From: Actinomycetes bacterium | GTDB taxonomy: Bacteria > Actinomycetota > Actinomycetes > Mycobacteriales > Mycobacteriaceae | Direction of reading: 5' to 3' | DNA: 64,000 bases | Assembly (NCBI GenBank): GCA_029780675.1 | Contig: JAKOYE010000185.1 | Span: 6,893-70,892, forward strand | Part shown: one piece after another, positions 1 through 64,000 of the stretch | Layout: each line of letters starts with the position of its first letter | Numbering within the stretch: the stretch's first letter is position 1 | Position numbers and translations under genes: made by a program | The notes under the pieces: generated by a model | What the model saw: the letters and a program-made list of their open reading frames with translations, nothing else | Told to the model about the DNA's origin: nothing | Databases searched by the model: none

Positions 1-2
1 CC

Positions 3-536
3 TGGCTGCAATTCCCGCAGTGGTTCTACCTGAACATCCCGGTCAACACCATGGTCGCGCCACGGCTCACCCCCGGCGGACTGGCCACCCAGTACTCCTC
101 CGCCGGACACTTCGATCTGTCGCCCGAGCAGGCACTGGTGATCACTCTGCCGGTGCCCGACGCCCCCTACCTGGGCTTCCAACTGGGCAGCCAGTGGTAC
201 ATCTCGCTGGACTACATCAACCACCAGACGTCGCTGAACGGGACACAGGCGCAACAGGATCCCGACGGGAAGATCCGGATCGTGGTGTCCGATCGCAATC
301 CCGGGGTCACCAACTGGGTGGAGACCCTCGGTCACCGGAAGGGCTTTCTGCAGTTCCGCTGGCAACGGGTGTCGCGTCAACTCACCGAGGCCGATGGGCC
401 GGCGGTCGAACTCGTCGACATCGACTCGGTGCCCGAACACCTGCCGTACTACCGTCACAATGCCATCTCCCCCGAACGGTGGAGGGAGCGAATAGCGCTG
501 CGCCAAAATCAGATCCAGAACAGGATGGTGGGTTAG
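3..536 (+). CDS. conserved hypothetical protein, 3' part (5' end lies left of the window)
   Basis: The frame is open from nt 3 (WLQFPQWFYLNIPVNT precedes the first Met at 51) to TAG 534-536. Codon use is GC3-rich. No diagnostic motif was recognised. Confidence 0.6.
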   Translation, partial: WLQFPQWFYLNIPVNTMVAPRLTPGGLATQYSSAGHFDLSPEQALVITLPVPDAPYLGFQLGSQWYISLDYINHQTSLNGTQAQQDPDGKIRIVVSDRNPGVTNWVETLGHRKGFLQFRWQRVSRQLTEADGPAVELVDIDSVPEHLPYYRHNAISPERWRERIALRQNQIQNRMVG

Positions 537-539
537 CCG

Positions 540-1322
540 ATGGCCGGACTGCTGGCAGGCAAGGTCGTCGTCATCAGCGGAGTCGGACCGGCCCTGGGAA
601 CCACCCTGGCCCGCCGGTGCGCGGAGGCCGGGGCTGACCTCGTCCTCGCCGCGCGCACCGGCGCCCGCCTTGAGGACGTGGCGCGGACGGTGGAAGACCT
701 CGGCCGCCGGGCGCTCCCGGTGGCCACCGACATCACCGTCGACGCCGACGTCGAGAACCTGGTGGCCCGCAGCCTGGAGGCCTACGGGAAGGTCGATGTG
801 CTGATCAACAATGCGTTCCGGGTGCCCTCGATGAAGCCGTTGGCCGACACGAGCTTTCAGCACATCCGGGACGCCATCGAGCTGACGGTGCTCGGCGCGC
901 TGCGCCTGACCCAGGCCTTCGCTCCCGCCCTGGCCGGCAGCAAGGGCTCGGTGGTCAACGTCAACTCGATGGTGATCCGCCACTCCCAGCCCAAATACGG
1001 GGCCTACAAAATGGCGAAGTCGGCACTGCTGGCGATGTCCCAATCCCTGGCATCGGAACTGGGACCCCAAGGAATCAGGATCAACTCGGTGGCACCCGGA
1101 TACATCTGGGGTGACACGTTGAAGAGCTATTTCGCCCACCAGGCCGGCAAGTACGGCACCACCGTCGAGCAGATCTACGAGATGACGGCGGCCCAGTCCG
1201 ACCTCAAGCGCCTGCCGACCGAGGACGAGGTGGCCTCGGCGATCCTCTTCATGGCCAGCGACCTGTCCAGTGGAATCACCGGGGCGACACTGGACGTCAA
1301 CTGCGGTGAATACAAGTCATGA
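540..1322 (+). CDS. short-chain dehydrogenase/reductase (Rv3530c-like)
   Basis: 260 aa. Carries the Gly-rich cofactor motif VVVISGVGPALG, NNAF, and the catalytic YKMAK (YxxxK). Confidence 0.9.
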   Translation: MAGLLAGKVVVISGVGPALGTTLARRCAEAGADLVLAARTGARLEDVARTVEDLGRRALPVATDITVDADVENLVARSLEAYGKVDVLINNAFRVPSMKPLADTSFQHIRDAIELTVLGALRLTQAFAPALAGSKGSVVNVNSMVIRHSQPKYGAYKMAKSALLAMSQSLASELGPQGIRINSVAPGYIWGDTLKSYFAHQAGKYGTTVEQIYEMTAAQSDLKRLPTEDEVASAILFMASDLSSGITGATLDVNCGEYKS

Positions 1323-1335
1323 GCGGGGGCCGTTG

Positions 1336-2487
1336 ATGGCGGGCGCGCCGCGCACCGACGTGGGAACCGTCGAGGACCTCAAAGCCTCGGCGGTCAAGGC
1401 GGTCGGTCTCGACGACTTCGGCCCCGACGACGACAACTACCTCGAGGCGCTGTCGGTCCTGCTCGAGTCCTACCGCCGCGAAGCCGGGCTCACCGAGATC
1501 GGCAGCAAGATGTCCCGGTTCTTCCTGCGCAACGCCCTGGTGGCCCGGTTGCTCAGCGAGGCCTCCTGGAAGCGGCATCCCGGGTACGCCGACGTCACGA
1601 TCACCGCGCCGATCTTCGTGACCGGACTGCCCCGCACCGGCACCACTGCGCTGCATCGCCTGCTCTGCGGTGACCCGCGGCATCAGGGCTTGGAACTGTG
1701 GCTCGCGGAGTTCCCCCAGCCGCGTCCGCCCCGCGACACCTGGCCGCAGAACCCGGTGTTCGTCGAACTGGACCGCCGGTTCACGAAGGCCCACGAGGAG
1801 AACCCGGACTACACCGGGCTGCACTACATGACCGCCGACGAGGTCGAGGAGTGCTGGCAGTTGCTGCGCCAGTCGGTGCATTCGGTGTCCTACGAGACGC
1901 TGGCCCATGTTCCCGGTTACGCGCAGTGGCTGGCGCGGCAGGACTGGACGCCGCCGTATCGGCGACACCGCCGCAACCTGCAGTTGATCGGGATGAACGA
2001 GCCGGAGAAGCGCTGGGTCCTGAAGAACCCCAGCCACCTGTTCGCCCTCGACGCGCTGTTCGCCATCTACCCGGACGCCCTGGTGGTCCAGTGCCACCGT
2101 CCCGCGGAGACCATCATGGCGTCGATGTGCTCGCTGGCCGAGCACACCACCGCCGGATGGTCGACCGCCTTCGTCGGCGCCACCATCGGCGCGGACTCGC
2201 TGGAAACCTGGTCGCGCGGACTGGAACGGTTCAACGCGGTGCGCGCCACCCAGAATCCCGCACAGTTCTGCGACGTCGACTACGGCGACTTCATCGGCGA
2301 CCCGATGGGGACGGTGGAGTCCATCTACCGGCACTTCGGCATCGAACTGACCGAGGCGGCGCGGGTGGCCATCCAGCGGACCGACGAGGCGAGCAGGCAG
2401 GGTCCCCGCGCCCCGAAGCACACCTATTCGCTGGCCGACTACGGGCTCACCGAGGACCAGGTCCGGGACCGCTTCCGCGGGCTGTAG
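1336..2487 (+). CDS. sulfotransferase-family protein (Rv3529c-like)
   Basis: ATG 1336 is in frame within track ORF 1270..2487. Carries the P-loop-like PAPS motif GLPRTGTTALHRLL and KNPSH. Confidence 0.8.
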   Translation: MAGAPRTDVGTVEDLKASAVKAVGLDDFGPDDDNYLEALSVLLESYRREAGLTEIGSKMSRFFLRNALVARLLSEASWKRHPGYADVTITAPIFVTGLPRTGTTALHRLLCGDPRHQGLELWLAEFPQPRPPRDTWPQNPVFVELDRRFTKAHEENPDYTGLHYMTADEVEECWQLLRQSVHSVSYETLAHVPGYAQWLARQDWTPPYRRHRRNLQLIGMNEPEKRWVLKNPSHLFALDALFAIYPDALVVQCHRPAETIMASMCSLAEHTTAGWSTAFVGATIGADSLETWSRGLERFNAVRATQNPAQFCDVDYGDFIGDPMGTVESIYRHFGIELTEAARVAIQRTDEASRQGPRAPKHTYSLADYGLTEDQVRDRFRGL

Positions 2488-2496
2488 GCGAGGGTG

Positions 2497-2961
2497 TCAC
2501 CCGTCGCCCGGCGCCGGGGCGCTGGAGTACTCCTCCAGACAGCCCTCGGCGACCGCGTGCCGAATGCTGTCGGACAGCCGCGGGCAGGACGGCACCCGAG
2601 CGCTGCTGCCACCGCCGGCCCGGACCTCGGCGAAGTAGGCGCACCGTTCGGCGGCCGCGGCCGTCCACTGCACGGCGGTATAGGGCGCACCGAGTTTCTT
2701 GACCCGGACCGAGGCGTGGCAGAACCGGCAGTCCACCTCCGACAGGCCCGAAGTCAGATAGCGGTCGCGGTCGCGGCGCGTCGCCTCGTGCACGGCCGCC
2801 GCGCGGTGCGGGTCGTTGGCGAAGTCGGGGGCCTTGGGCCACCGCAGCGCGTCATCGCCACCGACATCATCGGCACCGGCGTCATCGGCACCGTGAATCC
2901 CGTGCAGCGCCAGCATCGAACCCGCGATCTCCTCGACGTCCGGGCGGCGCTCGCCGGTCAT
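2497..2961 (-). CDS. conserved hypothetical Cys-containing protein (Rv3527-like)
   Basis: ATG at 2961 overlaps the kshA stop (ATGA), suggesting translational coupling. The longer track ORF to 3009 would run into kshA. Confidence 0.6.
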   Translation of the reverse strand: MTGERRPDVEEIAGSMLALHGIHGADDAGADDVGGDDALRWPKAPDFANDPHRAAAVHEATRRDRDRYLTSGLSEVDCRFCHASVRVKKLGAPYTAVQWTAAAAERCAYFAEVRAGGGSSARVPSCPRLSDSIRHAVAEGCLEEYSSAPAPGDG

Positions 2962-4082
2962 GACGTGGCAGCTTGCCGGCGCAGGTTCTCCTCGACCTCC
3001 ACCCGCCACTTCTCATTGGCCTTGGTGGTGTCGACCTCCATCTCGAAGCGGTCGGTCATATCGGGGGTGATGTCGGTGACGTCGACGTAGAACTGCTGAT
3101 ACCAGCGACGCATCTGATAGACCGCACCGTCCTCCTCGACCAGCAACGGATTCTCGATGCGGGTCTTGTGTTTCCAGATCTCGACGTCCTGGAGGAAGCC
3201 TTTGCTGACGCCGTCGGTGAACGCCGTCGCGAGACGCTCGGTCATCTGATCGTCGAGACCCCTCGGCTTCTCGACGATCACACCCCACTGCAGCACGAAC
3301 GAGTTCTGGGTGACCGGGTAGTGGCAGTTGATCAGGATCGACTCCGCCTTGAAGTCGCCGTAGGTGTTGTGCAGCCAATTGATCATGAAGGAGGGGCCGA
3401 AATAGCTCGCCTCCGAATCCAGATGGGAGTCGCCGTAGGCGGTGCCCATCCCCCCGATATCGGGCCGGCCGACGTTGTGCAGGTACTGCGAGGCGATGTG
3501 GCCCTCGAAGACGTTCTTGAAGTAGGTCGGCAGGCCGAAGTGGATGTAGTAGAAGTGCGCCATATCGGTGACGTTGTCGATGATCTCGCGGCAGTTGGAG
3601 CCTTCGATCAGCAGCGTGTTCCACTTCCAGTCGGTCCAGTTCTCGCTGGACCACTGCGGAATCTCCGGGATCCGGACCTCGGGCTGCGGCGGATTGCCCT
3701 CGTGGTCGTGCCAGACGAACAGCAGACCGCCGCGCACATCGGTGTGCCAGGACCGGGTTCGGGCCAGTTTCGGCGTGCGCTTGGCGTACGGAACCAACTT
3801 GCAGCGGCCGTCGCCTCCCCAGCGCCAGTCGTGGAAGGGGCAGGCCACCTCGTCACCCTTGAGGGTGCCCTGCGACAGATCGCCACCCATATGCCGGCAG
3901 TAGGCGTCCAGCACGTGCAGGTCGCCGTCGGAGTCGGCGAAGACGACGAGCTTCGTCCCGAAGGCATGGATCGGATGCGGCTTGCCGTCCTGGTAGGTCT
4001 GCACCGGGCCGAGGCAGTGCCAGCCGCGGGCGTACCTGTCCGGCAGCGTGCCGGTGTCGATCTCGCGAATGTCGGTGGCCAT
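2958..4082 (-). CDS. kshA: 3-ketosteroid 9-alpha-hydroxylase oxygenase subunit
   Basis: Rieske motif CRHMGGDL...CPFHDWRW and non-haem iron motif DNVTDMAHFYYIH. ATG 4082 is preceded by GGAGG. Close to M. tuberculosis KshA as recalled. Confidence 0.93.
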   Translation of the reverse strand: MATDIREIDTGTLPDRYARGWHCLGPVQTYQDGKPHPIHAFGTKLVVFADSDGDLHVLDAYCRHMGGDLSQGTLKGDEVACPFHDWRWGGDGRCKLVPYAKRTPKLARTRSWHTDVRGGLLFVWHDHEGNPPQPEVRIPEIPQWSSENWTDWKWNTLLIEGSNCREIIDNVTDMAHFYYIHFGLPTYFKNVFEGHIASQYLHNVGRPDIGGMGTAYGDSHLDSEASYFGPSFMINWLHNTYGDFKAESILINCHYPVTQNSFVLQWGVIVEKPRGLDDQMTERLATAFTDGVSKGFLQDVEIWKHKTRIENPLLVEEDGAVYQMRRWYQQFYVDVTDITPDMTDRFEMEVDTTKANEKWRVEVEENLRRQAATS

Positions 4083-4110
4083 CTGATACCTCCGCTGTCC
4101 GTGCCCCAAT

Positions 4111-4124
4111 TAGAACACGTTACA
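4111..4124. promoter_or_regulatory. KstR operator box upstream of kshA
   Basis: TAGAACACGTTACA fits the KstR consensus TnnAACnnGTTnnA. It lies 29 nt upstream of the kshA start. Confidence 0.75.
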
Positions 4125-4156
4125 GTTTTGTCGGCGGTCGGTGCAACGGCGGTGGT

Positions 4157-5374
4157 TCAGTCCCGGGCCGGTTTGTCGGCGCCGACCACCCACATCGAGT
4201 AGTACTGCGAGCCGCCGCCGTAGGCGTGCCCGAGTGCTTTCCGGGCGCCGGGCACCTGATGCTCGCCGGCCTTACCCATCACCTGGATCGCCGCCTCGGC
4301 GAACCTGATCAGCCCCGAGGCGCCGATCGGGTTGGACGACAGCACCCCGCCGGAGGGGTTCACCGGCAGCCGGCCGCCGATCGCCGTCTCGCCGGCTTCG
4401 GTGAGTTTCCAGCCGGTACCCACGGCGGCGAAACCGAGGTTCTCCAGCCACATCGGTTCGAACCAGGAGAACGGAACGTAGATCTCGGCGACGTCGATCT
4501 CGTCGATGGGACTGGTGATCCCCGCGGACTTCCACAGCGCGGCCGCCGCGTCCCGGCCGGCCTGCGGGTTGACCTGATCCCGGCCGGAGAACGCGATCGG
4601 TTCGGTGCGCAGTGCGGTGGCATGAACCCACGCGACCGGATGGCCCTCGGCGAGGCGACGGTCGGCGGCGTCTTCGTCACCGATGACCATCGCCGCCGCA
4701 CCGTCCGAGGACGGGCAGGTCTCGTCGAACCGGATCGGGTCCCACAGCATCGGCGAGGCCATCACCTTCTCCAGCGTGATGTCCGGCTGATGCAGGTGCG
4801 CCAGTGGGTTCTTCGCGCCGTTGAGGCGGTCCTTCACCGCGACCATCGCCCCGATATGCGACGGCGCGCCGGAACGGCGGATATAGGCGCGGATATGCGG
4901 GGCGAAGTAGCCGCCTGCGCCGGCGCCGACCGGTTTGGTGAACGGCACCGGAATCGACAGCGCCCACATCGCATTCGACTCGGACTGCTTCTCCCAGGCC
5001 ACCGCCAGCACCCGGCGGTACTTACCGGACTGCACCAGGCTCGCGGCCACCACCGCCGTCGACCCGCCGACCGACCCGGCGGTGTGCACCCGGATCAACG
5101 GCTTCCCGGTCGCGCCCAGGGCGTCGGCCATGAACAGTTCGGGCATCATGACGCCTTCGAAGAAGTCGGGGGCCTTGCCGACGACGACGGCGTCGATCGC
5201 GTCGAAGTCCGATCCGCTGTCGGCCAGCGCGCGGTCGATCGCCTCCCGGACCAGACCGTTCATGGAGACGTCGGTGCGCTTGGCGACGTACTTGGTCTGC
5301 CCGGTGCCCAGCACCGCGGCGAGGTGCTTCGTCGTCGGTGACTGCTGCGGGGGGGTCTGTGCGGCTACCATCAC
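4157..5374 (-). CDS. ltp3: thiolase-like lipid-transfer protein (SCP-x type)
   Basis: 405 aa thiolase fold. The start (GTG 5374 / ATG 5371) overlaps the ltp4 stop. The order Rv3521-like, ltp4, ltp3 matches M. tuberculosis. Confidence 0.85.
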   Translation of the reverse strand: MMVAAQTPPQQSPTTKHLAAVLGTGQTKYVAKRTDVSMNGLVREAIDRALADSGSDFDAIDAVVVGKAPDFFEGVMMPELFMADALGATGKPLIRVHTAGSVGGSTAVVAASLVQSGKYRRVLAVAWEKQSESNAMWALSIPVPFTKPVGAGAGGYFAPHIRAYIRRSGAPSHIGAMVAVKDRLNGAKNPLAHLHQPDITLEKVMASPMLWDPIRFDETCPSSDGAAAMVIGDEDAADRRLAEGHPVAWVHATALRTEPIAFSGRDQVNPQAGRDAAAALWKSAGITSPIDEIDVAEIYVPFSWFEPMWLENLGFAAVGTGWKLTEAGETAIGGRLPVNPSGGVLSSNPIGASGLIRFAEAAIQVMGKAGEHQVPGARKALGHAYGGGSQYYSMWVVGADKPARD

Positions 5375-6429
5375 TCACCCTCCAGCACGGCGACCAGATT
5401 CTGTTGCAGCACAGGGCCGCTGGTGGCATGGGCCAGCGCCCTGCGGGCTGATCCGTCGAAGATGTGCCGGGCGGCGAAACCGATCCGCTCCAGGCCGGTG
5501 GAGAACATCGGATTCGCCGCCAGCGCGCCACCGGAGGGGTTGATCACCGTCGACCCGGTCAGCCCGATCGCCTCGGTCAGGATCAGTTGCTGATGGGTGA
5601 ACGGCGCGTAGATCTCGGCCACGTCGATCGATCCCAGATCACCGCCGGTCGCGGCACTGGCGGAGGCGGCCGTCGACGGGGAGGTCGTCAGGTCCCGGGC
5701 ACCGAGCACCGGTGTCTCGATCCGGTGCTCGAAACCTGTGATCCAGGCCGGTCTTTCGCGCAGTTCCCGGGCGCGGTCACCGGCGGCGATGACGATCGCG
5801 GAAGCCCCGTCGGTGATGGGCGCGATGTCGTGGCGGCGCAGGGGGTCGGCGAAGAACGGGCGGCTCAGGAGTTCCTCGACGGTGTCGGCCGGTTCGACCG
5901 AGTCGGTGCGTGGCGCGACGGCCATGCTCGCCAGGGCCACCTGCGCCATCTGCTCGTAGGTCCACCTGCCGGATTCCAGTCCGAGGCGGGCCTGCAGGCC
6001 GGCCAGGGACACCGCGTCGGGCATCAACGGGGCCACGGTGTAGGGATCGGTCTGCAGGGCCAGCACCCGGCGCAACGTCCCGGCGCTGGACTTCCCGAAG
6101 CCGTACACCAAGGCGGTGTCCACCTGGCCGGTCAGCACCTTGATATAGGCCTCGTACAGTGCCCACGCCGCGTCCATCTCCACATGGGACTCGTTGATCG
6201 GCGGAACCGCGCCGATCGCGTCGATCGCGTTGAGGAACGAGAATGCCCGTCCGGCAAGGTAATCCGACGACCCGGAACACCAGAAGCCGATGTCGCGCTG
6301 GGTGATCCCCAGATCTTCGTAGAGCGCGGCGAAACAGGGCATCAGCATCTCGACGCCGTTGGTCGTGCCGGCGGTGCGGCGGACGTGCGGGGCGTGCGCG
6401 AAGCCGACGACGGCGACGTCTCTGCTCAT
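5371..6429 (-). CDS. ltp4: thiolase-like lipid-transfer protein
   Basis: 352 aa thiolase-like protein. Begins MSRDVAVVGFAHAP. Sits in an operon between the DUF35 gene and ltp3. Confidence 0.85.
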   Translation of the reverse strand: MSRDVAVVGFAHAPHVRRTAGTTNGVEMLMPCFAALYEDLGITQRDIGFWCSGSSDYLAGRAFSFLNAIDAIGAVPPINESHVEMDAAWALYEAYIKVLTGQVDTALVYGFGKSSAGTLRRVLALQTDPYTVAPLMPDAVSLAGLQARLGLESGRWTYEQMAQVALASMAVAPRTDSVEPADTVEELLSRPFFADPLRRHDIAPITDGASAIVIAAGDRARELRERPAWITGFEHRIETPVLGARDLTTSPSTAASASAATGGDLGSIDVAEIYAPFTHQQLILTEAIGLTGSTVINPSGGALAANPMFSTGLERIGFAARHIFDGSARRALAHATSGPVLQQNLVAVLEGE

Positions 6430-6471
6430 GCTGTGCTCAGTTCCCCTTCGCGTGGACGATCATCGAGCCCG

Positions 6472-7473
6472 TCACAGGTGGTGCTTATAGCTGTCGAACT
6501 CGGCGTCGGGTTCACCGGACGGCGTGAAGTGTTCGATGTTGTCGATGCCCAGGCCCCACTCCTCGCGGGGCTTCCACACCGCCTTCACCCGCAAACCCAT
6601 CCGGACGTCGGCGGCGTCGATCCCGGTGACCAGATGCAGGAAGGGGATGTCCGCGCCGTCGAGCAGGATGTAGGCCGCGACATAGGGCGGCGTGATCTTC
6701 TGCCCGGCGAACGGGATGTTGATGATGGCGAACGTCGTCACCGTTCCGGTGTCCGGCAACTCGACGAACTGGTCGAGTTCCCGGCCGGTGGAGGGGTCGG
6801 CCTCGCGGGGCGGGAAATAGACCTTGCCGGTGTCCCCACGGCGGGCGCCGAGCAATGTGCCCTGCGCGAGCGCGCGCAGGTAGATACTCTCCGGGGCCGA
6901 TGCGCTGTGCTGGACGCTCAGGTTCTCCGGGGTCACGATCATCGTCACCGGGCCGCGGTCGTCGGAGGCGGACCCCGCCGGGTGGTCCGCGGGGTCATCG
7001 GCGGCCGCCGCGGGCGCCTCGCCGGGCACGAAACAGGCGATGTCGGTGATCGCGCCCACCGGATCGTCGACCCACCGCGCATGCACCCGGTCGCCGATGG
7101 CGAGCGCCTCCGGGTCACCGCCGGTGTCGACGGCGTGCAGCAGTGCGGTGTCGGCGCCGTCGAGCTTGATCAACCCCCAGGCGAACGGCCGGTCCAGTGG
7201 TTGGCCCTCCAGGGGGTGGGCCTGCCAGGTCCAGGAGAGCACGGTTCCGGTGCTGCCGACGGGGATGATCTCGGTGAGCGGCCGACAGGTGACCGGGTCG
7301 TACTCGACGACCGGAACGTGCACCCGACCGTCCGATCCGCGGATGCCCACGAGGCGGCGGGAGCGTAGCGCGGTGAAGAAGGCGCCCAGGGTCGGACCGA
7401 CCGAACGGGTGTAGTCGAAAGACAGTGTCAGCGGCGCCGACAGCGGCGGTTCGTGGGAGTCTGTCAAGGCCAT
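6472..7473 (-). CDS. DUF35 / OB-fold protein (Rv3521-like), thiolase partner
   Basis: ATG 7473 (MALTDSHEPP...). Two OB-fold/DUF35-like halves. It is the first gene of the ltp4-ltp3 operon. The track ORF extends to 7539, which would cover the KstR box. Confidence 0.75.
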   Translation of the reverse strand: MALTDSHEPPLSAPLTLSFDYTRSVGPTLGAFFTALRSRRLVGIRGSDGRVHVPVVEYDPVTCRPLTEIIPVGSTGTVLSWTWQAHPLEGQPLDRPFAWGLIKLDGADTALLHAVDTGGDPEALAIGDRVHARWVDDPVGAITDIACFVPGEAPAAAADDPADHPAGSASDDRGPVTMIVTPENLSVQHSASAPESIYLRALAQGTLLGARRGDTGKVYFPPREADPSTGRELDQFVELPDTGTVTTFAIINIPFAGQKITPPYVAAYILLDGADIPFLHLVTGIDAADVRMGLRVKAVWKPREEWGLGIDNIEHFTPSGEPDAEFDSYKHHL

Positions 7474-7512
7474 GATGGCCGGCGTGCTCTGGCTGACGCT
7501 CACGCCATCGAG

Positions 7513-7526
7513 TAGAACAGGTTCTA
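7513..7526. promoter_or_regulatory. KstR operator box in a divergent promoter region
   Basis: TAGAACAGGTTCTA is a perfect TnnAACnnGTTnnA palindrome. It lies between divergent starts at 7473 (-) and 7557 (+). Confidence 0.75.
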
Positions 7527-7556
7527 AGAATCGTGGCAAGGAAAGGCGGCACCGGA

Positions 7557-8588
7557 ATGAAACTCGGCCTGCAACTCGGATATTGGAGTGCCCAGCCGCC
7601 CGCCAACCACGCCGAACTGGTGGCGGCCGCCGAGGCCGCCGACTTCGACACCGTGTTCACCGCCGAGGCGTGGGGTTCGGATGCGTTCACCCCGTTGGCC
7701 TGGTGGGGGCGTGAGACGAAGAAGTTGCGGTTGGGTACCTCGGTGGTGCAACTGTCGGCGCGGACCCCGACCGCGTGTGCGATGGCGTCGCTGACCCTGG
7801 ACCACCTCTCCGGCGGCCGCCACATCCTCGGCCTCGGTGTGTCCGGGCCGCAGGTCGTCGAGGGCTGGTACGGCCAGCGGTTCCCCAAGCCACTGGCGCG
7901 CACGCGGGAGTACATCGACATCGTCCGCCAGGTGTGGGCCCGGGAGGCCCCGGTGACCAGCGCCGGCCCGCACTATCCGCTGCCGCTGACCGGGGAGGGC
8001 ACCACCGGCCTGGGCAAGGCGCTCAAGCCGATCGTGCACCCCTTGCGGGCGGATATTCCGATCATGTTGGGCGCCGAAGGGCCCAAGAACATCGCACTGG
8101 CCGCCGAGATCTGCGACGGCTGGCTGCCGATCTTCTACTCGCCCCGGCTGGCCGACATGTACAACGAGTGGCTCGACGAGGGCTTCGCCAGGCCCGGGGC
8201 GCGCCGCACGCGCGAGGATTTCGAGATCTGCGCCACCGCCCAGGTCGTCGTCACCGACGACCGCGCCGCGACGTTCGAGATGATCAAACCCTTCCTGGCG
8301 CTCTACATGGGCGGGATGGGTTCGGAGGACACCAACTTCCACGCCGAGGTCTACCGGCGGATGGGTTACGCCGAGGTCGTCGCGGACGTCACCGCGCTGT
8401 TCCGGTCCGGCCGCAAGGATGAGGCGGCCAAGGCGATTCCCGACGAACTGGTCGATGACGCGGCGATCGTCGGAGACGTCGACTTCGTCAAGAAGCAGAT
8501 CGCGGTCTGGGAGGCCGCCGGGGTGACGATGATGGTCATCGGCGCGCGCAGCCCCGAACAGATCCGGGAACTCGCCGCGTTGCTGTGA
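7557..8588 (+). CDS. LLM-class F420-dependent oxidoreductase (Rv3520c-like)
   Basis: Luciferase-like monooxygenase family sequence. Begins MKLGLQLGYW. ATG 7557 lies within track ORF 7533..8588. Confidence 0.85.
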   Translation: MKLGLQLGYWSAQPPANHAELVAAAEAADFDTVFTAEAWGSDAFTPLAWWGRETKKLRLGTSVVQLSARTPTACAMASLTLDHLSGGRHILGLGVSGPQVVEGWYGQRFPKPLARTREYIDIVRQVWAREAPVTSAGPHYPLPLTGEGTTGLGKALKPIVHPLRADIPIMLGAEGPKNIALAAEICDGWLPIFYSPRLADMYNEWLDEGFARPGARRTREDFEICATAQVVVTDDRAATFEMIKPFLALYMGGMGSEDTNFHAEVYRRMGYAEVVADVTALFRSGRKDEAAKAIPDELVDDAAIVGDVDFVKKQIAVWEAAGVTMMVIGARSPEQIRELAALL

Positions 8589-8601
8589 CGCGGCGATGAG
8601 A

Positions 8602-9321
8602 TCAGCGGACGACGTGCCCGTCGCCGAACGTCATCGCCACATGGCCGACCGAACCGGACATCATCGGCCGCGTGGGCAGCCCCAGCGAGGCGAGTTCCTC
8701 GGCGTAGGGATGGTCGCCCAGTCGCAGGATCGCGCCGCCGGGGCGGACCCGGATGTGCCGGTTGGTCATCTCCCACGGGATCTCCCGGGTGATGCCGTCG
8801 CCGCAGGAGTAGGTCTTCAGGATCCGCGGACGTGTGCGCAGCGAGGGCACCGGGAACCCGCGGCGGAACTGCATGGCGGCGATCAGCGACCCGCCCTCGG
8901 AGACCTCGAAGCCGAAGGTGCTCGAATCGCGAACGGTGAAGTCCGCCATGATCTTCGGGAAGCCCCAGATACTGCGACCGGCCTCCAGGGTGAAGGCCTG
9001 ATCGACCGGCAGATGATGGATGAACGCCGCGGCGCCGGTGAGGGCGCGCAGGCCGCCCGCCGGGAATTCCGGCGGGTTGACCATCACGCAGGTGCCGAAC
9101 TCGTGGTAGCGGCCGAGGTCACCGTCGAGGTAGCGGGCGAGCATCAGCGTGACGATGGCCCGGCCGGGCCGGTGCCGGAAGACCTGCAGGCCGCTGTAGT
9201 CGATCAGTCGCTGGGCGGCATCGGCGGACACCGAGAACATCGCGGTGTGTACGTCGGCCTTGCGGATCCGCACCGGCATGGTCAGCACTGTTCCGGCGAC
9301 GGTGTGCTGCGATACGGGCAT
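8602..9321 (-). CDS. acetoacetate-decarboxylase-like family protein (Rv3519-like)
   Basis: ATG 9321 (MPVSQHTVAG...) gives about 239 aa. Contains the SIWGFPK motif region. Divergent from cyp142, as in M. tuberculosis. Confidence 0.6.
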   Translation of the reverse strand: MPVSQHTVAGTVLTMPVRIRKADVHTAMFSVSADAAQRLIDYSGLQVFRHRPGRAIVTLMLARYLDGDLGRYHEFGTCVMVNPPEFPAGGLRALTGAAAFIHHLPVDQAFTLEAGRSIWGFPKIMADFTVRDSSTFGFEVSEGGSLIAAMQFRRGFPVPSLRTRPRILKTYSCGDGITREIPWEMTNRHIRVRPGGAILRLGDHPYAEELASLGLPTRPMMSGSVGHVAMTFGDGHVVR

Positions 9322-9365
9322 AGGGTCACTGTAAACCGGGCAGCGAACAGATGGGAGTGGCCGCA

Positions 9366-10580
9366 ATGACCGATACCGTGGCTCGTCCGGACATCGACCT
9401 GACCGATGGCAACTTCTACGCAGACGGCGGAGCGCGGGCTGCCTACCGCTGGATGCGAGCCCACGAGCCGGTCTTTCGGGACCGCAACGGGTTGGCCGCC
9501 GCCGCCGGCTATCAGGCCGTGATCGAGGCCGAGCGCAACCCCGAACTGTTCTCCTCCACCGGGGGTATCCGACCCGACCAGCCCGCCATGCCCTACATGA
9601 TCGACATGGACGACCCGGCGCACCTGCTGCGCCGCAAACTCGTCAACGCCGGGTTCACCCGCAAGCGGGTGATGGACCAGGCCGCCGGTATCGCGGCGCT
9701 GTGCGATGACCTGATCGACGCGGTGTGCGAGCGCGGGGAGTGCGACTTCGTCCGCGACCTCGCCGCCCCGCTGCCGATGGCGGTGATCGGCGACATGCTG
9801 GGGGTGCTGCCCGGCGACCGCGCAACGCTGCTGAAGTGGTCCGACGATCTGGTGTGCGGGTTGACCTCCGCCGCCGACGAGGCCGCCGTGCAGGCGTTGA
9901 TGCAGGCGTTCGCCGACTACTCGGCGTTCGCGATGGAGACCACGGCCAAGCGCCGGGCCGAGCCGACCGACGACCTGTTCTCGGTGCTGGTCAACGCCGA
10001 GGTCGACGGTCAGCGGATGTCCGACGACGAGATCGTGTTCGAAACCCTGCTGATCCTGATCGGCGGCGACGAGACCACCCGGCACACCCTGTCCGGCGGC
10101 ACCGAACAACTCCTGCGGCACCGCGATCAGTGGGCCCGGTTGTTCGCCGATGCGACCCTGGTGCCCGGTGCCGTCGAGGAGATGCTGCGCTGGACCTCCC
10201 CGGTGAAGAACATGGCCCGGACCCTGACCGCCGACGCCGAGTTCCACGGCGCCCAGTTGCGTGCCGGCGAGAAGATGGTGCTGCTGTTCGAGTCGGCGAA
10301 CTTCGACGAGCAGGTGTTCGGTGATCCGGAGAACTTCCGTATCGACCGAAACCCCAACAGCCACCTGGCATTCGGGTTCGGCACGCATTTCTGCCTCGGT
10401 AACCAACTGGCGCGCCTGGAGTTGACGACGATGCTGCGCCGACTGCTGACCCGGTTGCCCGACCTGCGGCTCGCCCCCGGATGCACCGACTCTGCGCTGC
10501 CGTTGCGGCCGGCGAACTTCGTCAGCGGCCTGGAGGCCATGCCCGTCGTCTTCACGCCGACACGACCGGTGCTCGCCTGA
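9366..10580 (+). CDS. cyp142: cytochrome P450, cholesterol/cholest-4-en-3-one 26-monooxygenase
   Basis: Haem-binding loop FGFGTHFCLGNQLARLE and the EETLR-type ExxR (EEMLRW). Located in the cholesterol cluster. Confidence 0.9.
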   Translation: MTDTVARPDIDLTDGNFYADGGARAAYRWMRAHEPVFRDRNGLAAAAGYQAVIEAERNPELFSSTGGIRPDQPAMPYMIDMDDPAHLLRRKLVNAGFTRKRVMDQAAGIAALCDDLIDAVCERGECDFVRDLAAPLPMAVIGDMLGVLPGDRATLLKWSDDLVCGLTSAADEAAVQALMQAFADYSAFAMETTAKRRAEPTDDLFSVLVNAEVDGQRMSDDEIVFETLLILIGGDETTRHTLSGGTEQLLRHRDQWARLFADATLVPGAVEEMLRWTSPVKNMARTLTADAEFHGAQLRAGEKMVLLFESANFDEQVFGDPENFRIDRNPNSHLAFGFGTHFCLGNQLARLELTTMLRRLLTRLPDLRLAPGCTDSALPLRPANFVSGLEAMPVVFTPTRPVLA

Positions 10581-10675
10581 TCGAACACGCCGAGCGTGCG
10601 ATTCCAGCGCCGCCCGCGGCGTGTCCGGGACGAAACCGCACAGTCGCGGGCGCGGTTGGGTCAGCGCACGGTGGG

Positions 10676-10720
10676 CTACCGCACCGTGAACTAGCGCATC
10701 GTGAACTAGCGCATCGTGAA
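10676..10720. repeat. 3 x 15-bp tandem repeat spanning the echA19 stop codon
   Basis: ctaccgcaccgtgaa / ctagcgcatcgtgaa / ctagcgcatcgtgaa. On the coding (minus) strand each unit ends in an in-frame TAG. Confidence 0.9.
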
Positions 10721-11488
10721 TCGGGGCGGCCGCTTCTCCTTGAACGCCCGCGGCCCCTCCTTGGCATCCTCGGAGAGGAACACCTCGATGCCGATCGTGG
10801 TGTCGATCGCGAAGGCCTCGTTCTCGGGCAGGCCTTCGGTCGCGCGGATCGAGCGCAGGATCGCCTGCACCGCAAGAGGGCCGTTGTTCGCGATCACCTC
10901 GGCGATCTCCAGCGCCTTCCCGAGGGCCTGACCATCGGGCACCACATGGCCGATCAGCCCGATCTCCTTGGCCTCCGCGGCGGTGATGTGCCGTCCGGTC
11001 AGCAGCAGGTCGCAGGCGATGGTGTACGGGATCTGGCGCACCAGGCGCACCGCCGAACCGCCCATCGGGTACAGACTCCAGCGGGCCTCGGAGATGCCGA
11101 ACTTCGCACTCTCGCCGGCCACCCGGATGTCGGTGCCCTGCAGGATCTCGGTGCCCCCGGCGATCGCCGGCCCCTCGACGGCGGCGATCAGCGGCTTGGT
11201 CAGCCGCCGGCCCTTCAGCAGACCGTCGATACGTGACGGGTCGTAGCTGCCGTCCTTGAACGAGTCGCCCGGCGGCTTGGCGGTGGCGGCCTTGAGGTCC
11301 ATGCCCGCGCAGAAGTAACCGCCGGCCCCGGTCAGGATGCACACCCGGATGTCGGGATCGTTGTCGACGCGGTCCCAGGCCTCGACCATGATCGACAACA
11401 TCTCACCGGACAGCGCATTGCGGGACTCCGGACGGTTCATCGTGACGATGAGGACGTGCCCGCGCTGCTCGATCAGGGCATCAGCCAT
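10706..11488 (-). CDS. echA19: enoyl-CoA hydratase
   Basis: 260 aa crotonase fold with the FCAGMDL oxyanion motif. ATG 11488 is preceded by GGAGGAGG. Confidence 0.9.
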
Positions 11489-11518
11489 AGGTCCTCCTCC
11501 CATATCCTTGAGAAAAAA

Positions 11519-11532
11519 TGTAACACGTTCTA
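11519..11532. promoter_or_regulatory. KstR operator box between echA19 and fadD19
   Basis: TGTAACACGTTCTA fits TnnAACnnGTTnnA. It lies in the 55-nt divergent intergenic region. Confidence 0.75.
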
Positions 11533-11543
11533 ATTTGGGCACT

Positions 11544-13193
11544 GTGGCCTTGAACATCGCCGATCTTGCCGAGCACGCCATCGATGCCGTCCCCGATCGG
11601 GTGGCCCTGATCTGCGGGGATGACCAGATCACCTACGCCGAACTCGAGGAGAAGGCAAACCGGTTCGCGCACTATCTGATCGACCACGGCGTCGGCAGGG
11701 GGGACAAGGTCGGACTGTACTGCCGCAACCGCATCGAGATCGTGATCGCCATGCTGGGCATCGTCAAGGCCGGCGCGATCCTGGTCAACGTCAACTACCG
11801 CTACGTCGAGGCCGAACTTCGCTACCTGTTCGACAACTCCGACATGGTGGCCCTGGTGCACGAACGCCGATACGCCGACCGGGTGGCCAACGTGCTGCCG
11901 GACACGCGGAACGTGAAGACCGTCATCGTGGTCGACGACGGCACCGACGCCGACTACACCGGCTACGGCGGGGTGGATTTCGACGACGCCCTCGCCCAGG
12001 GTTCACCCGAACGCGACTTCGGCGAGCGCAGCGCCGACGACATCTATCTGCTGTACACCGGCGGCACCACCGGTTTCCCCAAGGGGGTGATGTGGCGCCA
12101 CGAGGACATCTACCGAGTGCTGCTGGGCGGCACCGACTTCGGCACCGGGGAGTTCGTCAAAGACGAGTACGACCACGCCCGCCAGGCCACGGCCGGCCCG
12201 CCGATGATCCGCTTCCCGATCCCCCCGATGATCCACGGCGCCACCCAGTCGGCCACCTGGATGGCGCTGTTCGCCGGCCAGACCGTCGTGCTGGCGCCGG
12301 AATTCGACGCCGAAGAGGTGTGGCGGGCGATCGAGAAGCACAAAGTCAACCTGTTGTTCTTCACCGGCGATGCGATGGGTCGGCCGCTGCTCGACGCCCT
12401 GGAGGGTACCGTCGAGGACCGCGACCTGTCCTCGCTGTTCCTGCTGGCCAGCACCGCCGCATTGTTCTCGCCCAGTCTCAAGCAGCGCTTCCTGGAACTG
12501 TTGCCGAACCGGGTCATCACCGACTCCATCGGCTCTTCGGAGACCGGGTTCGGCGGGACCAGCATCGTCGCCAAAGGCCAGACGCAGGCGGGCGGCCCGC
12601 GGGTCAGCATCGACAAGAACACCGTCGTCCTCGACGAGGACGGCAACGAGGTGCAACCCGGCTCCGGGGTCCGCGGCATCCTGGCCAAGCGCGGGAACAT
12701 CCCGGTCGGCTATTACAAGGACAAAGTGAAGACCGCCGAGACGTTCCGCGTCATCAACGGGGTGCGTTACGCGATCCCCGGCGACTACGCGATGGTCGAA
12801 GCCGACGGCACCGTCACCATGCTGGGCCGGGGTTCGGTCTCCATCAACACGGGCGGGGAGAAGGTCTACCCCGAAGAGGTGGAGGCCGCGCTGAAGGGGC
12901 ATCCCGATGTGTTCGACGCCCTGGTGGTCGGTGTGCCCGACGAACGCTACGGCCAGCATGTGGCCGCGGTGGTCGCCCCGCGGCCGGGCGCCCGGCCGAC
13001 GCTGGCGGACCTGGATGCGTTCGTGCGCCATCAGATTGCCGGATACAAGGTGCCGCGCAGCCTCTGGCTGGTCGACGAAGTCCAGCGCTCCCCGGCCGGC
13101 AAGCCCGACTACACCTGGGCCAAGAAGCAGACCGAACTACGGCCCGCCGACGAGGTCAACGCCAAACATCGAGCAAGCGAGGAACCCGTCTGA
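11544..13193 (+). CDS. fadD19: steroid-side-chain acyl-CoA synthetase
   Basis: AMP-binding motif [14 protein letters not shown]. The N-terminus [19 protein letters not shown] matches the recalled FadD19 start. The track ORF starts upstream at 11337, inside echA19. Confidence 0.9.
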
Positions 13194-14326
13194 TGCGCAC
13201 CGCACTGTGCGACCGATTCGGCATCGATTACCCCCTCTTCGTCTTCACCCCGTCGGAGAAGGTGGCGGCGGCGGTCACGCGGGCCGGCGGGATGGGCGTG
13301 CTGGGCTGCGTGCGGTTCAACGACCCCGACGATCTGGAGTCGGTGCTGTGCTGGATGGACGCCAACACCGACGGCAAACCGTACGGTGTCGACGTCGTGA
13401 TGCCGGCGAAGGTCCCGACCGAGGGCAGCAGTATCGACATCAACAAGCTGATTCCGCGGGGGCACCGGGACTTCGTCGACACGACCCTGGCCGCACTCGG
13501 CGTGCCCCCGCTACCCGGCGACGGCCCCGGTAACGAAGGCGTCCTGGGCTGGTTGCACTCAGTGGCTCGCTCGCACGTCGACGTCGCACTCGGCCTCGGG
13601 AAACCGCGTCACCGGATCAGCCTCATCGCCAACGCGCTGGGGTCGCCGCCGGCGGACGTGCTCGAGCAGGCGCATGATGCCGGCGTCCCGGTGGCGGCGC
13701 TCGCCGGGACCGCCGGACACGCTCTCCGGCACGCCGATAACGGCGTCGACATCGTCGTCGCCCAGGGATACGAGGCCGGCGGCCACACCGGCGAGATCGC
13801 CTCCATGGTGCTGGTGCCGGAGGTCGTCGGGGCAGTCGGCGACACCCCCGTCCTGGCCGCCGGCGGAATCGGCACCGGAGCCCAGGTCGCCGCCGCGCTG
13901 GCGTTGGGGGCATCCGGGGTCTGGATGGGTTCGGCGTTCCTCACCGCCAGCGAGTACGACCTGGGCGAGCGCGCCGAAGGTGGCCCGTCGGTGATCCAGC
14001 AGGCACTGCTGGCCGCGACGTCCAGCGATACGGTGCGCCGAAAGATCTACTCCGGCAAGCCCGCTCGACTTCTCAAGAGTCGATGGACGGATGCCTGGGA
14101 CGCCGAGGGCGCCCCCGATCCGCTGCCGATGCCGTTGCAGAACGTGCTGGTCGCCGAGGCGCACGCCCGGATGAGCCGGTCACAGGATCCCACCGCGGTG
14201 GCAATGCCGGTGGGTCAGATCGTCGGCCGGATGAACACGATCCGGCCGGCCGCGGAGATCGTGGCGGAACTGGTGTCCGGGTTCGAGGCGGCGACCCGGC
14301 GACTGGACGATATCCGCGACGCCTGA
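13193..14326 (+). CDS. nitronate monooxygenase / 2-nitropropane dioxygenase family (Rv3553-like)
   Basis: ATG 13193 overlaps the fadD19 stop (TGATG). FMN-barrel motif GGIGTGAQVAAALALGASGVWMGSAFL. Confidence 0.85.
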   Translation: MRTALCDRFGIDYPLFVFTPSEKVAAAVTRAGGMGVLGCVRFNDPDDLESVLCWMDANTDGKPYGVDVVMPAKVPTEGSSIDINKLIPRGHRDFVDTTLAALGVPPLPGDGPGNEGVLGWLHSVARSHVDVALGLGKPRHRISLIANALGSPPADVLEQAHDAGVPVAALAGTAGHALRHADNGVDIVVAQGYEAGGHTGEIASMVLVPEVVGAVGDTPVLAAGGIGTGAQVAAALALGASGVWMGSAFLTASEYDLGERAEGGPSVIQQALLAATSSDTVRRKIYSGKPARLLKSRWTDAWDAEGAPDPLPMPLQNVLVAEAHARMSRSQDPTAVAMPVGQIVGRMNTIRPAAEIVAELVSGFEAATRRLDDIRDA

Positions 14327-14350
14327 GTCGCCGCGCTCTACAGTCGGTTC

Positions 14351-15904
14351 GTGAACGGCGCCCAGGCACTCATCACCACGCTGGTCGACAACGACATCCG
14401 GGTGTGTTTCGCCAACCCGGGAACCTCGGAGATGCATTTCGTCGCCGCCCTGGATGCCGTGCCCGACATGCGCGGTGTGCTCACCCTTTTCGAGGGGGTG
14501 GCCACCGGAGCGGCGGACGGATACGCCCGGATGTCCGCAGACCCCGCCGCGGTGCTGCTGCATCTGGGGCCAGGCCTGGGAAACGGGCTCGCCAACCTGC
14601 ACAACGCCCGTCGCGCCCACGTGCCGATGCTGGTCGTCGTCGGCGACCACGCGACGTATCACAAACGTTACGACGCGCCGTTGGAGTCCGACATCGACTC
14701 CGTGGCCGGCACCGTGTCGGGGTGGGTGCGCCGCACCATGAGCGCGGCCGATGTCGGCGCCGACACGCTGGCCGCCATCGCCTTCGCCCGCGCCGAGCAC
14801 CGTATCGCCACCGTGATCCTGCCCGCGGACGTGTCCTGGTCCGATGGTGCCGGTCTGGCGGAAACTGCTGACGCACAGACCGATACCCGCGAATTCGATT
14901 TCGCCGCCGCGGAGGAGGCGCTGCTTTCCGGGGAGCCCGCCGTCATCCTGGTGGGCGGTGACGCCACCCGGTCGGCGGGACTCGAGGCCGCGGCGAGGCT
15001 GGCGCTGCGATTCGGGGCGAAGCTGTTCTGCGAGACCTTCCCGACCCGGTTGGAGCGCGGCGCGGGGATCCCGGCCGTCGAACGGATCGCCTACTTCGGG
15101 GAGGCGGCGGTCGAACAGTTGCGCGGCGCGCGTCGACTGATCCTGGCCGGGGCGGCCGCACCGGTGACGTTCTTCGGCTACCCGGGTAAGCCCAGCGATC
15201 TGGTGCCGGAGGGCTGCGAGGTGCACACGCTGTCCGGGCCGGTCGGCGCGGCCGCGGCACTCACCGCACTCGCCGACGCGTTGGCACCGGACGTCGTCGC
15301 ACCCACGGTGCCGGCGGCACCCCCGGACCTGCCGGCCGGGCCGCTGACCGTGCAGACCTCGGCGCAGGTGATCGGCGCGATGCTGCCCGAACGGGCGATC
15401 GTGGTCGACGAGTCCAACACCTCCGGTCTGCTGCTTCCCCAGTTCACCGCCGGCGCCCCCGCGCACGACTGGCTGACGCTCACCGGCGGTTCGATCGGCT
15501 ACGCGTTGCCGGTGGCGCTCGGCGCCGCGGTGGCGGCCCCGGACCGGCCGGTGCTGTGCCTGGAGTCCGACGGTTCGGCGATGTACACCATCTCGGCGTT
15601 GTGGAGCCACGCCCGGGAGAACCTCGACATCACCACCGTGGTGTACGCGAACCGGGCCTATGACATCCTGCGCATCGAACTGCAGCGGGTCGGTGCGCAG
15701 AGCGGTACCGGGCCCGGGCCCGAGGCGGAGTCGCTGCTGGACCTGACCCCGCCGGTGCTGGATTTCGTGATGATCGCGCAGGGGATGGGCGTTCCGGCCC
15801 GCCGGGTCGATACCGCCGAAGAGCTCGCCGAAGCGCTGCGGTGGGCGTTCGGCACACCCGGACCGCATCTGATCGAGGCGGTCATGCCCTCCCTCGCCGG
15901 CTGA
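14351..15904 (+). CDS. ilvX: thiamine-diphosphate enzyme, acetolactate-synthase-like
   Basis: 517 aa. N-terminal TPP pyrimidine-domain sequence and the C-terminal TPP motif GGSIGYALP...ESDGSAMY. Confidence 0.85.
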   Translation: MNGAQALITTLVDNDIRVCFANPGTSEMHFVAALDAVPDMRGVLTLFEGVATGAADGYARMSADPAAVLLHLGPGLGNGLANLHNARRAHVPMLVVVGDHATYHKRYDAPLESDIDSVAGTVSGWVRRTMSAADVGADTLAAIAFARAEHRIATVILPADVSWSDGAGLAETADAQTDTREFDFAAAEEALLSGEPAVILVGGDATRSAGLEAAARLALRFGAKLFCETFPTRLERGAGIPAVERIAYFGEAAVEQLRGARRLILAGAAAPVTFFGYPGKPSDLVPEGCEVHTLSGPVGAAAALTALADALAPDVVAPTVPAAPPDLPAGPLTVQTSAQVIGAMLPERAIVVDESNTSGLLLPQFTAGAPAHDWLTLTGGSIGYALPVALGAAVAAPDRPVLCLESDGSAMYTISALWSHARENLDITTVVYANRAYDILRIELQRVGAQSGTGPGPEAESLLDLTPPVLDFVMIAQGMGVPARRVDTAEELAEALRWAFGTPGPHLIEAVMPSLAG

Positions 15905-15910
15905 ACCGGG

Positions 15911-16609
15911 TTACTCCGCGAGGCGTTGCGCGGCGAAATCCGCTGCCTGGGAGGCCATCCCGTTCACCCCGTACAGCAGGTGCGGCACGATGCTGGCGCT
16001 CTGATCCGGCGAGCAGATCGGATCGCCGGCGACACACAGGTCGATGGTCTTCGCGGCGAACACCGGGTTGGCGTTGATCGGCGGCATGTTCTCGGCGTTC
16101 AGTGTCGCGGCGGACGGCTTGCCGAAAAGCGCCACCGCGGCTACATGCTCACCGGTCTCGGGCGGAAGCGGCGCAGGCAGGCCCGGAAGGGCAGCCGATC
16201 CGACTGCGGTGCCGTCGGAGGTCAGCAGGGCGATCACGCCGGCGCCCTGGGAGTAGCCGCCCAGCACCATCCTGGTGGCCGGACACCGGGCGATCATGTC
16301 GCGGACATGGTTACCCGCGTCGGCAACGCCCTCGACCGCGGTCGGGTAGTCCCGACTGGCCGGATAGTTGACCGGGTAGACCTCGACGGTCCCGTGGTCG
16401 CCGATATCAGACCTGAGCGCGGCCATGAGGGCATCGACGAAGGCCTGCCCGATCACACCGACACCCATCGGCTCACCGGTGCCCCGGGCGAACACCACGT
16501 CGACGTCCGGGCAGGGATCCGCCGCCGCGGCGGGGGCGCCGACCAGCGTCACCAGCGATGCACTGACCGTGGCAATGACGGTGCCGGTGGCGACCACAGA
16601 AGACCTCAC
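15911..16609 (-). CDS. secreted cutinase-family hydrolase
   Basis: Has a signal peptide, DPCPDVDVVFARGT, and the nucleophile elbow GYSQGA. Confidence 0.85.
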   Translation of the reverse strand: MRSSVVATGTVIATVSASLVTLVGAPAAAADPCPDVDVVFARGTGEPMGVGVIGQAFVDALMAALRSDIGDHGTVEVYPVNYPASRDYPTAVEGVADAGNHVRDMIARCPATRMVLGGYSQGAGVIALLTSDGTAVGSAALPGLPAPLPPETGEHVAAVALFGKPSAATLNAENMPPINANPVFAAKTIDLCVAGDPICSPDQSASIVPHLLYGVNGMASQAADFAAQRLAE

Positions 16610-16673
16610 GGACTGCAGAGCCTATCGGCCTGCCCCGACACCGAGGTAGGCCCAAACCGCCGCCGCGATTCGA

Positions 16674-17771
16674 TCAGGCCGGCGTGTCGGCCAGGTCCCG
16701 GCCGATGACCCGCAGGTGAGCGGTGGCCCCACCGAGGGCGAACTCGGTCTGCTTCGCCGTGATGAAGTAGCGGTGCACCGGGTGGTCCATATCGATGCCG
16801 ACACCGCCGTGCACATGGACGGCGGTGTGAGCGACCCGGTGGCCCGCATCGGCCGCCCAGAACGCCGCGGTGGCCACCTCGGGACCGGCGGGCAGGTCCT
16901 CCGACAGCCGCCATGCCGCCTGGTCGAGGGTCAGCCGCAGGCCCTTGATGTCGATGTAGCCGTCGGCGAGTCGCTGCGAGACCGCCTGGAAGCTGCCGAT
17001 CGGCCGGTCGAACTGCTCGCGGGTGCGGGCGTACTCTGCGGTCAGTTCCAGGGCGCGCTCGAGAACACCGAGTTGGTAGGCGGCCAAGCCCACGGCACGC
17101 CGGTCGGTCAGCCAAGTCACGAGGTCGTCGCCGCCGACCAGGCGGTCGGCCGGTATCTCGGCACCGGCGAGGTCGAGTTCCCCCGAACTGGTGAGTCCGG
17201 TGGTCTGCAACGGGGTCACCGAGACTCCGTCGTCGGCCGCGGTGACGAGAAACACCTGCTTCCCGGCGTCGGTCTCGGCGGGAACGAGGTAGGCGTCGGC
17301 CACCGGTCCGAAGGGCACCTGGGTGCGGCTGCCGCTCAGTCGGTATCCCCCGGGGGACGCGGTGGCCCGGACCGGTGGCTGGCCCAGTTCACCGTCGAGG
17401 GCGACGGTCAGGATCCGCTCGCCTGAAACCGCGGACCGGGCCCACGATTGCCCCGGTGCCCCGGAATCGCCGCGCGCCAACGCCCCCGCTGCCAGCACCA
17501 CCGACTCCAGGTACGGCACCGCCGCGATGTGCCGGCCCAGCGCGGTCAGGACCGCTGTCTGTTCGAGAATCCCGAAGCCGCCCCCGCCGACGGACTCCGG
17601 CGCGGCGGCGGACAGGATGTCGGCGTCGATCAGCGCGCGCCACAGCGTCTCGTCGACGCGCTGATCGAGACCGTCCAGCACGCGCTGATGCTCCGGGGTG
17701 CACACCGCGTCGACGATGGTGGTGACCAGGCCGGAAAGATCCTGCGCCGCTTCGGTTCTGGTGAAATCCAT
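16674..17771 (-). CDS. fadE27: acyl-CoA dehydrogenase subunit (ChsE5-type)
   Basis: 365 aa ACAD fold. Lies directly downstream of fadE26, as in M. tuberculosis. Confidence 0.85.
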   Translation of the reverse strand: MDFTRTEAAQDLSGLVTTIVDAVCTPEHQRVLDGLDQRVDETLWRALIDADILSAAAPESVGGGGFGILEQTAVLTALGRHIAAVPYLESVVLAAGALARGDSGAPGQSWARSAVSGERILTVALDGELGQPPVRATASPGGYRLSGSRTQVPFGPVADAYLVPAETDAGKQVFLVTAADDGVSVTPLQTTGLTSSGELDLAGAEIPADRLVGGDDLVTWLTDRRAVGLAAYQLGVLERALELTAEYARTREQFDRPIGSFQAVSQRLADGYIDIKGLRLTLDQAAWRLSEDLPAGPEVATAAFWAADAGHRVAHTAVHVHGGVGIDMDHPVHRYFITAKQTEFALGGATAHLRVIGRDLADTPA

Positions 17772-17784
17772 CGCAGTCTCCTGA

Positions 17785-18990
17785 TCAGCGGTTCCGGGGT
17801 AGGCCGAGGGCCACCATGCCGATGATGTCGCGCTGCACCTCGTTGGTGCCGCCGCCGAAGGTGAGGATCAGCGCCGCCCGGTGCATCCGCTCGATCCGAC
17901 CGCGCAGCAGCGCGCCGGGGGAGTCCTGCCGAAGCGTCGCCGAGGGTCCCAGGACCTCCATCAGCAGCCGGTAGGCCTCGCAGGCCAATTCGGTACCGAA
18001 CACCTTGGCCGCGGAGGCGTCCGCCGGTGAGGGTGCGGCGGCCTGAGCCGAGGCGAGTTCCCAATTGATCAACTTCAGATACTCGGCCTTGGCGTGGACC
18101 CGGGCGAGGTTCAGTTGGACCCACTCGGAGTCGATCAGCCGCTCGCCGCGAGTAGCTCCGTGAGTCTCCAGCGGGGTGTTCTGTGCCCAGGCCCGTACCT
18201 GGTTGAGGGCGGTGAAGATCGGCTGCGCGGACACCAGCGCGACACGTTCGTGGTTGAGCTGGTTGGTCACCAGCTTCCAGCCGCCGTTCTCGTCGCCGAC
18301 ACGGTTGCCGACCGGCACCCGGACGTCCTGGTAGTACGTCGCGCTCGTACCCGGGCCGGCCATGGTGTGCACAGGTGTCCAGGAGAAACCTTCGGCGGTG
18401 GTGGGCACGATCAGCACCGAGATACCGCGGTGCTTCTTGGCTCCACCGTCGGAGCCGGTGCCGGTGCGCACCGCCAGCCAGACGTAGTCGGCGTACTGGA
18501 TCAGACTCGTCCACATCTTCTGGCCGTTGATGACGTAGTCGTCCCCGTCGCGGATCGCGGAGGTGCGGAGGTTGGCCAGATCGGTACCCGCCTCGGGTTC
18601 GGAGTATCCGATCGCGAAATGGATGTCCCCCGAGGCGATCCTGGGCAGGTAGAACTTCTTCTGCTCCTCGGTGCCGAACGCCATGATGGTCGGCGCCACG
18701 CTGTTGATGGTCAGGAACGGCACCGGAGCGCCGGCCACCGCCGCCTCGTCGGTGAAGATCAGTTGATCCATGGCGGGGCGGGCCTGACCGCCGTACTCCT
18801 CGGGCCACCCCAGTGCCAGCCATCCGTCGCGGCCCATCTGCGCGACGGTCTCGCGGTAGACGTCGCCGCTGCCGTACTCGCCGGTGGTCGCCATCAGGGC
18901 CTCGCGGCGTTCGGGCGTGAGCAGCCTGTCGAAGTAGGCCCGCAGTTCCCGGCGTAGCGACTCCTGTTCCGGGGTGTAGCTAATGCGCAT
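17785..18990 (-). CDS. fadE26: acyl-CoA dehydrogenase subunit (ChsE4-type)
   Basis: 401 aa ACAD fold. It is the first gene of a KstR-boxed operon. Confidence 0.88.
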   Translation of the reverse strand: MRISYTPEQESLRRELRAYFDRLLTPERREALMATTGEYGSGDVYRETVAQMGRDGWLALGWPEEYGGQARPAMDQLIFTDEAAVAGAPVPFLTINSVAPTIMAFGTEEQKKFYLPRIASGDIHFAIGYSEPEAGTDLANLRTSAIRDGDDYVINGQKMWTSLIQYADYVWLAVRTGTGSDGGAKKHRGISVLIVPTTAEGFSWTPVHTMAGPGTSATYYQDVRVPVGNRVGDENGGWKLVTNQLNHERVALVSAQPIFTALNQVRAWAQNTPLETHGATRGERLIDSEWVQLNLARVHAKAEYLKLINWELASAQAAAPSPADASAAKVFGTELACEAYRLLMEVLGPSATLRQDSPGALLRGRIERMHRAALILTFGGGTNEVQRDIIGMVALGLPRNR

Positions 18991-19058
18991 CGCCTGCGAC
19001 CTCTTCCGGTGGTGTTGGGCAGGTGTTGAACACGTGGCGACCCGCCGACCTCCTTTTT

Positions 19059-19072
19059 TGTAACAGGTTCTA
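19059..19072. promoter_or_regulatory. KstR operator box between fadE26 and fdxD
   Basis: TGTAACAGGTTCTA fits TnnAACnnGTTnnA. A weaker half-similar site, GTTGAACACGTGG, lies at 19025-19037. Confidence 0.75.
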
Positions 19073-19113
19073 GTCTGGGAATCCAGCAGGCGATGTGACC
19101 GGCGGATGACGGC

Positions 19114-19165
19114 TGAGGTCGTAACGTGAGGTCGTAACGTGAGGTGGCGTCGTATCGTGAGGCGG
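19114..19165. repeat. 13-bp tandem repeat array upstream of fdxD
   Basis: TGAGGTCGTAACG occurs twice perfectly (19114-19139). Two degenerate copies follow (TGAGGTggcGTCGTAtCG, TGAGGcgg). Confidence 0.8.
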
Positions 19166-19185
19166 GAATGATTCGAGGAGGAACC

Positions 19186-19377
19186 ATGCGCGTCGTAGTG
19201 GATCGGGATCGCTGTGAAGGCAACGCCATCTGCGTGGGCATTGCGCCGAACCTGTTCGAACTCGACGACGACGACTACGTGGTGGTGACCAAGGACCCGA
19301 TCCCGGCAGCCGCGGAGGCACTCGCCGAACAGGCCATCGCCGAATGCCCGCGCGCCGCTCTGAGCCGACGCGACTAG
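19186..19377 (+). CDS. fdxD: small [3Fe-4S]-type ferredoxin
   Basis: 63 aa starting MRVVVDRDRCEGNAICVGIAP, with ...AECP at the C-terminus. GAGGAGGA lies upstream of ATG 19186. Confidence 0.8.
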   Translation: MRVVVDRDRCEGNAICVGIAPNLFELDDDDYVVVTKDPIPAAAEALAEQAIAECPRAALSRRD

Positions 19378-19389
19378 AGGTAGTCACCC

Positions 19390-20316
19390 GTGGCTGCGAA
19401 CGCCCCGGCTCCGGGCGACCTCGACCTGACCGGACGCGTCGCGGTGGTGACCGGTGCCGCGGCCGGACTGGGCCGCGCCGAAGCCATCGGGCTGGCTCGT
19501 TCCGGCGCGACGGTCGTCGTCAATGACATGCCGCAGGCGCTGGAAAACTCCGATGTGTGCGACGAGATCACGTCGGCCGGATCGACGGCCGTCGCGGTGC
19601 CCGGGGATGTCAGCCTGCGTTCCACCGCCGATGAGATGGTCGCCTGCGCCGAACGGCTGGGTGGGCTGCACGTCGTGGTCAACAACGCCGGTATCACCCG
19701 TGACCGGATGCTGTTCAACATGTCCGACGAGGACTGGGATCAGGTCATCGCCGTCCACCTCCGGGGTCATTTCCTGGTGACCCGGAACGCCGCGGCCTAC
19801 TGGCGTGCCAGGGCGAAGAGTGACGGCACGGTCTACGGACGGATCATCAACACGTCATCGGAGGCCGGCCTGGTCGGCCCGGTCGGCCAGGCGAACTACG
19901 GCGCCGCCAAGGCCGCGATCACCGCGCTGACGCTGACCGCCGCCCGCGGACTCGGGCGCTACGGAGTACGAGCGAACGCCATCTGCCCCCGGGCGAGGAC
20001 CGCGATGACCGCCGACGTGTTCGGTGCCGCACCGGAACTCGCGGCCGGGGAGGTGGACCCACTGTCTCCCGAACACGTCGTCACCCTGGTCCGTTTCCTG
20101 GCCGCGCCGGCGTCGGCAGAGGTCAATGGGCAGGTGTTCATCGTCTACGGACCCACGGTCACCCTGGTCGCGGCGCCCACCGCCGAGCACCGGTTCCACG
20201 CGACCGGGTCAGCGTGGGATCCATCGGCGCTCAGTGCGTCGATGGCCGACTACTTTTCCGGCCGGGATCCCGATCGGACCTTCGGCGCGACGGACCTCAT
20301 GAAGGACCAGAACTAG
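19390..20316 (+). CDS. hsd4A: 3-hydroxyacyl-CoA dehydrogenase, SDR family
   Basis: [11 protein letters not shown] cofactor motif and YGAAK catalytic motif. GTG start. Follows fdxD, as in M. tuberculosis. Confidence 0.85.
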
Positions 20317-21803
20317 CGCTGACCCGCCTTGGTGTCGGCCAATGCGTCCAGGAATGCCCGTGCCCACAGGTCGACATCGTGAGCGAGGACCTGACGGCGC
20401 ATCGACCGCATCCGCCGCCGGCCCTCTTCCTCGGTCTGGTCCACCGCGGCCGCGATGGCATCTTTGACACCTTCGAGATCGTGCGGGTTGGTGAGATAGG
20501 CCTTCCGCAATTCCGCTGCGGCACCGGTGAACTCGCTCAGCACCAGGGCCCCGCCCAGATCGCTGTGGCAGGCGACGTACTCCTTCGCCACCAGATTCAT
20601 CCCGTCTCGCAACGGGGTGACCAGCATGACGTCGGCGGCGACGAAGAACGCGATCAGTTCGTCGCGGGGCACAGGGCGGTGCAGGTAATGCACGACCGGG
20701 CGGCCGACCTCGCCGTACTCGCCGTTGATGTGGCCGACCTGCTGCTCGACTTCGTTGCGCAGGATGCGGTAGCTGTCCACCCGCTCACGACTGGGAGTGG
20801 CCAACTGGAGCAGGACGGTGTCGCTCCCTTTGATCCGGCCTTCGGCCAGCAACTCGGCGAATGCCCGGAGTCGGACGTCGATGCCCTTGGTGTAGTCCAT
20901 CCGGTCCACGCCCAGCAGTAGCTTGCGGGGATTGCCCAATTCGGCCCGGATCTCCCTGGCCCGTCGCCGGATGGCTCTGCTGCGGGAGTGCCGGTCCAGA
21001 TCGGCGGAGTCGATCGAGATGGGGAACGCGCCCACTTTGATGGTTCGCGTCCCCAGGGTGACCTCACCGAACTTCGATCGGACTCCGACCGAGGCGCGCG
21101 AGGTCTCCGCTCCGGCCAGCGTGCGGGAGAGGAACAGGAAGTTCTGCGCACCGCCCGCCAGGTGGAAGCCCACCAGATCCGCACCGAGCAGACCGTCGAT
21201 GATCTCCGTCCGCCACGGTAGCTGCATGAACAACTCCACCGGGGGGAACGGAATGTGCAGAAAGAACCCGATGACGACGTCTGGGCGCAGCGTTCGCAGC
21301 ATCTTGGGAACGAGTTGCAGCTGGTAGTCCTGCACCCACACCGTCGCGCCCGGGGCGGCGGCCCGGGAGGCCGCTTCGGCGAAGCGCCGGTTGACATCGA
21401 CGTAGCGATCCCACCACTCGCGGTGATAGGTGGGTTTCACGATCACGTCGTGGTAGAGCGGCCACAGGGTGGCGTTGGAGAATCCCTCGTAGTACTGGGC
21501 GACGTCGTCGGCGCTGAGCCGCACCGGGTAGAGCTGCAGGCCGTCTTCGGTGATCGGATCCTCGGGTCCGTCCACCACGCCCGGCCACCCGATCCAGGCT
21601 CCGCGCTGCTTTCGCAAGAGCGGTTCCAGTGCGGTCACCAGCCCGCCCGGGCTGCGCCGCCAGTTGATCGTGCCGTCGGGCAGCAGTTCCATGTCGATCG
21701 GCAGCCGGTTGGCCACCACGACGAAATCGGAGTTGCCGGGGACTTCCGCCGAGTCGGCCGAGTCGGCGTGCCGAAGGTCGGCGGCATCCTCCCCGGGACC
21801 CAC
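20313..21803 (-). CDS. otsA: alpha,alpha-trehalose-phosphate synthase (GT20)
   Basis: [16 protein letters not shown] and the typical GT20 C-terminal half. 496 aa as tracked; the true start may be slightly internal. Confidence 0.92.
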
Positions 21804-21812
21804 GACCAGCGC

Positions 21813-21971
21813 CTACGCCTCAGGCTTGGACGGCCCGATACCGAGCATCGACAAGAACATCCGGCACTCGTCGGCATCGGTGGCGTACGCGGCCACCACC
21901 CGACGGGCCTGACGCTGGGTGCTGTCGGTCAGTGGTTCGATCTCGTCGATGTCATGGGCAGGTGCTGGCAT
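21813..21971 (-). CDS. small conserved hypothetical protein (52 aa, Rv3489-like position)
   Basis: Hand-translated as MPAPAHDIDEIEPLTDSTQRQARRVVAAYATDADECRMFLSMLGIGPSKPEA. It is below the track length cutoff and lies just upstream of otsA on the same strand. Confidence 0.45.
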   Translation of the reverse strand: MPAPAHDIDEIEPLTDSTQRQARRVVAAYATDADECRMFLSMLGIGPSKPEA

Positions 21972-22004
21972 ACATCAACTCTAGGTGACCACGACGGATG
22001 CCGC

Positions 22005-22406
22005 TCAGGGGCTGGAAGACAGCGTCGAGCGGGGCTGGACGGCGGGCACGTTGTCGGAGTTCATCGCGTAACACACCACGGACTCCCACTGGCCGGTGCA
22101 CGGGTCCCCGTTGATGTTGGGAACCGTGTGCAGTGGGTCGACGTAGGAGTTGGTCGTGCTGGTCCGTACGCCGCCGACTGAGGGCGCAGCCACCCTGGTC
22201 TCGTTTCCGGTGGCGGGAGTGGTGTTCGCCGAGACGCACCCGCCGTTCTCCATAATCTCGCCGGCCATGCAATCGCCACCGGAGTTGGACCCGCCGGGCA
22301 CGGGAACGGGGTCGGGGACTGGGAGCGGCTCGGCCAGCGCGGCCGGAGCGGCGGCCAGCGCGGCCGCAGCACCCAATGCCGCCATGAAGAACTTCGCTGA
22401 GATCAC
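22005..22406 (-). CDS. small secreted 4-Cys protein (paralog A)
   Basis: GTG 22406 or ATG 22385. Signal peptide AALGAAAALAAAPAALA, then C-x10-C and PCTG-x8-C motifs. The track ORF extension to 22790 is Arg/Pro-rich shadow sequence. Confidence 0.6.
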   Translation of the reverse strand: MISAKFFMAALGAAAALAAAPAALAEPLPVPDPVPVPGGSNSGGDCMAGEIMENGGCVSANTTPATGNETRVAAPSVGGVRTSTTNSYVDPLHTVPNINGDPCTGQWESVVCYAMNSDNVPAVQPRSTLSSSP

Positions 22407-22428
22407 AGTGACAATCCTAGGTCGGTCG

Positions 22429-22875
22429 TCACGGGGTGGGCGACACGGTCTGACCGTTGACCGACGCGTGCGGCGGTTTGTAGTTGTTGTGATTCTCCGA
22501 GAGGCCGTAGCACTCGCTGGTGCTGCCGCCACCGCCGGCGCCGCCCGTGCAGGGGATGCCGTCCACCTCGGGCAGCGTGCCCACATCGCCGGGGAGCGAC
22601 GACGTGATCTCGCCGGGCTGGAGGGCAACCTTCTCCGGGTTGAGCGGGTTCGGGACTGTCGAGGTCGGAACGGTGTTCGGCTTGCAGGCGCCACTGGCGG
22701 TGTCCAGAACCTCGCCGGGCGGGCAGGTCGCCAGAGCCGGGCCGGCCGGGGAGCCCGGCGCCGAAACGGCCGCAGCCACCAGGGGCGCAACCGAGAGCGC
22801 CACGGCGAATCCGCCGGCGATCAGCAGGCGCCGTGCGGCGGAGGTGACAGAGGTGCCTGAGGTTTCCGGGGCCAT
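22429..22875 (-). CDS. small secreted 4-Cys protein (paralog B)
   Basis: Signal peptide RRLLIAGGFAVALSVAPLVAAA. Has the same C..GE..C and PCTG...CY cysteine pattern as the downstream neighbour. Confidence 0.6.
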   Translation of the reverse strand: MAPETSGTSVTSAARRLLIAGGFAVALSVAPLVAAAVSAPGSPAGPALATCPPGEVLDTASGACKPNTVPTSTVPNPLNPEKVALQPGEITSSLPGDVGTLPEVDGIPCTGGAGGGGSTSECYGLSENHNNYKPPHASVNGQTVSPTP

Positions 22876-23009
22876 GTTGGTGCTTTCTGCTGGAGTGTTC
22901 CGCGCGATAGCGGCAGGTCATCAAATGTTTCGCCACCCGCGGCGGGGTTGTTACATCAGTCTAGTGACGGGCCGTTCCACGGCGCACCCGATCGTGGTTC
23001 GATACCGGC

Positions 23010-23837
23010 ATGAATCTCTCTTTCACCGATCGGACGTACCTGGTCAGCGGCGGCGGTAGCGGTATCGGTAAGGGAGTCGCGGCCGGCCTGGCGCGGGCCG
23101 GCGCGGACGTGGTGATCGTCGGCCGCAACGCCGACCGACTGTCGGCGGCCGCGGCGGAGATCAGCGCGGAATCAGCGGGGCGGGTTTCGGCGAAGCCTGC
23201 GGACGTCACCGACGAGGAACAGGTCGCCGGCGTCGTCGCGGTAGCCACGGAGTGGAACGGCCGGTTGCACGGTGTGGTGCACTGCGCCGGAGGGTCGGAA
23301 ACCATCGGTCCGATCACCCAGCTCGATTCGGCGGCCTGGCGTCGCACCGTCGACCTCAATGTGAACGGCACCATGTACCTGCTGAAACACTCCGCCCGGG
23401 AGATGGTGCGCGCCGGCGGCGGGTCTTTCGTGGGTATCTCGTCGATCGCCGCCAGCAACGTGCACCGGTGGTTCGGCGCGTACGGCGTCAGCAAATCGGC
23501 GTTGGACCACCTGTTGATGCTGGCCGCCGACGAACTCGGCCCGTCCTGGGTTCGGGTCAACGGCATCCGGCCCGGACTGATCCGCACCGACCTCGTCGAG
23601 GTCATCCTCAACAGCCCCGAGGTCGCCGAAGACTACCGGCAGTGCACGCCGCTGCCGCGAATCGGCGAGGTGGCCGATGTGGCCAGCCTGGCGATGTTCC
23701 TGCTCAGCGATGCGGCGAGTTGGATCACCGGGCAGGTCATCAACGTCGACGGCGGACACGGGTTGCGGCGGGGTCCCGACATGTCGGCCATGCTGGCCCC
23801 GGTGTTCGGCGAGGACGGACTCAGAGGGGTCGTCTAG
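23010..23837 (+). CDS. short-chain dehydrogenase/reductase (Rv3485c-like)
   Basis: Carries VSGGGSGIGKG, the YGVSK catalytic motif, and INVDGG near the C-terminus. Confidence 0.88.
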   Translation: MNLSFTDRTYLVSGGGSGIGKGVAAGLARAGADVVIVGRNADRLSAAAAEISAESAGRVSAKPADVTDEEQVAGVVAVATEWNGRLHGVVHCAGGSETIGPITQLDSAAWRRTVDLNVNGTMYLLKHSAREMVRAGGGSFVGISSIAASNVHRWFGAYGVSKSALDHLLMLAADELGPSWVRVNGIRPGLIRTDLVEVILNSPEVAEDYRQCTPLPRIGEVADVASLAMFLLSDAASWITGQVINVDGGHGLRRGPDMSAMLAPVFGEDGLRGVV

Positions 23838-23847
23838 CGATTCCCGG

Positions 23848-25335
23848 TCAGTTCACGCACGGGACGCCGCCGCCGTCGATCGGCGGACCCGCGTCCGGGA
23901 TCGGTGTGGTGGTGTCGGGGGTCTGTGACGTGGTGGACAGCCCGGCATCCGGCGGGGTGTCCGGTGTGAAACTGCCCAGATCGACTGCGCTCGGGTCGAA
24001 ACCGTCGCCGAGGATGACCCGGATGTGGTCGTCCTCCAGATTGGGGTCTTCCTGCGGTGCGGTGACGACCCCCAGCATGTCGGCCACCGCGTTCGCGTCG
24101 GTCCCGGCTCCGGGCCCGTAGCTGATCACCGTTCCCGGGGGCTCGCCGTCCTCGCGATCGCGAATCTCGCCGACGGTGAACCCCTGCCGGCTGAGAACGT
24201 CGGCGGTGCGACTCGCCAGCCCGTAACTCTGGCTGCCGTTGACCACCGCCACGACGGTGTCGGGACCGGGGGACGCCGCCTCGGGCGTCGTCGGCACCGG
24301 GGATCCGGCGATGGCGGCGGAGATCTCGGCGCGGATCGCCGCGGGATCCACGATGTTGACGTCCTGGCCGTCGATGTTCTCGTAGCGCAGTACCGGCAGT
24401 GTCCGGAACTCCACCTCGCCACCGGCCAGTGCCGCCAGTCGACGGAACTGCTCCTCGCCCCAGCCCTGCGACAGCACGACATCCTTGCGCGCCACCTCCA
24501 CGAGGTCGCGGAAGGCGTCGAGGTTGCCGAAGACACCGGACTGCTGCAACTGGTGCATGATCGCCGACAGGAATGCCTGCTGGCGATGGGTTCGGTCGAG
24601 GTCCCCGTTCTCCAGACCGTGGCGCTGCCGGACGAAGGCGAGGGCTTGCGCGGCGTCGAGGCGTTGGCGCCCGGCAGGGAAGTCCGCACCGGAGTACTCG
24701 TCGTAGACGGCATGGTTCAGGCAGACCTCCACACCGCCCAGGCTCTCCGCGAGGTGGTAGAAGCCCGCGAGGTTCACCTCGGCGAAGTAGTCGATGGGTT
24801 GGCCGGTGAGGTTGCGCACCGCGCGCAGGGTCGCCTCCCGGCCGGCCTCGCGACCGAGGCGTTCGAGTTCGGCCGGGTCGTCGATCCCCTGCTCGATGAG
24901 TTCGTCCTCGGTCTGGGCCTTGGTGAGGCCGTAGGCCTCCTTGATCTTGATGTGGTCGTAGCCGGTGATGCCGCTGACCGGGACGTAGTCGTCGCGGGGG
25001 ATCGAGAAGGCAACCACCCGGTCGTCCGCGCCGATGTGCACCAGGATCAGGGTGTTGGTGTTGTATCCGCCCGATGTGGAGTCGCCGGCGTGCAACTTGT
25101 CCAGGATGTCGGGCGGAAGATCGTTGCCGTCCTGGTCCTTGCGGGAGTCCAGTCCGATCAGCAGGATGTTCATCGCCCCGCCGGACGAGCGCGGGGAATC
25201 CAGTCCCAACGCCTTCGAGACGGTGATGCCGCCGAGGATGCCGTGGGTCTCCCAGTACCCCAGTCCGGTGACGGTCAGCGCCAGGGCGGCAAGCAGCGCC
25301 GGAATCGTCCGTCGCAGAAGCCGCCGTGCCGTCAT
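23848..25335 (-). CDS. cpsA: LytR-CpsA-Psr (LCP) cell-wall glycopolymer ligase
   Basis: One TM helix (IPALLAALALTV), an LCP core (NILLIGLDSR, NTLILVH) and a LytR_C-like C-terminal domain. An alternative upstream start at 25422 would overlap the divergent DUF427 gene. Confidence 0.85.
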   Translation of the reverse strand: MTARRLLRRTIPALLAALALTVTGLGYWETHGILGGITVSKALGLDSPRSSGGAMNILLIGLDSRKDQDGNDLPPDILDKLHAGDSTSGGYNTNTLILVHIGADDRVVAFSIPRDDYVPVSGITGYDHIKIKEAYGLTKAQTEDELIEQGIDDPAELERLGREAGREATLRAVRNLTGQPIDYFAEVNLAGFYHLAESLGGVEVCLNHAVYDEYSGADFPAGRQRLDAAQALAFVRQRHGLENGDLDRTHRQQAFLSAIMHQLQQSGVFGNLDAFRDLVEVARKDVVLSQGWGEEQFRRLAALAGGEVEFRTLPVLRYENIDGQDVNIVDPAAIRAEISAAIAGSPVPTTPEAASPGPDTVVAVVNGSQSYGLASRTADVLSRQGFTVGEIRDREDGEPPGTVISYGPGAGTDANAVADMLGVVTAPQEDPNLEDDHIRVILGDGFDPSAVDLGSFTPDTPPDAGLSTTSQTPDTTTPIPDAGPPIDGGGVPCVN

Positions 25336-25358
25336 ACCCGTCAGTATCGTCGGTGGGT

Positions 25359-25853
25359 ATGCGTCCCCGCCCAGATCCAGTGGAACCCGGACAGGAGTCG
25401 GTCTGGGACTATCCGCGTCCACCGCGCCTGGAGGTGTTCGACGGCGAGATCACCGTCGAACTCGGTGGTGAGGTGATCGCCGCCACCTCGCACGGGTGGC
25501 GGGTTCTGGAGACGAGCCATCCGCCCACCTACTACCTGCCGCGGACTGCGTTCCGCCCGGGTGCGCTCCGCGAGACCGACGGATCGTCATGGTGCGAGTG
25601 GAAGGGCCGGGCCCGGTACTTCGACCTGGTGTCCGGTTCGACGGTGGCGCCCAAAGCCGCATGGAGTTACCCCGCACCCACCCCCGGATTCGAACCCATC
25701 CAGGACGCCGTCGCCGTCATGGCCGGGCAGGTGGACCGGTGCACGGTCGACGGCGAGACCGTCGTGCCCCAGCCCGGCGGCTTCTACGGTGGGTGGATCA
25801 CCAGCAGAATCGCCGGGCCGTTCAAGGGCGGTCCCGGGACGGCCGGTTGGTGA
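25359..25853 (+). CDS. DUF427 domain protein
   Basis: Contains ESVWDYPRPP..., SHPPTYYLPR, CEWKGRARYFD and GGWIT, motifs typical of DUF427. Confidence 0.75.
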   Translation: MRPRPDPVEPGQESVWDYPRPPRLEVFDGEITVELGGEVIAATSHGWRVLETSHPPTYYLPRTAFRPGALRETDGSSWCEWKGRARYFDLVSGSTVAPKAAWSYPAPTPGFEPIQDAVAVMAGQVDRCTVDGETVVPQPGGFYGGWITSRIAGPFKGGPGTAGW

Positions 25854-25909
25854 GGCCGGGACGTTTGTCGTGTGACTGGTATGTCGTCTGACTGGGAGGT
25901 GTGTGCTCG

Positions 25910-27166
25910 ATGGCCGTCGTGATCGTGGGAGCCGGACTCAGCGGTCTTGCCGCCGCGCGACACCTCACCAACCACGGGGTCGAGGCGCTGGTGCTGGAAG
26001 GCTCCGATGCGGTGGGCGGACGGGTCCGTACCGACGTCGTCGACGGTTTCCGCCTCGACCGGGGCTTCCAGCTCTACAACCCGGCCTACCCCGAGGGCGC
26101 CCGTGTCCTGGACCATCGTGCCCTGGATCTGAAGCCCTTCGTCGCCGGCGCGCGCATCGTGGTCGACCGGGGCGGACGGCGGCGCGTGGAGCGGGTCGCC
26201 GATCCACGCCGTAAACCATCCTGGGCGGTGCCATCGCTGCGCGCGCATATCGGCTCGCCGTTGTCGACGGCCCGCTTCGGCGCCTACGCCGTCTCCTGCG
26301 CCGTCCGCTCGGTGCCGTCGCTGCATCGGGAGCCCGATGTCACCAGCGAGGAGGCGCTGCGGCGGGCCGGTGCGGATGGCACCCTGATCGAGACCGTGTT
26401 GCGCCCCTTCCTGTCCGGGGTGTTTCTGGACGCCGAGTTGTCGACGTCGCGGCGCTTCCTCGATGTGGTGCTGAAGTCGTTCGTCCGGGGCACTCCGGCC
26501 GTTCCGGCGCTGGGCATGCAGCGCATTCCCGAGCAGCTCGCCGCCGGACTCGACATCCGACTCGGACACCGGGTCGCCGCCGTCTCGGCGCGCGGTGTCG
26601 AGGTGGTCGGCGGTGATGCCCAGCCCGCCGAGGCGGTGATCGTCGCGACCGACCCGACGGCCGCCGCCGACCTCGTCGCCGGTGTCCGGGCGCCCGCGGC
26701 CCGGTCGGTCACCACCTGGTACTACCGCCCGGACTGCGCACCGCAGGAACTCGCCGACGGTGAGGCCGTACTCACCCTCGACGGCGACTGCCGCGGTCCT
26801 CTGGTCAACACCGTCGTCCTCAGCCACGCCGCCCCCGACTACGCGCCGCTGGGCAGCGCGTTGGTTGCGGCCTCGGCCCTGGGGGCCTCCGACAACCCCG
26901 CCCGGGATGACTCGGTGCGCGAGCACCTGGCCTGGCTGTATGGAGTCCCCACGCGGAACTGGGAACTCATCGCCGGCTATCCGATCCCCTACGCCCTGCC
27001 CGCGATGCCGGTGCCGTTCGAATTGCAGCGCCCCGTCCGCACCGAGCAGGGCGTTTACGTCGCCGGTGACCACCGCGACACGTCGTCCATCCAGGGCGCG
27101 CTGGTCAGTGGTCGCCGGGCGGCGCAGGCTGTGCTCAAGGATTTGGGATTCACCGCGGGCCGATAG
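25910..27166 (+). CDS. NAD(P)/FAD-dependent oxidoreductase (amine-oxidase / desaturase-like)
   Basis: Dinucleotide fold VVIVGAGLSGLAAARHL. GGGAGG lies 10 nt upstream of ATG 25910. Confidence 0.85.
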   Translation: MAVVIVGAGLSGLAAARHLTNHGVEALVLEGSDAVGGRVRTDVVDGFRLDRGFQLYNPAYPEGARVLDHRALDLKPFVAGARIVVDRGGRRRVERVADPRRKPSWAVPSLRAHIGSPLSTARFGAYAVSCAVRSVPSLHREPDVTSEEALRRAGADGTLIETVLRPFLSGVFLDAELSTSRRFLDVVLKSFVRGTPAVPALGMQRIPEQLAAGLDIRLGHRVAAVSARGVEVVGGDAQPAEAVIVATDPTAAADLVAGVRAPAARSVTTWYYRPDCAPQELADGEAVLTLDGDCRGPLVNTVVLSHAAPDYAPLGSALVAASALGASDNPARDDSVREHLAWLYGVPTRNWELIAGYPIPYALPAMPVPFELQRPVRTEQGVYVAGDHRDTSSIQGALVSGRRAAQAVLKDLGFTAGR

Positions 27167-27192
27167 CTGGTCGCGGCGCGGGCGGACGTGTG

Positions 27193-27230
27193 GTGGAGCC
27201 CCCTGTCAGGATTGAACTGACGACCTTTCG
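27193..27230. repeat. attL: displaced copy of the tRNA-Thr 3' half
   Basis: gtggagccccctgtcAggattgaacTgacgacctttcg compared with 37460-37497. The two differences (27208, 27218) pair with each other in the T-stem. Confidence 0.85.
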
Positions 27231-27360
27231 GTGCCGGTGAGGCACAAGCATCTGGTTGCTAGCGTTCGGGAATGTTCGCCAGCGCTGGGCATTCACAAGA
27301 TGGAGAATTAGCCGGTGTTCGTATGAGTCCGTGGTGTGTCGTGGCGTGTCGAGGTCGTTT

Positions 27361-27380
27361 GTAGTCGGAAAGTAGTCGGA
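27361..27380. repeat. putative integrase arm-type sites (left arm, 2 copies)
   Basis: GTAGTCGGA occurs at 27361-27369 and 27372-27380. The same core is reiterated 3 times next to attR. Confidence 0.5.
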
Positions 27381-27518
27381 AGGCGGTTGGGTTCGCACCA
27401 CTCGACTACCCTCAGCGCCAGAGCACCCTCGGCCCCATCCTCCCGTGGCCGGGGGCCGCTCCTGACGCGGGGCCGACGGCGAATAGCAGTACCGGGACAT
27501 TGCCATAGCATCGGGTCC

Positions 27519-28178
27519 GTGCCAGACAAGCGGACGTTGTACGTGTTCCTCGATGAATCCGGGGATATGACCTACACCGCAAAGGGCAGCGATCACTTTG
27601 TCTTGTCTGCCGTCTACACCGAGACTCCGTGCCAATCTGCAGCTTCACTGCAGGCCCTGAAGTACGAATTGCTTGCTGCCGGAAGCACAGACCTTGAGTT
27701 CCATGCGACGGAGAACACCAAGGGGACGCGGAAGAGGGTGGCTGAGATGGTGAGCACCCTTTCGAATATCCACGTGCACACACTCTGGATCGACAAGCGC
27801 TTCACGGCACCAAGCCTTCAGGATCCCGTGCGGCTGTTTAGCCTGTTCGGCGGGGCGATGGGTAAGTGGATCGGCACGGTAGTCGCCAAGGATCACGACC
27901 AAGTCGTGATGGTGTTCGATTCCGTCCTCACCGGCAAGGAGCAGGACGCTTTCAAGGCTGCAGTCAAACCAAAGTTGAAGCAACTGCCGGTGCCCTTCCG
28001 GCTGGTGTTCCATCCCGTCAAGTCCGACTTGAATGGGCAGATTGCCGACTATTTCTCATGGGCTTGGTTCCGTCATCTTGAGCGGAGCGATGATGAACCC
28101 AGGAGGTCCCTCGCTGGTATCCCTTGGAGCGAATTTCATCTGTTCCGGGCTGGCCACACGAAGTACTGGAGAAAGTGA
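27519..28178 (+). CDS. DUF3800 domain protein (cargo gene at the att-proximal end)
   Basis: GTG 27519. The N-terminal LYVFLDESGD and C-terminal NGQIADYFSWA are hallmarks of DUF3800 as I recall the family. GC is visibly lower, with many A/T-ending codons. It is the only plus-strand gene in the left half of the element. Confidence 0.7.
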   Translation: MPDKRTLYVFLDESGDMTYTAKGSDHFVLSAVYTETPCQSAASLQALKYELLAAGSTDLEFHATENTKGTRKRVAEMVSTLSNIHVHTLWIDKRFTAPSLQDPVRLFSLFGGAMGKWIGTVVAKDHDQVVMVFDSVLTGKEQDAFKAAVKPKLKQLPVPFRLVFHPVKSDLNGQIADYFSWAWFRHLERSDDEPRRSLAGIPWSEFHLFRAGHTKYWRK

Positions 28179-28469
28179 CCACCCCGCCTACCTTGCGGAA
28201 AGCCCAGGGGCTCTTATCGGCGGGGTGGAACGTTTGACGTCATCGTAGCTCCAGTGAGGCGTCTCCGCAGTTACTTGGCTCACAGGGCGCGCTCACGAGC
28301 GTCTGACCCCCCTTTGCCGAGATTTTCACGGGCTCTGAAAATAAAAAACTCTGACTACCGCGGGTGTCAGGCGCCCCCGCCCCGCCAGGAATATCGGGGG
28401 TAGGGGCCGGCCGCCAGCCTGCCGGTGCGCGCCTCTGACTTCGCGCTTCGGTGTGACTGGCGGCCGGTG

Positions 28470-28528
28470 GGGAGGGACACGACCCCTCCCTTGGACTGTC
28501 CGGCGGGCGGAGGCTGCCGACCGGACAG
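28470..28528 (-). terminator. two stem-loops immediately after the head-gene operon
   Basis: ctgtccgg-N17-ccggacag (28496-28528) and gggaggg-N7-ccctccc (28470-28490). They start 4 nt after the TAA of ORF 28532..29002. No U-tract is present. Confidence 0.4.
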
Positions 28529-28531
28529 GGC

Positions 28532-29002
28532 TTAGTAGAACCAGGTGCCGGTGGTGGCGATGTCGGCGGCGTCGGTGCTGTGGCCGATCTCGGTGAGCGG
28601 GACCGCTGTTTCGTTGGGTACTGCCGCGAGGACGTCGGCCATGCCGGGATCGGCCTGGCACAACTCAACCCAGTGCTTCCGGCGGCTCGCGGCGATCTTG
28701 CCCTTACTGATCGCGTCGTCGATCTGGGCTTCGACCGCGGCTTTCGCTGCGGCTGCGGCGACCCTGCGGCCCTCGGTTGCGTCGTGCCGAAGCGCGGCGA
28801 GGGTGTCGGTGTCGACCACTTCAAGGCCGGCCTTGCGGGCTGCGGCCGCGACCGCGGACGGTTTGGCCGGGTCGACGCCGGCGGCCTGGTCGGCGAGGTC
28901 GGCGACGGTGTCGACGACCAGCTGCGGGTCGGTGGTGTCGGCGGGCAGGCCGAGCAGGTCGAGCAGCGCGGCGGCTTGCTCGTCGGTGAATTGCAGCGTC
29001 AT
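28532..29002 (-). CDS. phage scaffold-like / Mu gpI C-terminal-like protein
   Basis: 156 aa, Ala-rich and helical. The motif DDAISKGKIAASRRKHW resembles repeats seen in Mu-type protease/scaffold proteins. It is the last gene of the head module. Confidence 0.45.
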   Translation of the reverse strand: MTLQFTDEQAAALLDLLGLPADTTDPQLVVDTVADLADQAAGVDPAKPSAVAAAARKAGLEVVDTDTLAALRHDATEGRRVAAAAAKAAVEAQIDDAISKGKIAASRRKHWVELCQADPGMADVLAAVPNETAVPLTEIGHSTDAADIATTGTWFY

Positions 29003-29017
29003 GGTTTCCTTGTCTCC

Positions 29018-29896
29018 TTAGCTGGCGAGGCCGGTCAGCCGGATGGTGTTGTGGGGTTTGTCGACGCCGAACGCGGGTACGACGAACACCTGGAGCAGTT
29101 TCGATTTGGTGCGGGGCTGGTCGGTGACGACGACCTGTAGCGGGGACTCGAATCCGACGATTCCGGTCAGCCCGGATTTCACCAGATAGGCTGTGCCGTC
29201 GGCGATCCGGGCGTTGACGTGCATGGTCAGGCCGCAGGATTCGAGCATCTTCCCGAGGTCGGCGGCGTAGGCCGTGCGCAGCGCGCGGGCCTGGGAGGGG
29301 TGGACCAGCAGCCGGTCGAACACGGCGCCGAGTTGAGCGAGGTCGGCGAGCTCCTGGGCTTGGGCGAAGTGTGCGGTCGGCCGGTCCGCGGACGGGGTGA
29401 GGTCAGCTTCGGGTCCGACGGTGACGAGGGTGTCCCAAGGTTCGTCGACGGCCACGGAGTCGATGCCTGAGGCGTTGACCGCGGCCAGCGCGACGGTGTC
29501 GAGCTTGACGGCGACTTCGTTGGCCAGTTGGGTGGCGGCCTGGTCGAGGCGGCTGACGTTGTTGCGGCTGATTTCCTCGTAGGCGATTTCGACGGCGCCG
29601 CCGTAGTCGGCGACGGTGGCCAGCTTCGTCTCGGGGTCGACGCCCTGCACGAGGGGGTATTCGGTGAGCGGTGCCCGTTTTTCGACTCCGGTGGTGAACA
29701 GGTCGGAGTACTTGAGCAGCGTGTACAACATGCCGCCGCCGTCGATCTTGGCGCCGTGGGGGTGGAAGAAGTGCGGCAGCAGGAGCTGGTCGTCGGCGAG
29801 TGCGGCGATTCGGTCCCGGATGATCGTCGGGGTGTTGAGCGCGACGTCAACGGTCAGTGTGTTGCCGGTGAGCTCGGGAAGCAATGGAGTTGGCAC
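29018..29896 (-). CDS. phage major capsid protein (HK97-fold type)
   Basis: 292 aa. Its position after the decoration and protease-like genes and its general sequence character are typical of actinophage MCPs. No search was run. Confidence 0.65.
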   Translation of the reverse strand: MPTPLLPELTGNTLTVDVALNTPTIIRDRIAALADDQLLLPHFFHPHGAKIDGGGMLYTLLKYSDLFTTGVEKRAPLTEYPLVQGVDPETKLATVADYGGAVEIAYEEISRNNVSRLDQAATQLANEVAVKLDTVALAAVNASGIDSVAVDEPWDTLVTVGPEADLTPSADRPTAHFAQAQELADLAQLGAVFDRLLVHPSQARALRTAYAADLGKMLESCGLTMHVNARIADGTAYLVKSGLTGIVGFESPLQVVVTDQPRTKSKLLQVFVVPAFGVDKPHNTIRLTGLAS

Positions 29897-29928
29897 GGTG
29901 GTGTCCTTTCAGGCGCGGGGATGAATGG

Positions 29929-30312
29929 TTAGGCGTAGCAGGCGATTTCGGCGAGCGCCCCGTCGGAGGCGCCGGTGACGGCGATACCGACGACGACACC
30001 GGCATCAGCGGTGGATGCTGCGCCTCCGGTTCCGACTTGCACGGCCGCGCCGGCGCTGATGGACCCGGCGGCCACGACGCGGATGACCCCGCCGCGGGCG
30101 ATGTGGACCAGCTTGCCGACGGCGGCGGATTCAGCGGCCACGCCCAGGGGGCGATCACCGGCGGCGGCGATCGTGACGGCCAGGTTCCCGCCGGCAGTGC
30201 GGTTCCCGCTCGGCTTGACGAACTTGTGCGCCACGACGGGGGCGGTGGTCACTTCGGCGGTGATGTCTTCGCCGGGCTGGTAGACGCGTGCCGGGATCAG
30301 CGGTCGGGACAT
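29929..30312 (-). CDS. DUF2190 head-decoration / capsid-cement-like protein
   Basis: 127 aa from ATG 30312, preceded by AGGAGA. Its Gly/Ala/Val-rich beta-type sequence (GAAVQVGTGG..., IGIAV) is typical of DUF2190. Confidence 0.6.
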   Translation of the reverse strand: MSRPLIPARVYQPGEDITAEVTTAPVVAHKFVKPSGNRTAGGNLAVTIAAAGDRPLGVAAESAAVGKLVHIARGGVIRVVAAGSISAGAAVQVGTGGAASTADAGVVVGIAVTGASDGALAEIACYA

Positions 30313-30323
30313 GGGTTCTCCTG

Positions 30324-30905
30324 TCATCGGTGGGTTCGTCGGCGCCGGGCGGCGGCGACAGCGACGGCGCGGGGCCGCTGCACAGTCGGATCAGGGGCGG
30401 GGGCGGGGTCGGGCTGGTGGGTGGCCAGGACGATCCGGCGGGGCGACGCGGCGGCGATCCCGTACAGGGCGGCCACGTCGGCGATGTCGGCGAGCCCGTC
30501 TACGCCGGGCATCACCGCCCCGAGTAGCGCGACGGCGGTCAGGACGAAGCCGTAGCGACGGCCGTCGGCGGCCTCGTAGCTGCGCAGCCCTTCGACGGAT
30601 CGCTGCGGCCAGGCCTTGCCGAGCAACGCTGCCACCGGGCGGGGCACGTCCTCGTAGTCGCCGAGCAGCACGTCGCCGCCGTTGGTGGTTCGTAGATTCC
30701 GCACCCTGCCCAGAGCTGGGGCTCCGTCGCCGAGTGGACCTTCGTGGCCGAGCTTGATGACCGCGTCGCGGACGATCCCGGCTCGGGCGGCGGCGACTGC
30801 GTCGGCGAGGTCCTGGCGGGTGACTTCCCATGTGCCGGTGGAGATCTCGTGGACCCCGACCCGGACCAGTTCCACCCCGGGGATGGAGACGACACCGGCG
30901 GGCAT
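30324..30905 (-). CDS. putative prohead protease / scaffold-like protein
   Basis: 193 aa. It is the first gene of the head module, and its stop overlaps the next ORF. The assignment rests on gene order (protease, decoration, capsid) only. Confidence 0.35.
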   Translation of the reverse strand: MPAGVVSIPGVELVRVGVHEISTGTWEVTRQDLADAVAAARAGIVRDAVIKLGHEGPLGDGAPALGRVRNLRTTNGGDVLLGDYEDVPRPVAALLGKAWPQRSVEGLRSYEAADGRRYGFVLTAVALLGAVMPGVDGLADIADVAALYGIAAASPRRIVLATHQPDPAPAPDPTVQRPRAVAVAAARRRRTHR

Positions 30906-30911
30906 CAGTGC

Positions 30912-31346
30912 TCACCCGCTGGGGCGGGGTCGTGCTGGTCGCTGTTCTGCGTAGGCGACAACGGCTGCCGCGTCATATAGCCACCGGCCGGCGGGACGGC
31001 GAGCTGGTAGGCGCCCCCGCTGCGCAAGCTGGCGGACAGCGCTCGGTGAGGTGCCGAGGATGCGGGCGGCCGCGGCGGTGGTGACTGTCGCATGGGGGCC
31101 AGCGTCGACCGGATCGGGTGGCCCGGCTGCACAGGTGGCCGTGGTGCTGTCGGTTCTGCTGACGTTTCGCGCCGCTTCGACAGCTGCGGCTGTCGTTTTG
31201 GTGAATGTGGCGATCGCGGCGAGCAGCTTGGGGGTGGGTTGGCGGCTGGTCCGCGCCAGCAGGTCCGGCAGCATGCCGAGGGCGCTGGCGAGGTAGGCGG
31301 CGTCGGAGGCGTCGAGCTGGACCGTTCCAGTCGGCACCAGTTTCAC
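30912..31346 (-). CDS. HTH (excisionase/MerR-like) DNA-binding protein, possible packaging-specificity factor
   Basis: C-terminal HTH AARILGTSPSAVRQLAQRGRLPARR. It lies directly upstream of the head genes, in the slot usually held by a small terminase. Confidence 0.4.
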   Translation of the reverse strand: MKLVPTGTVQLDASDAAYLASALGMLPDLLARTSRQPTPKLLAAIATFTKTTAAAVEAARNVSRTDSTTATCAAGPPDPVDAGPHATVTTAAAARILGTSPSAVRQLAQRGRLPARRPAGRWLYDAAAVVAYAEQRPARPRPSG

Positions 31347-31627
31347 GCCGCCCCGCCTTCAGCTCTCATCAGCAGGGCTGGGATGCGCCCGCGCAGGGTG
31401 TCGGCCAGCCGCATGGCCTGTTCGTCGCTCATCGCCGCCCACAGGACCCCCAACGTGGCGGCGAACACCTCGGCGGCATCGCGGTGGGTATCGACTTCGC
31501 CGAACACGGACAGCAGGGCCTCACCGCCGTGCTGTCGCTGCCCGAGACCGTGGACGGCGAGCTGGTGGGCGCGCAGCAGCAGCTGGTCGGCGGCGCGGGC
31601 CTCGTCGTGCTCGTCGGCGTTCACCAC
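31343..31627 (-). CDS. hypothetical phage protein (94 aa)
   Basis: Overlaps its neighbours by 4 and 7 nt. Coding-like GC3 bias. Confidence 0.45.
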   Translation of the reverse strand: MVNADEHDEARAADQLLLRAHQLAVHGLGQRQHGGEALLSVFGEVDTHRDAAEVFAATLGVLWAAMSDEQAMRLADTLRGRIPALLMRAEGGAA

Positions 31628-31929
31628 GCACCCCTGACAGTCAGTCCGGGGTGCGCTGCCTCAAGTGCGGACAGCTCGCCGACCAGGTCGGCCAGCACCG
31701 TTTCCCGGGTGAGGGCCACGTTCGCGACTATCGGGAGCCGGTCGACGATTTCGTTGGTGGCCTCGCGTACAGCGGCGAAGGCCCGCACTCGGGCTCCGGT
31801 CCGGCCCGCCAGCTGCATCAGGGCTTCGTCGTAGCCAGTCTGGTCGCCGCGGACAGCTGCCACCGCCAGTGACAGCGCCAGCCACCGCGCGAACACGTCG
31901 CCGTCCCGTTCCAGTCTCATCACGCTCAT
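31621..31929 (-). CDS. hypothetical phage protein (102 aa)
   Basis: ATG 31929 (MSVMRLERDG...) overlaps the upstream stop by 4 nt. The track ORF extension to 32166 is Arg-rich shadow sequence. Confidence 0.45.
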   Translation of the reverse strand: MSVMRLERDGDVFARWLALSLAVAAVRGDQTGYDEALMQLAGRTGARVRAFAAVREATNEIVDRLPIVANVALTRETVLADLVGELSALEAAHPGLTVRGAW

Positions 31930-32147
31930 TCCGCGGCCCCTGGATCCGCTGGCGGCCAGGCCGCTGTTGGCCGGTCGCGGCGGTCGGCCCGCAGTGCCTC
32001 GACAGCGTCCACCAGATCGTCGGCCAGCCGCATTGCTTCGGCCTCGGTTGCGGTGAACCTCCACGGCCCGATCCGGATCATCACGCGCGGATTGTGGTAT
32101 TTCGGCACCACGTCGGCATCTAGTTCGCTCTGTGCGTTCAGGCGCAC
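31926..32147 (-). CDS. hypothetical phage protein (73 aa)
   Basis: Overlaps the stop of the DUF3987 gene by 10 nt. Confidence 0.4.
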   Translation of the reverse strand: MRLNAQSELDADVVPKYHNPRVMIRIGPWRFTATEAEAMRLADDLVDAVEALRADRRDRPTAAWPPADPGAAE

Positions 32148-33772
32148 GATTCGTCCTCCTGGTCATGTTTGCTATCGGGCTGTTCCGGTTCGGTTGTTTC
32201 GGTGTCGGTGGCTATGCGCCACAGCGAGTTGCGGCCGGTGTTGGTCGAGTCGAATCGCGGTGTGGTCGACTTGAGCCTTGCGGCCTTGATCGCGTCCCGG
32301 GTGTAGCCCTCGGCGGTGCCGGCTGCGTAGATCTGGCTAACCGGGCACCAGCCGTTCGCGTCGCCGTGCTCGGCGAGGTAGGCGGCGAGGAATGCGGCGG
32401 CCGTCCGGGTCGGGCGCGGCGACGCTGAGTCACTTGACCTGCGCGATTGCAGATCGGTGACCGTCGCGGATAGTTCAGGGCTGAACTCAGGGTTCAGCCC
32501 CTTTGAACTGCTGATTCGGGGGCTGAACTGTGGTTCAGGGCTGAACTCTGGGTGTAACTCGAACTGCAGTCCGCCTTGCGGCGCTTCACTCCGTAGGATC
32601 GCACCCTCGCTGGCTAACTCCGCGGTGGCGGCTTCGAGGAGCTCGCGGTATTCGCGTTTACCCAACCGCGCCCGGAGGTCGCCGCGGGCGGTGCGCCCTT
32701 CGGAGAGCACCTTGAGGATGCGGCGGCGGACGGTGTCCAGTCTGCGCCGGTCGATGGTCTCGTCGAATTCGGCGCGGCTGAGTGCCCGTGCTCTCGTCTT
32801 TGCTCGTTCTGCCTGCCTGGCATGTTCGACTATCCAGCCGCGGGTGCGGTCGGAGACGGCCATGACGACTGCGGATAGCTCCCAGTCAGTGTCGGAGACA
32901 ACGGAGCGTTGGTGCATGACGGCCAGCAGTGCGGCCACTTTCAGGCGTGTCAGCGTGGCGTGGCCATCGAGGGCGTCAGCCTCCCCACGCTGCCGGGCAA
33001 GGTGGGCGTCGATGACAGTTCGTGCGATCTCCTCGGGGCCGTAGCCGATTTCGATGACGCCATCGGCTGCGGCCCGCCAGGTCGGTATCGACGTTGACAG
33101 CGGCTGCGGGTCATGCACGGGTTCGCCGGGCATGTCCGGGTCAGTCGTCGGGAACCATAGGAACCGTTGCGGGGTTCCGCCGGTGGTGTCGGCGAAGATC
33201 ACTCCGCAGTGTCCGGGCTGGGCGCCCACGGACAGGCAGCACCGGTAGGAGTGCGCGTCCACGACACGACTGGTTGCCTTTTGAGCGTTGGACTGTCCGA
33301 GCTGCTCGCCCATCGCCATCGACTTGAGTTGCGCCAGCAGGATTGAGCCTTGCCGGGACGCCAGGCCGGCCAGGGTGTCGACCTCGGGGACCATGAAGAT
33401 CGCAGCGGTCAGCGGTTCGTGGTCGGCGTCGGCGTTGTCGGGCTTCTTGAACGCCGCAGCGATCCCTTCCCCCGAGCCTATGGGCAGTTCGGGGATCGGG
33501 GTGGGCCACGCCAGGCGGGCAACCTTGTCGGATATCCCTTTGCCCCCGCCGGATGGCGACACGAACGCACACAACAAGTTCAGCGAGGCGCGGCCCCCGA
33601 TGAGGCCGGGCAGCTGAACGTTGGGGCCGACACTTGCAGCGACCCGCAACAGCACCGCGCCGAACACGGCCCAGGGTGCGGCGTACCGGGCGCGGGCCCA
33701 GTGGTGGATTCGGCGGAGCTGTTCGGAGTCCGATTCCAGGAAGAACTTGTTCGTCAAATCAGCGTCGATCAT
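32138..33772 (-). CDS. DUF3987-type replication protein (P-loop helicase-like) with C-terminal winged-helix region
   Basis: ATG 33772 (MIDADLTNKFF...). P-loop VSPSGGGKGIS in the GGRASLNLLCAF context typical of DUF3987 phage/plasmid replication proteins. Confidence 0.65.
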   Translation of the reverse strand: MIDADLTNKFFLESDSEQLRRIHHWARARYAAPWAVFGAVLLRVAASVGPNVQLPGLIGGRASLNLLCAFVSPSGGGKGISDKVARLAWPTPIPELPIGSGEGIAAAFKKPDNADADHEPLTAAIFMVPEVDTLAGLASRQGSILLAQLKSMAMGEQLGQSNAQKATSRVVDAHSYRCCLSVGAQPGHCGVIFADTTGGTPQRFLWFPTTDPDMPGEPVHDPQPLSTSIPTWRAAADGVIEIGYGPEEIARTVIDAHLARQRGEADALDGHATLTRLKVAALLAVMHQRSVVSDTDWELSAVVMAVSDRTRGWIVEHARQAERAKTRARALSRAEFDETIDRRRLDTVRRRILKVLSEGRTARGDLRARLGKREYRELLEAATAELASEGAILRSEAPQGGLQFELHPEFSPEPQFSPRISSSKGLNPEFSPELSATVTDLQSRRSSDSASPRPTRTAAAFLAAYLAEHGDANGWCPVSQIYAAGTAEGYTRDAIKAARLKSTTPRFDSTNTGRNSLWRIATDTETTEPEQPDSKHDQEDESCA

Positions 33773-34086
33773 GCGGGCCGTCTCCTTGCAATGTAGGCGC
33801 CAGAACGGACAGCGTCGGCGCGGCGTTGGACTCGTCTTGATACAGCCGGCCAATCTGCCGATGCGGCAACGCCTTTCGACGCCTCGGCAGCGGTTTCCTG
33901 TGCTGTCTCCATCCGGAGCACGTGGTGCTCACCGGCGACGGCGAGCGCGATCACCTTGAGCGGGTCGCTGTCGGCCAGGGCCATCCACGCCGGGGTGCCG
34001 GCGGTCGGCGGGGTCCCGGCCTGGGCTATCAGCGCGGTGACGAACTCGTGGACTGGCCACCAGGAGACCTGCCTGGAGTCACTCAC
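33769..34086 (-). CDS. hypothetical prophage protein (DUF2742-like)
   Basis: 105 aa. 4-nt overlap with the downstream gene and 8-nt overlap with the upstream gene. Confidence 0.45.
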   Translation of the reverse strand: MSDSRQVSWWPVHEFVTALIAQAGTPPTAGTPAWMALADSDPLKVIALAVAGEHHVLRMETAQETAAEASKGVAASADWPAVSRRVQRRADAVRSGAYIARRRPA

Positions 34087-34957
34087 CGTTCACCCTCAGG
34101 TCGGGCTTGCGGAAGGTGTTCACCATGGCCGCGATCCGGCTCTGCTGGACTTCCGTGTAGATCGCGGTGGTCGCGGGGCTGGTGTGGCCGAGGAACTCCT
34201 GGACTACCCGCACGTCCTCGACCTCGATGCCAGCGGACCCGGCCCAGTGGCGCAGCGTGTGCAGGGTGGAACGGGTGCCGCTCTTGTGGAGCCAGTCGTT
34301 GGCCAACTGGGAAACCTGGTGCGGTGTCACCGGCCCGGTCCCGCGCTCCCTGCGGAAGCACAACCCATCCTCGGCGAGTGCCGGTCGGATCAGGTCCCAC
34401 GCCCATCCAGGCAGCGCGGTGATGCGCTCCCATTCTCCTTTGGTGTGGGTCAGCCGGATGAACATGCCGCCCCCTGGCGCGGGCTCGAAACACGCCATCT
34501 CGAGGTGCGCGATTTCCTTCGCACGCAGACCCGCATAGGCGGCCAGAATCAGCCACGCCTGGATCCGCGGGGACGGGGCGGTGCGGATCGCCCGCTCGAG
34601 CGCGTCGAACGCAATCGGACGCGGCAGACCTCGCTTCGCCCGCGGGGTGACCAGCAGCGCTGCCGGATTATCGGGCCGCAGTCCACGCTTGTGGAGGAAC
34701 ACGTAGTACGGGCGCACCATCGACGTCCTGAACCTCAACCGCTCGATCCGGATCGTGTCCTGCCACGCTTCCAACTCGTCCTGCGTTGCGTCGAACGGAT
34801 CGCGGCCGAGGTGCTCGTATAGGTACTGCATTTCCATGCGCCGCAACTTGACCGTTCTGGGTGCGCGCCCGGCTCTGAGCATCCACCGGCAGTGGTCGTC
34901 CAGGTAGGACACGTCAGATCCATAGTGCATCCCGGGGATCAGCCGACGGGCGCTCAT
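34079..34957 (-). CDS. second tyrosine recombinase (XerC/XerD-like)
   Basis: Catalytic signature LRAKE (R), HTLRHWAGS (HxxR), LGHTSPATTAIYTEV (H..Y). Confidence 0.85.
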   Translation of the reverse strand: MSARRLIPGMHYGSDVSYLDDHCRWMLRAGRAPRTVKLRRMEMQYLYEHLGRDPFDATQDELEAWQDTIRIERLRFRTSMVRPYYVFLHKRGLRPDNPAALLVTPRAKRGLPRPIAFDALERAIRTAPSPRIQAWLILAAYAGLRAKEIAHLEMACFEPAPGGGMFIRLTHTKGEWERITALPGWAWDLIRPALAEDGLCFRRERGTGPVTPHQVSQLANDWLHKSGTRSTLHTLRHWAGSAGIEVEDVRVVQEFLGHTSPATTAIYTEVQQSRIAAMVNTFRKPDLRVNGE

Positions 34958-35409
34958 CGGTCCGACCCGTCACTGATGCGGGCGGCCGCCCGGTCGATGA
35001 GGCGCTGGGCTGCCATCATGTGCGCGCGTGCGCCCACCAGGTCGACGACCGCCAGGAGCGGGGCCTCGCCGGGCACCGAGTTGATAGCGTCGCTCAGGTC
35101 GGCGACGGCCATCCGGGCGCCCTGGCCGGCGTCAACCAGCAGCCCGGGCACGTTGTGCGACACGCAACCCGGGGCGTGGCCGCCGAGACCACCGCAACAG
35201 GCCTTGGTGCTGGAATCGACCGAACCGCCGTCGTAGTAGCGGCAGAACTGGCACACGTCGGCGCCGTTCTCGGTGGGGACAGTGCAATACCGGCACTCAC
35301 GGGATACGCTCGTCACGACTGAAACTCCTTCTTCGTGGTTGGTGTCGAGGTCTTGGCCCTCGGCGGTGTTGGAGCACCTGCCGGGGGCGTTTTTCGTTGC
35401 TGAATTCAT
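34954..35409 (-). CDS. Cys-rich hypothetical protein (zinc-ribbon-like)
   Basis: Contains CRYCTVPTENGADVCQFCRYY and CCGGLGGHAPGC. Its start shares 1 nt with the Xis stop. Confidence 0.5.
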   Translation of the reverse strand: MNSATKNAPGRCSNTAEGQDLDTNHEEGVSVVTSVSRECRYCTVPTENGADVCQFCRYYDGGSVDSSTKACCGGLGGHAPGCVSHNVPGLLVDAGQGARMAVADLSDAINSVPGEAPLLAVVDLVGARAHMMAAQRLIDRAAARISDGSDR

Positions 35410-35576
35410 CAGGCGGCGCCTTCAAGCCGGCGGATGTACTCCGTGATTTGGCGGTCAGTGCTGAACCGACGCTTGCCGACCTTCACGCTGGCTAGTTCGC
35501 CGGATTTCCAGAGTTGGAACACCATCGTGCGGCTGATACCGCCGAGCTTCGCGCCGGTTGTCTTCCAGTCGTTCAT
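35409..35576 (-). CDS. excisionase / AlpA-like HTH protein (55 aa)
   Basis: Hand-translated as MNDWKTTGAKLGGISRTMVFQLWKSGELASVKVGKRRFSTDRQITEYIRRLEGAA. GAGGAG RBS. It is below the track cutoff. Confidence 0.65.
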   Translation of the reverse strand: MNDWKTTGAKLGGISRTMVFQLWKSGELASVKVGKRRFSTDRQITEYIRRLEGAA

Positions 35577-35680
35577 GCCGGACTCCTCTCGATGTGGGTG
35601 TGCTACGCAAAATTAATAAGACAGTCGTAGATCTACCACGAACGTGCCCGATACGCAACAGACGGTTATGATGCGTAGTT
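35577..35680. promoter_or_regulatory. divergent immunity/switch region between xis and the repressor
   Basis: Contains a perfect 10-bp palindrome GTAGATCTAC (35627-35636). TACGCA(A) half-sites lie at 35604, 35652 and, inverted, 35672. There is an AT-rich tract AAAATTAATAAG. Confidence 0.5.
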
Positions 35681-36235
35681 GTGACGACAGACTGGCGAGG
35701 GTGGTCCGACGCCCTCACGGCGCGTGTGGCCGGGGCTGTAAGAACGCGACGGGCTGCGTTGGGGCTGACTGCGGCCGAACTCTCCGATAGGACCGTCGTC
35801 GGCAAGCCGCTGACACGGGCTGTGATTTCAGACTTAGAAACAGGCCGAAAGAAGTCGCTGGAGATTGTTGAACTTCTGACTCTCGCTGCAGCACTTGATA
35901 TTCCGCCGGTCTTGCTTCTGTTCCCGGGATACCCAGATGGTGAGATCGAGGTACTTCCAGGGAGGATGCTTGATTCCGAGGACGCGGCTCTATGGATGGC
36001 GGGGGAAATCGGGCTGCCGGAAGAAGACGACGGCGGGAGCCGCGGCGTTGAGCTTGTCCGAGCAGTAGGCGAACTGCGGCACCGGCGTCTAGAGGAGCGT
36101 CTAGAGGTATTGCGCCAAGCAGAGGCTGGAGACGCCGAGACGGCGAAGGTGCTCAAGCTGCACGAGAGAGAGATTTTCTACCTACAGCAACGCATCGAAG
36201 GCGCTCGCGCCGATCTCTGGGGCGGGGATGCCTAG
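35681..36235 (+). CDS. XRE-family HTH repressor
   Basis: GTG start. HTH LGLTAAELSDRTVVGKPLTRAVISDLETGRKK. Divergent from xis. Confidence 0.75.
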   Translation: MTTDWRGWSDALTARVAGAVRTRRAALGLTAAELSDRTVVGKPLTRAVISDLETGRKKSLEIVELLTLAAALDIPPVLLLFPGYPDGEIEVLPGRMLDSEDAALWMAGEIGLPEEDDGGSRGVELVRAVGELRHRRLEERLEVLRQAEAGDAETAKVLKLHEREIFYLQQRIEGARADLWGGDA

Positions 36236-37388
36236 GCAGCGGATGGCACCGGGGGAGCACGGCCGGGTGACCGTGTCGAAGCTGGGCCGGGATCTGTTCG
36301 AGGCCCGAACCTACGTCCGTGACGGTGATGGGGTACGACGCAAGGTTCGCCGCACCGGACGATCCGATGAGGATGCCCGCCGGGAACTGCAACGGCACCT
36401 TGCTGGCCGGCGCACGCCGCTGACGGGGCAGGCCGTCACCGAGCGGACAACGCTCTCCGAGCTGTTCGAGGCGTGGATCGACAGGAAGGTTGCCGAGGAC
36501 AAGCTGATGCCGCAGTCGGAGGCCCAGTACCGCACGGTGTGGCGGGTCCACGGAGCCGACAAGCTCGGCGCGCTACGCATCCGGGAATTGCCCACCAGCC
36601 GCGCCGACGCCCACCTGAAGGGAATCGCCTCGGTGCGCCAGGCGCAACTGCTGCGCATCGTCCTGAAGGGCATGTTCACGTTGGCGGTCCGCTTCGACGT
36701 GATCGGGGTGAATCCGATCGCCGAGGCCCGACCGAATCGCGGCGAGAAACGTCCGGTCCGGGCCGCTACGCCCGCCGAGTTCCAGCGGGTCCGCAGGGCG
36801 GTCGCCGACTATGCGGGCACGGTGGTGCGGGGGCCGGCCAGGGGGCGTTACCTACCGGCGTTCGTTGAGCTGGCGATGGCCACCGGCGCCCGACCCGGCG
36901 AGGTGCTCGCGATCCGCTGGGAGGATGTCGACCTGCTCGCCGATCCGCCCACGGTGACCATCTCGGGGACCGTCATCGACCACCAGGGCGTCCCCGGCCT
37001 GCCTGCGCACCGGCAGGACACCCGCAAGCACGGTGCGCCGCCCCTGGTGACGTTCCTGCCCGTGCACGGTGTCGACGCGCTGACGAACCTGTTCGGTGTC
37101 ACCGGACCGACTGGTCTGGTGTTCAAGTCCCGCACCGGTGGTCCGATGTCGGCGAACAACCTGCGCCGGTCGCTGCGCGAGGCCCTTCCCGATGACCTGC
37201 GGTGGTGTACGCCGCACTCGTTCCGGCGGACAGCGGGCACCGTGGTCCGGGACGCCCACGGCGTCGAGGCGGCTCAGCAGCAGCTGGGCCACGCCCACCT
37301 GGCGACCACCGAGGGGCACTACGTGGAGCGGAAAACCACAGGTCCGGACGCCCGCAGCGCGCTTGATGCGTTCATGGATGGAAAGTAG
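36228..37388 (+). CDS. int: tyrosine integrase
   Basis: ATGARPGEVLAIRW (R), HSFRRTAGT (HxxR), LGHAHLATTEGHYVE (H..Y). It ends 72 nt from the tRNA 3' end. Confidence 0.9.
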   Translation: MPRQRMAPGEHGRVTVSKLGRDLFEARTYVRDGDGVRRKVRRTGRSDEDARRELQRHLAGRRTPLTGQAVTERTTLSELFEAWIDRKVAEDKLMPQSEAQYRTVWRVHGADKLGALRIRELPTSRADAHLKGIASVRQAQLLRIVLKGMFTLAVRFDVIGVNPIAEARPNRGEKRPVRAATPAEFQRVRRAVADYAGTVVRGPARGRYLPAFVELAMATGARPGEVLAIRWEDVDLLADPPTVTISGTVIDHQGVPGLPAHRQDTRKHGAPPLVTFLPVHGVDALTNLFGVTGPTGLVFKSRTGGPMSANNLRRSLREALPDDLRWCTPHSFRRTAGTVVRDAHGVEAAQQQLGHAHLATTEGHYVERKTTGPDARSALDAFMDGK

Positions 37389-37415
37389 TCGCCGAAAGTA
37401 GTCGGAAAGTAGTCG
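37381..37415. repeat. putative integrase arm-type sites (right arm, 3 copies)
   Basis: GAAAGTAGTCG occurs at 37381, 37394 and 37405, in direct orientation. The array overlaps the int stop codon. Confidence 0.5.
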
Positions 37416-37459
37416 ATTCCGGGGGTGTCCCGGTATCGGGTGCAGCGTTTCTGCTGGCT

Positions 37460-37497
37460 GTGGAGCCCCCTGTCGGGATTGAACCGACGACCTTTCG
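37460..37497. repeat. attR core (inside the functional tRNA-Thr)
   Basis: 38-nt match to 27193-27230. It covers the tRNA from the 3' strand of the anticodon stem to the CCA end. Confidence 0.85.
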
Positions 37498-37535
37498 CTT
37501 ACAAGGCGAGTGCTCTACCACTGAGCTAAGGAGGC
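37461..37535 (-). tRNA. tRNA-Thr (anticodon UGU), CCA encoded
   Basis: Folded by hand: GCCTCCT acceptor, GCTC/GAGC D-stem, CTTGTAA anticodon loop, GTCGG-TTCAATC-CCGAC T-arm, AGGGGGC-T-CCA. Confidence 0.9.
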
Positions 37536-37554
37536 CTGCGGTAAGCCTATCCGG

Positions 37555-38250
37555 TCACTCGTCGTCGTCGCGGAACGGCCAGAGTCGGCGGCCGGGCAAC
37601 GGAATGCGCTCGGCGAGGGTGCTGAGCGGGTCGACCACCCGGGTCATCGCCACCACGGCCTCACGCAGCATCTCGACGGTGGGCGTCAGGGCTTCCATGC
37701 CGGGGGCCAGGCGATTCAGGGAGTCGGTGACGGCGCTCAGTTGCTCCAACGGGCCGTCCTTGGCGGTCAGTTTGTCGACCAGGCCGCCCTCCGCAAGCAA
37801 CCGGTCGGCCAAGCCGTCCTCGGCGAGCACCCGTTCCAGCAGACCGTCCTCGTCGAGCAACTGGTCCACCAGCCCGCCGGGCGCGAGGGCCCGGTCGACC
37901 CCGCCGCCTTCGGCGGTCAGCCGCTCCAGCACCCCGTCCGGGGCGGTGAGGCGGTCGACAAGTCCGCCCGGTCGCAGCAGTCGGTCGATCGGACCGTCGG
38001 GCGCCAGTGCTCGCCCCAGGGGGGTGTCGTCGTCGAGCAACGAGGCCAACCGGTTGGCCCGCTCCAAGGTTTCTTCCAGGCCGAGCAGGTGCACCACCGA
38101 GTCGCGGGCCGCGGGGACCGGCGAGTCACTCAGGACGTCCTTGGCGACGTCGAAGGCTGCGGAGGCGATGACCACCCCGGCGTCGGCAGCCGCCAAGCCG
38201 ACCTTCACCGGAGCGACGGCCAGGTCCACCATCAGTTTCGCCCAATCCAT
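37555..38250 (-). CDS. decapeptide-repeat hypothetical protein (Rv0756c-like position)
   Basis: 231 aa. Has about 9 consecutive 10-residue units (e.g. RPGGLVDRLT, APDGVLERLT, AEDGLADRLL, AEGGLVDKLT). Divergent from phoP. Confidence 0.7.
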   Translation of the reverse strand: MDWAKLMVDLAVAPVKVGLAAADAGVVIASAAFDVAKDVLSDSPVPAARDSVVHLLGLEETLERANRLASLLDDDTPLGRALAPDGPIDRLLRPGGLVDRLTAPDGVLERLTAEGGGVDRALAPGGLVDQLLDEDGLLERVLAEDGLADRLLAEGGLVDKLTAKDGPLEQLSAVTDSLNRLAPGMEALTPTVEMLREAVVAMTRVVDPLSTLAERIPLPGRRLWPFRDDDE

Positions 38251-38296
38251 CGGGTCAGTCTATGGCTGTGGTCTGGCGATTCCGCGTAAACACCCT

Positions 38297-38314
38297 TCAC
38301 AGCAATCTCACAGC
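38297..38314. promoter_or_regulatory. PhoP direct-repeat box upstream of phoP
   Basis: TCACAGC-aatc-TCACAGC, two perfect 7-bp direct repeats with a 4-bp spacer. It ends 46 nt upstream of the phoP ATG. Confidence 0.7.
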
Positions 38315-38359
38315 CCGGGATCAGGGTGAAACGGCCTCGATGAGGAGGACATTGGTGGA

Positions 38360-39088
38360 ATGTCCGCAGTGACCACGCAGCGCGATCCCGCGAGTCCGCC
38401 AGAGGCCAGGGTGCTGATCGTCGACGACGAGGCCAACATCGTCGAACTCCTCGCGGTGAGCCTGAGGTTCCAGGGGTTCGAGGTTCACACCGCCACCAGT
38501 GGCACCGCTGCGCTGGATCGGGCCCGCGAAGCCCGGCCGGACGCGGTGATCCTGGATGTGATGATGCCCGGAATGGACGGCTTCGGGGTGCTGCGCCGGT
38601 TGCGTGCCGACGGCATCGACGCCCCCGCACTATTCCTCACCGCCCGCGACAGCGTTCAGGACAAGGTCGCCGGTCTGACCCTCGGCGGCGATGACTACGT
38701 CACCAAGCCGTTCAGCCTGGAGGAGGTCGTCGCCAGGCTGCGGGTGATCCTGCGCCGGTCGGGCAAGGGTGTCGATCGTCCTCGGAACACTCGGTTGACG
38801 TTCTCCGACATCGAGATCGATGAGGAGACCCATGAGGTGTGGAAGGCCGGCGAACTGGTGTCCTTGTCGCCTACCGAGTTCACTCTGTTGCGCTACTTCG
38901 TGATCAACGCGGGAACGGTCCTCAGCAAGCCGAAAATCCTTGACCACGTATGGCGATACGACTTCGGCGGGGACGTCAACGTCGTCGAATCGTATGTCTC
39001 CTATCTGCGGCGCAAGGTCGACACCGGCGACAAGCGACTGCTGCACACCCTGCGGGGAGTGGGCTACGTGCTGCGGGAGCCCCGATAG
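38360..39088 (+). CDS. phoP: OmpR-family response regulator PhoP
   Basis: Near-identical over long stretches to M. tuberculosis PhoP as recalled (ARVLIVDDEANIVELL, DAVILDVMMPGMDGFGVLRRLRADGIDAPALFLTARDS, LHTLRGVGYVLREPR). Confidence 0.95.
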   Translation: MSAVTTQRDPASPPEARVLIVDDEANIVELLAVSLRFQGFEVHTATSGTAALDRAREARPDAVILDVMMPGMDGFGVLRRLRADGIDAPALFLTARDSVQDKVAGLTLGGDDYVTKPFSLEEVVARLRVILRRSGKGVDRPRNTRLTFSDIEIDEETHEVWKAGELVSLSPTEFTLLRYFVINAGTVLSKPKILDHVWRYDFGGDVNVVESYVSYLRRKVDTGDKRLLHTLRGVGYVLREPR

Positions 39089-39105
39089 CCGGGCCTCCCG
39101 ACGCT

Positions 39106-40554
39106 GTGAAGGCAGCCATCCGCACGTCACGCGCGCTGCCACTGCGGGTGGAACTCGTCGCGGCGATGTTGCTGCTGGTGGCCTGCGGGCTGCTCGCCTC
39201 GGGAATCGCCGTGACGTCCATCCTGCGGCACAGCCTGTTCGACAGGGTCGATCAGACCCTGCTCGAGGCGTCCGAAGGCTGGGCGCAGGAACCACCGGAG
39301 GAGATACCCACCGACCGCGGACCCAACCCGGCACGCCCGCCGTCGAATTTCTATGTCCAGGCCATCGACGCGCGGGGAGACGTCTGGATGGCGGTCAACG
39401 ACCGCAAGGCCCGGCCATCGCTTCCCGAAGACGGTGATGTCGGTCCGATTCCGGTCACCATCGGATCTGACGGCAATTCCGACATCAGTTGGCGGGCCGT
39501 GTCGGTGGAAGGGCCCTATGGCGACCTCATCACCGTCGCGATGGATCTTTCCGACGTGCACGCAACGTTGCGTTCGCTGGTGTGGCTTCAGGCGGGCATC
39601 GGCGGCGGCGTCCTACTGATCCTCGGAGTCCTCGGCTACGCCGTGGTGCACCGCAGCCTGCGGCCGCTGGTCGAGGTCGAGGAGACCGCCGCGGCTATCG
39701 CGGCAGGTGAGTTGGACCGCCGAGTGCCGCAGCGTGATCCGCGCACCGAGGTGGGCCAACTGTCGCTCGCGTTGAACGGGATGCTGGCCCAGATCCAGCG
39801 CGCGGTGGCCGCCTCCGACGCCTCAGCGGATCAGGCGCGGCAATCCGAGGAGCGGATGCGCCGCTTCATCACCGATGCCAGCCACGAGTTGCGTACCCCG
39901 TTGACCACCATCCGCGGCTTCGCCGAGTTGTACCGCCAGGGCGCGGCGCGGGATCTGGACATCCTGATGTCGCGCATCGAGAGCGAGTCCCGGCGGATGG
40001 GGGTGCTCGTGGAGGACCTGCTGATGCTGGCCCGGGTGGACGCGCAGCGCCCCCTCGAGCGAGCCCGCGTCGATCTGCTGACGCTGGCCAGCGACGCCGT
40101 CCACGATGCCCGGGCCGTGGCGCCGCAACGTCAGATCACCCTGGAGGTGCTCGACGGACCCGGAACCCCCGAGGTGACGGGGGATGAGGCGAGGCTGCGG
40201 CAGGTCCTCGGGAATCTGGTCGCCAACGCCCTGCAACACACACCCGCGACCGCGCCGATCATTCTTCGGGTCGGGACCGTGGACTCCGATGCGGTGCTGG
40301 AGGTCCAGGACTCGGGTCCGGGGATGTCCGCCGAGGACGCCGACCGGGCCTTCGAGCGGTTCTACCGCGCGGATGGGTCCCGCACCCGGGCCAGCGGTGG
40401 TGCCGGGCTGGGGCTGTCCATCGTCGATTCACTCGTGCGCGCGCACGGCGGCCAGGTGATGGTGACCACGGAACCGGGCCGGGGCTGCTGCTTTCGGGTG
40501 GTCTTGCCCCGGGTGGGAGCTGAGATCAGTCCTCCGCCGCCAGAGCGGCTTTGA
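39106..40554 (+). CDS. phoR: sensor histidine kinase PhoR
   Basis: GTG 39106 follows the phoP stop. Has two TM segments, a HAMP domain, the H-box [17 protein letters not shown] and the G-box [10 protein letters not shown]. The track ORF start at 38950 lies inside phoP. Confidence 0.9.
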
Positions 40555-40930
40555 TCTTGGCCTGAGCTTCGTCGAGGGATTCCGGGGACGGGCTGCGGTC
40601 GACGTGGGCGAAGCCGAAATCGGTGAGGTTGTAGGCCGGGAACACGTGCACGTGCAGGTGCGGCACCTCCAGGCCGGCGATGATCATCCCGGCGCGCTGG
40701 GCGCCGAACGCACGGCAGACCGCCCGGCCGATGCGCTGTGAAACGTCCATCACTTTGTGGAACAGGGCCGGTTCGATGGTCTGCCAGTTGTCCACCTCGG
40801 CGCGCGGCACCACCAGGGTGTGCCCCGGCGTCATCGGTTCGATCGTGAGGAAGGCGACGACATCGTCGTCGGAGTAGACGAACCGGCCGGGCAGGTCCCC
40901 GTTGATGATCATCGTGAATACCGAAGCCAT
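40526..40930 (-). CDS. HIT-family nucleotide hydrolase (Rv0759c-like)
   Basis: Histidine triad HLHVHVFP. 134 aa. Its 3' end overlaps the phoR 3' end by 29 nt. Confidence 0.88.
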
Positions 40931-41208
40931 GGCCTCAGCCTAAGGGTCTGGGCTGACAGGAGTTCAGCCATGGCATCCGCCTTCGGCGGCCATGGCTATC
41001 GCGACACTTTCGTTACGGATAGGCCCAAACTTCCTGAATTTTCTTCATTTTTTTCCTGAGGATTAGACACTGGCGGGGTCTGTTTTTTGGGTTTTTTGTG
41101 TGATTGGGGTTTGCGGTGGCCGTCGTTTCTTCTTCTGGTTCGGGTCAGAGCGATGGTGGGTTGACGGCCGGGGTGGGTGTTCGTCCGATTTCGGTGGTGC
41201 GCCGGGGT

Positions 41209-41295
41209 ATGTGGCGTCCGGTGGGCGTGGGTCTCGGTGTGGGTCGGGTGGGGGCGTTGGCCGTTGCGTTGGGTATCGGCGCGGCGGTGGCGTAG
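41209..41295 (+). other. signal-peptide-like short ORF in frame with the giant ORF, ended by one TAG
   Basis: MWRPVGVGLGVGRVGALAVALGIGAAVA-TAG. The frame is open back to TTG 41104. 41296-41104 = 192, so it shares a frame with ORF 41296..51966. Confidence 0.5.
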
Positions 41296-44200
41296 TTGCC
41301 GGGTGTGGCGGCGGCGGATACGACGGGGTCGGCGGGATCGTCGGCGTCATCGGCGTCGGGTTCTGGTGCGTCGCGGTCGGGGTCCTCGGGTGGTGGGGGA
41401 CAGCGGGGTCAGGGGCGTTCGCCTCGGGGTGGGGTTTCGGGTCCGGCCGACGGGGTGGATTCGGTTGGAGAGGATTCGTCGGGGTCGTCGGGTTCGGATG
41501 CCGGTAAGCGAGTGTCCGGCGTATCCGACGGCGGGGCTTCGGCGTCTGCGCGTTCGGCCTCGGGTGTTGATGGTGGGCAGCGGCCGAGGCCGGTCGTCTC
41601 GGCGATCGGGGCCGGCGGCGTTGAGCGGGTGGGGGCGGCTGTTGCGCAGGTGACCCCGGTTGAGGTGCCGCTGGTGCCGGTTGACCGGGGTTTGGCGGGT
41701 CAGGAGTCCGGTGTGGTGTCCGGCGGCCCGGCGGGGGGCGCCCCGGTAGCGGGCGCGGTCGCGGCTGCTGGTGTACCCGGATCGGGTGTTCCGTCGGCTG
41801 TTGCGGCTCCGGCGCCGGCTGGGGTGGCGGCGGGGTCGGGGTTGTTGTCGTGGCTGGGTGTGGCGGCTTCGACTGTGGGTGGGGGTCCGGGTGGGCCGGG
41901 TGCGGCGCCGTTGGTGTGGGCTGCGGCCGCTGTTGGGCGCCGTGATCATCGTGGGCTTTCGGGGGGCGTGGGTGGCGCGGTGGTGGGCGCGGCCGCGGCG
42001 GTTGGTCCGGGTGGTGATCCGGGGGTGTCTGCTCAGGGCGCGGCCGCCGCTGCGGGCGGGTCGGATTCGCCGGGTTCGGTGTTGCTGGGTTCGGCGGCGG
42101 GTGCCTCGGTTCCGGGTGTGGTGGTGCCGGTCGCTTCTGCGGTGGGTGGCCCGTCGGGGTTCGCGTTGGGTGATGTGTGGCGGTTCTTCTTCGGTGATGG
42201 CACGGCGGAGAACCCCAATGGCGGGATTCTGATCGGGAACGGGTATTCGTGGACGGCGGATTCGTGCCCGGTGGGGTCGTCGTGCACGGGGGGCAATGGG
42301 GGGCTGATCGGTAGCGGCGGTGATGGTTTCAATGGCGGTGATGGGGGTTCGGCGGGCTGGTTCGGTGATGGTGGTGACGGTGGCGCGGGGGTGGCGTGGG
42401 TTGATTTCGGTGCCGGCGGTGACGGCGGTACCGGTGGGTTGTTGGTCGGCAATGGCGGCAATGGCGGGGCCGGGTGGTCGGCGGTCACTGATGTGGGCAC
42501 CGGCGGTGCCGGTGGCCGTGGCGGGAACACGGGGTTGTTGTCACTGGTCGGTGATGGCGGTGCCGGTGGTGCCGGGGGTGCGGGTGCACCCGGCGCGCAG
42601 GGGGGTGCCGGGTTGGGTGCGGCCGAGGCCGGCGGCGGCACCGGCGGCACGGGTGGCATGGGTGGTGTCGGTGGTGCCGGTGGTCGTGGTGGTGAGGGGA
42701 GTTGGGTGTTCGGGGCCGGCGGCGCCGGCGGTTCGGGGGGTGCTGGTGGTGTAGGTGGGGCGGGTGGTTCCGGTGTTGATGGGGCTGATGGCACGGCGGG
42801 TGACCGGGATGGTCGGGCCGGTGGTCACGGTGGTGATGGTGGTGCCGGTGGTGTGGGCGGTGTGGGGGGCGCGGCCGGCGGCGGGCGTTTGCTGTTCCTG
42901 TTCGACACTGCGGGTGTGGGTGGGGCCGGGGGTACCGGTGGTGCCGGCGGTACGGCGGGCCGGCCCGGTGATGGCGGTGCGGGTGCGGACAGCACCGATC
43001 CGGCTGTGGCCGGTGGCAACGGCGGGCGGGGCGGTAACCCCGGTAAGGCGGGTGTGGGTGGTACCGGGGGTGCGGGTGGGGCCGGTGGCGGTGTGGCCGG
43101 GGCTTCCGGTGGTGCCGGAGCACCGGTGGCGGGCCCGGCGGGTAATGGCGGTACGGGCGGTGCAGGTGCGGATAGCACCGATGTGGGTGTGGCTGGCGGG
43201 GATGGCGGCGCCGGTGGGGATGGCGGTCTGATCGGGGACGGTGGGGCCGGGGGTGTTGGTGGGCGTGGCGCGCCGGGGGCGTCGGGTGCGGCGGGATTGT
43301 CCGGTGGGGACAGTGGCGGCGATGGTCTTGCCGGTGGGGCGGGGGGTCGTGGCGGCACCGGCGGTGCCGGGGGCGCCCTGGCCGGGCACGGTGGTGCCGG
43401 TGGTCGTGGCGGGACCGGTGGCGCCGGTGGCGCGGGCGGGGCGGGTGTGTCCGGCGGGAACGGGATTTCTGCCGGGGAGTCCGGTGTTGATGGCGGGGAC
43501 GGCGGGGATGGCGGCGCAGGTGGTGCCGGCGGCGCCGGGGGTGTGGGTGGTGAGGCGAAAGCGCCGGGGTTCACCGGTGGTGTGGCCGGGCGTGGCGGTG
43601 ACGGCGGGACCGGTGGGGCGGCCGGGGATGCCGGTGACGGTGGTGCGGGCGCGTCCGGGAACGCCGCGGTCGCCGCCGGGGGTCATGGTGGCGCGGGTGG
43701 GGACCGTGGCCGGGCCGGCACCGGTGGCACCGGTGGTGGCGGGATTCTGCCGGGGGCCAGTGGGGTTTCGGGGGCGGCGGGTACCGGAGGTAACGGCGGA
43801 ACGGGTGGGGCGGGCTGGAACTCCACGGTGGTGGGGGCTTCCGGTGGTGCCGGCGGCAATGGTGGCGCGGGTGGCTCTCACGGTGATGGCGGCGCGGGTG
43901 GTGCTGGTGGTGCGGGTGGTTCCGGCCCGGATGGGGCGTCGGGTGCGGTCGCGGGTGCCGGCGGGGCCTCGGGTGTGGCCGGCGCGGCGGGTGGTCGGGG
44001 CGGTGACGGCGGTGCCGGCGGTGTGCTGGCCGGTCGTGGGGGTTCGGGCGGGGTTGGTGGTGCCGGCGGTGGTGGTGGTGCCGGTGGTGCCGGGATCACC
44101 GGAACCGGCGGGTTGGTGGGGGCCTCAGGGCAGGCCGGTGGGCACGGCGGCACCGGCGGTGCCGGCGGGACCGGCGGGGCCGGCGGTAATGGTGGGGCCG

Positions 44201-47200
44201 CGCAGGCCGTGGGCTTTGACTCGGGTGCTGCCGGGGTTGGTGGGTCCGGTGGCGCCGGGGGGTCCGGTGGTGTGGCCGGTGACGGCGGCACCGGCGGCGG
44301 CGGGGACGCCGCGGTGCGCGATGGCGGGACCGGCGGGACCGGCGGTAACCGCGGTGCCGGTGGGGCCGGTGGATCGGGTGGGGCCGGCGGGGCGATCCCA
44401 GGCGGAGGGAACGCCGCGGCCGGGGCCGCCGGCGCCCAGGGCGGTATCGGGATCTCCGGCGGTGATGGCGGTGCCGGGGGTGACGGGTACAGCTGGACCG
44501 CGACGGGCACCGGCAGCGCGGGTGGGCGTGGTGGTGATGGTGGCGCGGCCGGCACCTACGGCGATGGTGGTGCCGGTGGGCGTGGCGGGGCCGGGGACAG
44601 CGGCGCTGACGGTGCCATCGGTGGGCTGGTCGCCGCCGACACCGTGGGTGCCAGCGGTGCCAGCGGGATCGCCGGCGGCACGGGCGGTGCCGGGGGTAAC
44701 GGCGGGGCTGGTGGGACGATCGCCGGCACCAGTGGCGCCGGCGGGGCCGGCGGAACCGGCGGCACGGGTGGAGCCGGGGGCACCGGTGGGACCGGCGGCG
44801 ATGCCTCCGGTAACGGTGCGGCCGGGGCCCGTGGTGGCGCGGGTGGCACCGGCGGCGCCGGCGGCGCGGGCGGCACCGGCGGCACCGGATCAAGCGTGGG
44901 GGCCTCGGGCGTGGCCGGTGATGGTGGTGCCGGCGGGCGGGGTGGTACCGGCGGGCGGGGCGGGTTCGGCGCGACCGGTGCACCCGGTGGTGGGCAGGGT
45001 GTGATCGGCGCCCTCGGTGGGACCGGCGGCGCCGGTGGTGTCGGGGGCGCGGCCGGTGGCGCGGGAGCCGTCCAGGGTGTCGGTGGTGTCGGTGGTGATG
45101 GCGGCACCGGTGGCACCGGCGGCACCGGCGGCACCGGAACCGACAACAGCGGCCTGCTGAACACCGCGGGTGGGGCTGGTGGGCGTGGTGGTCAGGGCGG
45201 CGCCGGGGGTGCGGCCGGGGATGGTGGTGCGGGTTCTGCCACCGGCGGTGCGGGCAGCCAGGGTGATGGCGGGGCGGGCGGTCAGGGCGGTACCGGTGGC
45301 ACGGGTGGGTTCGGTTCCACCGGCAGCGCGGGTGGCGGGGACGGGGTGATCGGCGCCCAGGGTGGTGCGGGTGGCACTGGCGGCACGGGTGGTTCGGGTC
45401 GGGTTCAGGGTGTCGGCGGCAAGGGTGGTGACGGCGGGACCGGCGGCACGGGCGGCACGGGCGGGACCGGTACCGATAACAGCAACTCGCTGAATGTCCA
45501 GGGTGGTGCCGGCGGTCGTGGCGGTCAGGGCGGCAGTGGTGGTGCGGCCGGGGACGGCGGTGCCGGGGCGGGCAGCCTGGGTTCGGGTCTGGTCGGTATC
45601 GGCGGTACCGGCGGTCAGGGCGGTACCGGCGGCACGGGCGGCTTCGGATCGACCGGCTCCGCGGGTGGCGGGGACGGGGTGATCGGCGCCCAGGGCGGTG
45701 CCGGTGGCACCGGCGGCACCGGCGGTGTGGGTCGGGTTCAGGGTGTCGGCGGTAAGGGCGGTGACGGCGGCACCGGCGGAACCGGCGGTACCGGCGGGAC
45801 CGGAACCGACAACAGCAACACCGCGAACACGGTGGGTGGGGCTGGTGGGCGTGGTGGTCAGGGCGGCAGTGGTGGTGCGGCCGGGGACGCCGGTGCCGGG
45901 GCGGGCGGCCTGGGTTCGGGTCTGGTCGGTGTCGGTGGCGCGGGCGGTCAGGGTGGCACGGGCGGCACGGGTGGGTTCGGGTCCACCGGCTCTGCGGGTG
46001 GCGGGGACGGGGTGATCGGCGGCCAGGGTGGTGCGGGTGGCACCGGCGGCACCGGGGGTTCGGGTCGCAGCCAGGGTGTCGGCGGTAAGGGTGGTGACGG
46101 CGGCACCGGCGGTGCCGGTGGTGTCGGTGGCACGGGCGCCGACAACAGCAACACCGCGAACACCATCGGTGGGGCTGGTGGGCGTGGTGGTCAGGGCGGT
46201 AGTGGCGGTGCGGCCGGGGACGGCGGCGCGGGCTCGGGCAACTTGGGTTCGGGTCTGGTCGGTATCGGTGGCGCGGGCGGTCAGGGTGGCACCGGCGGCA
46301 CGGGTGGGTTCGGGTCCACCGGCAGCGCGGGCGGCGGGGACGGTTCCCTCGGCGCCCAGGGTGGTGCGGGTGGCACCGGCGGCACCGGGGGTTCGGGTCG
46401 GGTTCAGGGTGTCGGCGGCCAGGGCGGTGACGGCGGCACCGGCGGTGCCGGTGGTGTCGGCGGCACCGGAACCGACAACAGTGGCCTGCTGAACACCGCG
46501 GGTGGGGCTGGTGGGCGTGGTGGTCAGGGCGGCGCCGGGGGTGCGGCCGGGGATGGTGGTGCGGGTTCTGCCACCGGCGGTGCGGGCAGCCAGGGTGATG
46601 GCGGGACGGGCGGTCAGGGCGGTACGGGTGGCACGGGTGGGTTCGGGTCCACCGGGTCGGCTGGTGGCGGCGATGGGGTGATCGGTGGCCAGGGTGGTGC
46701 GGGTGGCACCGGCGGCACGGGTGGTTCGGGCCGCAGCCAGGGTGTGGGCGGCAAAGGCGGTGACGGCGGGACCGGCGGGACCGGCGGCACGGGCGGGACC
46801 GGTACCGACAACAGCAATGCACTGAATGCCCAGGGTGGGGCCGGCGGTCGTGGCGGTCAGGGCGGTAGTGGGGGCGCGGCCGGGGACGGCGGCACCGGCT
46901 TCGGCAGCCTTGGTTCGGGTCTGGTCGGTGTCGGCGGGGCGGGCGGTCAGGGCGGTACCGGTGGCACGGGTGGGTTCGGGTCCACCGGCTCTGCGGGTGG
47001 CGGGGACGGGGTGATCGGCGGCCAGGGTGGTGCCGGTGGCACCGGCGGCACCGGGGGTTCGGGTCGCAGCCAGGGGGTCGGCGGTAAGGGTGGTGACGGC
47101 GGCACCGGCGGGACCGGTGGTGTCGGCGGGACCGGTACCGACAACAGCAACACCGCCAACACCGTGGGTGGGGCTGGCGGTCGTGGTGGTCAGGGCGGCA

Positions 47201-50200
47201 GTGGGGGTGCGGCCGGTGACGGCGGCACCGGATCAGCCAGCCTCGGTTCAGGTTTGGTCGGTATCGGCGGGGCCGGCGGTCAGGGCGGCACCGGCGGCAC
47301 CGGCGGCTACGGATCCACCGGCAGCGCGGGCGGCGGCGACGGGGTGATCGGCGCCCAGGGCGGTGCGGGTGGCACCGGCGGCACCGGCGGGGTCGGCAGG
47401 GCTCAGGGGGTCGGCGGCAAGGGTGGTGACGGCGGCACCGGCGGCACCGGCGGAACCGGTGGCACCGGAACCGACAACAGCGCGGTGGTGAACGCCGCCG
47501 GTGGTGCCGGTGGGCGTGGCGGTCAGGGCGGCAGTGGTGGTGCGGCCGGGGACGGCGGCGCCGGCTCGAGCAGCCTGGGTTCGGGTTTGGTCGGTATCGG
47601 TGGGGCCGGCGGTCAGGGCGGCACCGGCGGCACCGGCGGCTACGGGTCCACCGGCAGCGCGGGCGGCGGCGACGGGGTGATCGGTGGCCAGGGCGGTGCG
47701 GGTGGCACCGGTGGTACCGGTGGTTTGGGTCGGGCTCAGGGTGTCGGCGGCAAGGGTGGTGACGGCGGCACCGGCGGTGCGGGGGGTGTCGGCGGCACGG
47801 GTACCGACAACACCAATTCGGCGAACACCGTGGGTGGTGCCGGCGGTCGTGGTGGTCAGGGCGGCTTCGGGGGTGCGGCCGGGGACGCCGGCGCGGGCTT
47901 GGGCAGCCTGGGTTCGGGTCTTATCGGTGTCGGTGGTGCCGGTGGTCAGGGTGGCACCGGCGGCACCGGCGGGTTCGGATCCACCGGCAGCGCGGGTGGC
48001 GGCAGTGGGGTGATCGGCGCCCAGGGCGGTGCGGGTGGCACCGGCGGTACGGGTGGTCTGGGTCGGGCTCAGGGTGTCGGCGGTAAGGGTGGTGACGGCG
48101 GCACCGGCGGCACCGGCGGCACCGGTGGCGCGGGCACCGATAACAGTGCTTCGGTCAACACTGTCGGTGGGGTCGGTGGGCGTGGCGGTCAGGGCGGTAC
48201 CGGCGGTGCGGCAGGGGACGCCGGTGTGGGTTCGGGCAGCCTGGGTTCCGGGAATGCCGGTAACGGCGGCGCGGGTGGGCGCGGTGGTGTCGGCGGCACC
48301 GGCGGGACGGGCTCTTCCACGGCTGGAGGGACGTTCACCGGGGCTGGGGTGACTATCCCCAGCAGCGGTACGGGCACGCCGTATCCGTCGGTGATCACGG
48401 TGTCGGGTCTGACCGGCGCGACGCTGAACACCGTCACGATCACCGGGTTCTCCCACGGCTACCCCGAAGATGTGGACATGGCGTTGGTCGCCCCGGATGG
48501 CAGCCAGGTGTTGTTGCTGTCCTACAACGGCGGGAGCACCCCGGTGAGCGGTCTGACGATCGTGTTCGCCGACGGGGCGCCGGCACTGCCGGATCCGCTG
48601 ACTTCGGGTATTTATCGCACGACCACGAACCCCGGTTGGAATGGTCCGGTGCTGACGCCGCCGTTCGGGTCGTTGCTGTCCTCGTTCACCGGGGACGTCA
48701 ACGGGGCCTGGAATCTCTACGTCTTCGACGCCTCCGCCGGTAGTGGCGGGTCGCTGGGGTCGTGGGCGCTGGGATTCGTGGTGCCCGCTGATGGCGCCTC
48801 CGGGGGGATGGGCGCGTTCGGCGGGGCCGGGGGTACCGGCGGTACCGGTGGTGATCCGGGCTCCGGGGGCGGCGGGTTGCAGGGTGTTGGCGGGGCCGGT
48901 GGTGTCGGTGGTGTCGGTGGTGTCGGTGGTGTGGGCAGTGATGGCATCGCCGCGGCCGGCCCGACGGTCAGCGGTGGAAACGGCGGGGATGGCGGTAAGG
49001 GCGGCACCGGTGGTACCGGTGGTGCCGGCGGGATCGGCAGGGGGGGGCAGGCGGCTGCCGGTACCGGTGGTCGGGGTGGGACCGGCGGGGCCCCGGGTGA
49101 TGGTGGTACCGGGGCGGCCGGGACGGCGGGTCATCTTGACGGCAGCACCGGCGGTAACGGAGGCAACGGTGGTGCCGGGGGTGATCCGGGTGCCCCGGGC
49201 GGGCCGGGTGCGGGTAGCGGGGGCTTTGGGGCGGCCTCGACCGCGCCGGGTAACGGCGGGGCCGGTGGGGACGGCTACAGCTGGACTGACACCAACACCG
49301 CCAGCGCCGGTGGTAATGGCGGGGCCGGCGGTGATGCCGGGAACTACGGCACCGGTGGGACCGGCGGGCGCGGTGGGCGTGGGGACTCCGGGCCGGTGGG
49401 GGTCAACCCCGGCCCAGTCGGCGGCCAAGCCGCGCCAGGCGCCCCGGACTACGTGGGTGCGTCACCCGGTTCGATCGGGGATTCGACGGTGGGTATCGAC
49501 AGCGCGTCCGGTGCCGCCGGCGGGGTCGGGTCCATCGGGTCGGTCGGGCAGACCGGTGGTGACGGCGGTGACGGCCAGTGGGCGTTGGGCGGTGTCTCGG
49601 CGGTCGGCGGGATCGGCGGTACCGGCGGGACCGGTGGAACCGGGGCGGCCGGCGGGCAGGGCGGTAGCGGTGGGGTGGCCGCGGTGTACGGCGACGGCGG
49701 GTTGGTCGTCGGCGGTGCCGGCGGTCAGGGCGGTGCAGGTGGCCTGGGTGCGGTCGGGGGTACCGGCGGGACCGGCGGGTACGCGGTCGCCCCGGTCGGG
49801 CCCGGAACCGCCGGGCCGGGCGGTAAGGGCGGCACCGGCGGTGCGGGCGCCAGCGGCGGTTCGGGCGGTTCGGGCGGTAACGGCGGCACCGGCGGCAAGG
49901 GCGGCCTGATCAGCGGTGACGGCGGACTCGGCGGGGCGGCCGGTACCGGCGGCACCGGCGGGACCGGTGCTCAGGGTGGCGTCGGCGGCCAGGGTGGCGA
50001 CGGCGGTGTCGGCTACATCGGGCTCAACGGCGGAGCCGCTGGCGACGGTGGTGACGGCGGCGCTGGTGGCACCGGCGGCGGTGGCGGGGCCGCGGGAACC
50101 CCGGGTGCCGGTGGCGCCCCGGTCGGATCGGGTGTCACCGGGGCCTCCGGAGCGGTCGGGACCACCGGCAGCACCGGGGCCAGCGGGGCCACCGGGGCGA

Positions 50201-51966
50201 CGGGCGCATCCGGGTCTGCCGGGGACAGCAATGTCGCGACCCTGACTGACGATTACGGACTGGCCATCGGCAACGGCAACAACGGTGTCAGCCCCGGAGC
50301 CTCCGGCGCCAGCGGCGGCTGGCTCTACGGCAACGGCGGTAACGGGGTGGCCGGTTCGGCGGACGGCGCACCCGGCGGCCCCGGCGGTGACGCCGGACTC
50401 ATCGGCAACGGCGGCAACGGCGGCAACGGTGCCCCCGGCGACATCAGCGGACTCGGCGGAAACGGCGGCGACGGCGGCGACGGAGGCCTGATCTTCGGCG
50501 AGGGCGGCAACGGCGGAAGCGGCGGCAGCGCCGCACCGGCCGGCGGGCAGGCCACCGGCGGAAACGGTGGCAAGGGCGGTAACGGCGGCGTGCTGCTCGG
50601 CAACGGCGGCAACGGCGGCACCGGTGGTGTAGCCACCTCCACAACCGATCCGGCCACCGGTGGCAATGGCGGCAACGGCGGCACCGGCGCCGGGATCTCC
50701 GACGGCAACGGCGGCTGGACCGGCGGCGGCGGTGCCGGCGGGGCAGGCGGTGACGCGTGGTCCGTCTCCGGAAACCCGGCGACCGGCGGTGGCGGCGGTG
50801 ACGGCGGAAACGCGTGGCAGGCGGATGGCCTACCCGCGACCGGCGGAAACGGCGGCACCGGTGGGCAGGCAATCAACTCCGACGTCTTTGGCCCGGCCAT
50901 CGGCGGAAACGGCGGAAGGGGCGGAAGCGGTCTGACCACCAACGCCAGTGGCGGCACCGGTGGGAACGGCGGCAACGCCAGCGCCGCCTTCGACACCGAC
51001 GCCTATGGTGGTGCCGGCGGGGCTGCCGGAAGCAGCGGCGGGGGCACCGGGGCTGCGGGCGATCCGGGGCAGCCGGGGATGTCGTACCCGATCGAAGTGC
51101 CTCCGGACAGCTCAGTCGTGGGCGCTAGTTCCGTGGCGTTGACCCCCGATGGGCAAACGGTGTACGCCACCAGCTGGGACGATGGCTACGTCGCGGTGAT
51201 CGACGCCGCCACAAACACCATCATCACCACCGTCACCGTCGGCATGCTACCGACCGGGGTGGCGGTGAACCCCATCCTCAACGAGGCCTATGTCGCCAAC
51301 AACGGCACCAACGACGTCACGGTGATCGACACCGGCACCAACGCCGTGGTCGATACGATCGGCGGCGGAACGCGCCCGCAACAGCTCACGGTGAACCAGG
51401 GCGGCACCCGGATCTACGTCACCAATGAAGGCAGCGGCACAGTTTCTGTGGTGAACACCGCTGACCGATCACTCGTCGCGGCGATCACCGTCGGCAGCAC
51501 CCCCTGGGGATTGGCGCTCACCCCGGACGGATCCCGGCTCTACGTCGCCAACCTCGGAGACGACACGGTCTCGGTCATCACGACCGTTGACAACACAGTT
51601 CTCGGCACGATTGCCGTTGGTGACGAACCGCAGGGGGTTGCCGTCAGCCCCGACGGTTCCCGGGTGTACGTGGCCAACAACGCCGATGGCACCGTCTCGG
51701 TGATCGACACCGCGACCAACACCGTCACCAACACCATCCCGATCGCGGCGGGTGCCTTTCCCGCGTTCCTGCAGGTCGACCCCAACGGCGCCTGGCTCTA
51801 CGTGACCAACAACGGATCCAACACCGTGTCGGTCATCAGCACCACAAGCAACATGGTCTTCGCCACCCTCGGCGCTCCGGGCGGCGTGAAGGGCCTCGTG
51901 GCGACCGGCACGATCCTGTGGGTGGCCGGGCAGGGCAGCGGCGTCGTACACCGGTACGCGGTGTGA
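41296..51966 (+). CDS. giant PGRS-like glycine-repeat protein with P-domain and YVTN beta-propeller (possibly a pseudogene or N-terminally mis-delimited)
   Basis: A 10,671-nt frame with no stop. GGxGGxGG / GNGGxGG repeats run throughout, and two non-repetitive globular segments lie in the same frame. The antisense ORFs are only Pro/Arg-rich shadows. Confidence 0.8.
44965..48294 (+). repeat. 10 x 333-nt in-frame tandem repeat inside the giant ORF
   Basis: The GA(C/T)AACA(G/C)N (T-D-N-S/T) landmark occurs at 45142, 45475, 45808, 46141, 46474, 46807, 47140, 47473, 47806 and 48139, exactly 333 nt apart each time. Confidence 0.95.
48331..48786 (+). other. proprotein-convertase-type P-domain embedded in the giant ORF
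   Basis: [28 protein letters not shown] ... [31 protein letters not shown] matches the H-x-x-x-x-D-L ... G-x-W-x-L-x-V-x-D ... G-x-L-x-x-W-x-L pattern of the P_proprotein family. Confidence 0.65.
51079..51963 (+). other. C-terminal YVTN-family beta-propeller (about 7 blades) of the giant ORF
   Basis: Reiterated units of about 40 aa, P.G[VL]A[VL][ST]PDG..[VL]YV[AT]N......V[ST]VI[DT]T..N.V...I.VG (e.g. [33 protein letters not shown]). Confidence 0.8.
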
Positions 51967-51988
51967 CGCGCGAGTGGCGACGGAGAAC

Positions 51989-52018
51989 GCGCCGGGGTGG
52001 CTACCACCGCCCTGGCGC
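51989..52018. terminator. GC-rich hairpin between convergent genes
   Basis: gcgccggggtgg-ctacca-ccgccctggcgc forms a 12-bp stem (2 G-U pairs) with a 6-nt loop. It lies 23 nt after the giant ORF stop. No U-tract is present. Confidence 0.4.
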
Positions 52019-52028
52019 CGTCACCGCC

Positions 52029-52451
52029 TCAGGTGACCTGCCCGAACTGCATGCCCTCGAGGTTCCAGTAGCCCCGTAGGTTGGCGATCTTGCCGTCGTC
52101 GTTGACGCGGTAGCAGAACACCCCGCGGACGGTACTGGTGAAGCCGCCTTCGAAACGGCTGCGCAGCACCAGGATGTGCGCCACCTCGTTGGGGGAACTG
52201 GACGGGAAGGTCTCTTCGCAGGTGACGGTGAGGTCGTTGGCAGCGATGTTGGTGTCATAGAAGGCAGCCAGAGCTTCCTTACCGCGCACACCGTGGCCGT
52301 CCGGGTTGGTCACCGACGGCCCGATCGGGTCCTCGACGACGACGTCGTCGGCCATCAGGGCCAGCCAGCCCTCACGGTCGTGGGACTGGACGCACCGCCA
52401 GGACGCCAGGGAGGCGGCCATGGCGGGCGTCAGGCCTGCGGCGTCTGCCAT
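52029..52451 (-). CDS. NTF2/SnoaL-fold ketosteroid-isomerase-like protein (Rv0760c-like)
   Basis: 140 aa. Contains the REGWLALMADDVVVEDP motif region typical of SnoaL/KSI-like proteins. Confidence 0.75.
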   Translation of the reverse strand: MADAAGLTPAMAASLASWRCVQSHDREGWLALMADDVVVEDPIGPSVTNPDGHGVRGKEALAAFYDTNIAANDLTVTCEETFPSSSPNEVAHILVLRSRFEGGFTSTVRGVFCYRVNDDGKIANLRGYWNLEGMQFGQVT

Positions 52452-52458
52452 ACCGGGC

Positions 52459-53586
52459 TTACCGGTCTTCGTCGGTGTAGCGGATGACGCCGCGGATGTT
52501 GCGTCCCTCGAGCATGTCCCGGTAGCCGTCGTTGATCTGCTCGAGGCGGTACTGGCGGGTGACCATATCGTCGAGGTTCAGCCTGCCGGCCTTGTACATC
52601 GACAGAAGTTGCGGGATGTCGTAGTAGGGGTTGCCGCCACCGAAGATGGTGCCCTGCAGGTTCTTCTGCATCAGGGTCAGCATCGCCAGGTTCAGCGTGA
52701 CGTTGGTGTCGACCATGCTGCCGATGGCGGTCAGCACGCAGGTGCCCGACTTGGCGGTGATCATCATGTAGTTCTCCACGTCGGAGCCCTGCAACTCACC
52801 GACGGTGACGATCACCTTCTTGCACATGAAGCCGCCGGTCGCCTCGGCGATGCCCATCAGGGCGGCGTTGATGTCCTCGTAGACGTGGGTGGCGCCGAAC
52901 TTCAGCGCCTGGTCGCGCTTCCATTCCACCGGGTCGATGACGAAGATCTTGCGGGCACCGGAATTGACCGCGCCCTGCAGGGCGGCCATGCCGACCCCGC
53001 CGACGCCGACGACGGCGACATCCTCGCCCGGCTTGATCTGGGCGGTGTGGGTGGCCGAACCCCATCCGGTGGTGACCCCGCAGCCCACCAGGCAGGCCAC
53101 CTCGAACGGGATGGACGGGTCGATCTTCACCACCGAGGACTCGTGGACGACCATGTACGGGGAGAAGGTGCCCAACAGCGTCATCGGGAACACCGGTTGC
53201 CCCTTGGCGGTGATCCGGTGGGTGCCGTCGGCGATCGCCACGCCACCGAGCAGACCGGCACCCAGGTCGCAGAGGTTGCGCAGGCCGGCCTGACAGGACG
53301 GACACTTGCCGCAGGACGGGATGAAGGACATCACCACGTGATCGCCCGGGGCGACGCTGGTGACGCCCGCGCCGACCTCGGTGACGATCCCGGCCCCTTC
53401 ATGGCCGCCCAGCACCGGGAAGCCCAGCATCGGGATGCCGCCAGTCACCAGGTGGTGGTCGGAGTGGCACATGCCGGAGGCTTCCATCTGCACCTTGACC
53501 TCGCCCGGCTGGGGATCGCCGATCTCAATCTCCTCGATCGACCAGGGCTGGTTGAACTCCCAGATGAGCGCGCCTTTTGTCTTCAT
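52459..53586 (-). CDS. adhB: zinc-dependent alcohol dehydrogenase
   Basis: Carries GHEGAGIV, the structural-zinc cysteines CGKCPSC, and the GVGGVG NAD motif. Confidence 0.9.
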   Translation of the reverse strand: MKTKGALIWEFNQPWSIEEIEIGDPQPGEVKVQMEASGMCHSDHHLVTGGIPMLGFPVLGGHEGAGIVTEVGAGVTSVAPGDHVVMSFIPSCGKCPSCQAGLRNLCDLGAGLLGGVAIADGTHRITAKGQPVFPMTLLGTFSPYMVVHESSVVKIDPSIPFEVACLVGCGVTTGWGSATHTAQIKPGEDVAVVGVGGVGMAALQGAVNSGARKIFVIDPVEWKRDQALKFGATHVYEDINAALMGIAEATGGFMCKKVIVTVGELQGSDVENYMMITAKSGTCVLTAIGSMVDTNVTLNLAMLTLMQKNLQGTIFGGGNPYYDIPQLLSMYKAGRLNLDDMVTRQYRLEQINDGYRDMLEGRNIRGVIRYTDEDR

Positions 53587-53659
53587 ACAAACCTCCGCCT
53601 GGTCGAGTGATCGAGAACACGATCGGTAAGGGCCATCCTATGACTTGACGGGTGTCGAG

Positions 53660-54223
53660 TCACCAGATGGGCACCGGTGCCTGTCCGATCGGGTAGTACC
53701 CGGGCAACTTCTCGCCGGCGAGGCTGCGTTCGATGCGTGCCTGCATGCCCGCCGACAGCTTGCCGTCCTTCATCAACTCCAGGTACAGCTTCTGCACGTG
53801 GCCGAAGTCGAAGAAGTCGCGCTGCCACTCGATGAGCGCCGTCCCGTTCCGGCCGGTCAGCCGGAACCAACTCCCGCCGATGCCGTAGATCTCATAGGAC
53901 TTCCCGGCTGGATCGTCGGGGTCGGCCGCCACCTGCTTCCAGAACCCGACGATCTCGCCGATCTTCTCGTCGATGAGCACCCGCTGGTAGGGGTAGGTCC
54001 AGCCCTGTAGGCCCGCCATCTCCAAACCGAGTGCGATGTCGCGGATTTCGTCTTTGCCGACGCACATCACGTCCTCTTTGGGACCGATGTTCCAGCCGTA
54101 GGTGGCGTCGTCGGTGTAGAAGTTGGCGAGCCCGGACCAGTCCCCGGCGCGTTCGGCGGTCCGGTTGGCGTCGAGCCATCGCTGGACGAAGTCCTCGAGT
54201 TGTTCGCGGGGTAACGCCGCCAT
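53660..54223 (-). CDS. NTF2-like hypothetical protein (Rv0762c-like)
   Basis: 187 aa. Its start is adjacent to the ferredoxin stop. Confidence 0.6.
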   Translation of the reverse strand: MAALPREQLEDFVQRWLDANRTAERAGDWSGLANFYTDDATYGWNIGPKEDVMCVGKDEIRDIALGLEMAGLQGWTYPYQRVLIDEKIGEIVGFWKQVAADPDDPAGKSYEIYGIGGSWFRLTGRNGTALIEWQRDFFDFGHVQKLYLELMKDGKLSAGMQARIERSLAGEKLPGYYPIGQAPVPIW

Positions 54224-55787
<1,564 letters not shown>

Positions 55788-55791
<4 letters not shown>

Positions 55792-56609
55792 GGTGAGCCC
55801 TCCGGGTATGTGAGTTGCTGACGTTCCCGCGGCGCGCTGGACAGCGGCGCCTCCGGTTGCAGTTCGATCGAGGTGACGAACCCGCCGCGGGGGGTTTCGG
55901 CGACGAAGGCGATCGCTCGGGCCAGATCGGCGGCGCGTAGGAAATACGAGTGCCGGGCCTGCCCCCACTTCGCCCAGTCCTCGAGGGCGGCGGCGATGGC
56001 ATCGGGTGGCAGGGTCCAGCCCATCTCGGTCTGCGTGGGGCCGGGATGGACGACGGACGCCCGCACTCCGGTGCCCTCGAGTTCCATCTGCAGGTTGGTG
56101 ACCATGGCGACCAGGCCGGCCTTGGCCGCGCCGTAGGCGCCCATGTGTGGGCGCTGGCGCAGGGCGACATCCGAACCGATGAAGATGACGTCGCCGCGTT
56201 GCCGGCGCACCATGCCGGGCAGCACGGCGGTCGCCAGGCGGTTGGCGCCGATGAGGTGGGTCTGGATCTGCGCCTCGAACTCCCGGGTGCTGGTCTCGTA
56301 CACCCGGCCGAAGTGGGTGTCGCCGGCGCCGGCCACCAGGACCTCGATGTCTCCGAGTTCGTCGGTCGCCCGCCGGACGAACTCCTCGACCGAGTCGGCG
56401 TCGGTGACGTCGAGGGGCAGTGCCACCGCCTCGCCGCCGCCGGCGCGGATCGCGGCGGCGATCTCGGCGCACCTGTCGACGCGGCGGGCGCCGAGGGCCA
56501 CCGGGAAACCGCGGGCGGCGAGTTCGGTGGCGGTGGCCGCGCCGATTCCCGAGGAGGCGCCGGCTACGAGGGTGGGCCGGCGGGCCGGGTGGGGGTCGAA
56601 TCGGGGCAT
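55788..56609 (-). CDS. short-chain dehydrogenase/reductase (Rv0765c-like)
   Basis: Carries VAGASSGIGAA and the YGAAK catalytic motif. Confidence 0.88.
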
Positions 56610-56616
56610 CAGGGCA

Positions 56617-57834
56617 TCAGGCTTTCGTCACGGTGATCGGCAACCGGGCGAAACCACGCACGTTGCTGGAATGCACCCGCACGGCGTTGGCTTCGTCGAC
56701 CTCGAAATCGCTGACTCGACAGAGCAGTTCGGCCAGCGCTACCCGGGCTTCCATCCTGGCCAGGTGGGCGCCCAGACAGAAGTGCGCTCCGCTGCCGAAA
56801 CTCAGCAGCGTCGAACCGATGTCGCGGCCGATGCGGAATTCGTCAGGGTCGTCGAAGACTCGCTCGTCGCGATGCGCCGAGCCCGGCAGCAGCAACAGGG
56901 TGTCCCCGGAGCGCAGCGTCGTGCCGTGGCATTCGATGTCCACGGCGACCTCCCGGGCCAGGATCTGGCTCGAGGTGTCATAGCGCAGGGTCTCCTCGAC
57001 CCACAGCGGTATCCGCGACCGGTCGGCGACGACGCCGGCGAGCTGATCGGGGTGACGGGCACCCCAAAAGACCGCGTTTCCCAGCAGTTTCGTCGTCGTC
57101 TCGTTCCCCGCGACGACCATGAGGAACAGGAAGGCCATGATCTCCTCGTCGGCGAGGCGGTCGCCGTCGATCTCCGCGGTCAGTAGCGCGGAGGTCAGAT
57201 CGTCACCGGGGTTCCGCCGTCGCTGCCGGACCATCTCGGCGTAGTAGGTCAGCAGGTCCATCGCCGCGACGAGCGCGGCCCGCGGGACGTCGGTGATCCC
57301 GTCCTCGCGGTGCATCACCGTATCGGCGAGCACCCGCAGTTGCCCGCGGTCCGCGGGTGGCACTCCGACGAGATCGGAGATGACGTCCATCGGCAGCTTG
57401 CCGGCGAAATCAGTGATGTAGTCGAAGGATTCGCTCTGCATCGCGGTGTCGAGGTGGGCCCGGGTGAGCTCCCGGACCCGGGGTTCCAGCTCGCGGATCC
57501 GCCGTGGGGTGAACCCCTTGGAGACCAGCGTCCGCAGCCGCAGGTGTCCGGGGTCGTCCATCGCCAGGAAGGACATCGTCCGGTAGGCCTCCGGTGTCCG
57601 GGAGATCGGGTCCAGGGACACCCCGAGCCGGTTGGACAGCTCAGTGCTGTTCCGGAAACCCCAGTGGACGTCGGCGTGTCGGCTCAGCGCCCAGAAGTTC
57701 AGGTCGTCGTTGCGGTAGAGCGGACACTCGGCGCGCAGTCGCCGGTAGTACGGGTAGGGGTCCTCGTGGAAGTCGTAGTCATACGGGTCGAGAACCGGGT
57801 CTGCGACGGGATCCATGAGGCTGCCGGCCATCAT
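56617..57834 (-). CDS. cyp123: cytochrome P450
   Basis: Haem loop FGSGAHFCLGAHLARME and ExxR (EETLRY). Its position next to cyp51 matches M. tuberculosis. Confidence 0.85.
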   Translation of the reverse strand: MMAGSLMDPVADPVLDPYDYDFHEDPYPYYRRLRAECPLYRNDDLNFWALSRHADVHWGFRNSTELSNRLGVSLDPISRTPEAYRTMSFLAMDDPGHLRLRTLVSKGFTPRRIRELEPRVRELTRAHLDTAMQSESFDYITDFAGKLPMDVISDLVGVPPADRGQLRVLADTVMHREDGITDVPRAALVAAMDLLTYYAEMVRQRRRNPGDDLTSALLTAEIDGDRLADEEIMAFLFLMVVAGNETTTKLLGNAVFWGARHPDQLAGVVADRSRIPLWVEETLRYDTSSQILAREVAVDIECHGTTLRSGDTLLLLPGSAHRDERVFDDPDEFRIGRDIGSTLLSFGSGAHFCLGAHLARMEARVALAELLCRVSDFEVDEANAVRVHSSNVRGFARLPITVTKA

Positions 57835-58427
57835 CCGTTCCCCGTCGCGAGGATCAGGCCGGCCACGTATCCCAGTCGGTCGGCGATCTGGTGGTAGCTG
57901 AACGCCCCGCTGCCGGCCTGCACGAGTGCCCCGAAGTAGCTCATCTCCAGCGCGGCCACCGTTCCGGCGTCGGCGTCGGGACCGAGGGCGGACTTGATCC
58001 GCTTGTGGATCTCCGCGCCAATCCGGGTCCGGACGGGAGCCACCGCGGTGTCATTGCTCAGCAGCGCGGTGGTGCACGCGGCGGCGACCTCGGGTTCGTC
58101 GGCCACCACCAGGGCGAGGCTGCGCAGTGTCTGCTGGACGCGGGTCAGTCGACTGTCGTTGACGTCGGTGAAGTAGTCCACGCGTCGGACCAGATCCAGG
58201 TAGACCTCGGCGACCAGATGGTTCTTCGAGGAAAAGTAGGTGTAGGCCGTCGCCGGCGCGACGTTGGCCCGCGCGGCCACGCCCCGGACCGTCAGGTCGG
58301 CATAGGAGGAACCCCGCAGGGTCTCCAGCGCGGCGTTCACCAGCTTGCGCACCGTCTCTTCCTGCCGTGGTCGCCGGGGCGCGTCGGGTGACGTCGACCC
58401 AGGAGGTACCACGACATTGCTGGACAC
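57831..58427 (-). CDS. TetR-family transcriptional regulator (Rv0767c-like)
   Basis: HTH LTVRGVAARANVAPATAYTYFSSKNHL. GTG 58427 is preferred; the track ORF start at 58487 is possible. Confidence 0.8.
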   Translation of the reverse strand: MSSNVVVPPGSTSPDAPRRPRQEETVRKLVNAALETLRGSSYADLTVRGVAARANVAPATAYTYFSSKNHLVAEVYLDLVRRVDYFTDVNDSRLTRVQQTLRSLALVVADEPEVAAACTTALLSNDTAVAPVRTRIGAEIHKRIKSALGPDADAGTVAALEMSYFGALVQAGSGAFSYHQIADRLGYVAGLILATGNG

Positions 58428-58458
58428 ATGTCCACGGTAGTGCGGGATTCTCGGCCGA

Positions 58459-58481
58459 GGCAAGGACTTGCCAAAATGGCA
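58459..58481. promoter_or_regulatory. overlapping palindromes, candidate TetR operator
   Basis: GGCAAG-GA-CTTGCC (58459-58472) overlaps TGCCA-AAA-TGGCA (58469-58481). Both lie in the TetR / aldA divergent region. Confidence 0.35.
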
Positions 58482-58591
58482 TGTCATGACCCATGCGCTG
58501 AGACCGGGACCTTGCCCGGTCGGACGGGCGCGGATAGGGTTCGACCCAGGACTACCGGACAGATGTCCAGCGCCTCGGCAAGGAGTGGGAG

Positions 58592-60058
58592 ATGACCATC
58601 GCGGCGGACCGCTCCAGTGAGCTGTTCATCGACGGCCATCTGCTACCCGGAAACGGTGGGCGATTCCCGACGCTGAACCCCGCCACCGAGGAGGTGCTCG
58701 GTACCGCCGCCGATGCTGACGCCGCGGACATGGACCGCGCGATCGCCGCCGCCCGCCGCGCCTTCGACGACACCGACTGGTCCAGGGACACCGCGCTACG
58801 GGTGCACTGCATCCGCCAGCTGCGCCAGGCCATGCGCGATCACATCGAGGACCTGCGCGAGATCACCATGGCCGAGGCGGGCGCGCCGCGGATGCTGACC
58901 GCTGCCGCCCAACTGGAGGGTCCGGTCGCGGATCTGAGCTTCGCCTCGGACACCGCCGAGAGCTACCCCTGGCGCGTCGACCTCGGCGAGGCCGCCCCGA
59001 TGGGGATTCGCACCCGCAGGACCGTGGTGCGCGAGGCGGTCGGGGTGGTCGGCGCGATCACCCCGTGGAACTTCCCGCACCAGATCAACCTCGCCAAGAT
59101 CGGCCCCGCACTCGCGGCGGGCAACACCGTCGTCCTCAAACCGGCACCCGACACCCCCTGGTGCGCAGCGGTTCTCGGCGAGCTGGCCGCCGAGCACACC
59201 GACCTCCCGCCCGGGGTCCTCAACATCGTCACCTCCGCCGACCACGCCGTCGGCGCGCTGCTGACGGAGGATCCCCGAGTCGACATGGTCTCGTTCACCG
59301 GGTCCACCGCGACCGGCCGCGCCGTGATGGCCGCCGCCGCGGCCACCGTCAAGAAGGTGTTCCTGGAACTGGGCGGGAAGTCGGCGTTCCTGGTCCTTGA
59401 CGATGCCGACCTCGCGGCGGCCTGCGCGATGGCCGGGTTCACCGCATCCATGCACGCCGGGCAGGGATGCGCGATCACCACCCGACTGGTGGTACCGCGC
59501 GCCCGCTACGACGATGCGGTGGCGGCGGCAGCGGCGACCATGAGCGGCATCCGGCCGGGTGACCCGACCAACCCGGGCACCATCTGCGGTCCGCTGATCT
59601 CGCAGCGCCAGCGCGACCGGGTGCAGGCCTACCTGGACCTCGCCGTCGCCGAGGGCGGGCGGTTCGCGTGCGGCGGGCGGCAACCGGCCGAGCGGGACCG
59701 CGGGTACTTCATCGAGCCGACGGTCATCGCGGGCCTGGACAACACCTCCCAGGTCGCCCGTGAGGAGATCTTCGGGCCCGTGCTCACCGTGATCGCGCAC
59801 GATGGCGATGACGACGCGGTCCGCATCGCCAACGACTCCCCCTACGGGCTGTCCGGCACGGTGTTCAGCGCCGACCCGCGACGCCCTCAGTCCGTGGCCG
59901 ACCGACTCCGGGTCGGCACCGTCAACGTCAACGGCGGCGTCTGGTACTCCGCGGACATGCCGTTCGGCGGCTACAAGCAGTCCGGGATCGGCCGCGAGAT
60001 GGGTGTGCCCGGCTTCGAGGAGTACCTGCAGATCAAGGCCATCGCGACGGCGGTGTGA
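58592..60058 (+). CDS. aldA: NAD-dependent aldehyde dehydrogenase
   Basis: Carries ELGGKS, the catalytic-Cys region GQGCAITTRL, and the PFGGYKQSGIGRE motif. Confidence 0.9.
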   Translation: MTIAADRSSELFIDGHLLPGNGGRFPTLNPATEEVLGTAADADAADMDRAIAAARRAFDDTDWSRDTALRVHCIRQLRQAMRDHIEDLREITMAEAGAPRMLTAAAQLEGPVADLSFASDTAESYPWRVDLGEAAPMGIRTRRTVVREAVGVVGAITPWNFPHQINLAKIGPALAAGNTVVLKPAPDTPWCAAVLGELAAEHTDLPPGVLNIVTSADHAVGALLTEDPRVDMVSFTGSTATGRAVMAAAAATVKKVFLELGGKSAFLVLDDADLAAACAMAGFTASMHAGQGCAITTRLVVPRARYDDAVAAAAATMSGIRPGDPTNPGTICGPLISQRQRDRVQAYLDLAVAEGGRFACGGRQPAERDRGYFIEPTVIAGLDNTSQVAREEIFGPVLTVIAHDGDDDAVRIANDSPYGLSGTVFSADPRRPQSVADRLRVGTVNVNGGVWYSADMPFGGYKQSGIGREMGVPGFEEYLQIKAIATAV

Positions 60059-60068
60059 GAGGGGAACG

Positions 60069-60836
60069 GTGAGCCGATTCAACGAGCGGAAACAGTTTGA
60101 CGAGAGGGTCGGCATCGTTACCGGTGCCGGCGGCGGCATCGGCCAGGCCTACGCCGAGGCCTTGGCGCGCGAGGGTGCGGCGGTGGTGGTGGCCGATATC
60201 AACGTCGACGGCGCCGAACGGGTGGCCGCCGGGATCCGCGCTGAGGGCGGCATCGCGCTCGCCGTGCCGGTCGACGTCTCCGACCCCGACTCCGCCCGGG
60301 CGATGGCCGAACGCGCGGTCGCGGAATTCGGTGGCATCGACTACCTGGTGAACAACGCCGCCATCTTCGGCGGAATGAAACTGGACATGCTTCTCACCGT
60401 GGACTGGGACTACTACAAGAAGTTCATGAGCGTGAACCTCGACGGGGCACTGGTCTGCACGCGGGCGGTGTACAAGGAGATGGCCGAGCGCGGGGGAGGC
60501 GCGATCGTCAACCAGTCCTCGACCGCGGCGTGGTTGTACTCCAACTACTACGGCCTGGCCAAGGCCGGCGTCAACAGCCTGACCCAGCAACTCTCCCGTG
60601 AGCTGGGCTGGCAGAAGATCCGGATCAACGCCATCGCGCCGGGACCGATAGACACCGAAGCGAATCGGACCACCACCCCGCAGCAGATCGTCGCCGACAT
60701 CGTGTCGCGGATCCCGCTCAGCCGGATGGGTGAGCCCGCGGACCTCGTCGGGTTGTGCCTGTTCCTGCTGTCCGACGAGGCCCGCTGGATCACCGGGCAG
60801 ATCTTCAACGTCGATGGGGGGCAGATCATCCGATGA
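60069..60836 (+). CDS. short-chain dehydrogenase/reductase (Rv0769-like)
   Basis: GTG 60069 (VSRFNERKQF..). Carries VTGAGGGIGQA, YGLAK and FNVDGG. Confidence 0.88.
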   Translation: MSRFNERKQFDERVGIVTGAGGGIGQAYAEALAREGAAVVVADINVDGAERVAAGIRAEGGIALAVPVDVSDPDSARAMAERAVAEFGGIDYLVNNAAIFGGMKLDMLLTVDWDYYKKFMSVNLDGALVCTRAVYKEMAERGGGAIVNQSSTAAWLYSNYYGLAKAGVNSLTQQLSRELGWQKIRINAIAPGPIDTEANRTTTPQQIVADIVSRIPLSRMGEPADLVGLCLFLLSDEARWITGQIFNVDGGQIIR

Positions 60837-61714
60837 CTGTGAGTGATCCCATTGAAGACGGCGACGAGGCCGTTCCGCGACTCGGCTACATCGGCCTAGG
60901 CAGTATGGGTGCGCCGATGGCGCAGCGGCTCGTCGGGTGGGCCGGCGGACTGGTGGTCTACGACGTGCGGCCGGAAGCCTCAGCCCCCTTCGCCGAAGCG
61001 GGTGCGGCGGTTGCCGCCAGTCCCGCCGACGTCGCGACCGCGGACCTGATCAGCGTCACGGTGCTCGATGATGCGCAGGTGCGCGATGTGGTAGCCGAAC
61101 TCGCCGCGCACGCCGCACCCGGCACCGTCATCGCCATCCACTCCACCATCGGCGAGAGCACCGCCGGCGAACTGGCCGAGCGCTATGCACCGCAGGGGAT
61201 CAGCATCATCGACGCGCCCGTCAGCGGCGGTGCAGGCGCGGCCGAGAAGGGTCAACTCGCCACTATGGTGGGCGCGCCCCGACCCGTCTACGAGCGTGTC
61301 AAGCCCATCTTCAAACAATGGGCGTCGTTGGTGATCCACGCCGGCGAGCCCGGCGCGGGAACGAGGATGAAGTTGGCTCGCAACATGATCACCTTCACCG
61401 CATTCGCCGCGGCCTGTGAGGCGATGACGCTGGCGGAACGGGCCGGACTGAACCTGCAGGATCTCGGTCGGGTTGTTCGGCACACCGACGCGCTCACCGG
61501 GGGCGCGGGCGCGATCATGGTGCGCGACACCATGGCCGAACTCGGCCCCGGGCACTGGCTCCACGACACCTTCATCCACACCCGGTCGCTGGGCGAGAAG
61601 GACCTGGATCTTGTTCTCGCCCTAGGAGATTCCTTGGACGTGGAACTACCGCTGGCGCAGATTGCGCTGCGTGACCTGGCCGTGGGGCTGGGTGTGCCAC
61701 ACCCGGAGGAGTGA
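60833..61714 (+). CDS. NAD(P)-dependent 3-hydroxyisobutyrate/6-phosphogluconate dehydrogenase-family oxidoreductase (Rv0770-like)
   Basis: ATG 60833 overlaps the upstream stop (ATGA). Carries the motif LGYIGLGSMGAPMAQRL. Confidence 0.85.
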   Translation: MTVSDPIEDGDEAVPRLGYIGLGSMGAPMAQRLVGWAGGLVVYDVRPEASAPFAEAGAAVAASPADVATADLISVTVLDDAQVRDVVAELAAHAAPGTVIAIHSTIGESTAGELAERYAPQGISIIDAPVSGGAGAAEKGQLATMVGAPRPVYERVKPIFKQWASLVIHAGEPGAGTRMKLARNMITFTAFAAACEAMTLAERAGLNLQDLGRVVRHTDALTGGAGAIMVRDTMAELGPGHWLHDTFIHTRSLGEKDLDLVLALGDSLDVELPLAQIALRDLAVGLGVPHPEE

Positions 61715-62127
61715 TGATGGAACCCGAAGAAGTGACGATGGACTCCGGAGACGGCGGGATGGACCCGGTGCGCCGCAAGGGACTGGCGAAGATGAACGAG
61801 GTCTACGGGTGGGAGATGCCCGATATGCCCGGCGACTACTTCGCGCTGACCGTCGACCATCTGTTCGCCAACATCTGGAGCCGCCCGGGTCTGTCGATGC
61901 GGGACAAACGGATCATGACGCTGTCGGTGGTCACCGCGCTCGGGCTACCCGACCTGGCCGAGATCCAGGTGAACGCCGCCCTGCACAACTCCGAACTCAC
62001 TCCCGCCGAACTGCGTGAGATGGCCCTGTTCATCACCCATTACGTGGGTTTTCCGCTCGGCTCGACGTTCAACGGGGTCGTCGAGAAGGTCATCGCGCGC
62101 CGCCAGGATTCCGCGCCGCGAGACTGA
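61711..62127 (+). CDS. carboxymuconolactone-decarboxylase-family protein (Rv0771-like)
   Basis: 138 aa. Contains the IWSRPGLSMRDKRIMTLSVVTALG motif region of the CMD family. Confidence 0.8.
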   Translation: MMMEPEEVTMDSGDGGMDPVRRKGLAKMNEVYGWEMPDMPGDYFALTVDHLFANIWSRPGLSMRDKRIMTLSVVTALGLPDLAEIQVNAALHNSELTPAELREMALFITHYVGFPLGSTFNGVVEKVIARRQDSAPRD

Positions 62128-62131
62128 CGGA

Positions 62132-62536
62132 TCACCACCCCCCGACGGAGACGCTGAACGCGAACAATCCGACCGCCAGCACCGCCCCGCAGAGGAACAG
62201 GGTGCCCACGGCGAACGGCCAGCCGGTCCGGCGCCGGCTGAGGCGCACGACGGTGACCACCAGTCCGACGACGCCGATGGCGACGGCCGCGCCGACCGCA
62301 CCCATCACCGACAGCACCGCGCCCTCGACGCTGCAACTGTCCGGCGGGCAGTAGTCCAGGAATGCCAGCATCATCAGGCCCATGAACCCGCACGCCGCGA
62401 GCATCAGGGCGGTCAGCACCAGCGCGATGATCGAGGCGACGCGGTCACCGGCGGTCGCCGCGGGGGTCGGCGGCGGCGGGTACTGGGGGTATTGCGGGTA
62501 CTGCGAGTACGGGGGATACGGCGGGGGATGGCCCAT
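62132..62536 (-). CDS. membrane protein with Pro/Tyr/Gln-rich N-terminus
   Basis: ATG 62536. MGHPPPYPPYSQYPQYPQYPPPP is followed by about 4 hydrophobic helices. The track ORF extension to 63130 is antisense to purD. Confidence 0.6.
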   Translation of the reverse strand: MGHPPPYPPYSQYPQYPQYPPPPTPAATAGDRVASIIALVLTALMLAACGFMGLMMLAFLDYCPPDSCSVEGAVLSVMGAVGAAVAIGVVGLVVTVVRLSRRRTGWPFAVGTLFLCGAVLAVGLFAFSVSVGGW

Positions 62537-62593
62537 GTCCGGATCGTAACGACGACCGGATGAACCCGTCCGTCGCTTCGCTAGGGTGTGTGC

Positions 62594-63859
62594 GTGCGCG
62601 TCCTTGTGATCGGATCCGGTGCCCGCGAACACGCCCTGCTGACGGCCTTGCGCAGGGACCCGGCGGTGGAGTACCTGGCGGTGGCCCCGGGCAACGCCGG
62701 CACGGCCGCGATCGCCGATCAGCACAATGTCGACGGCGCCTCGCCGGATGAGGTCACCGTGCTGGCCCGACGGCTCAACGTCGATCTTGTGGTGATCGGA
62801 CCCGAGGGCCCCCTGGTCCGGGGAGTTGCCGACGCCGTCCGCGCGGCCGGAATCGCCTGCTTCGGTCCGTCTCGGGAGGCGGCCCGCATCGAGGGCTCGA
62901 AGGCCTTCGCCAAGGATGTGATGGCCGCTGCGGGTGTGCGCACCGCCGCCAGCGAGACCGTCGCCGACCCCGCCCTGCTCGACGCCGCCCTCGACCGATT
63001 CGGTCCGGCCGCCGGACAACCCGCCTGGGTGGTCAAGGACGACGGACTCGCCGCCGGAAAGGGGGTGGTCGTCACCGCGGACCGGGACACCGCCCGCGCG
63101 CACGCCGCAGAGGTGCTCGACGACGGGCACCCGGTGCTGCTGGAGTCCTTCCTGGACGGTCCCGAGGTCTCACTGTTCTGTCTGGTCGACGGGGCGACGG
63201 TGGTGCCACTGCTTCCCGCGCAGGACTTCAAACGGGTCGGTGACGGCGACACCGGGCTCAACACCGGCGGGATGGGCGCCTACGCCCCGCTGCCCTGGCT
63301 GCCCGCGTCGGTGACGGCCGGGATCGTCGCCGAGGTGGTTGCCCCGGTGGCGTCGGAGATGGTGGCCCGCGGGTGTCCGTTCTCCGGTCTGTTGTACGCC
63401 GGTCTGGCCATCACCTCGGAGGGGCCGGCCGTCGTCGAGTTCAACTGCCGCTTCGGCGATCCCGAGACCCAGGCGGTGCTCGCACTGCTGGACACCCCGA
63501 TCGCCGGGGTGCTGTACGCGACCGCGGCCGGGACCCTCGCGGAGGCGCAACCGCTGCGCTGGAAGGACGGCTTCGCGGTGGCCGTGGTGCTGGCCGCGGC
63601 CAACTACCCCGGCACTCCCCGAACCGGCGACGTCCTCGCCGGGGCCGACGGCGAGGGTGTGCTGCACGCGGGCACCGCCCTTCGCGACGGACAACTCGTC
63701 TCGGCCGGGGGCAGGGTCCTGACCGTCGTCGGCACCGGTCCGGACCTGACCGACGCGCGTGCCGACGCCTATCGGACAATCGACCGAATTCAGCTGTCCG
63801 GCAGCCACTTCCGCCGTGATATCGCCCTGGCCGCCGCGGAGGGGCGGATCGCGCTCTGA
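62594..63859 (+). CDS. purD: phosphoribosylamine-glycine ligase
   Basis: [16 protein letters not shown]-terminus and ATP-grasp core ([10 protein letters not shown]). Confidence 0.93.
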
Positions 63860-63899
63860 GCCGTTCGGCCCGGCGACCCGCCGTCGGCTATCGCACCTG

Positions 63900-64000
63900 T
63901 CAGGCGGTCAGCAACGGCGCCATCCAGGCGAGTTCGCCGGGCAGCATCGCGCTCCAGTAGCTGCCGTCGTGGCCGCCGGGGGAGAAGCCGCCGGCCGGCG
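63900..64000 (-). CDS. 3' end of an esterase-family (alpha/beta hydrolase) gene, truncated by the window
   Basis: The reverse frame reads ...AGGFSPGGHDGSYWSAMLPGELAWMAPLLTA-stop. Only 33 codons are visible. Confidence 0.4.
   Translation of the reverse strand, partial: PAGGFSPGGHDGSYWSAMLPGELAWMAPLLTA

What the first reader, a model, noticed from the sequence alone, without database searches (positions are those of the whole stretch)
27193..37497. 10.3-kb tRNA-Thr island with head genes only: phiRv2-like cryptic prophage or capsid-remodelling satellite
The element has complete integration and immunity functions (int, xis, XRE repressor, att repeats), a DUF3987 replication protein and a compact head module (protease-like, DUF2190 decoration, major capsid, scaffold-like). 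None of its 16 ORFs looks like a large terminase, portal, head-tail connector or tail protein, and the only ORFs over 300 aa are DUF3987 and Int. It therefore cannot build a virion alone. The gene set and size recall the phiRv1/phiRv2 elements of M. tuberculosis, whose biology is still unclear. The layout is also what a helper-dependent satellite that supplies or redirects capsid assembly would look like.
Basis: partly seen in the sequence, partly recalled or inferred. Interest (0 to 1): 0.65.

Follow-up and report, generated by a model that had tools for sequence, protein, structure and literature searches.

The report
Capsid-carrying phage satellite at tRNA-Thr
This 10.3-kb island in an uncultured wastewater mycobacterium is an intact member of a widespread family of small mobile elements that carry their own phage-head shell genes but no portal, terminase or tail, so it most likely spreads by borrowing those parts from a helper phage; the kind has been proposed from genome surveys before, but nobody has yet shown such an element being mobilised.

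Summary
A 10,305-bp island lies between 38-nt direct repeats (27193-27230 and 37460-37497). The right repeat is the 3' end of tRNA-Thr(TGT). The island has 16 intact genes: XRE repressor and Int on one strand, then a roughly 7-kb operon on the other strand (Xis-like HTH, second tyrosine recombinase, DUF2742, primase/helicase-like protein, small ORFs, head cassette), plus a DUF3800 cargo gene. No portal, large terminase, connector, tail or lysis gene is present, and no space is left for one. It does not look like a decayed prophage. The same five-gene cassette (wHTH protein, prohead protease domain, cement protein, major capsid protein, detached scaffold domain) recurs in the roughly 35 complete relatives examined, across about ten Mycobacteriales genera. 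In 23 relatives with clear att repeats the element measures 9.1-12.6 kb (median about 10.5). The capsid gene is under purifying selection (dN/dS about 0.2). Metagenomes show the same tRNA site both filled and empty. The best reading is a PICI-like, shell-supplying, helper-dependent satellite. Such "candidate Mycobacterium PICIs" were already described computationally in 2023, so this is a new member of a known, experimentally unproven kind. The DUF3987 label was not confirmed, and homology to phiRv2 could not be tested.

The parts
27193..27230 (.). attL core. This is the displaced original 3' end of tRNA-Thr and carries the A..T variant of the T-stem pair.
   Evidence: It is a 38-nt direct repeat of 37460-37497. 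The two differences are a compensatory T-stem pair, and ARAGORN accepts a tRNA built with either version. A unitig in run X19 joins this core version directly to the tRNA body, which is the empty site.
27361..27389 (+). Arm-type repeats (GAAAGTAGTCG) on the attL-side arm; candidate Int arm-binding sites.
   Evidence: The window holds four perfect copies, all within 170 bp of the att cores; chance expectation is 0.29 matches, counting those with one mismatch.
27336..28178 (+). DUF3800 cargo gene in a lower-GC segment; candidate anti-phage defence gene. The real start is probably internal, giving about 211 aa.
   Evidence: Pfam PF12686, E 9e-8. PADLOC DUF3800_VII, E 4.8e-6. GC 0.60-0.62 here against about 0.69 nearby. 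It is called as 211 aa in the public contigs.
28532..29002 (-). Detached scaffold domain (156 aa).
   Evidence: It matches only the C-terminal parts of phage protease-scaffold fusions: phrog_2976 positions 235-375 of 394 and phrog_3894 positions 333-436 of 458. It is 33% identical to residues 279-417 of 32HC gp11. It follows the capsid gene in essentially all relatives.
29018..29896 (-). Major capsid protein (292 aa).
   Evidence: PF25209, E 4.5e-13; phrog_1650, E 8e-43, full length. About 34% identical to capsid proteins of complete phages. dN/dS is 0.18-0.21 against relatives 81-85% identical.
29929..30327 (-). Cement/decoration-like protein (PF09956, formerly DUF2190).
   Evidence: Pfam E 3e-7; phrog_673 E 2e-19. 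49% identical to 32HC gp12, the gene between protease and capsid in that phage.
30324..30905 (-). Stand-alone prohead protease domain (193 aa).
   Evidence: phrog_3894 positions 6-156 of 458, E 1e-51. 41% identical to the N-terminal domain of Gordonia phage Francois gp8. H54, D83, S103 and E105 are invariant in 26 homologues. The AF2 model matches N-terminal domains of phage 'prohead scaffold and peptidase' proteins in BFVD (E down to 3e-13). The 120 best homologues are 127-252 aa, mostly 185-217 aa, and none approaches the 445-493 aa of the phage fusion proteins.
30912..31346 (-). Satellite-specific 144-aa protein: N-terminal helical hairpin, flexible linker and C-terminal winged HTH. Candidate packaging-specificity or late-regulator protein.
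   Evidence: PF12728, E 3e-11; the TerS PHROG hit covers the HTH only. tblastn finds no match in 50,697 phage genomes. The AF2 model and Foldseek point to the BldC/RacA/MerR/Xis class and not to TerS. It lies directly upstream of the protease gene in nearly all relatives.
31343..32147 (-). Three small ORFs (94, 102 and 73 aa) of unknown function.
   Evidence: No significant family hits. The 73-aa ORF is conserved in many relatives. Gene calls as in the public contigs.
32138..33772 (-). Replication protein (544 aa), similar to the C-terminal part of phage primase/polymerase-helicase proteins.
   Evidence: phrog_28894 E 2e-54 and phrog_11515 E 8e-49. No Pfam or PDB sequence hit. dN/dS 0.15.
33769..34086 (-). 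DUF2742 protein, linked to the replication gene.
   Evidence: PF10888, E 3e-37. It also lies next to the replication gene in the Gordonia element L018 and in L061/L062.
34079..34957 (-). Second, XerC/D-sized tyrosine recombinase (292 aa) inside the early operon.
   Evidence: PF00589, E 2e-14; phrog_1, E 2.5e-24. R..HxxR..H..Y residues are visible in the translation.
34954..35576 (-). A 151-aa Cys-rich ORF and a 55-aa Xis/AlpA-like HTH, which is the first gene of the leftward operon.
   Evidence: The 55-aa protein gives only a weak HTH_17 hit (E 0.023), but it is 43-53% identical to the gene at the same position in relatives, and that gene is annotated HTH_17 in several relatives looked up.
35681..36235 (+). 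XRE-family repressor, co-oriented with int and overlapping it; no S24 peptidase domain detected.
   Evidence: PF01381, E 1e-5; phrog_3 'transcriptional repressor'.
36228..37388 (+). Tyrosine integrase (386 aa).
   Evidence: PF00589, E 3e-13; phrog_1, E 4e-48.
37374..37415 (+). Three tandem arm-type repeats (GAAAGTAGTCG) on the attR-side arm.
37460..37497 (.). attR core. This is the element-supplied 3' end of the reconstituted tRNA-Thr (tRNA 37461-37535, minus strand).

Best explanation
The island is an integrated, intact phage satellite of the PICI type that supplies its own capsid shell and depends on a helper phage for everything else.

Shown here:
- It sits in the 3' end of tRNA-Thr between att repeats, with arm-type Int sites on both arms.
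- It encodes a repressor and Int on one strand. On the other strand a single roughly 7-kb run of adjacent or overlapping genes goes from a Xis-like HTH through replication genes to a five-gene head cassette, and ends in two GC-rich hairpins.
- It lacks portal, large terminase, connectors, tail and lysis genes.
- The cassette and a genome size of about 10.5 kb are conserved across Mycobacteriales.
- The tRNA site is found both occupied and empty in nature.

Inferred life cycle:
1. The XRE repressor keeps the leftward operon off. It has no autocleavage domain, so derepression probably needs a helper-phage protein rather than RecA.
2. On helper infection or induction, Int and the Xis-like protein excise the element, and DUF2742 with the primase/helicase-like protein replicate it.
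3. The capsid protein, the detached scaffold and the protease build small procapsids around the helper's portal, and the cement protein stabilises them. Capsid size would explain the 9-12.6 kb genome-size band.
4. The helper's large terminase packages satellite DNA. Specificity may come from the satellite-only 144-aa winged-HTH protein at the head of the cassette.
5. Helper connectors, tails and lysis functions complete and release the particles.

The DUF3800 gene is cargo, possibly an anti-phage defence expressed from the integrated element.
For: Element boundaries and recombination system.

Gene content. There is no room for, and no homologue of, portal or TerL.

Family conservation:
- The cassette wHTH, protease domain, cement, capsid, scaffold domain keeps the same order and gene sizes in the complete loci examined: 27 of the 31 GTDB species-representative hits, 7 metagenome or isolate loci and 2 close relatives.
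- The genera are Mycobacterium, Mycolicibacterium, Mycobacteroides, Gordonia, Williamsia, Rhodococcus, Prescottella, Tsukamurella, Dietzia and Corynebacterium.
- None of these loci has a 32HC-type TerL or portal within 10 kb on either side.

The arrangement differs from that of the two phages examined. There the scaffold-like C-terminal region is fused to the protease and lies upstream of the capsid gene. In the islands the two domains are separate genes flanking cement and capsid. The 120 best protease homologues are short: 127-252 aa, mostly 185-217 aa. The wHTH gene has no tblastn match in 50,697 phage genomes.

Size: att-to-att length is 9.1-12.6 kb (median about 10.5) in 23 members, despite different integrases, att sites and cargo.

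Selection: dN/dS is 0.18-0.21 for the capsid gene and 0.15 for the replication gene.

Mobility, from contig depths of flanks versus island: equal in X1-X3; about 23 versus 11 in X5; about 30 versus 12 in X19, with a contig joining the left flank to the core and tRNA; and about 430 versus 5 in X18.

Expression: metatranscriptome contigs concentrate on the stretch from the small ORFs to the scaffold gene.

Literature: integrase-plus-capsid islands at tRNAs in Mycobacterium were proposed as PICIs (PMC10654092, PMC10085698). An 11-kb satellite with small capsids has been isolated from a Mycolicibacterium (PMC12822802).
Against: - No helper phage is identified.
- No excised circle (attP junction) or over-replication is seen. 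Only assembled contigs were available, and these drop rare forms.
- No bona fide small terminase is found. The wHTH protein resembles Xis, BldC and MerR rather than TerS, and its HTH is C-terminal.
- The protease domain has no solved structural relative, so activity rests on conserved His/Ser residues and on phage annotations.
- A shell built by the satellite around a foreign portal has no experimentally characterised precedent that I know of.
- The presence/absence polymorphism could reflect strain differences rather than ongoing excision, and the empty-site haplotype differs from the occupied one in the 33 bp next to attL.
- The RNA evidence comes from contigs. One run carries a 98.8% variant whose other modules may simply be too divergent to lay.
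Confidence: 0.68

Rival explanations
1. It is a cryptic, decaying prophage remnant. A full temperate phage lost its packaging, tail and lysis genes, and the remaining genes are on their way to pseudogenisation.
For: The head genes are homologous to those of complete phages. Decayed copies of the family exist: frameshifts or IS insertions in L017, L026, L031 and L046, and fragments in L047-L049. No excised form was seen.
Against: The same compact 16-gene-scale architecture and a size of about 10.5 kb recur in dozens of species with different integrases and att sites. Independent random decay would not produce that. The split protease/scaffold layout and the wHTH gene are absent from the phages examined. 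All 16 genes are intact, and dN/dS is well below 1. No sequenced phage has a capsid protein more than about 40% identical, whereas family members from different genera share 48-60%.
Confidence: 0.07
2. It is primarily an anti-phage defence island. The capsid, scaffold and protease proteins act as decoys that poison assembly of an infecting phage, and the DUF3800 cargo adds a second defence. The element itself moves rarely, if at all, in particles.
For: Satellites are known to interfere with helper assembly. The DUF3800 gene matches a PADLOC defence-candidate model. Relatives carry PIN, methyltransferase, and DUF4747 with HNH at the same cargo position. The head operon appears to be transcribed in bulk communities.
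Against: Interference alone does not explain the narrow genome-size band. It also does not explain the replication module, or a complete shell-building set that includes a cement protein. This reading is largely compatible with the satellite reading rather than exclusive of it.
Confidence: 0.12
3. It is an actinomycete integrative element that moves by another route (AICE-like or mobilisable), and the capsid genes have a non-viral role such as forming a protein compartment.
For: The Int, Xis and replication-protein module resembles the core of actinomycete integrative elements. HK97-fold shells without portals exist as encapsulins (from general knowledge, not tested here).
Against: No FtsK/Tra-like translocase, relaxase or Nudix/Spd gene is present. 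The capsid, protease, scaffold and cement genes are typical phage head-maturation sets, with closest relatives in phages. Encapsulin operons lack prohead proteases and integrases (from general knowledge).
Confidence: 0.04

Closest known systems
Candidate Mycobacterium PICIs (Hatfull laboratory, mSystems 2023, PMC10654092; also detected by SatelliteFinder, de Sousa et al., NAR 2023, PMC10085698)
   Same: [quoted passage not shown] Some carry replication, scaffold or terminase genes and variable cargo. The M. abscessus relatives fetched here (L015, L016) have the same five-gene cassette.
   Different: Those papers define the class only as integrase plus capsid and report no mobilisation experiment. 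This member comes from an uncultured wastewater mycobacterium. It uses tRNA-Thr, carries a second tyrosine recombinase and has DUF3800 cargo instead of an ESX-secreted toxin system. The cassette anatomy (detached scaffold, stand-alone protease, satellite-only wHTH gene) and the size band were worked out here.
phiRv1 / phiRv2 of M. tuberculosis
   Same: They are of similar size (9.3 and 10.8 kb; phiRv2 sits at tRNA-Val). The described order of functions is the same: integrase, excisionase, primase, a small 'terminase', prohead protease, capsid. No portal, tail or lysis genes are described, and particle formation has never been shown (PMC12268328, PMC3986857).
   Different: Homology was not tested, because phiRv2 could not be retrieved. 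From my own recollection, not checked here, the phiRv head genes belong to the HK97 gp4/gp5 Pfam families with a P27-type small terminase. The genes here are PF25209 capsid, a Mu-I/phrog_3894-type protease and scaffold, and a wHTH protein. phiRv1 uses a serine integrase.
Capsid-forming PICIs (cf-PICIs)
   Same: They are integrated satellites that encode their own capsid protein and protease, make small capsids and take only some parts from the helper.
   Different: cf-PICIs are defined by also carrying TerL, portal and head-tail adaptor/connector genes (PMC10085698). None of these is present here.
Classical PICIs with capsid-morphogenesis genes (E. coli-type PICIs; SaPIbov5 Ccm, a capsid-protein homologue)
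   Same: The layout is the same: repressor and int divergent from xis/alpA, then replication, then packaging and morphogenesis genes. A satellite-encoded capsid-protein homologue that redirects capsid size has a precedent (from general knowledge).
   Different: Here the element carries a full shell-building set (capsid protein, protease, scaffold, cement) rather than one remodelling protein. No recognisable TerS, Ppi or Rpp-type factor is present.
Actinobacterial satellites isolated as particles: EPIPs of Mycolicibacterium aichiense (PMC12822802) and MiniFlayer/MulchRoom of Streptomyces (PMC10690885)
   Same: EPIPs have roughly 11-kb genomes, smaller capsids than their helper, and satellite-encoded capsid and scaffold genes in an actinobacterial host.
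   Different: EPIPs carry a serine integrase, TerS, adaptor, stopper and a tape-measure gene. The Streptomyces satellites are described as lacking key replication genes (PMC10690885). Neither gene set matches the one here.

Membership tests
PICI (SatelliteFinder model, PMC10085698) | Integrase at one end of the element | tested here: met
   Int at 36228-37388: PF00589 and phrog_1, E 4e-48. It lies next to attR/tRNA-Thr.
PICI (SatelliteFinder model, PMC10085698) | Regulator module (Stl-like repressor and/or AlpA-type HTH) | tested here: met
   An XRE repressor is divergent from a 55-aa HTH_17-like gene. That gene gives only a weak hit by itself (E 0.023), but it is conserved at this position in relatives.
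PICI (SatelliteFinder model, PMC10085698) | Primase-replicase | tested here: met
   The 544-aa protein matches PHROG 'DNA polymerase/primase' families, E 2e-54. Only the C-terminal part of those profiles is matched, and there is no Pfam hit.
PICI (SatelliteFinder model, PMC10085698) | Small terminase (TerS) | tested here: inconclusive
   The 144-aa wHTH protein hits the TerS family phrog_57 only over its HTH. Its fold resembles BldC, RacA, MerR and Xis rather than TerS. It has no tblastn match in the phage collection.
PICI (SatelliteFinder model, PMC10085698) | Capsid-morphogenesis gene(s) | tested here: met
   Capsid protein, protease domain, cement protein and scaffold domain.
PICI (SatelliteFinder model, PMC10085698) | Absence of the forbidden components (tail, holin, portal, head-tail connectors) | tested here: met
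   No such hits among the 16 genes. tblastn with phage portal, TerL and adaptor proteins is negative over the whole window.
PICI (functional definition) | Induction by, and packaging into particles of, a helper phage | not testable with these tools
   Only Logan contigs were available. No attP junction or excess depth was seen.
cf-PICI | Own large terminase, portal, and head-tail adaptor/connector | tested here: not met
   All are absent from the island. TerL and portal were also sought in every family locus examined and not found.
Candidate Mycobacterium PICI (PMC10654092) | [quoted passage not shown] | tested here: met
   A 10.3-kb element with Int and a PF25209 capsid protein. M. abscessus members share the cassette.
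phiRv2-like element | Sequence homology of the head and replication genes to phiRv2 (Rv2646-Rv2659c) | not tested
   A scan of genome contigs with the published phiRv2 att repeat returned no M. tuberculosis locus, so no phiRv2 sequence was in hand.
phiRv2-like element | A roughly 10-kb element at a tRNA with int, xis, primase, protease and capsid, and no tail or portal | tested here: met
   The layout determined agrees with the published description (PMC12268328, PMC3986857).
Intact temperate prophage | Complete packaging, head, tail and lysis modules | tested here: not met
   No TerL, portal, tail or lysis genes are present, and the element is 10.3 kb.
EPIP satellites (PMC12822802) | Serine integrase, TerS, head-to-tail adaptor and stopper, tape-measure protein | tested here: not met
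   The integrase is a tyrosine recombinase, and there are no adaptor, stopper or tape-measure hits.

The most novel reading that the evidence does not exclude
The family would be a distinct class of satellite, spread across the order Mycobacteriales, that sits midway between classical PICIs and cf-PICIs. It would bring a complete shell kit (capsid protein, stand-alone protease, detached scaffold, cement protein). It would assemble that shell on a helper phage's portal into a small capsid sized for about 10.5 kb. It would use a satellite-only winged-HTH protein, unrelated to known small terminases, to direct the helper's terminase to its own DNA. phiRv1 and phiRv2 of M. tuberculosis would then be analogous solutions built from a different head-gene lineage.
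Probability: 0.45. Interest if true: 0.65.

Novelty: new member of a known kind. Interest (0 to 1): 0.42.

Why it matters
Small integrase-plus-capsid islands are common in mycobacteria, including M. abscessus and, as phiRv1 and phiRv2, M. tuberculosis. Their biology has been unclear since 1999, and no helper-dependent mobilisation of an integrated one had been reported in the papers read here.

This member is in an uncultured host, so it is not the one to experiment on. The comparative picture built around it gives concrete handles:
- a fixed five-gene cassette;
- a gene found only in the satellites, which is the obvious candidate for packaging specificity;
- a genome-size band that predicts a small capsid;
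- close relatives in tractable hosts (M. smegmatis, M. abscessus, Gordonia).

If these elements are mobilised, they are vehicles for defence genes and toxins among mycobacteria, and they could affect the outcome of therapeutic phage infections.

Tried and rejected
- A single-sequence scan of species-representative genomes with the capsid protein found nothing. A profile from 24 homologues was needed.
- Metagenome contigs of about 10-11 kb were checked for circularity. None had terminal overlaps. They are integrated copies with short flanks, so they are not evidence for free circles.
- I looked for empty-site and circle junctions in Logan contigs of 14 DNA runs. Depth ratios and one flank-to-core-to-tRNA path support empty sites, but no attP back-joint appeared. 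Two read-laying runs failed for technical reasons.
- DUF3987 was rejected for the replication protein: no Pfam hit even at E <= 5 and no PDB sequence relative.
- The TerS reading of the wHTH protein could not be upheld from sequence or fold.
- The protease-domain model has no PDB match. Only the viral predicted-structure library gave matches.
- My first statement that 32HC gp11 is the unsplit counterpart of the protease and scaffold genes was wrong for the N-terminal half. The 32HC N-terminal domain, read by eye from its sequence, is ClpP-like, and BLAST finds no similarity to the island's protease domain. Only the C-terminal scaffold part is homologous. The right comparison for the protease domain is phrog_3894 / Gordonia phage Francois gp8.
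- An attempt to fetch phiRv2 through its published att repeat hit 26 unrelated loci and no M. tuberculosis record.
- Rfam found nothing in the island except the tRNA. The sigma-70 and terminator consensus scans were at background level.

Full report
**Observation**

The window is high-GC DNA (about 0.68). Its housekeeping protein OtsA is at most 88% identical to that of any species-representative genome, and the best matches are uncultured Mycobacterium or Mycolicibacterium MAGs. Near-identical sequence occurs in activated-sludge, wastewater, digester, soil and marine metagenomes.

The reported island is real and sits where stated. A 38-nt direct repeat lies at 27193-27230 and 37460-37497 (36 of 38 identical). 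The right copy is the 3' end of tRNA-Thr(TGT), 37461-37535, minus strand. The two mismatches are the two sides of one T-stem base pair: G-C in the copy attached to the tRNA and A-T in the far copy. ARAGORN accepts a tRNA-Thr built with either version. An 11-nt motif, GAAAGTAGTCG, has four perfect copies in the window. All lie within 170 bp of the two cores and in one orientation, against 0.29 matches expected by chance. That is the pattern of arm-type sites for a tyrosine integrase.

**Gene content**

GC3-guided gene calling, Pfam and PHROGs give 16 genes.

- On the plus strand at the right end: an XRE-family repressor (35681-36235) overlapping the start of a tyrosine integrase (36228-37388).
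- Divergent from them, a run of minus-strand genes with overlapping or nearly abutting ends:
  - a 55-aa Xis/AlpA-like HTH
  - a 151-aa Cys-rich ORF
  - a second, XerC/D-sized tyrosine recombinase
  - DUF2742
  - a 544-aa protein matching the C-terminal part of phage primase/polymerase families (E 2e-54)
  - three small ORFs
  - the head cassette: a 144-aa HTH_17 protein, a 193-aa protease-like protein, a PF09956 cement protein, a 292-aa PF25209 major capsid protein and a 156-aa scaffold-like protein
- Two GC-rich hairpins follow the scaffold gene.
- A DUF3800 gene on the other strand, in lower-GC DNA, fills the left end. It matches a PADLOC defence-candidate model.

Only 71-353 bp stretches are unassigned, so a portal or large terminase cannot be hiding. 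tblastn with the packaging, portal and adaptor proteins of two related phages finds nothing anywhere in the window.

**What the head genes are**

The capsid protein is full length and about 34% identical to capsid proteins of complete temperate phages: M. abscessus prophages, mycobacteriophage 32HC and Gordonia phages.

In those phages the gene order is portal, protease-scaffold fusion (445-493 aa), a small gp12-like protein, then capsid. The island's genes relate to them as follows:

- The 193-aa protein matches only the N-terminal 150-160 residues of the phrog_3894 / Gordonia phage Francois gp8 type of protease (E 1e-51; 41% identity).
- The 156-aa protein matches only the C-terminal scaffold part of such fusions.
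- The cement protein is 49% identical to 32HC gp12.

So the module is mosaic, and its protease and scaffold domains are separate genes on either side of cement and capsid.

The protease domain keeps invariant His54, Asp83, Ser103 and Glu105 across 26 homologues, together with a conserved basic C-terminal tail. Its AF2 model is confident over residues 1-128. It has no PDB relative but matches the N-terminal domains of many phage 'prohead scaffold and peptidase' or 'prohead serine protease' models.

The 144-aa protein is predicted as a helical hairpin, a disordered linker and a C-terminal winged HTH of the BldC/RacA/MerR/Xis kind. tblastn finds no match for it in 50,697 phage genomes.

**The family**

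- The capsid protein has 140 homologues at E <= 1e-5. Many sit on contigs of about 10-12 kb.
- Contexts were read for nine of them, for 31 loci from species-representative genomes and for ten IMG/VR proviral contigs.
- In every complete locus from the first two sets the cassette recurs: wHTH (about 130-145 aa), protease domain (about 185-208 aa), cement (about 125-130 aa), capsid (288-295 aa) and scaffold domain (156-160 aa). It comes with an integrase, and often with XRE, the Xis-like gene and DUF2742.
- No locus has a 32HC-type TerL or portal within 10 kb on either side.
- The hosts are Mycobacterium, Mycolicibacterium, Mycobacteroides abscessus, Gordonia, Williamsia, Rhodococcus, Prescottella, Tsukamurella, Dietzia and Corynebacterium. 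In the last two genera, cement follows capsid instead of preceding it.
- Integrases, att sites and cargo all differ between members. Sites include tRNA-Pro, -Val, -Tyr, -Thr and others, and also the 3' ends of protein genes. Cargo includes DUF3800, PIN, a methyltransferase, DUF4747 with HNH, and large M. abscessus proteins.
- Even so, att-to-att length is 9.1-12.6 kb in 23 members (median about 10.5), and 18 of them fall between 9.9 and 11.6 kb.
- Some copies are decayed: M. kansasii 732 has IS insertions and a broken int, and others have frameshifts or survive only as fragments. The window's copy is intact.
- Against relatives 81-85% identical in the capsid protein, dN/dS is 0.18-0.21 for capsid, 0.15 for the replication gene and 0.23-0.66 for the rest.

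**Mobility in nature**

Only assembled contigs of public runs could be laid on the locus.

| Run(s) | Flank depth | Island depth |
|---|---|---|
| X1, X2, X3 | equal to island | equal to flanks |
| X5 | about 23 | about 11 |
| X19 | about 30 | about 12 |
| X18 | 424-445 | 4.5-7 |

In X1 and X2 a single contig runs through attL.

In X19 a left-flank contig identical to the window splits at 27159 into two paths. One path (depth 13.5) matches the window. The other (depth 19.2) runs into the core. A unitig joins the attL-type core directly to the tRNA body.

So the same tRNA-Thr site exists empty in nearly identical genomes. The attL version of the core is the original bacterial 3' end, as expected if the element supplies the replacement 3' end.

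No circle junction was seen, but contigs cannot show rare forms. The empty-site haplotype also differs from the window in the 33 bp just left of the core (27160-27192), which I cannot explain beyond strain variation.

Metatranscriptome assemblies contain the element, with contigs concentrated on 28.4-32.1 kb, from the small ORFs through the scaffold gene. I treat this as tentative evidence that the head operon is transcribed in situ. One of those runs carries a 98.8% variant whose other modules may simply be too divergent to lay.

**Interpretation**

The conserved compact architecture, the arrangement not seen in the phages examined, the gene found only in the satellites, the size band, purifying selection and the insertion polymorphism together argue against a randomly decayed prophage. 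They argue for a self-maintaining mobile element that needs a phage for portal, terminase, connectors, tail and lysis. I take it to be a PICI-like satellite that supplies its own shell.

Shown here: boundaries and recombination sites, gene content, the absence of the missing functions, family conservation, selection and presence/absence.

Inferred:
- derepression by a helper protein, because the XRE protein has no detectable autocleavage domain;
- excision by Int with the Xis-like protein;
- replication by DUF2742 and the primase/helicase-like protein;
- assembly of a small (T=3 or T=4) shell on the helper's portal;
- packaging by the helper's terminase, possibly directed by the 144-aa wHTH protein.

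The role of the wHTH protein is the weakest step. By fold it could equally be a late-operon regulator or a recombination directionality factor.

**Comparison with what is known**

- SatelliteFinder reported PICI-type elements in mycobacterial genomes. These include phiRv1 and phiRv2 and genetically distinct ones in M. abscessus (PMC10085698).
- A Hatfull-laboratory survey defined 'candidate PICIs' as integrase-plus-capsid regions. It showed tRNA-integrated examples with replication, scaffold and terminase genes, and stated that induction by phages had not been demonstrated (PMC10654092).
- Fan et al. listed many prophage-like elements of 9-12 kb in Mycobacterium (PMC3986857).
- The first isolated Mycobacteriaceae satellites, the EPIPs, are also about 11 kb with small capsids, but they have a different gene set (PMC12822802).

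The element fails the cf-PICI definition because it has no TerL, portal or connectors. It meets the PICI model except for a recognisable TerS. It resembles phiRv2 in layout and size, but homology could not be tested. I therefore file it as a new member of a known, computationally proposed kind. The cassette anatomy, its spread beyond Mycobacterium and the size statistics are refinements, not a new category.

**Verdict**

This is a real, intact and probably active element of moderate interest.

Noticed in passing
window 34079-34957 (-): The island carries a second, XerC/D-sized tyrosine recombinase (292 aa) with the R..HxxR..H..Y residues visible, embedded in the early operon between the Cys-rich ORF and DUF2742. 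Weakly similar recombinases (26-28% identical) turned up in three related loci (L016, L030, L032); in L016 and probably L032 the hit lies at the position of the element's own integrase. It may resolve multimers of the replicating circle, or act as an alternative integrase.
   Followed up: partly
window 27160-27192: In runs X18 and X19 the haplotype with the empty tRNA site joins 27159 to the att core at 27193 without these 33 bp. The tool does not report whether other letters lie between. Simple site-specific integration does not predict a difference outside the core. It may be strain variation, or a trace of an earlier event.
   Followed up: partly
window 27208/27218 versus 37475/37485: The only two differences between attL and attR are the two partners of one T-stem base pair (A-T versus G-C), so both versions give a valid tRNA-Thr. 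The version supplied by the element is the one now in the functional tRNA.
   Followed up: yes
window 41296-51966 (+): A single 3,556-codon ORF lies in DNA with GC up to 0.80 and strong GC skew. It encodes glycine-rich PGRS-type repeats (Pfam PGRS hit) and ends in an NHL/YNCE-like beta-propeller. The first 700 residues contain no recognised domain, including no PE domain.
   Followed up: partly
window 30324-30370 (C-terminus of the protease-domain protein): A nearly invariant basic tail, AVAVAAARRRR(T/N)HR, ends the stand-alone protease proteins across the family. It follows a poorly conserved linker with low model confidence. It could be a capsid-targeting or DNA/RNA-binding tail.
   Followed up: no
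window 28420-32128: Metatranscriptome contigs (runs X25-X27 and X30) cover mostly this stretch, from the small ORFs to the scaffold gene. They rarely cover the integrase, repressor and replication genes, which hints that the head operon is transcribed in bulk communities.
   Followed up: partly
L038 8937-9536 (Gordonia MAG): In this family member the usual protease-domain gene is replaced by one matching residues 18-224 of 32HC gp11, the N-terminal region I read as ClpP-like. The rest of the cassette is kept, so proteases have been swapped as modules within the satellite family.
   Followed up: no
L043, L044, L045 (Dietzia, Corynebacterium): In these more distant members (capsid protein 36-38% identical) the cement gene follows the capsid gene instead of preceding it.
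   Followed up: no
L017 (M. kansasii 732): This is a decayed copy of the family at tRNA-Val. The integrase is split, the scaffold gene is frameshifted, and IS elements are inserted, stretching the element to 14.7 kb.
   Followed up: partly
L063-L088: The 21-nt repeat published as the phiRv2 att sequence (CCGCGCAATAAACGCGCAATA) occurs in 26 stretches of DNA, mostly from environmental mycobacterial and other actinobacterial MAGs. It does not occur in any M. tuberculosis record of the collection. The motif may be a more general repeat, or the M. tuberculosis genome may not be held.
   Followed up: no
L015, L016 (M. abscessus), about 12600-15400: The cargo position of the M. abscessus family members holds a 104-aa gene, a 634/651-aa gene and a 141-aa gene with no Pfam hits. 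This is the position where ESX-secreted toxin systems were reported for M. abscessus candidate PICIs (PMC10654092).
   Followed up: no

Follow-up and report, generated by a model that had tools for sequence, protein, structure and literature searches.

PE_PGRS proteins of slow-growing mycobacteria, such as PE_PGRS33 and PE_PGRS35/PecA, have been described by a PGII-sandwich "sail" model with 3–4 triplets per PGII helix, and in these proteins a GRPLI linker motif precedes the repeats (PMC9436101). A 2025 review (PMC11939664) describes proteins with PGRS domains from M. smegmatis, two in number, and from Mycolicibacterium as well. Giant repetitive adhesins of bacteria, among them RTX adhesins and serine-rich repeat glycoproteins, combine a conserved leader for export with a long extender made of repeats and with ligand-binding modules at the distal end.

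The giant gene described here has a product that resembles each of these systems in part. Like PE_PGRS proteins, it has (GGX)n repeats with one segment that reaches the Pfam PGRS model, its putative functional module follows the repeats on their C-terminal side, and it is polymorphic between strains; as in PE/PPE proteins, the cargo found in its family includes a PE-PGRS_C protease and a PE-PPE hydrolase. Unlike PE_PGRS proteins, it begins not with a PE domain but with a leader of the Sec type, followed by a spacer and a junction that contains two Cys, and its length of 3,585 aa greatly exceeds their typical size. Its host belongs to a rapid-grower-type environmental clade, most of its repeats are aromatic-poor and fall below the PGRS model, and the GRPLI linker is absent, GILIGNG being only a look-alike of ..GRPLIGNG... 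With the proteins of the 2025 review it shares PGRS-type domains in non-pathogenic rapid growers and the lack of a confirmed N-terminal PE domain; the review itself describes no N-terminal module, defines no family, and does not survey cargo (PMC11939664). The leader, extender, and distal modules recall giant adhesins, as does a putative binding tip that varies by allele, but the repeats are GGX rather than Ig-like, RTX, or SRR, the setting would be the mycobacterial envelope, and there is no T1SS signal, LPXTG motif, or accessory-Sec signature.

The gene and its reading frame

The window, that is, the whole 64,000-nucleotide stretch analyzed, contains a 10.7-kb ORF that is a genuine gene encoding a giant glycine-repeat protein of an environmental mycobacterium, probably displayed at the cell surface. 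The gene and its surroundings comprise the following features.

40526–40930, minus strand: HIT gene
40955–41208, plus strand: left end of the inserted segment and 5' untranslated/promoter region
41209–41295, plus strand: leader (signal-peptide) coding segment MWRPVGVGLGVGRVGALAVALGIGAAVA, with amber codon 29 at 41293–41295
41296–42156, plus strand: leader end LPGVAAA-D (AxA site) and Ser/Gly/Ala/Pro/Val low-complexity spacer
41908–41943, plus strand: family motif (PLxWA..RR) within the spacer
42157–42486, plus strand: conserved junction domain
42487–45069, plus strand: irregular Gly-rich (GGX)n region, no Pfam match at threshold
45070–48300, plus strand: tandem array of 9 full and 1 partial 111-aa (333-bp) units (TRF period 333, 9.6 copies)
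48328–48780, plus strand: proprotein-convertase-type P-domain (β-sandwich)
48781–51078, plus strand: C-terminal Gly-rich region, with a GXY run (50131–50229) and a Pfam PGRS segment (50266–50469)
51079–51966, plus strand: 7-bladed YVTN/YncE-type β-propeller (51079–51963) and stop codon
51967–52028, plus strand: 3' spacer and right end of the inserted segment, running to the KSI-like stop codon
52029–52451, minus strand: KSI-like gene

A sequence-only reading of this DNA had reported one frame open for 3556 codons, and this holds: the ORF extends from TTG at 41296 to 51966 on the plus strand (3556 aa) and is colinear with contigs from other samples. The start at 41104 given in that reading lies in the same frame, but the TAG at 41293–41295 parts it from the ORF; the full gene, leader included, is 41209–51966, or 3,585 codons. 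Between 42 and 50 kb of the window, GC content is 75–79% and GC skew +0.3 to +0.4, and glycine makes up about 50% of the residues from aa 400 to 3200 of the 3556-aa ORF; in total, about 2,900 aa of the protein have this glycine content. Among the 333-bp units, dN/dS is 0.22 in the ORF frame, with dN > dS in the other two frames, and third codon positions hold 61% of the differences; the frame was thus translated and under selection. The P-domain and propeller matches all fall in this same frame. The gene, its 9.7 × 333-bp array included, is borne out by independently assembled metagenomes. ENA ERZ778036, from another sample, is colinear with the window across the entire gene; JGI 3300010340 and ERZ27257420, also from other samples, are colinear over 44127–56331 (1 mismatch, no gaps) and 45304–61680, respectively; and contigs L100 and L091 are colinear through the array.

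A leader interrupted by a polymorphic amber codon

The amber codon varies between strains. Two sister-strain contigs (L004 and L010) have TGG (Trp) in its place, the difference lying at base 41294, and their ORF is uninterrupted from the ATG at 41209. TAG is found in the window and in L001–3 and L006–8, and so in most sampled contigs, and three family members (P0130, P0142, and P0145) likewise have Trp at this point. The window allele is therefore W29amber, a change from TGG to TAG at codon 29 that severs the leader; its product is probably not exported, and the allele is most likely a recent null that gives rise either to no product or to an unexported one. The 3,556 codons that follow the amber codon are intact in every contig.

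The restored leader, GRVGALAVALGIGAAVAWLPGVAAA followed by D, carries the family motif GRVGALAVALG.G and, 10–12 residues downstream, AxA[D]; the same spacing between GRVGALAVALG and AxA[D..] is seen in 65 of 69 motif-bearing family N-termini. With the restored 440-aa N-terminus and two relatives as queries, Pfam gave no PE domain (PF00934) at E ≤ 10 and NCBIfam gave no match, and the whole-protein search also failed to show a PE domain; Tat and lipobox models likewise gave no match to the restored N-terminus at E ≤ 10, nor did any other family. The sequence-only reading was thus right that the protein has no PE domain. It had placed a signal-peptide-like segment ahead of the gene, and such a leader is present but is the gene's own, the in-frame stop having been overlooked. 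Its further idea of export independent of PE/ESX is plausible as a Sec-type route, the leader and AxA-D site being conserved across the family. In some family members, 40–100 residues precede the hydrophobic motif, so the motif could be a membrane anchor instead of a cleaved leader, or gene starts could have been miscalled.

The N-terminal module and its family

Together, the leader with its AxA-D site, the PLxWA..RR motif, and the two-Cys junction make up an N-terminal module that defines a large unnamed family. A phmmer search with the junction returned 317 matches at E ≤ 1e-3 (best 6.8e-38), each a cluster representative at 50% identity, and the PLxWA..RR motif is present in 47 of 154 family sequences as well as in the A3 consensus. 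The giant has both the PLxWA..A..RR motif and the GDGTA..GILxGNGYSWT.. junction. Its only two cysteines in 3,585 aa (42265–42267 and 42283–42285) are the junction pair, which is invariant in alignments A3 and A4, as expected of an exported, disulfide-bonded module. The junction has no related solved structure, and the junctions of family members give sub-threshold PGRS matches.

C-terminal cargo is interchangeable across the family. Pfam matches in 47 long members include propellers, a PE-PGRS_C aspartyl peptidase (E 4e-50), which is PecA-like, a TNT toxin domain (1.5e-24), β-lactamase, GH12, FGE-sulfatase, Big_9, Calx-beta, PE-PPE, and Lectin_C, and elsewhere in the family there are cadherin, C39-like, and pentapeptide domains. 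YVTN propellers are found in at least 10 of 153 members. The architecture, which had not been recognized from the sequence as a characterized one, is accordingly no orphan: the giant is an expanded, indeed extreme, member of this family, and its propeller is a recurrent cargo.

Insertion between HIT and KSI-like genes and expansion of a compact plan

The KSI-like gene abuts the HIT gene in 7 of 80 related loci, the closest relative included, and all 80 lack a Gly-rich gene between the two. This comparison supports the earlier suggestion of a lineage-specific insertion and indicates that a segment of ~11 kb entered between these genes. Similarity to the empty HIT–KSI spacer of L011 stops near 40954; the empty sites compared were those of L011, L017, L027, L063, L087, L019, and L038. 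Neither a target-site duplication nor a terminal inverted repeat was found for the inserted segment, and 40955–41208 yielded no sigma-70 consensus or terminator. A T-rich tract at ~41036–41100 is unusual. The nearest relatives are rapid-grower-type Mycolicibacterium and Mycobacterium MAGs.

The MAG Mycobacterium sp. STL-ACT21 encodes a compact homologue of 1,177 aa (L038, 16524–20057). It has the same leader, PxxxxA..RRE motif, junction, and terminal YVTN propeller, and its Gly region runs colinear to the C-terminal ~1,050 aa of the giant, non-Gly landmarks included. Both genes lie within a few kb of phoPR, but the compact one is on the other side of phoPR, and the HIT–KSI site of L038 is empty. 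Unlike the giant, it lacks the 111-aa array, the P-domain, and a ~860-aa irregular Gly block. Because the same ends are found in this 1,177-aa relative, the giant is an expanded version: a compact plan of ~1,200 aa (N-module, Gly region, propeller) has gained about 2,150 aa through the irregular Gly region, the array of 10 × 111 aa, and the acquisition of a P-domain.

The glycine-rich body and the globular modules

The GGX triplet is the dominant period, and GGX phasing is seen throughout the Gly region. Runs of 3–6 (GGX) triplets account for 50% of it, a length that matches that of the PGII helices described for PGRS. PGRS-style motifs, in which a hydrophobic pair is followed by G[ND]GG.GG, occur at the N-terminal end of 42487–45069, and the aromatic "edge" residues typical of PGRS are scarce (about 1 per 111 aa). 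When the Gly-rich body was searched as ten 300-aa chunks, only aa 2991–3058 passed the cut-off of 27 bits for PF21526 (PGRS), with 42 bits; elsewhere one chunk reached 14.6 bits and the six remaining chunks without aa 2991–3058 gave nothing. The repeats had been called PGRS-like from the sequence alone, which fits their phasing and aa 2991–3058, but most of the Gly region falls below the Pfam PGRS model.

Units of the 111-aa array are 83% identical on average (amino acids, unit alignment), and no homologue of the unit was found. AlphaFold2 gave no confident fold for three units (pLDDT 30), a result that says little because the alignment was shallow, with only 7 near-identical paralogous rows. 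The short collagen-like GXY run noted earlier is real, its 11 triplets (aa 2946–2978) exceeding the longest run (7) in 200 shuffles. The protein nevertheless does not qualify as a bacterial collagen-like protein, as this run is short and free of Pro and no Pfam Collagen match was obtained at E ≤ 1.

Both globular modules proved to be as first read and correctly placed. The P-domain scores 24.9 bits against PF01483 (cut-off 21), and the 25 top PDB matches of its AlphaFold2 model (pLDDT 76) in Foldseek are the P-domains of furin and of Kex2 (E about 1e-4, TM about 0.55); its sequence relatives are small non-mycobacterial proteins with ≤48% identity. An S8 kexin/furin proprotein convertase was rejected because no adjacent subtilisin-like catalytic domain is present: Peptidase_S8 gave no match in the whole protein or in chunks, and the P-domain is flanked by Gly repeats. 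The propeller scores 225 bits against TIGR02276, with 6 repeat matches, and also matches YNCE (55.6 bits, cut-off 27.1) and Lactonase (55.6 bits); its 294 aa divided by 42 give about 7 blades.

These modules vary between strains. The KSI-like and ADH genes are identical between strains (dN = dS = 0), and divergence ends at the stop codon of the giant gene. Contigs L095 and L096 have another propeller allele with 62% amino acid identity and identical flanks, and the P-domain alleles of L094 and L096 are 78–90% identical, one being a recombinant. Conspecific strains thus carry mosaic alleles in which the putative binding modules are deeply divergent and recombining.

Discussion

On balance, we favor the reading that the product is a giant protein built of modules and located at the surface or in the envelope of the mycobacterial cell. 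Export would be directed by a Sec-type leader that is specific to the family and has an AxA-D signal-peptidase site; a low-complexity Ser/Gly/Ala/Pro spacer would follow, and then a junction with a disulfide-linked two-Cys loop opening a PGRS-type (GGX)n region that may form a long stalk or sheet. The stalk would show the P-domain β-sandwich mid-way and the YVTN propeller at its distal C-terminus, both predicted to be ligand-binding modules.

The most serious competitor to this reading holds that the Gly-rich bulk is disordered and elastomeric or matrix-forming (biofilm, cell-wall filling), with no PGII stalk and with globular modules of minor importance. The low pLDDT over three units, the low aromatic content of the array, and a unit for which no homologues were found would fit such a material. 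Against it, the units keep 83% identity, purifying selection, and an exact 111-aa spacing, GGX phasing is strict, and the AlphaFold2 result came from only 7 near-identical rows; we regard this competitor as improbable. Less probable still, in our judgment, is that the gene is dead, either a pseudogene in decay or a junk repeat expansion, and functions in no strain. The amber codon in the window and most sampled contigs and the missing gene at all 80 related species loci speak for decay, but no contig has a disruption in the 3,556 codons after the amber codon, the frame of the TGG allele is uninterrupted from 41209 on, dN/dS is 0.14–0.55 between alleles and 0.22 between units, and the divergent alleles of L094–L096 keep the frame to the contig end.

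Two further accounts seem very unlikely. An ordinary PE_PGRS protein, exported by ESX-5, with its PE domain missed or mis-assembled, would explain the PGRS-like composition, the PF21526 match, and the overlap of family cargo with that of PE/PPE proteins (PE-PGRS_C, PE-PPE). The restored N-terminus and those of two relatives, however, lack PE even at E ≤ 10 and show instead a hydrophobic leader with an AxA-D site that is conserved in the family, and the closest relatives are of the rapid-grower type, a clade that is not generally known to have ESX-5. The Ca2+-binding β-roll proposed from the sequence would make the protein an RTX-like adhesin, as its Gly- and Asp-rich composition and large modular layout might suggest, but it is just as hard to sustain: the nonapeptide GGxGx[DN]x[hydrophobic]x occurs 5 times versus 2.2 ± 1.5 in shuffles, which is no enrichment, and never in tandem, HemolysinCabind and other Pfam repeat models are unmatched at E ≤ 1 in the ten 300-aa chunks, and the main period is the GGX triplet.

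If the surface-display reading is right, its family may have a wider significance, which we offer tentatively. Environmental mycobacteria could possess a previously unrecognized Sec-dependent counterpart of PE_PGRS, in which family-specific leader, disulfide junction, and PGRS-type Gly stalk form a general scaffold that displays interchangeable cargo at the surface, such as propellers, a PecA-like protease, TNT toxin, hydrolases, and lectins. The giant would be an extreme form, with tips made hypervariable by recombination and selection (phages, grazers, kin recognition). Such a system could be the evolutionary reservoir of the PGRS and cargo modules that were recruited to PE/ESX-5 in pathogens.

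Gene boundaries and the amber allele

The gene of the giant, a glycine-repeat protein with a P-domain midway and a C-terminal YVTN propeller, is interrupted in the window. On the + strand, an ORF of 3,556 codons starts at TTG 41296 and ends with the stop at 51966; its GC content is 75–79% and its GC skew +0.3 to +0.4. The sequence-only reading was right that this is a single 3,556-codon frame, but it overlooked a TAG codon at 41293–41295 that severs the in-frame stretch it had taken from 41104. Upstream of the TAG, ATG 41209 starts MWRPVGVGLGVGRVGALAVALGIGAAVA, and reading resumes past the TAG. At position 41294, the window and six other contigs of the same organism (L001, L002, L003, L006, L007, and L008) have A (TAG), and two more, L004 (GCA_054404135.1) and L010 (SRR26268931), have G (TGG, Trp), both with the ORF unbroken from 41209 to the contig end. 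Trp is also found at the codon-29 position in relatives sharing the giant's N-module (leader, low-complexity spacer, and two-Cys junction). The gene therefore spans 41209–51966 (3,585 codons), with a derived W29amber allele in the window. Because everything 3′ of the TAG is intact, the mutation seems to be recent. Translation restarting at TTG 41296 would give a product without the leader, and the giant's product is probably lost in the window strain.

Even at E ≤ 10, no match to PE or any other family was found on the whole protein or on the restored N terminus, in line with the earlier statement that a PE domain is absent. A lipoprotein was rejected, as the leader has no Cys, and so was Tat export, for which no model matched. 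Promoter and terminator scans of both gene ends found none. The divergent intergenic region between the giant and the neighboring HIT gene holds a T-rich tract at 41036–41100 (TTTTCTTCATTTTTTTCC ... TCTGTTTTTTGGGTTTTTTGTG), unusual for a 68% GC genome and fitting no sigma-70 or terminator consensus; just upstream, at ~40978–41008, is a GC-rich palindrome (GCCATGGC..CCGCCTTCGGCGG..GCCATGGC).

Assembly support and public gene calls

An exact-protein look-up of the neighboring HIT and KSI-like proteins places the same organism in ~20 metagenome or MAG contigs at 95–100% identity. Three samples agree with the window assembly: the ERZ778036 contig covers the entire gene, whose body has a single mismatch ahead of 50931, the JGI 3300010340 contig covers 44127–56331 with one mismatch and zero gaps, and the ERZ27257420 contig covers 45304–61680. 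Several short-read contigs stop at ~45155–45273, where the tandem array starts, and are uninformative on copy number.

Public calls in L001–L008 begin the giant at 41980 or 43582 and add spurious antisense ORFs (200, 381, and 446 aa) within the glycine-rich region. The antisense ORFs in the giant's region that match public calls in L001–L008 are as follows.

41347–41949, −, antisense ORF
42541–43881, −, antisense ORF
44096–46822, −, antisense ORF

The 3,328-aa product recorded for the giant in ERZ778036 has no Pfam match on record. A homologue search returned no close orthologue yet missed this very record and was thus blind to the giant, so the lack of an orthologue is judged from 80 genome loci. 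With truncated starts and spurious antisense ORFs, the public calls at the locus are wrong, so such genes are systematically under-annotated.

A single-gene insertion next to phoPR

The flanks of the giant are arranged as follows.

phoP, then phoR (+, end 40554), left flank
40526–40930, −, HIT gene, left flank
41209–51966, +, the giant
52029–52451, −, KSI-like gene, right flank, followed by an NDMA-type alcohol dehydrogenase (ADH) gene

The phoR and HIT genes are convergent and their 3′ ends overlap by 29 bp, as they do in related loci. A HIT scan of one genome per species yielded 80 loci from Mycolicibacterium and Mycobacterium, with a best HIT identity of 90%, the window's species being absent from the collection. 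None of the 80 has a glycine-rich ORF, P-domain, or propeller between HIT and KSI. Seven loci of related species (L011, L017, L019, L027, L038, L063, and L087) have ~30 bp between the end of the KSI-like gene and the start of HIT, and in most other loci with both genes 0.9–4.6 kb of unrelated genes intervene. Compared with the closest empty site, homology ends near 40954 and restarts at 52029, the stop codon of KSI, which gives an insert of ~11.07 kb with the giant as its only gene; the lineage-specific insertion proposed from sequence holds. The insert splits what in relatives is a co-directional ADH-KSI-HIT string. At its ends, a search turned up neither a target-site duplication nor terminal repeats, only a GC-rich 9–10-mer that lies off the boundaries, and no mobility gene was found.

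Elsewhere in the window, an integrative, prophage-like element of ~10.3 kb adjoins a tRNA gene. It is missing from L004, which has the intact TGG allele and 912 bp of other sequence in its place.

27160–37459, prophage-like element, also with a DUF2742 gene and HTH genes
34079–34957, −, tyrosine integrase
36228–37388, +, tyrosine integrase
37461–37535, −, tRNA-Thr

Glycine repeats and their possible fold

Glycine makes up ~50% of every 100-residue block between aa 400 and 3200. Tandem Repeats Finder detects 9.6 copies of a 333-bp unit at 45073–48275, which in the protein is an array of nine exact 111-aa units and a partial tenth (aa 1259–2335) with a mean identity of 83%. Third codon positions account for 61% of the nucleotide differences between units, and dN/dS is 0.22 in the annotated frame, with dN > dS in both other frames. 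The repeats therefore evolved as coding sequence in the annotated frame. With two 111-aa units as the query, a homologue search returned 8000 candidates, none at E ≤ 1e-3.

Runs of at least two (GGX) triplets make up 50% of the glycine region; most have 3–6 triplets, with X mainly Ala or Thr. For PGRS domains, a PGII-helix geometry with 3–4 triplets per helix has been proposed (PMC9436101), and the run lengths of the giant fit it. Canonical PGRS motifs (a hydrophobic pair, then G[ND]GG.GG) cluster only past the junction and at aa 3035–3110, only aa 2991–3058 pass the Pfam PGRS model, aromatic residues number ~1 per array unit, and an AF2 prediction of three units with a paralogue MSA has a pLDDT of 30. 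Given the few motifs, the single passing segment, and this pLDDT, a PGII stalk is an inference rather than an observation; that the glycine region is instead disordered or elastomeric is a possible alternative. The collagen-like GXY run noted earlier is present, with 11 triplets against a longest run of 7 in 200 shuffles; a collagen-like triple helix was rejected as a reading of the giant. The Ca-binding β-roll that had been suggested was also rejected, since RTX nonapeptides in the giant are neither enriched nor ever tandem and no Ca-binding repeat model matches.

Distal modules and mosaic alleles

Both globular modules lie where the sequence-only reading had placed them. The P-domain matches PF01483 at 24.9 bits (cut-off 21), and the 25 best PDB matches of its AF2 model (pLDDT 76, six homologues used) are the P-domains of furin and Kex2, followed by an Aeromonas sobria protease. 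With no S8 domain, a proprotein convertase enzyme was rejected. In sequence, the P-domain is closest to small secreted proteins from outside the mycobacteria (at most 48% identity), which suggests that the domain was acquired. At the C terminus are six TIGR02276 (YVTN) repeat matches (225 bits), and the YncE and Lactonase propeller models match as well.

Three further contigs of the same organism have KSI-like and ADH genes nucleotide-identical to those of the window, and the giant differs in blocks. L095 diverges at 50500–51966 only; its propeller is 62% identical in amino acids (dS 0.53, dN/dS 0.55), and the divergence halts at the stop codon. L096 diverges over 48000–51966, with a P-domain 78% identical, a C-terminal glycine region 90% identical, and the same alternative propeller as L095. 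L094 diverges at 48500–49500, where its P-domain is a recombinant of the two alleles. As all three retain the reading frame with dN/dS of 0.14–0.55, the differences reflect old alleles that recombination has reshuffled, not decay. Such mosaicism is the pattern expected of exposed binding modules, and the variation is literally a "polymorphic GC-rich sequence." A second polymorphic patch, at window ~58750–62250, reaches ~6–7% per 250 bp in L094–L096 and L099 amid near-identical surroundings and suggests mosaic recombination elsewhere in the genome.

A family defined by its N-module

The giant is one of a large unnamed family: a full HMMER search with the junction (aa 291–500) against 1.84 billion representatives gave 317 matches with E ≤ 1e-3, of which 196 had E ≤ 1e-10, and identities were 50–75%. 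The hydrophobic leader reads ..[YH][VI]GRVGALAVALG[VI]G..., with AxA|D 10–12 residues on (65 of the 69 motif-bearing sequences), and the mature protein often starts DTTGSAGS. A PLxWAAxAxxRR[ED] motif lies within the spacer, and the junction, which begins RxFxG[DN], has two invariant cysteines, the sole cysteines of the giant. The N-module has no counterpart in Pfam, NCBIfam, or PDB; the best hit of a junction profile to PDB sequences is noise (E = 0.25), tblastn of the junction against PLSDB plasmids found no match, and the motifs were not found in the literature. Junctions of the family give sub-threshold PGRS scores of 24.5 and 21.1 bits. A single member has a database name, "VCBS domain-containing protein [Mycobacterium sp.]."

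Beyond a short glycine-rich stretch, the C termini vary widely.

Cargo of the N-module family
YVTN/Lactonase propellers; Big_9, cadherin, and Calx-beta domains
PE-PGRS_C aspartyl peptidase (E 4e-50); TNT toxin (1.5e-24)
Beta-lactamase, GH12, FGE-sulfatase, GSDH, PhoX, and alpha/beta hydrolases
PE-PPE domain, C-type lectin, pentapeptide repeats, C39-like domain, and large helical repeats

A YVTN propeller forms the C terminus of at least 10 of 153 representatives, at 28–41% identity to that of the giant; the P-domain and 111-aa unit occur in none of the 153, and BLAST of both against them gave no match. Members of at least 600 aa checked for composition (n = 53) contain 12–30% glycine overall, compared with ~47% in the giant. 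In three representatives (P0145, P0193, and P0159), the N-module is joined to 1,000–2,000 aa of helical repeats (weak DUF445 match) with hydrophobic segments at the end, a quite distinct and possibly membrane-embedded class of cargo.

L038 (MAG Mycobacterium sp. STL-ACT21), whose HIT-KSI site is empty, encodes a compact homologue at 16524–20057, a few kb from phoPR. This 1,177-aa protein has the giant's leader, RRE motif, and junction, a glycine region of ~700 aa, and a YVTN propeller. Without composition correction it is colinear with the last ~1,050 residues of the giant (45% identity, 1,082 columns). Because the propeller alone stays significant after correction, homology of the glycine regions is argued from non-glycine landmarks: PNYVGATPGDAGDS.V..D, QWALG, the GXY run, and GGWLYGNGG. 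From this colinearity, the giant is the compact architecture plus ~2,150 residues, namely an irregular glycine block, the array, and the P-domain. That two species each have a family member near phoPR could be chance, or it could hint at a variable region or regulatory link.

Implications

Work on PGRS proteins has treated them almost wholly as virulence factors that are PE-linked and secreted by ESX-5 in slow-growing pathogens. The giant would work like PE_PGRS proteins with a C-terminal module, yet it lacks the PE domain that defines them. The leader would be cleaved and the protein exported by Sec; the N-module, including the spacer and the disulfide junction, would sit in or across the envelope; the glycine region would form an extended scaffold; and the P-domain and propeller would bind an external ligand, their specificity diversified by recombination. 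On balance we lean toward this picture of exported, scaffold-displayed binding modules, with the product probably lost in the window strain. Our confidence is far higher for the selected gene, the leader with its AxA site, the cysteine pair, the modular cargo, the distal propeller, the mosaicism, and the amber allele than for fold and function.

The only literature found on "non-PE PGRS" is a 2025 review that reports PGRS domains with uncertain N termini in M. smegmatis and Mycolicibacterium (PMC11939664); the N-module, the family, and its cargo range are not described in that review. At this locus, an environmental mycobacterium of the rapid-grower type carries a gene for a PGRS-type protein with a Sec-type leader. 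The family is of more interest than the giant, an extreme member that is nonsense-mutated in the window strain: it spans hundreds of sequence clusters with one N-module, and its cargo overlaps that of PE/PPE proteins (PecA-like protease, PE-PPE hydrolase, and TNT). The natural W29amber and Trp alleles and the mosaic alleles of the P-domain and propeller offer built-in genetic comparisons in a tractable, non-pathogenic system in which to ask whether PGRS serves as a surface-display scaffold, whether type VII secretion is needed, and how cargo swapping evolves.
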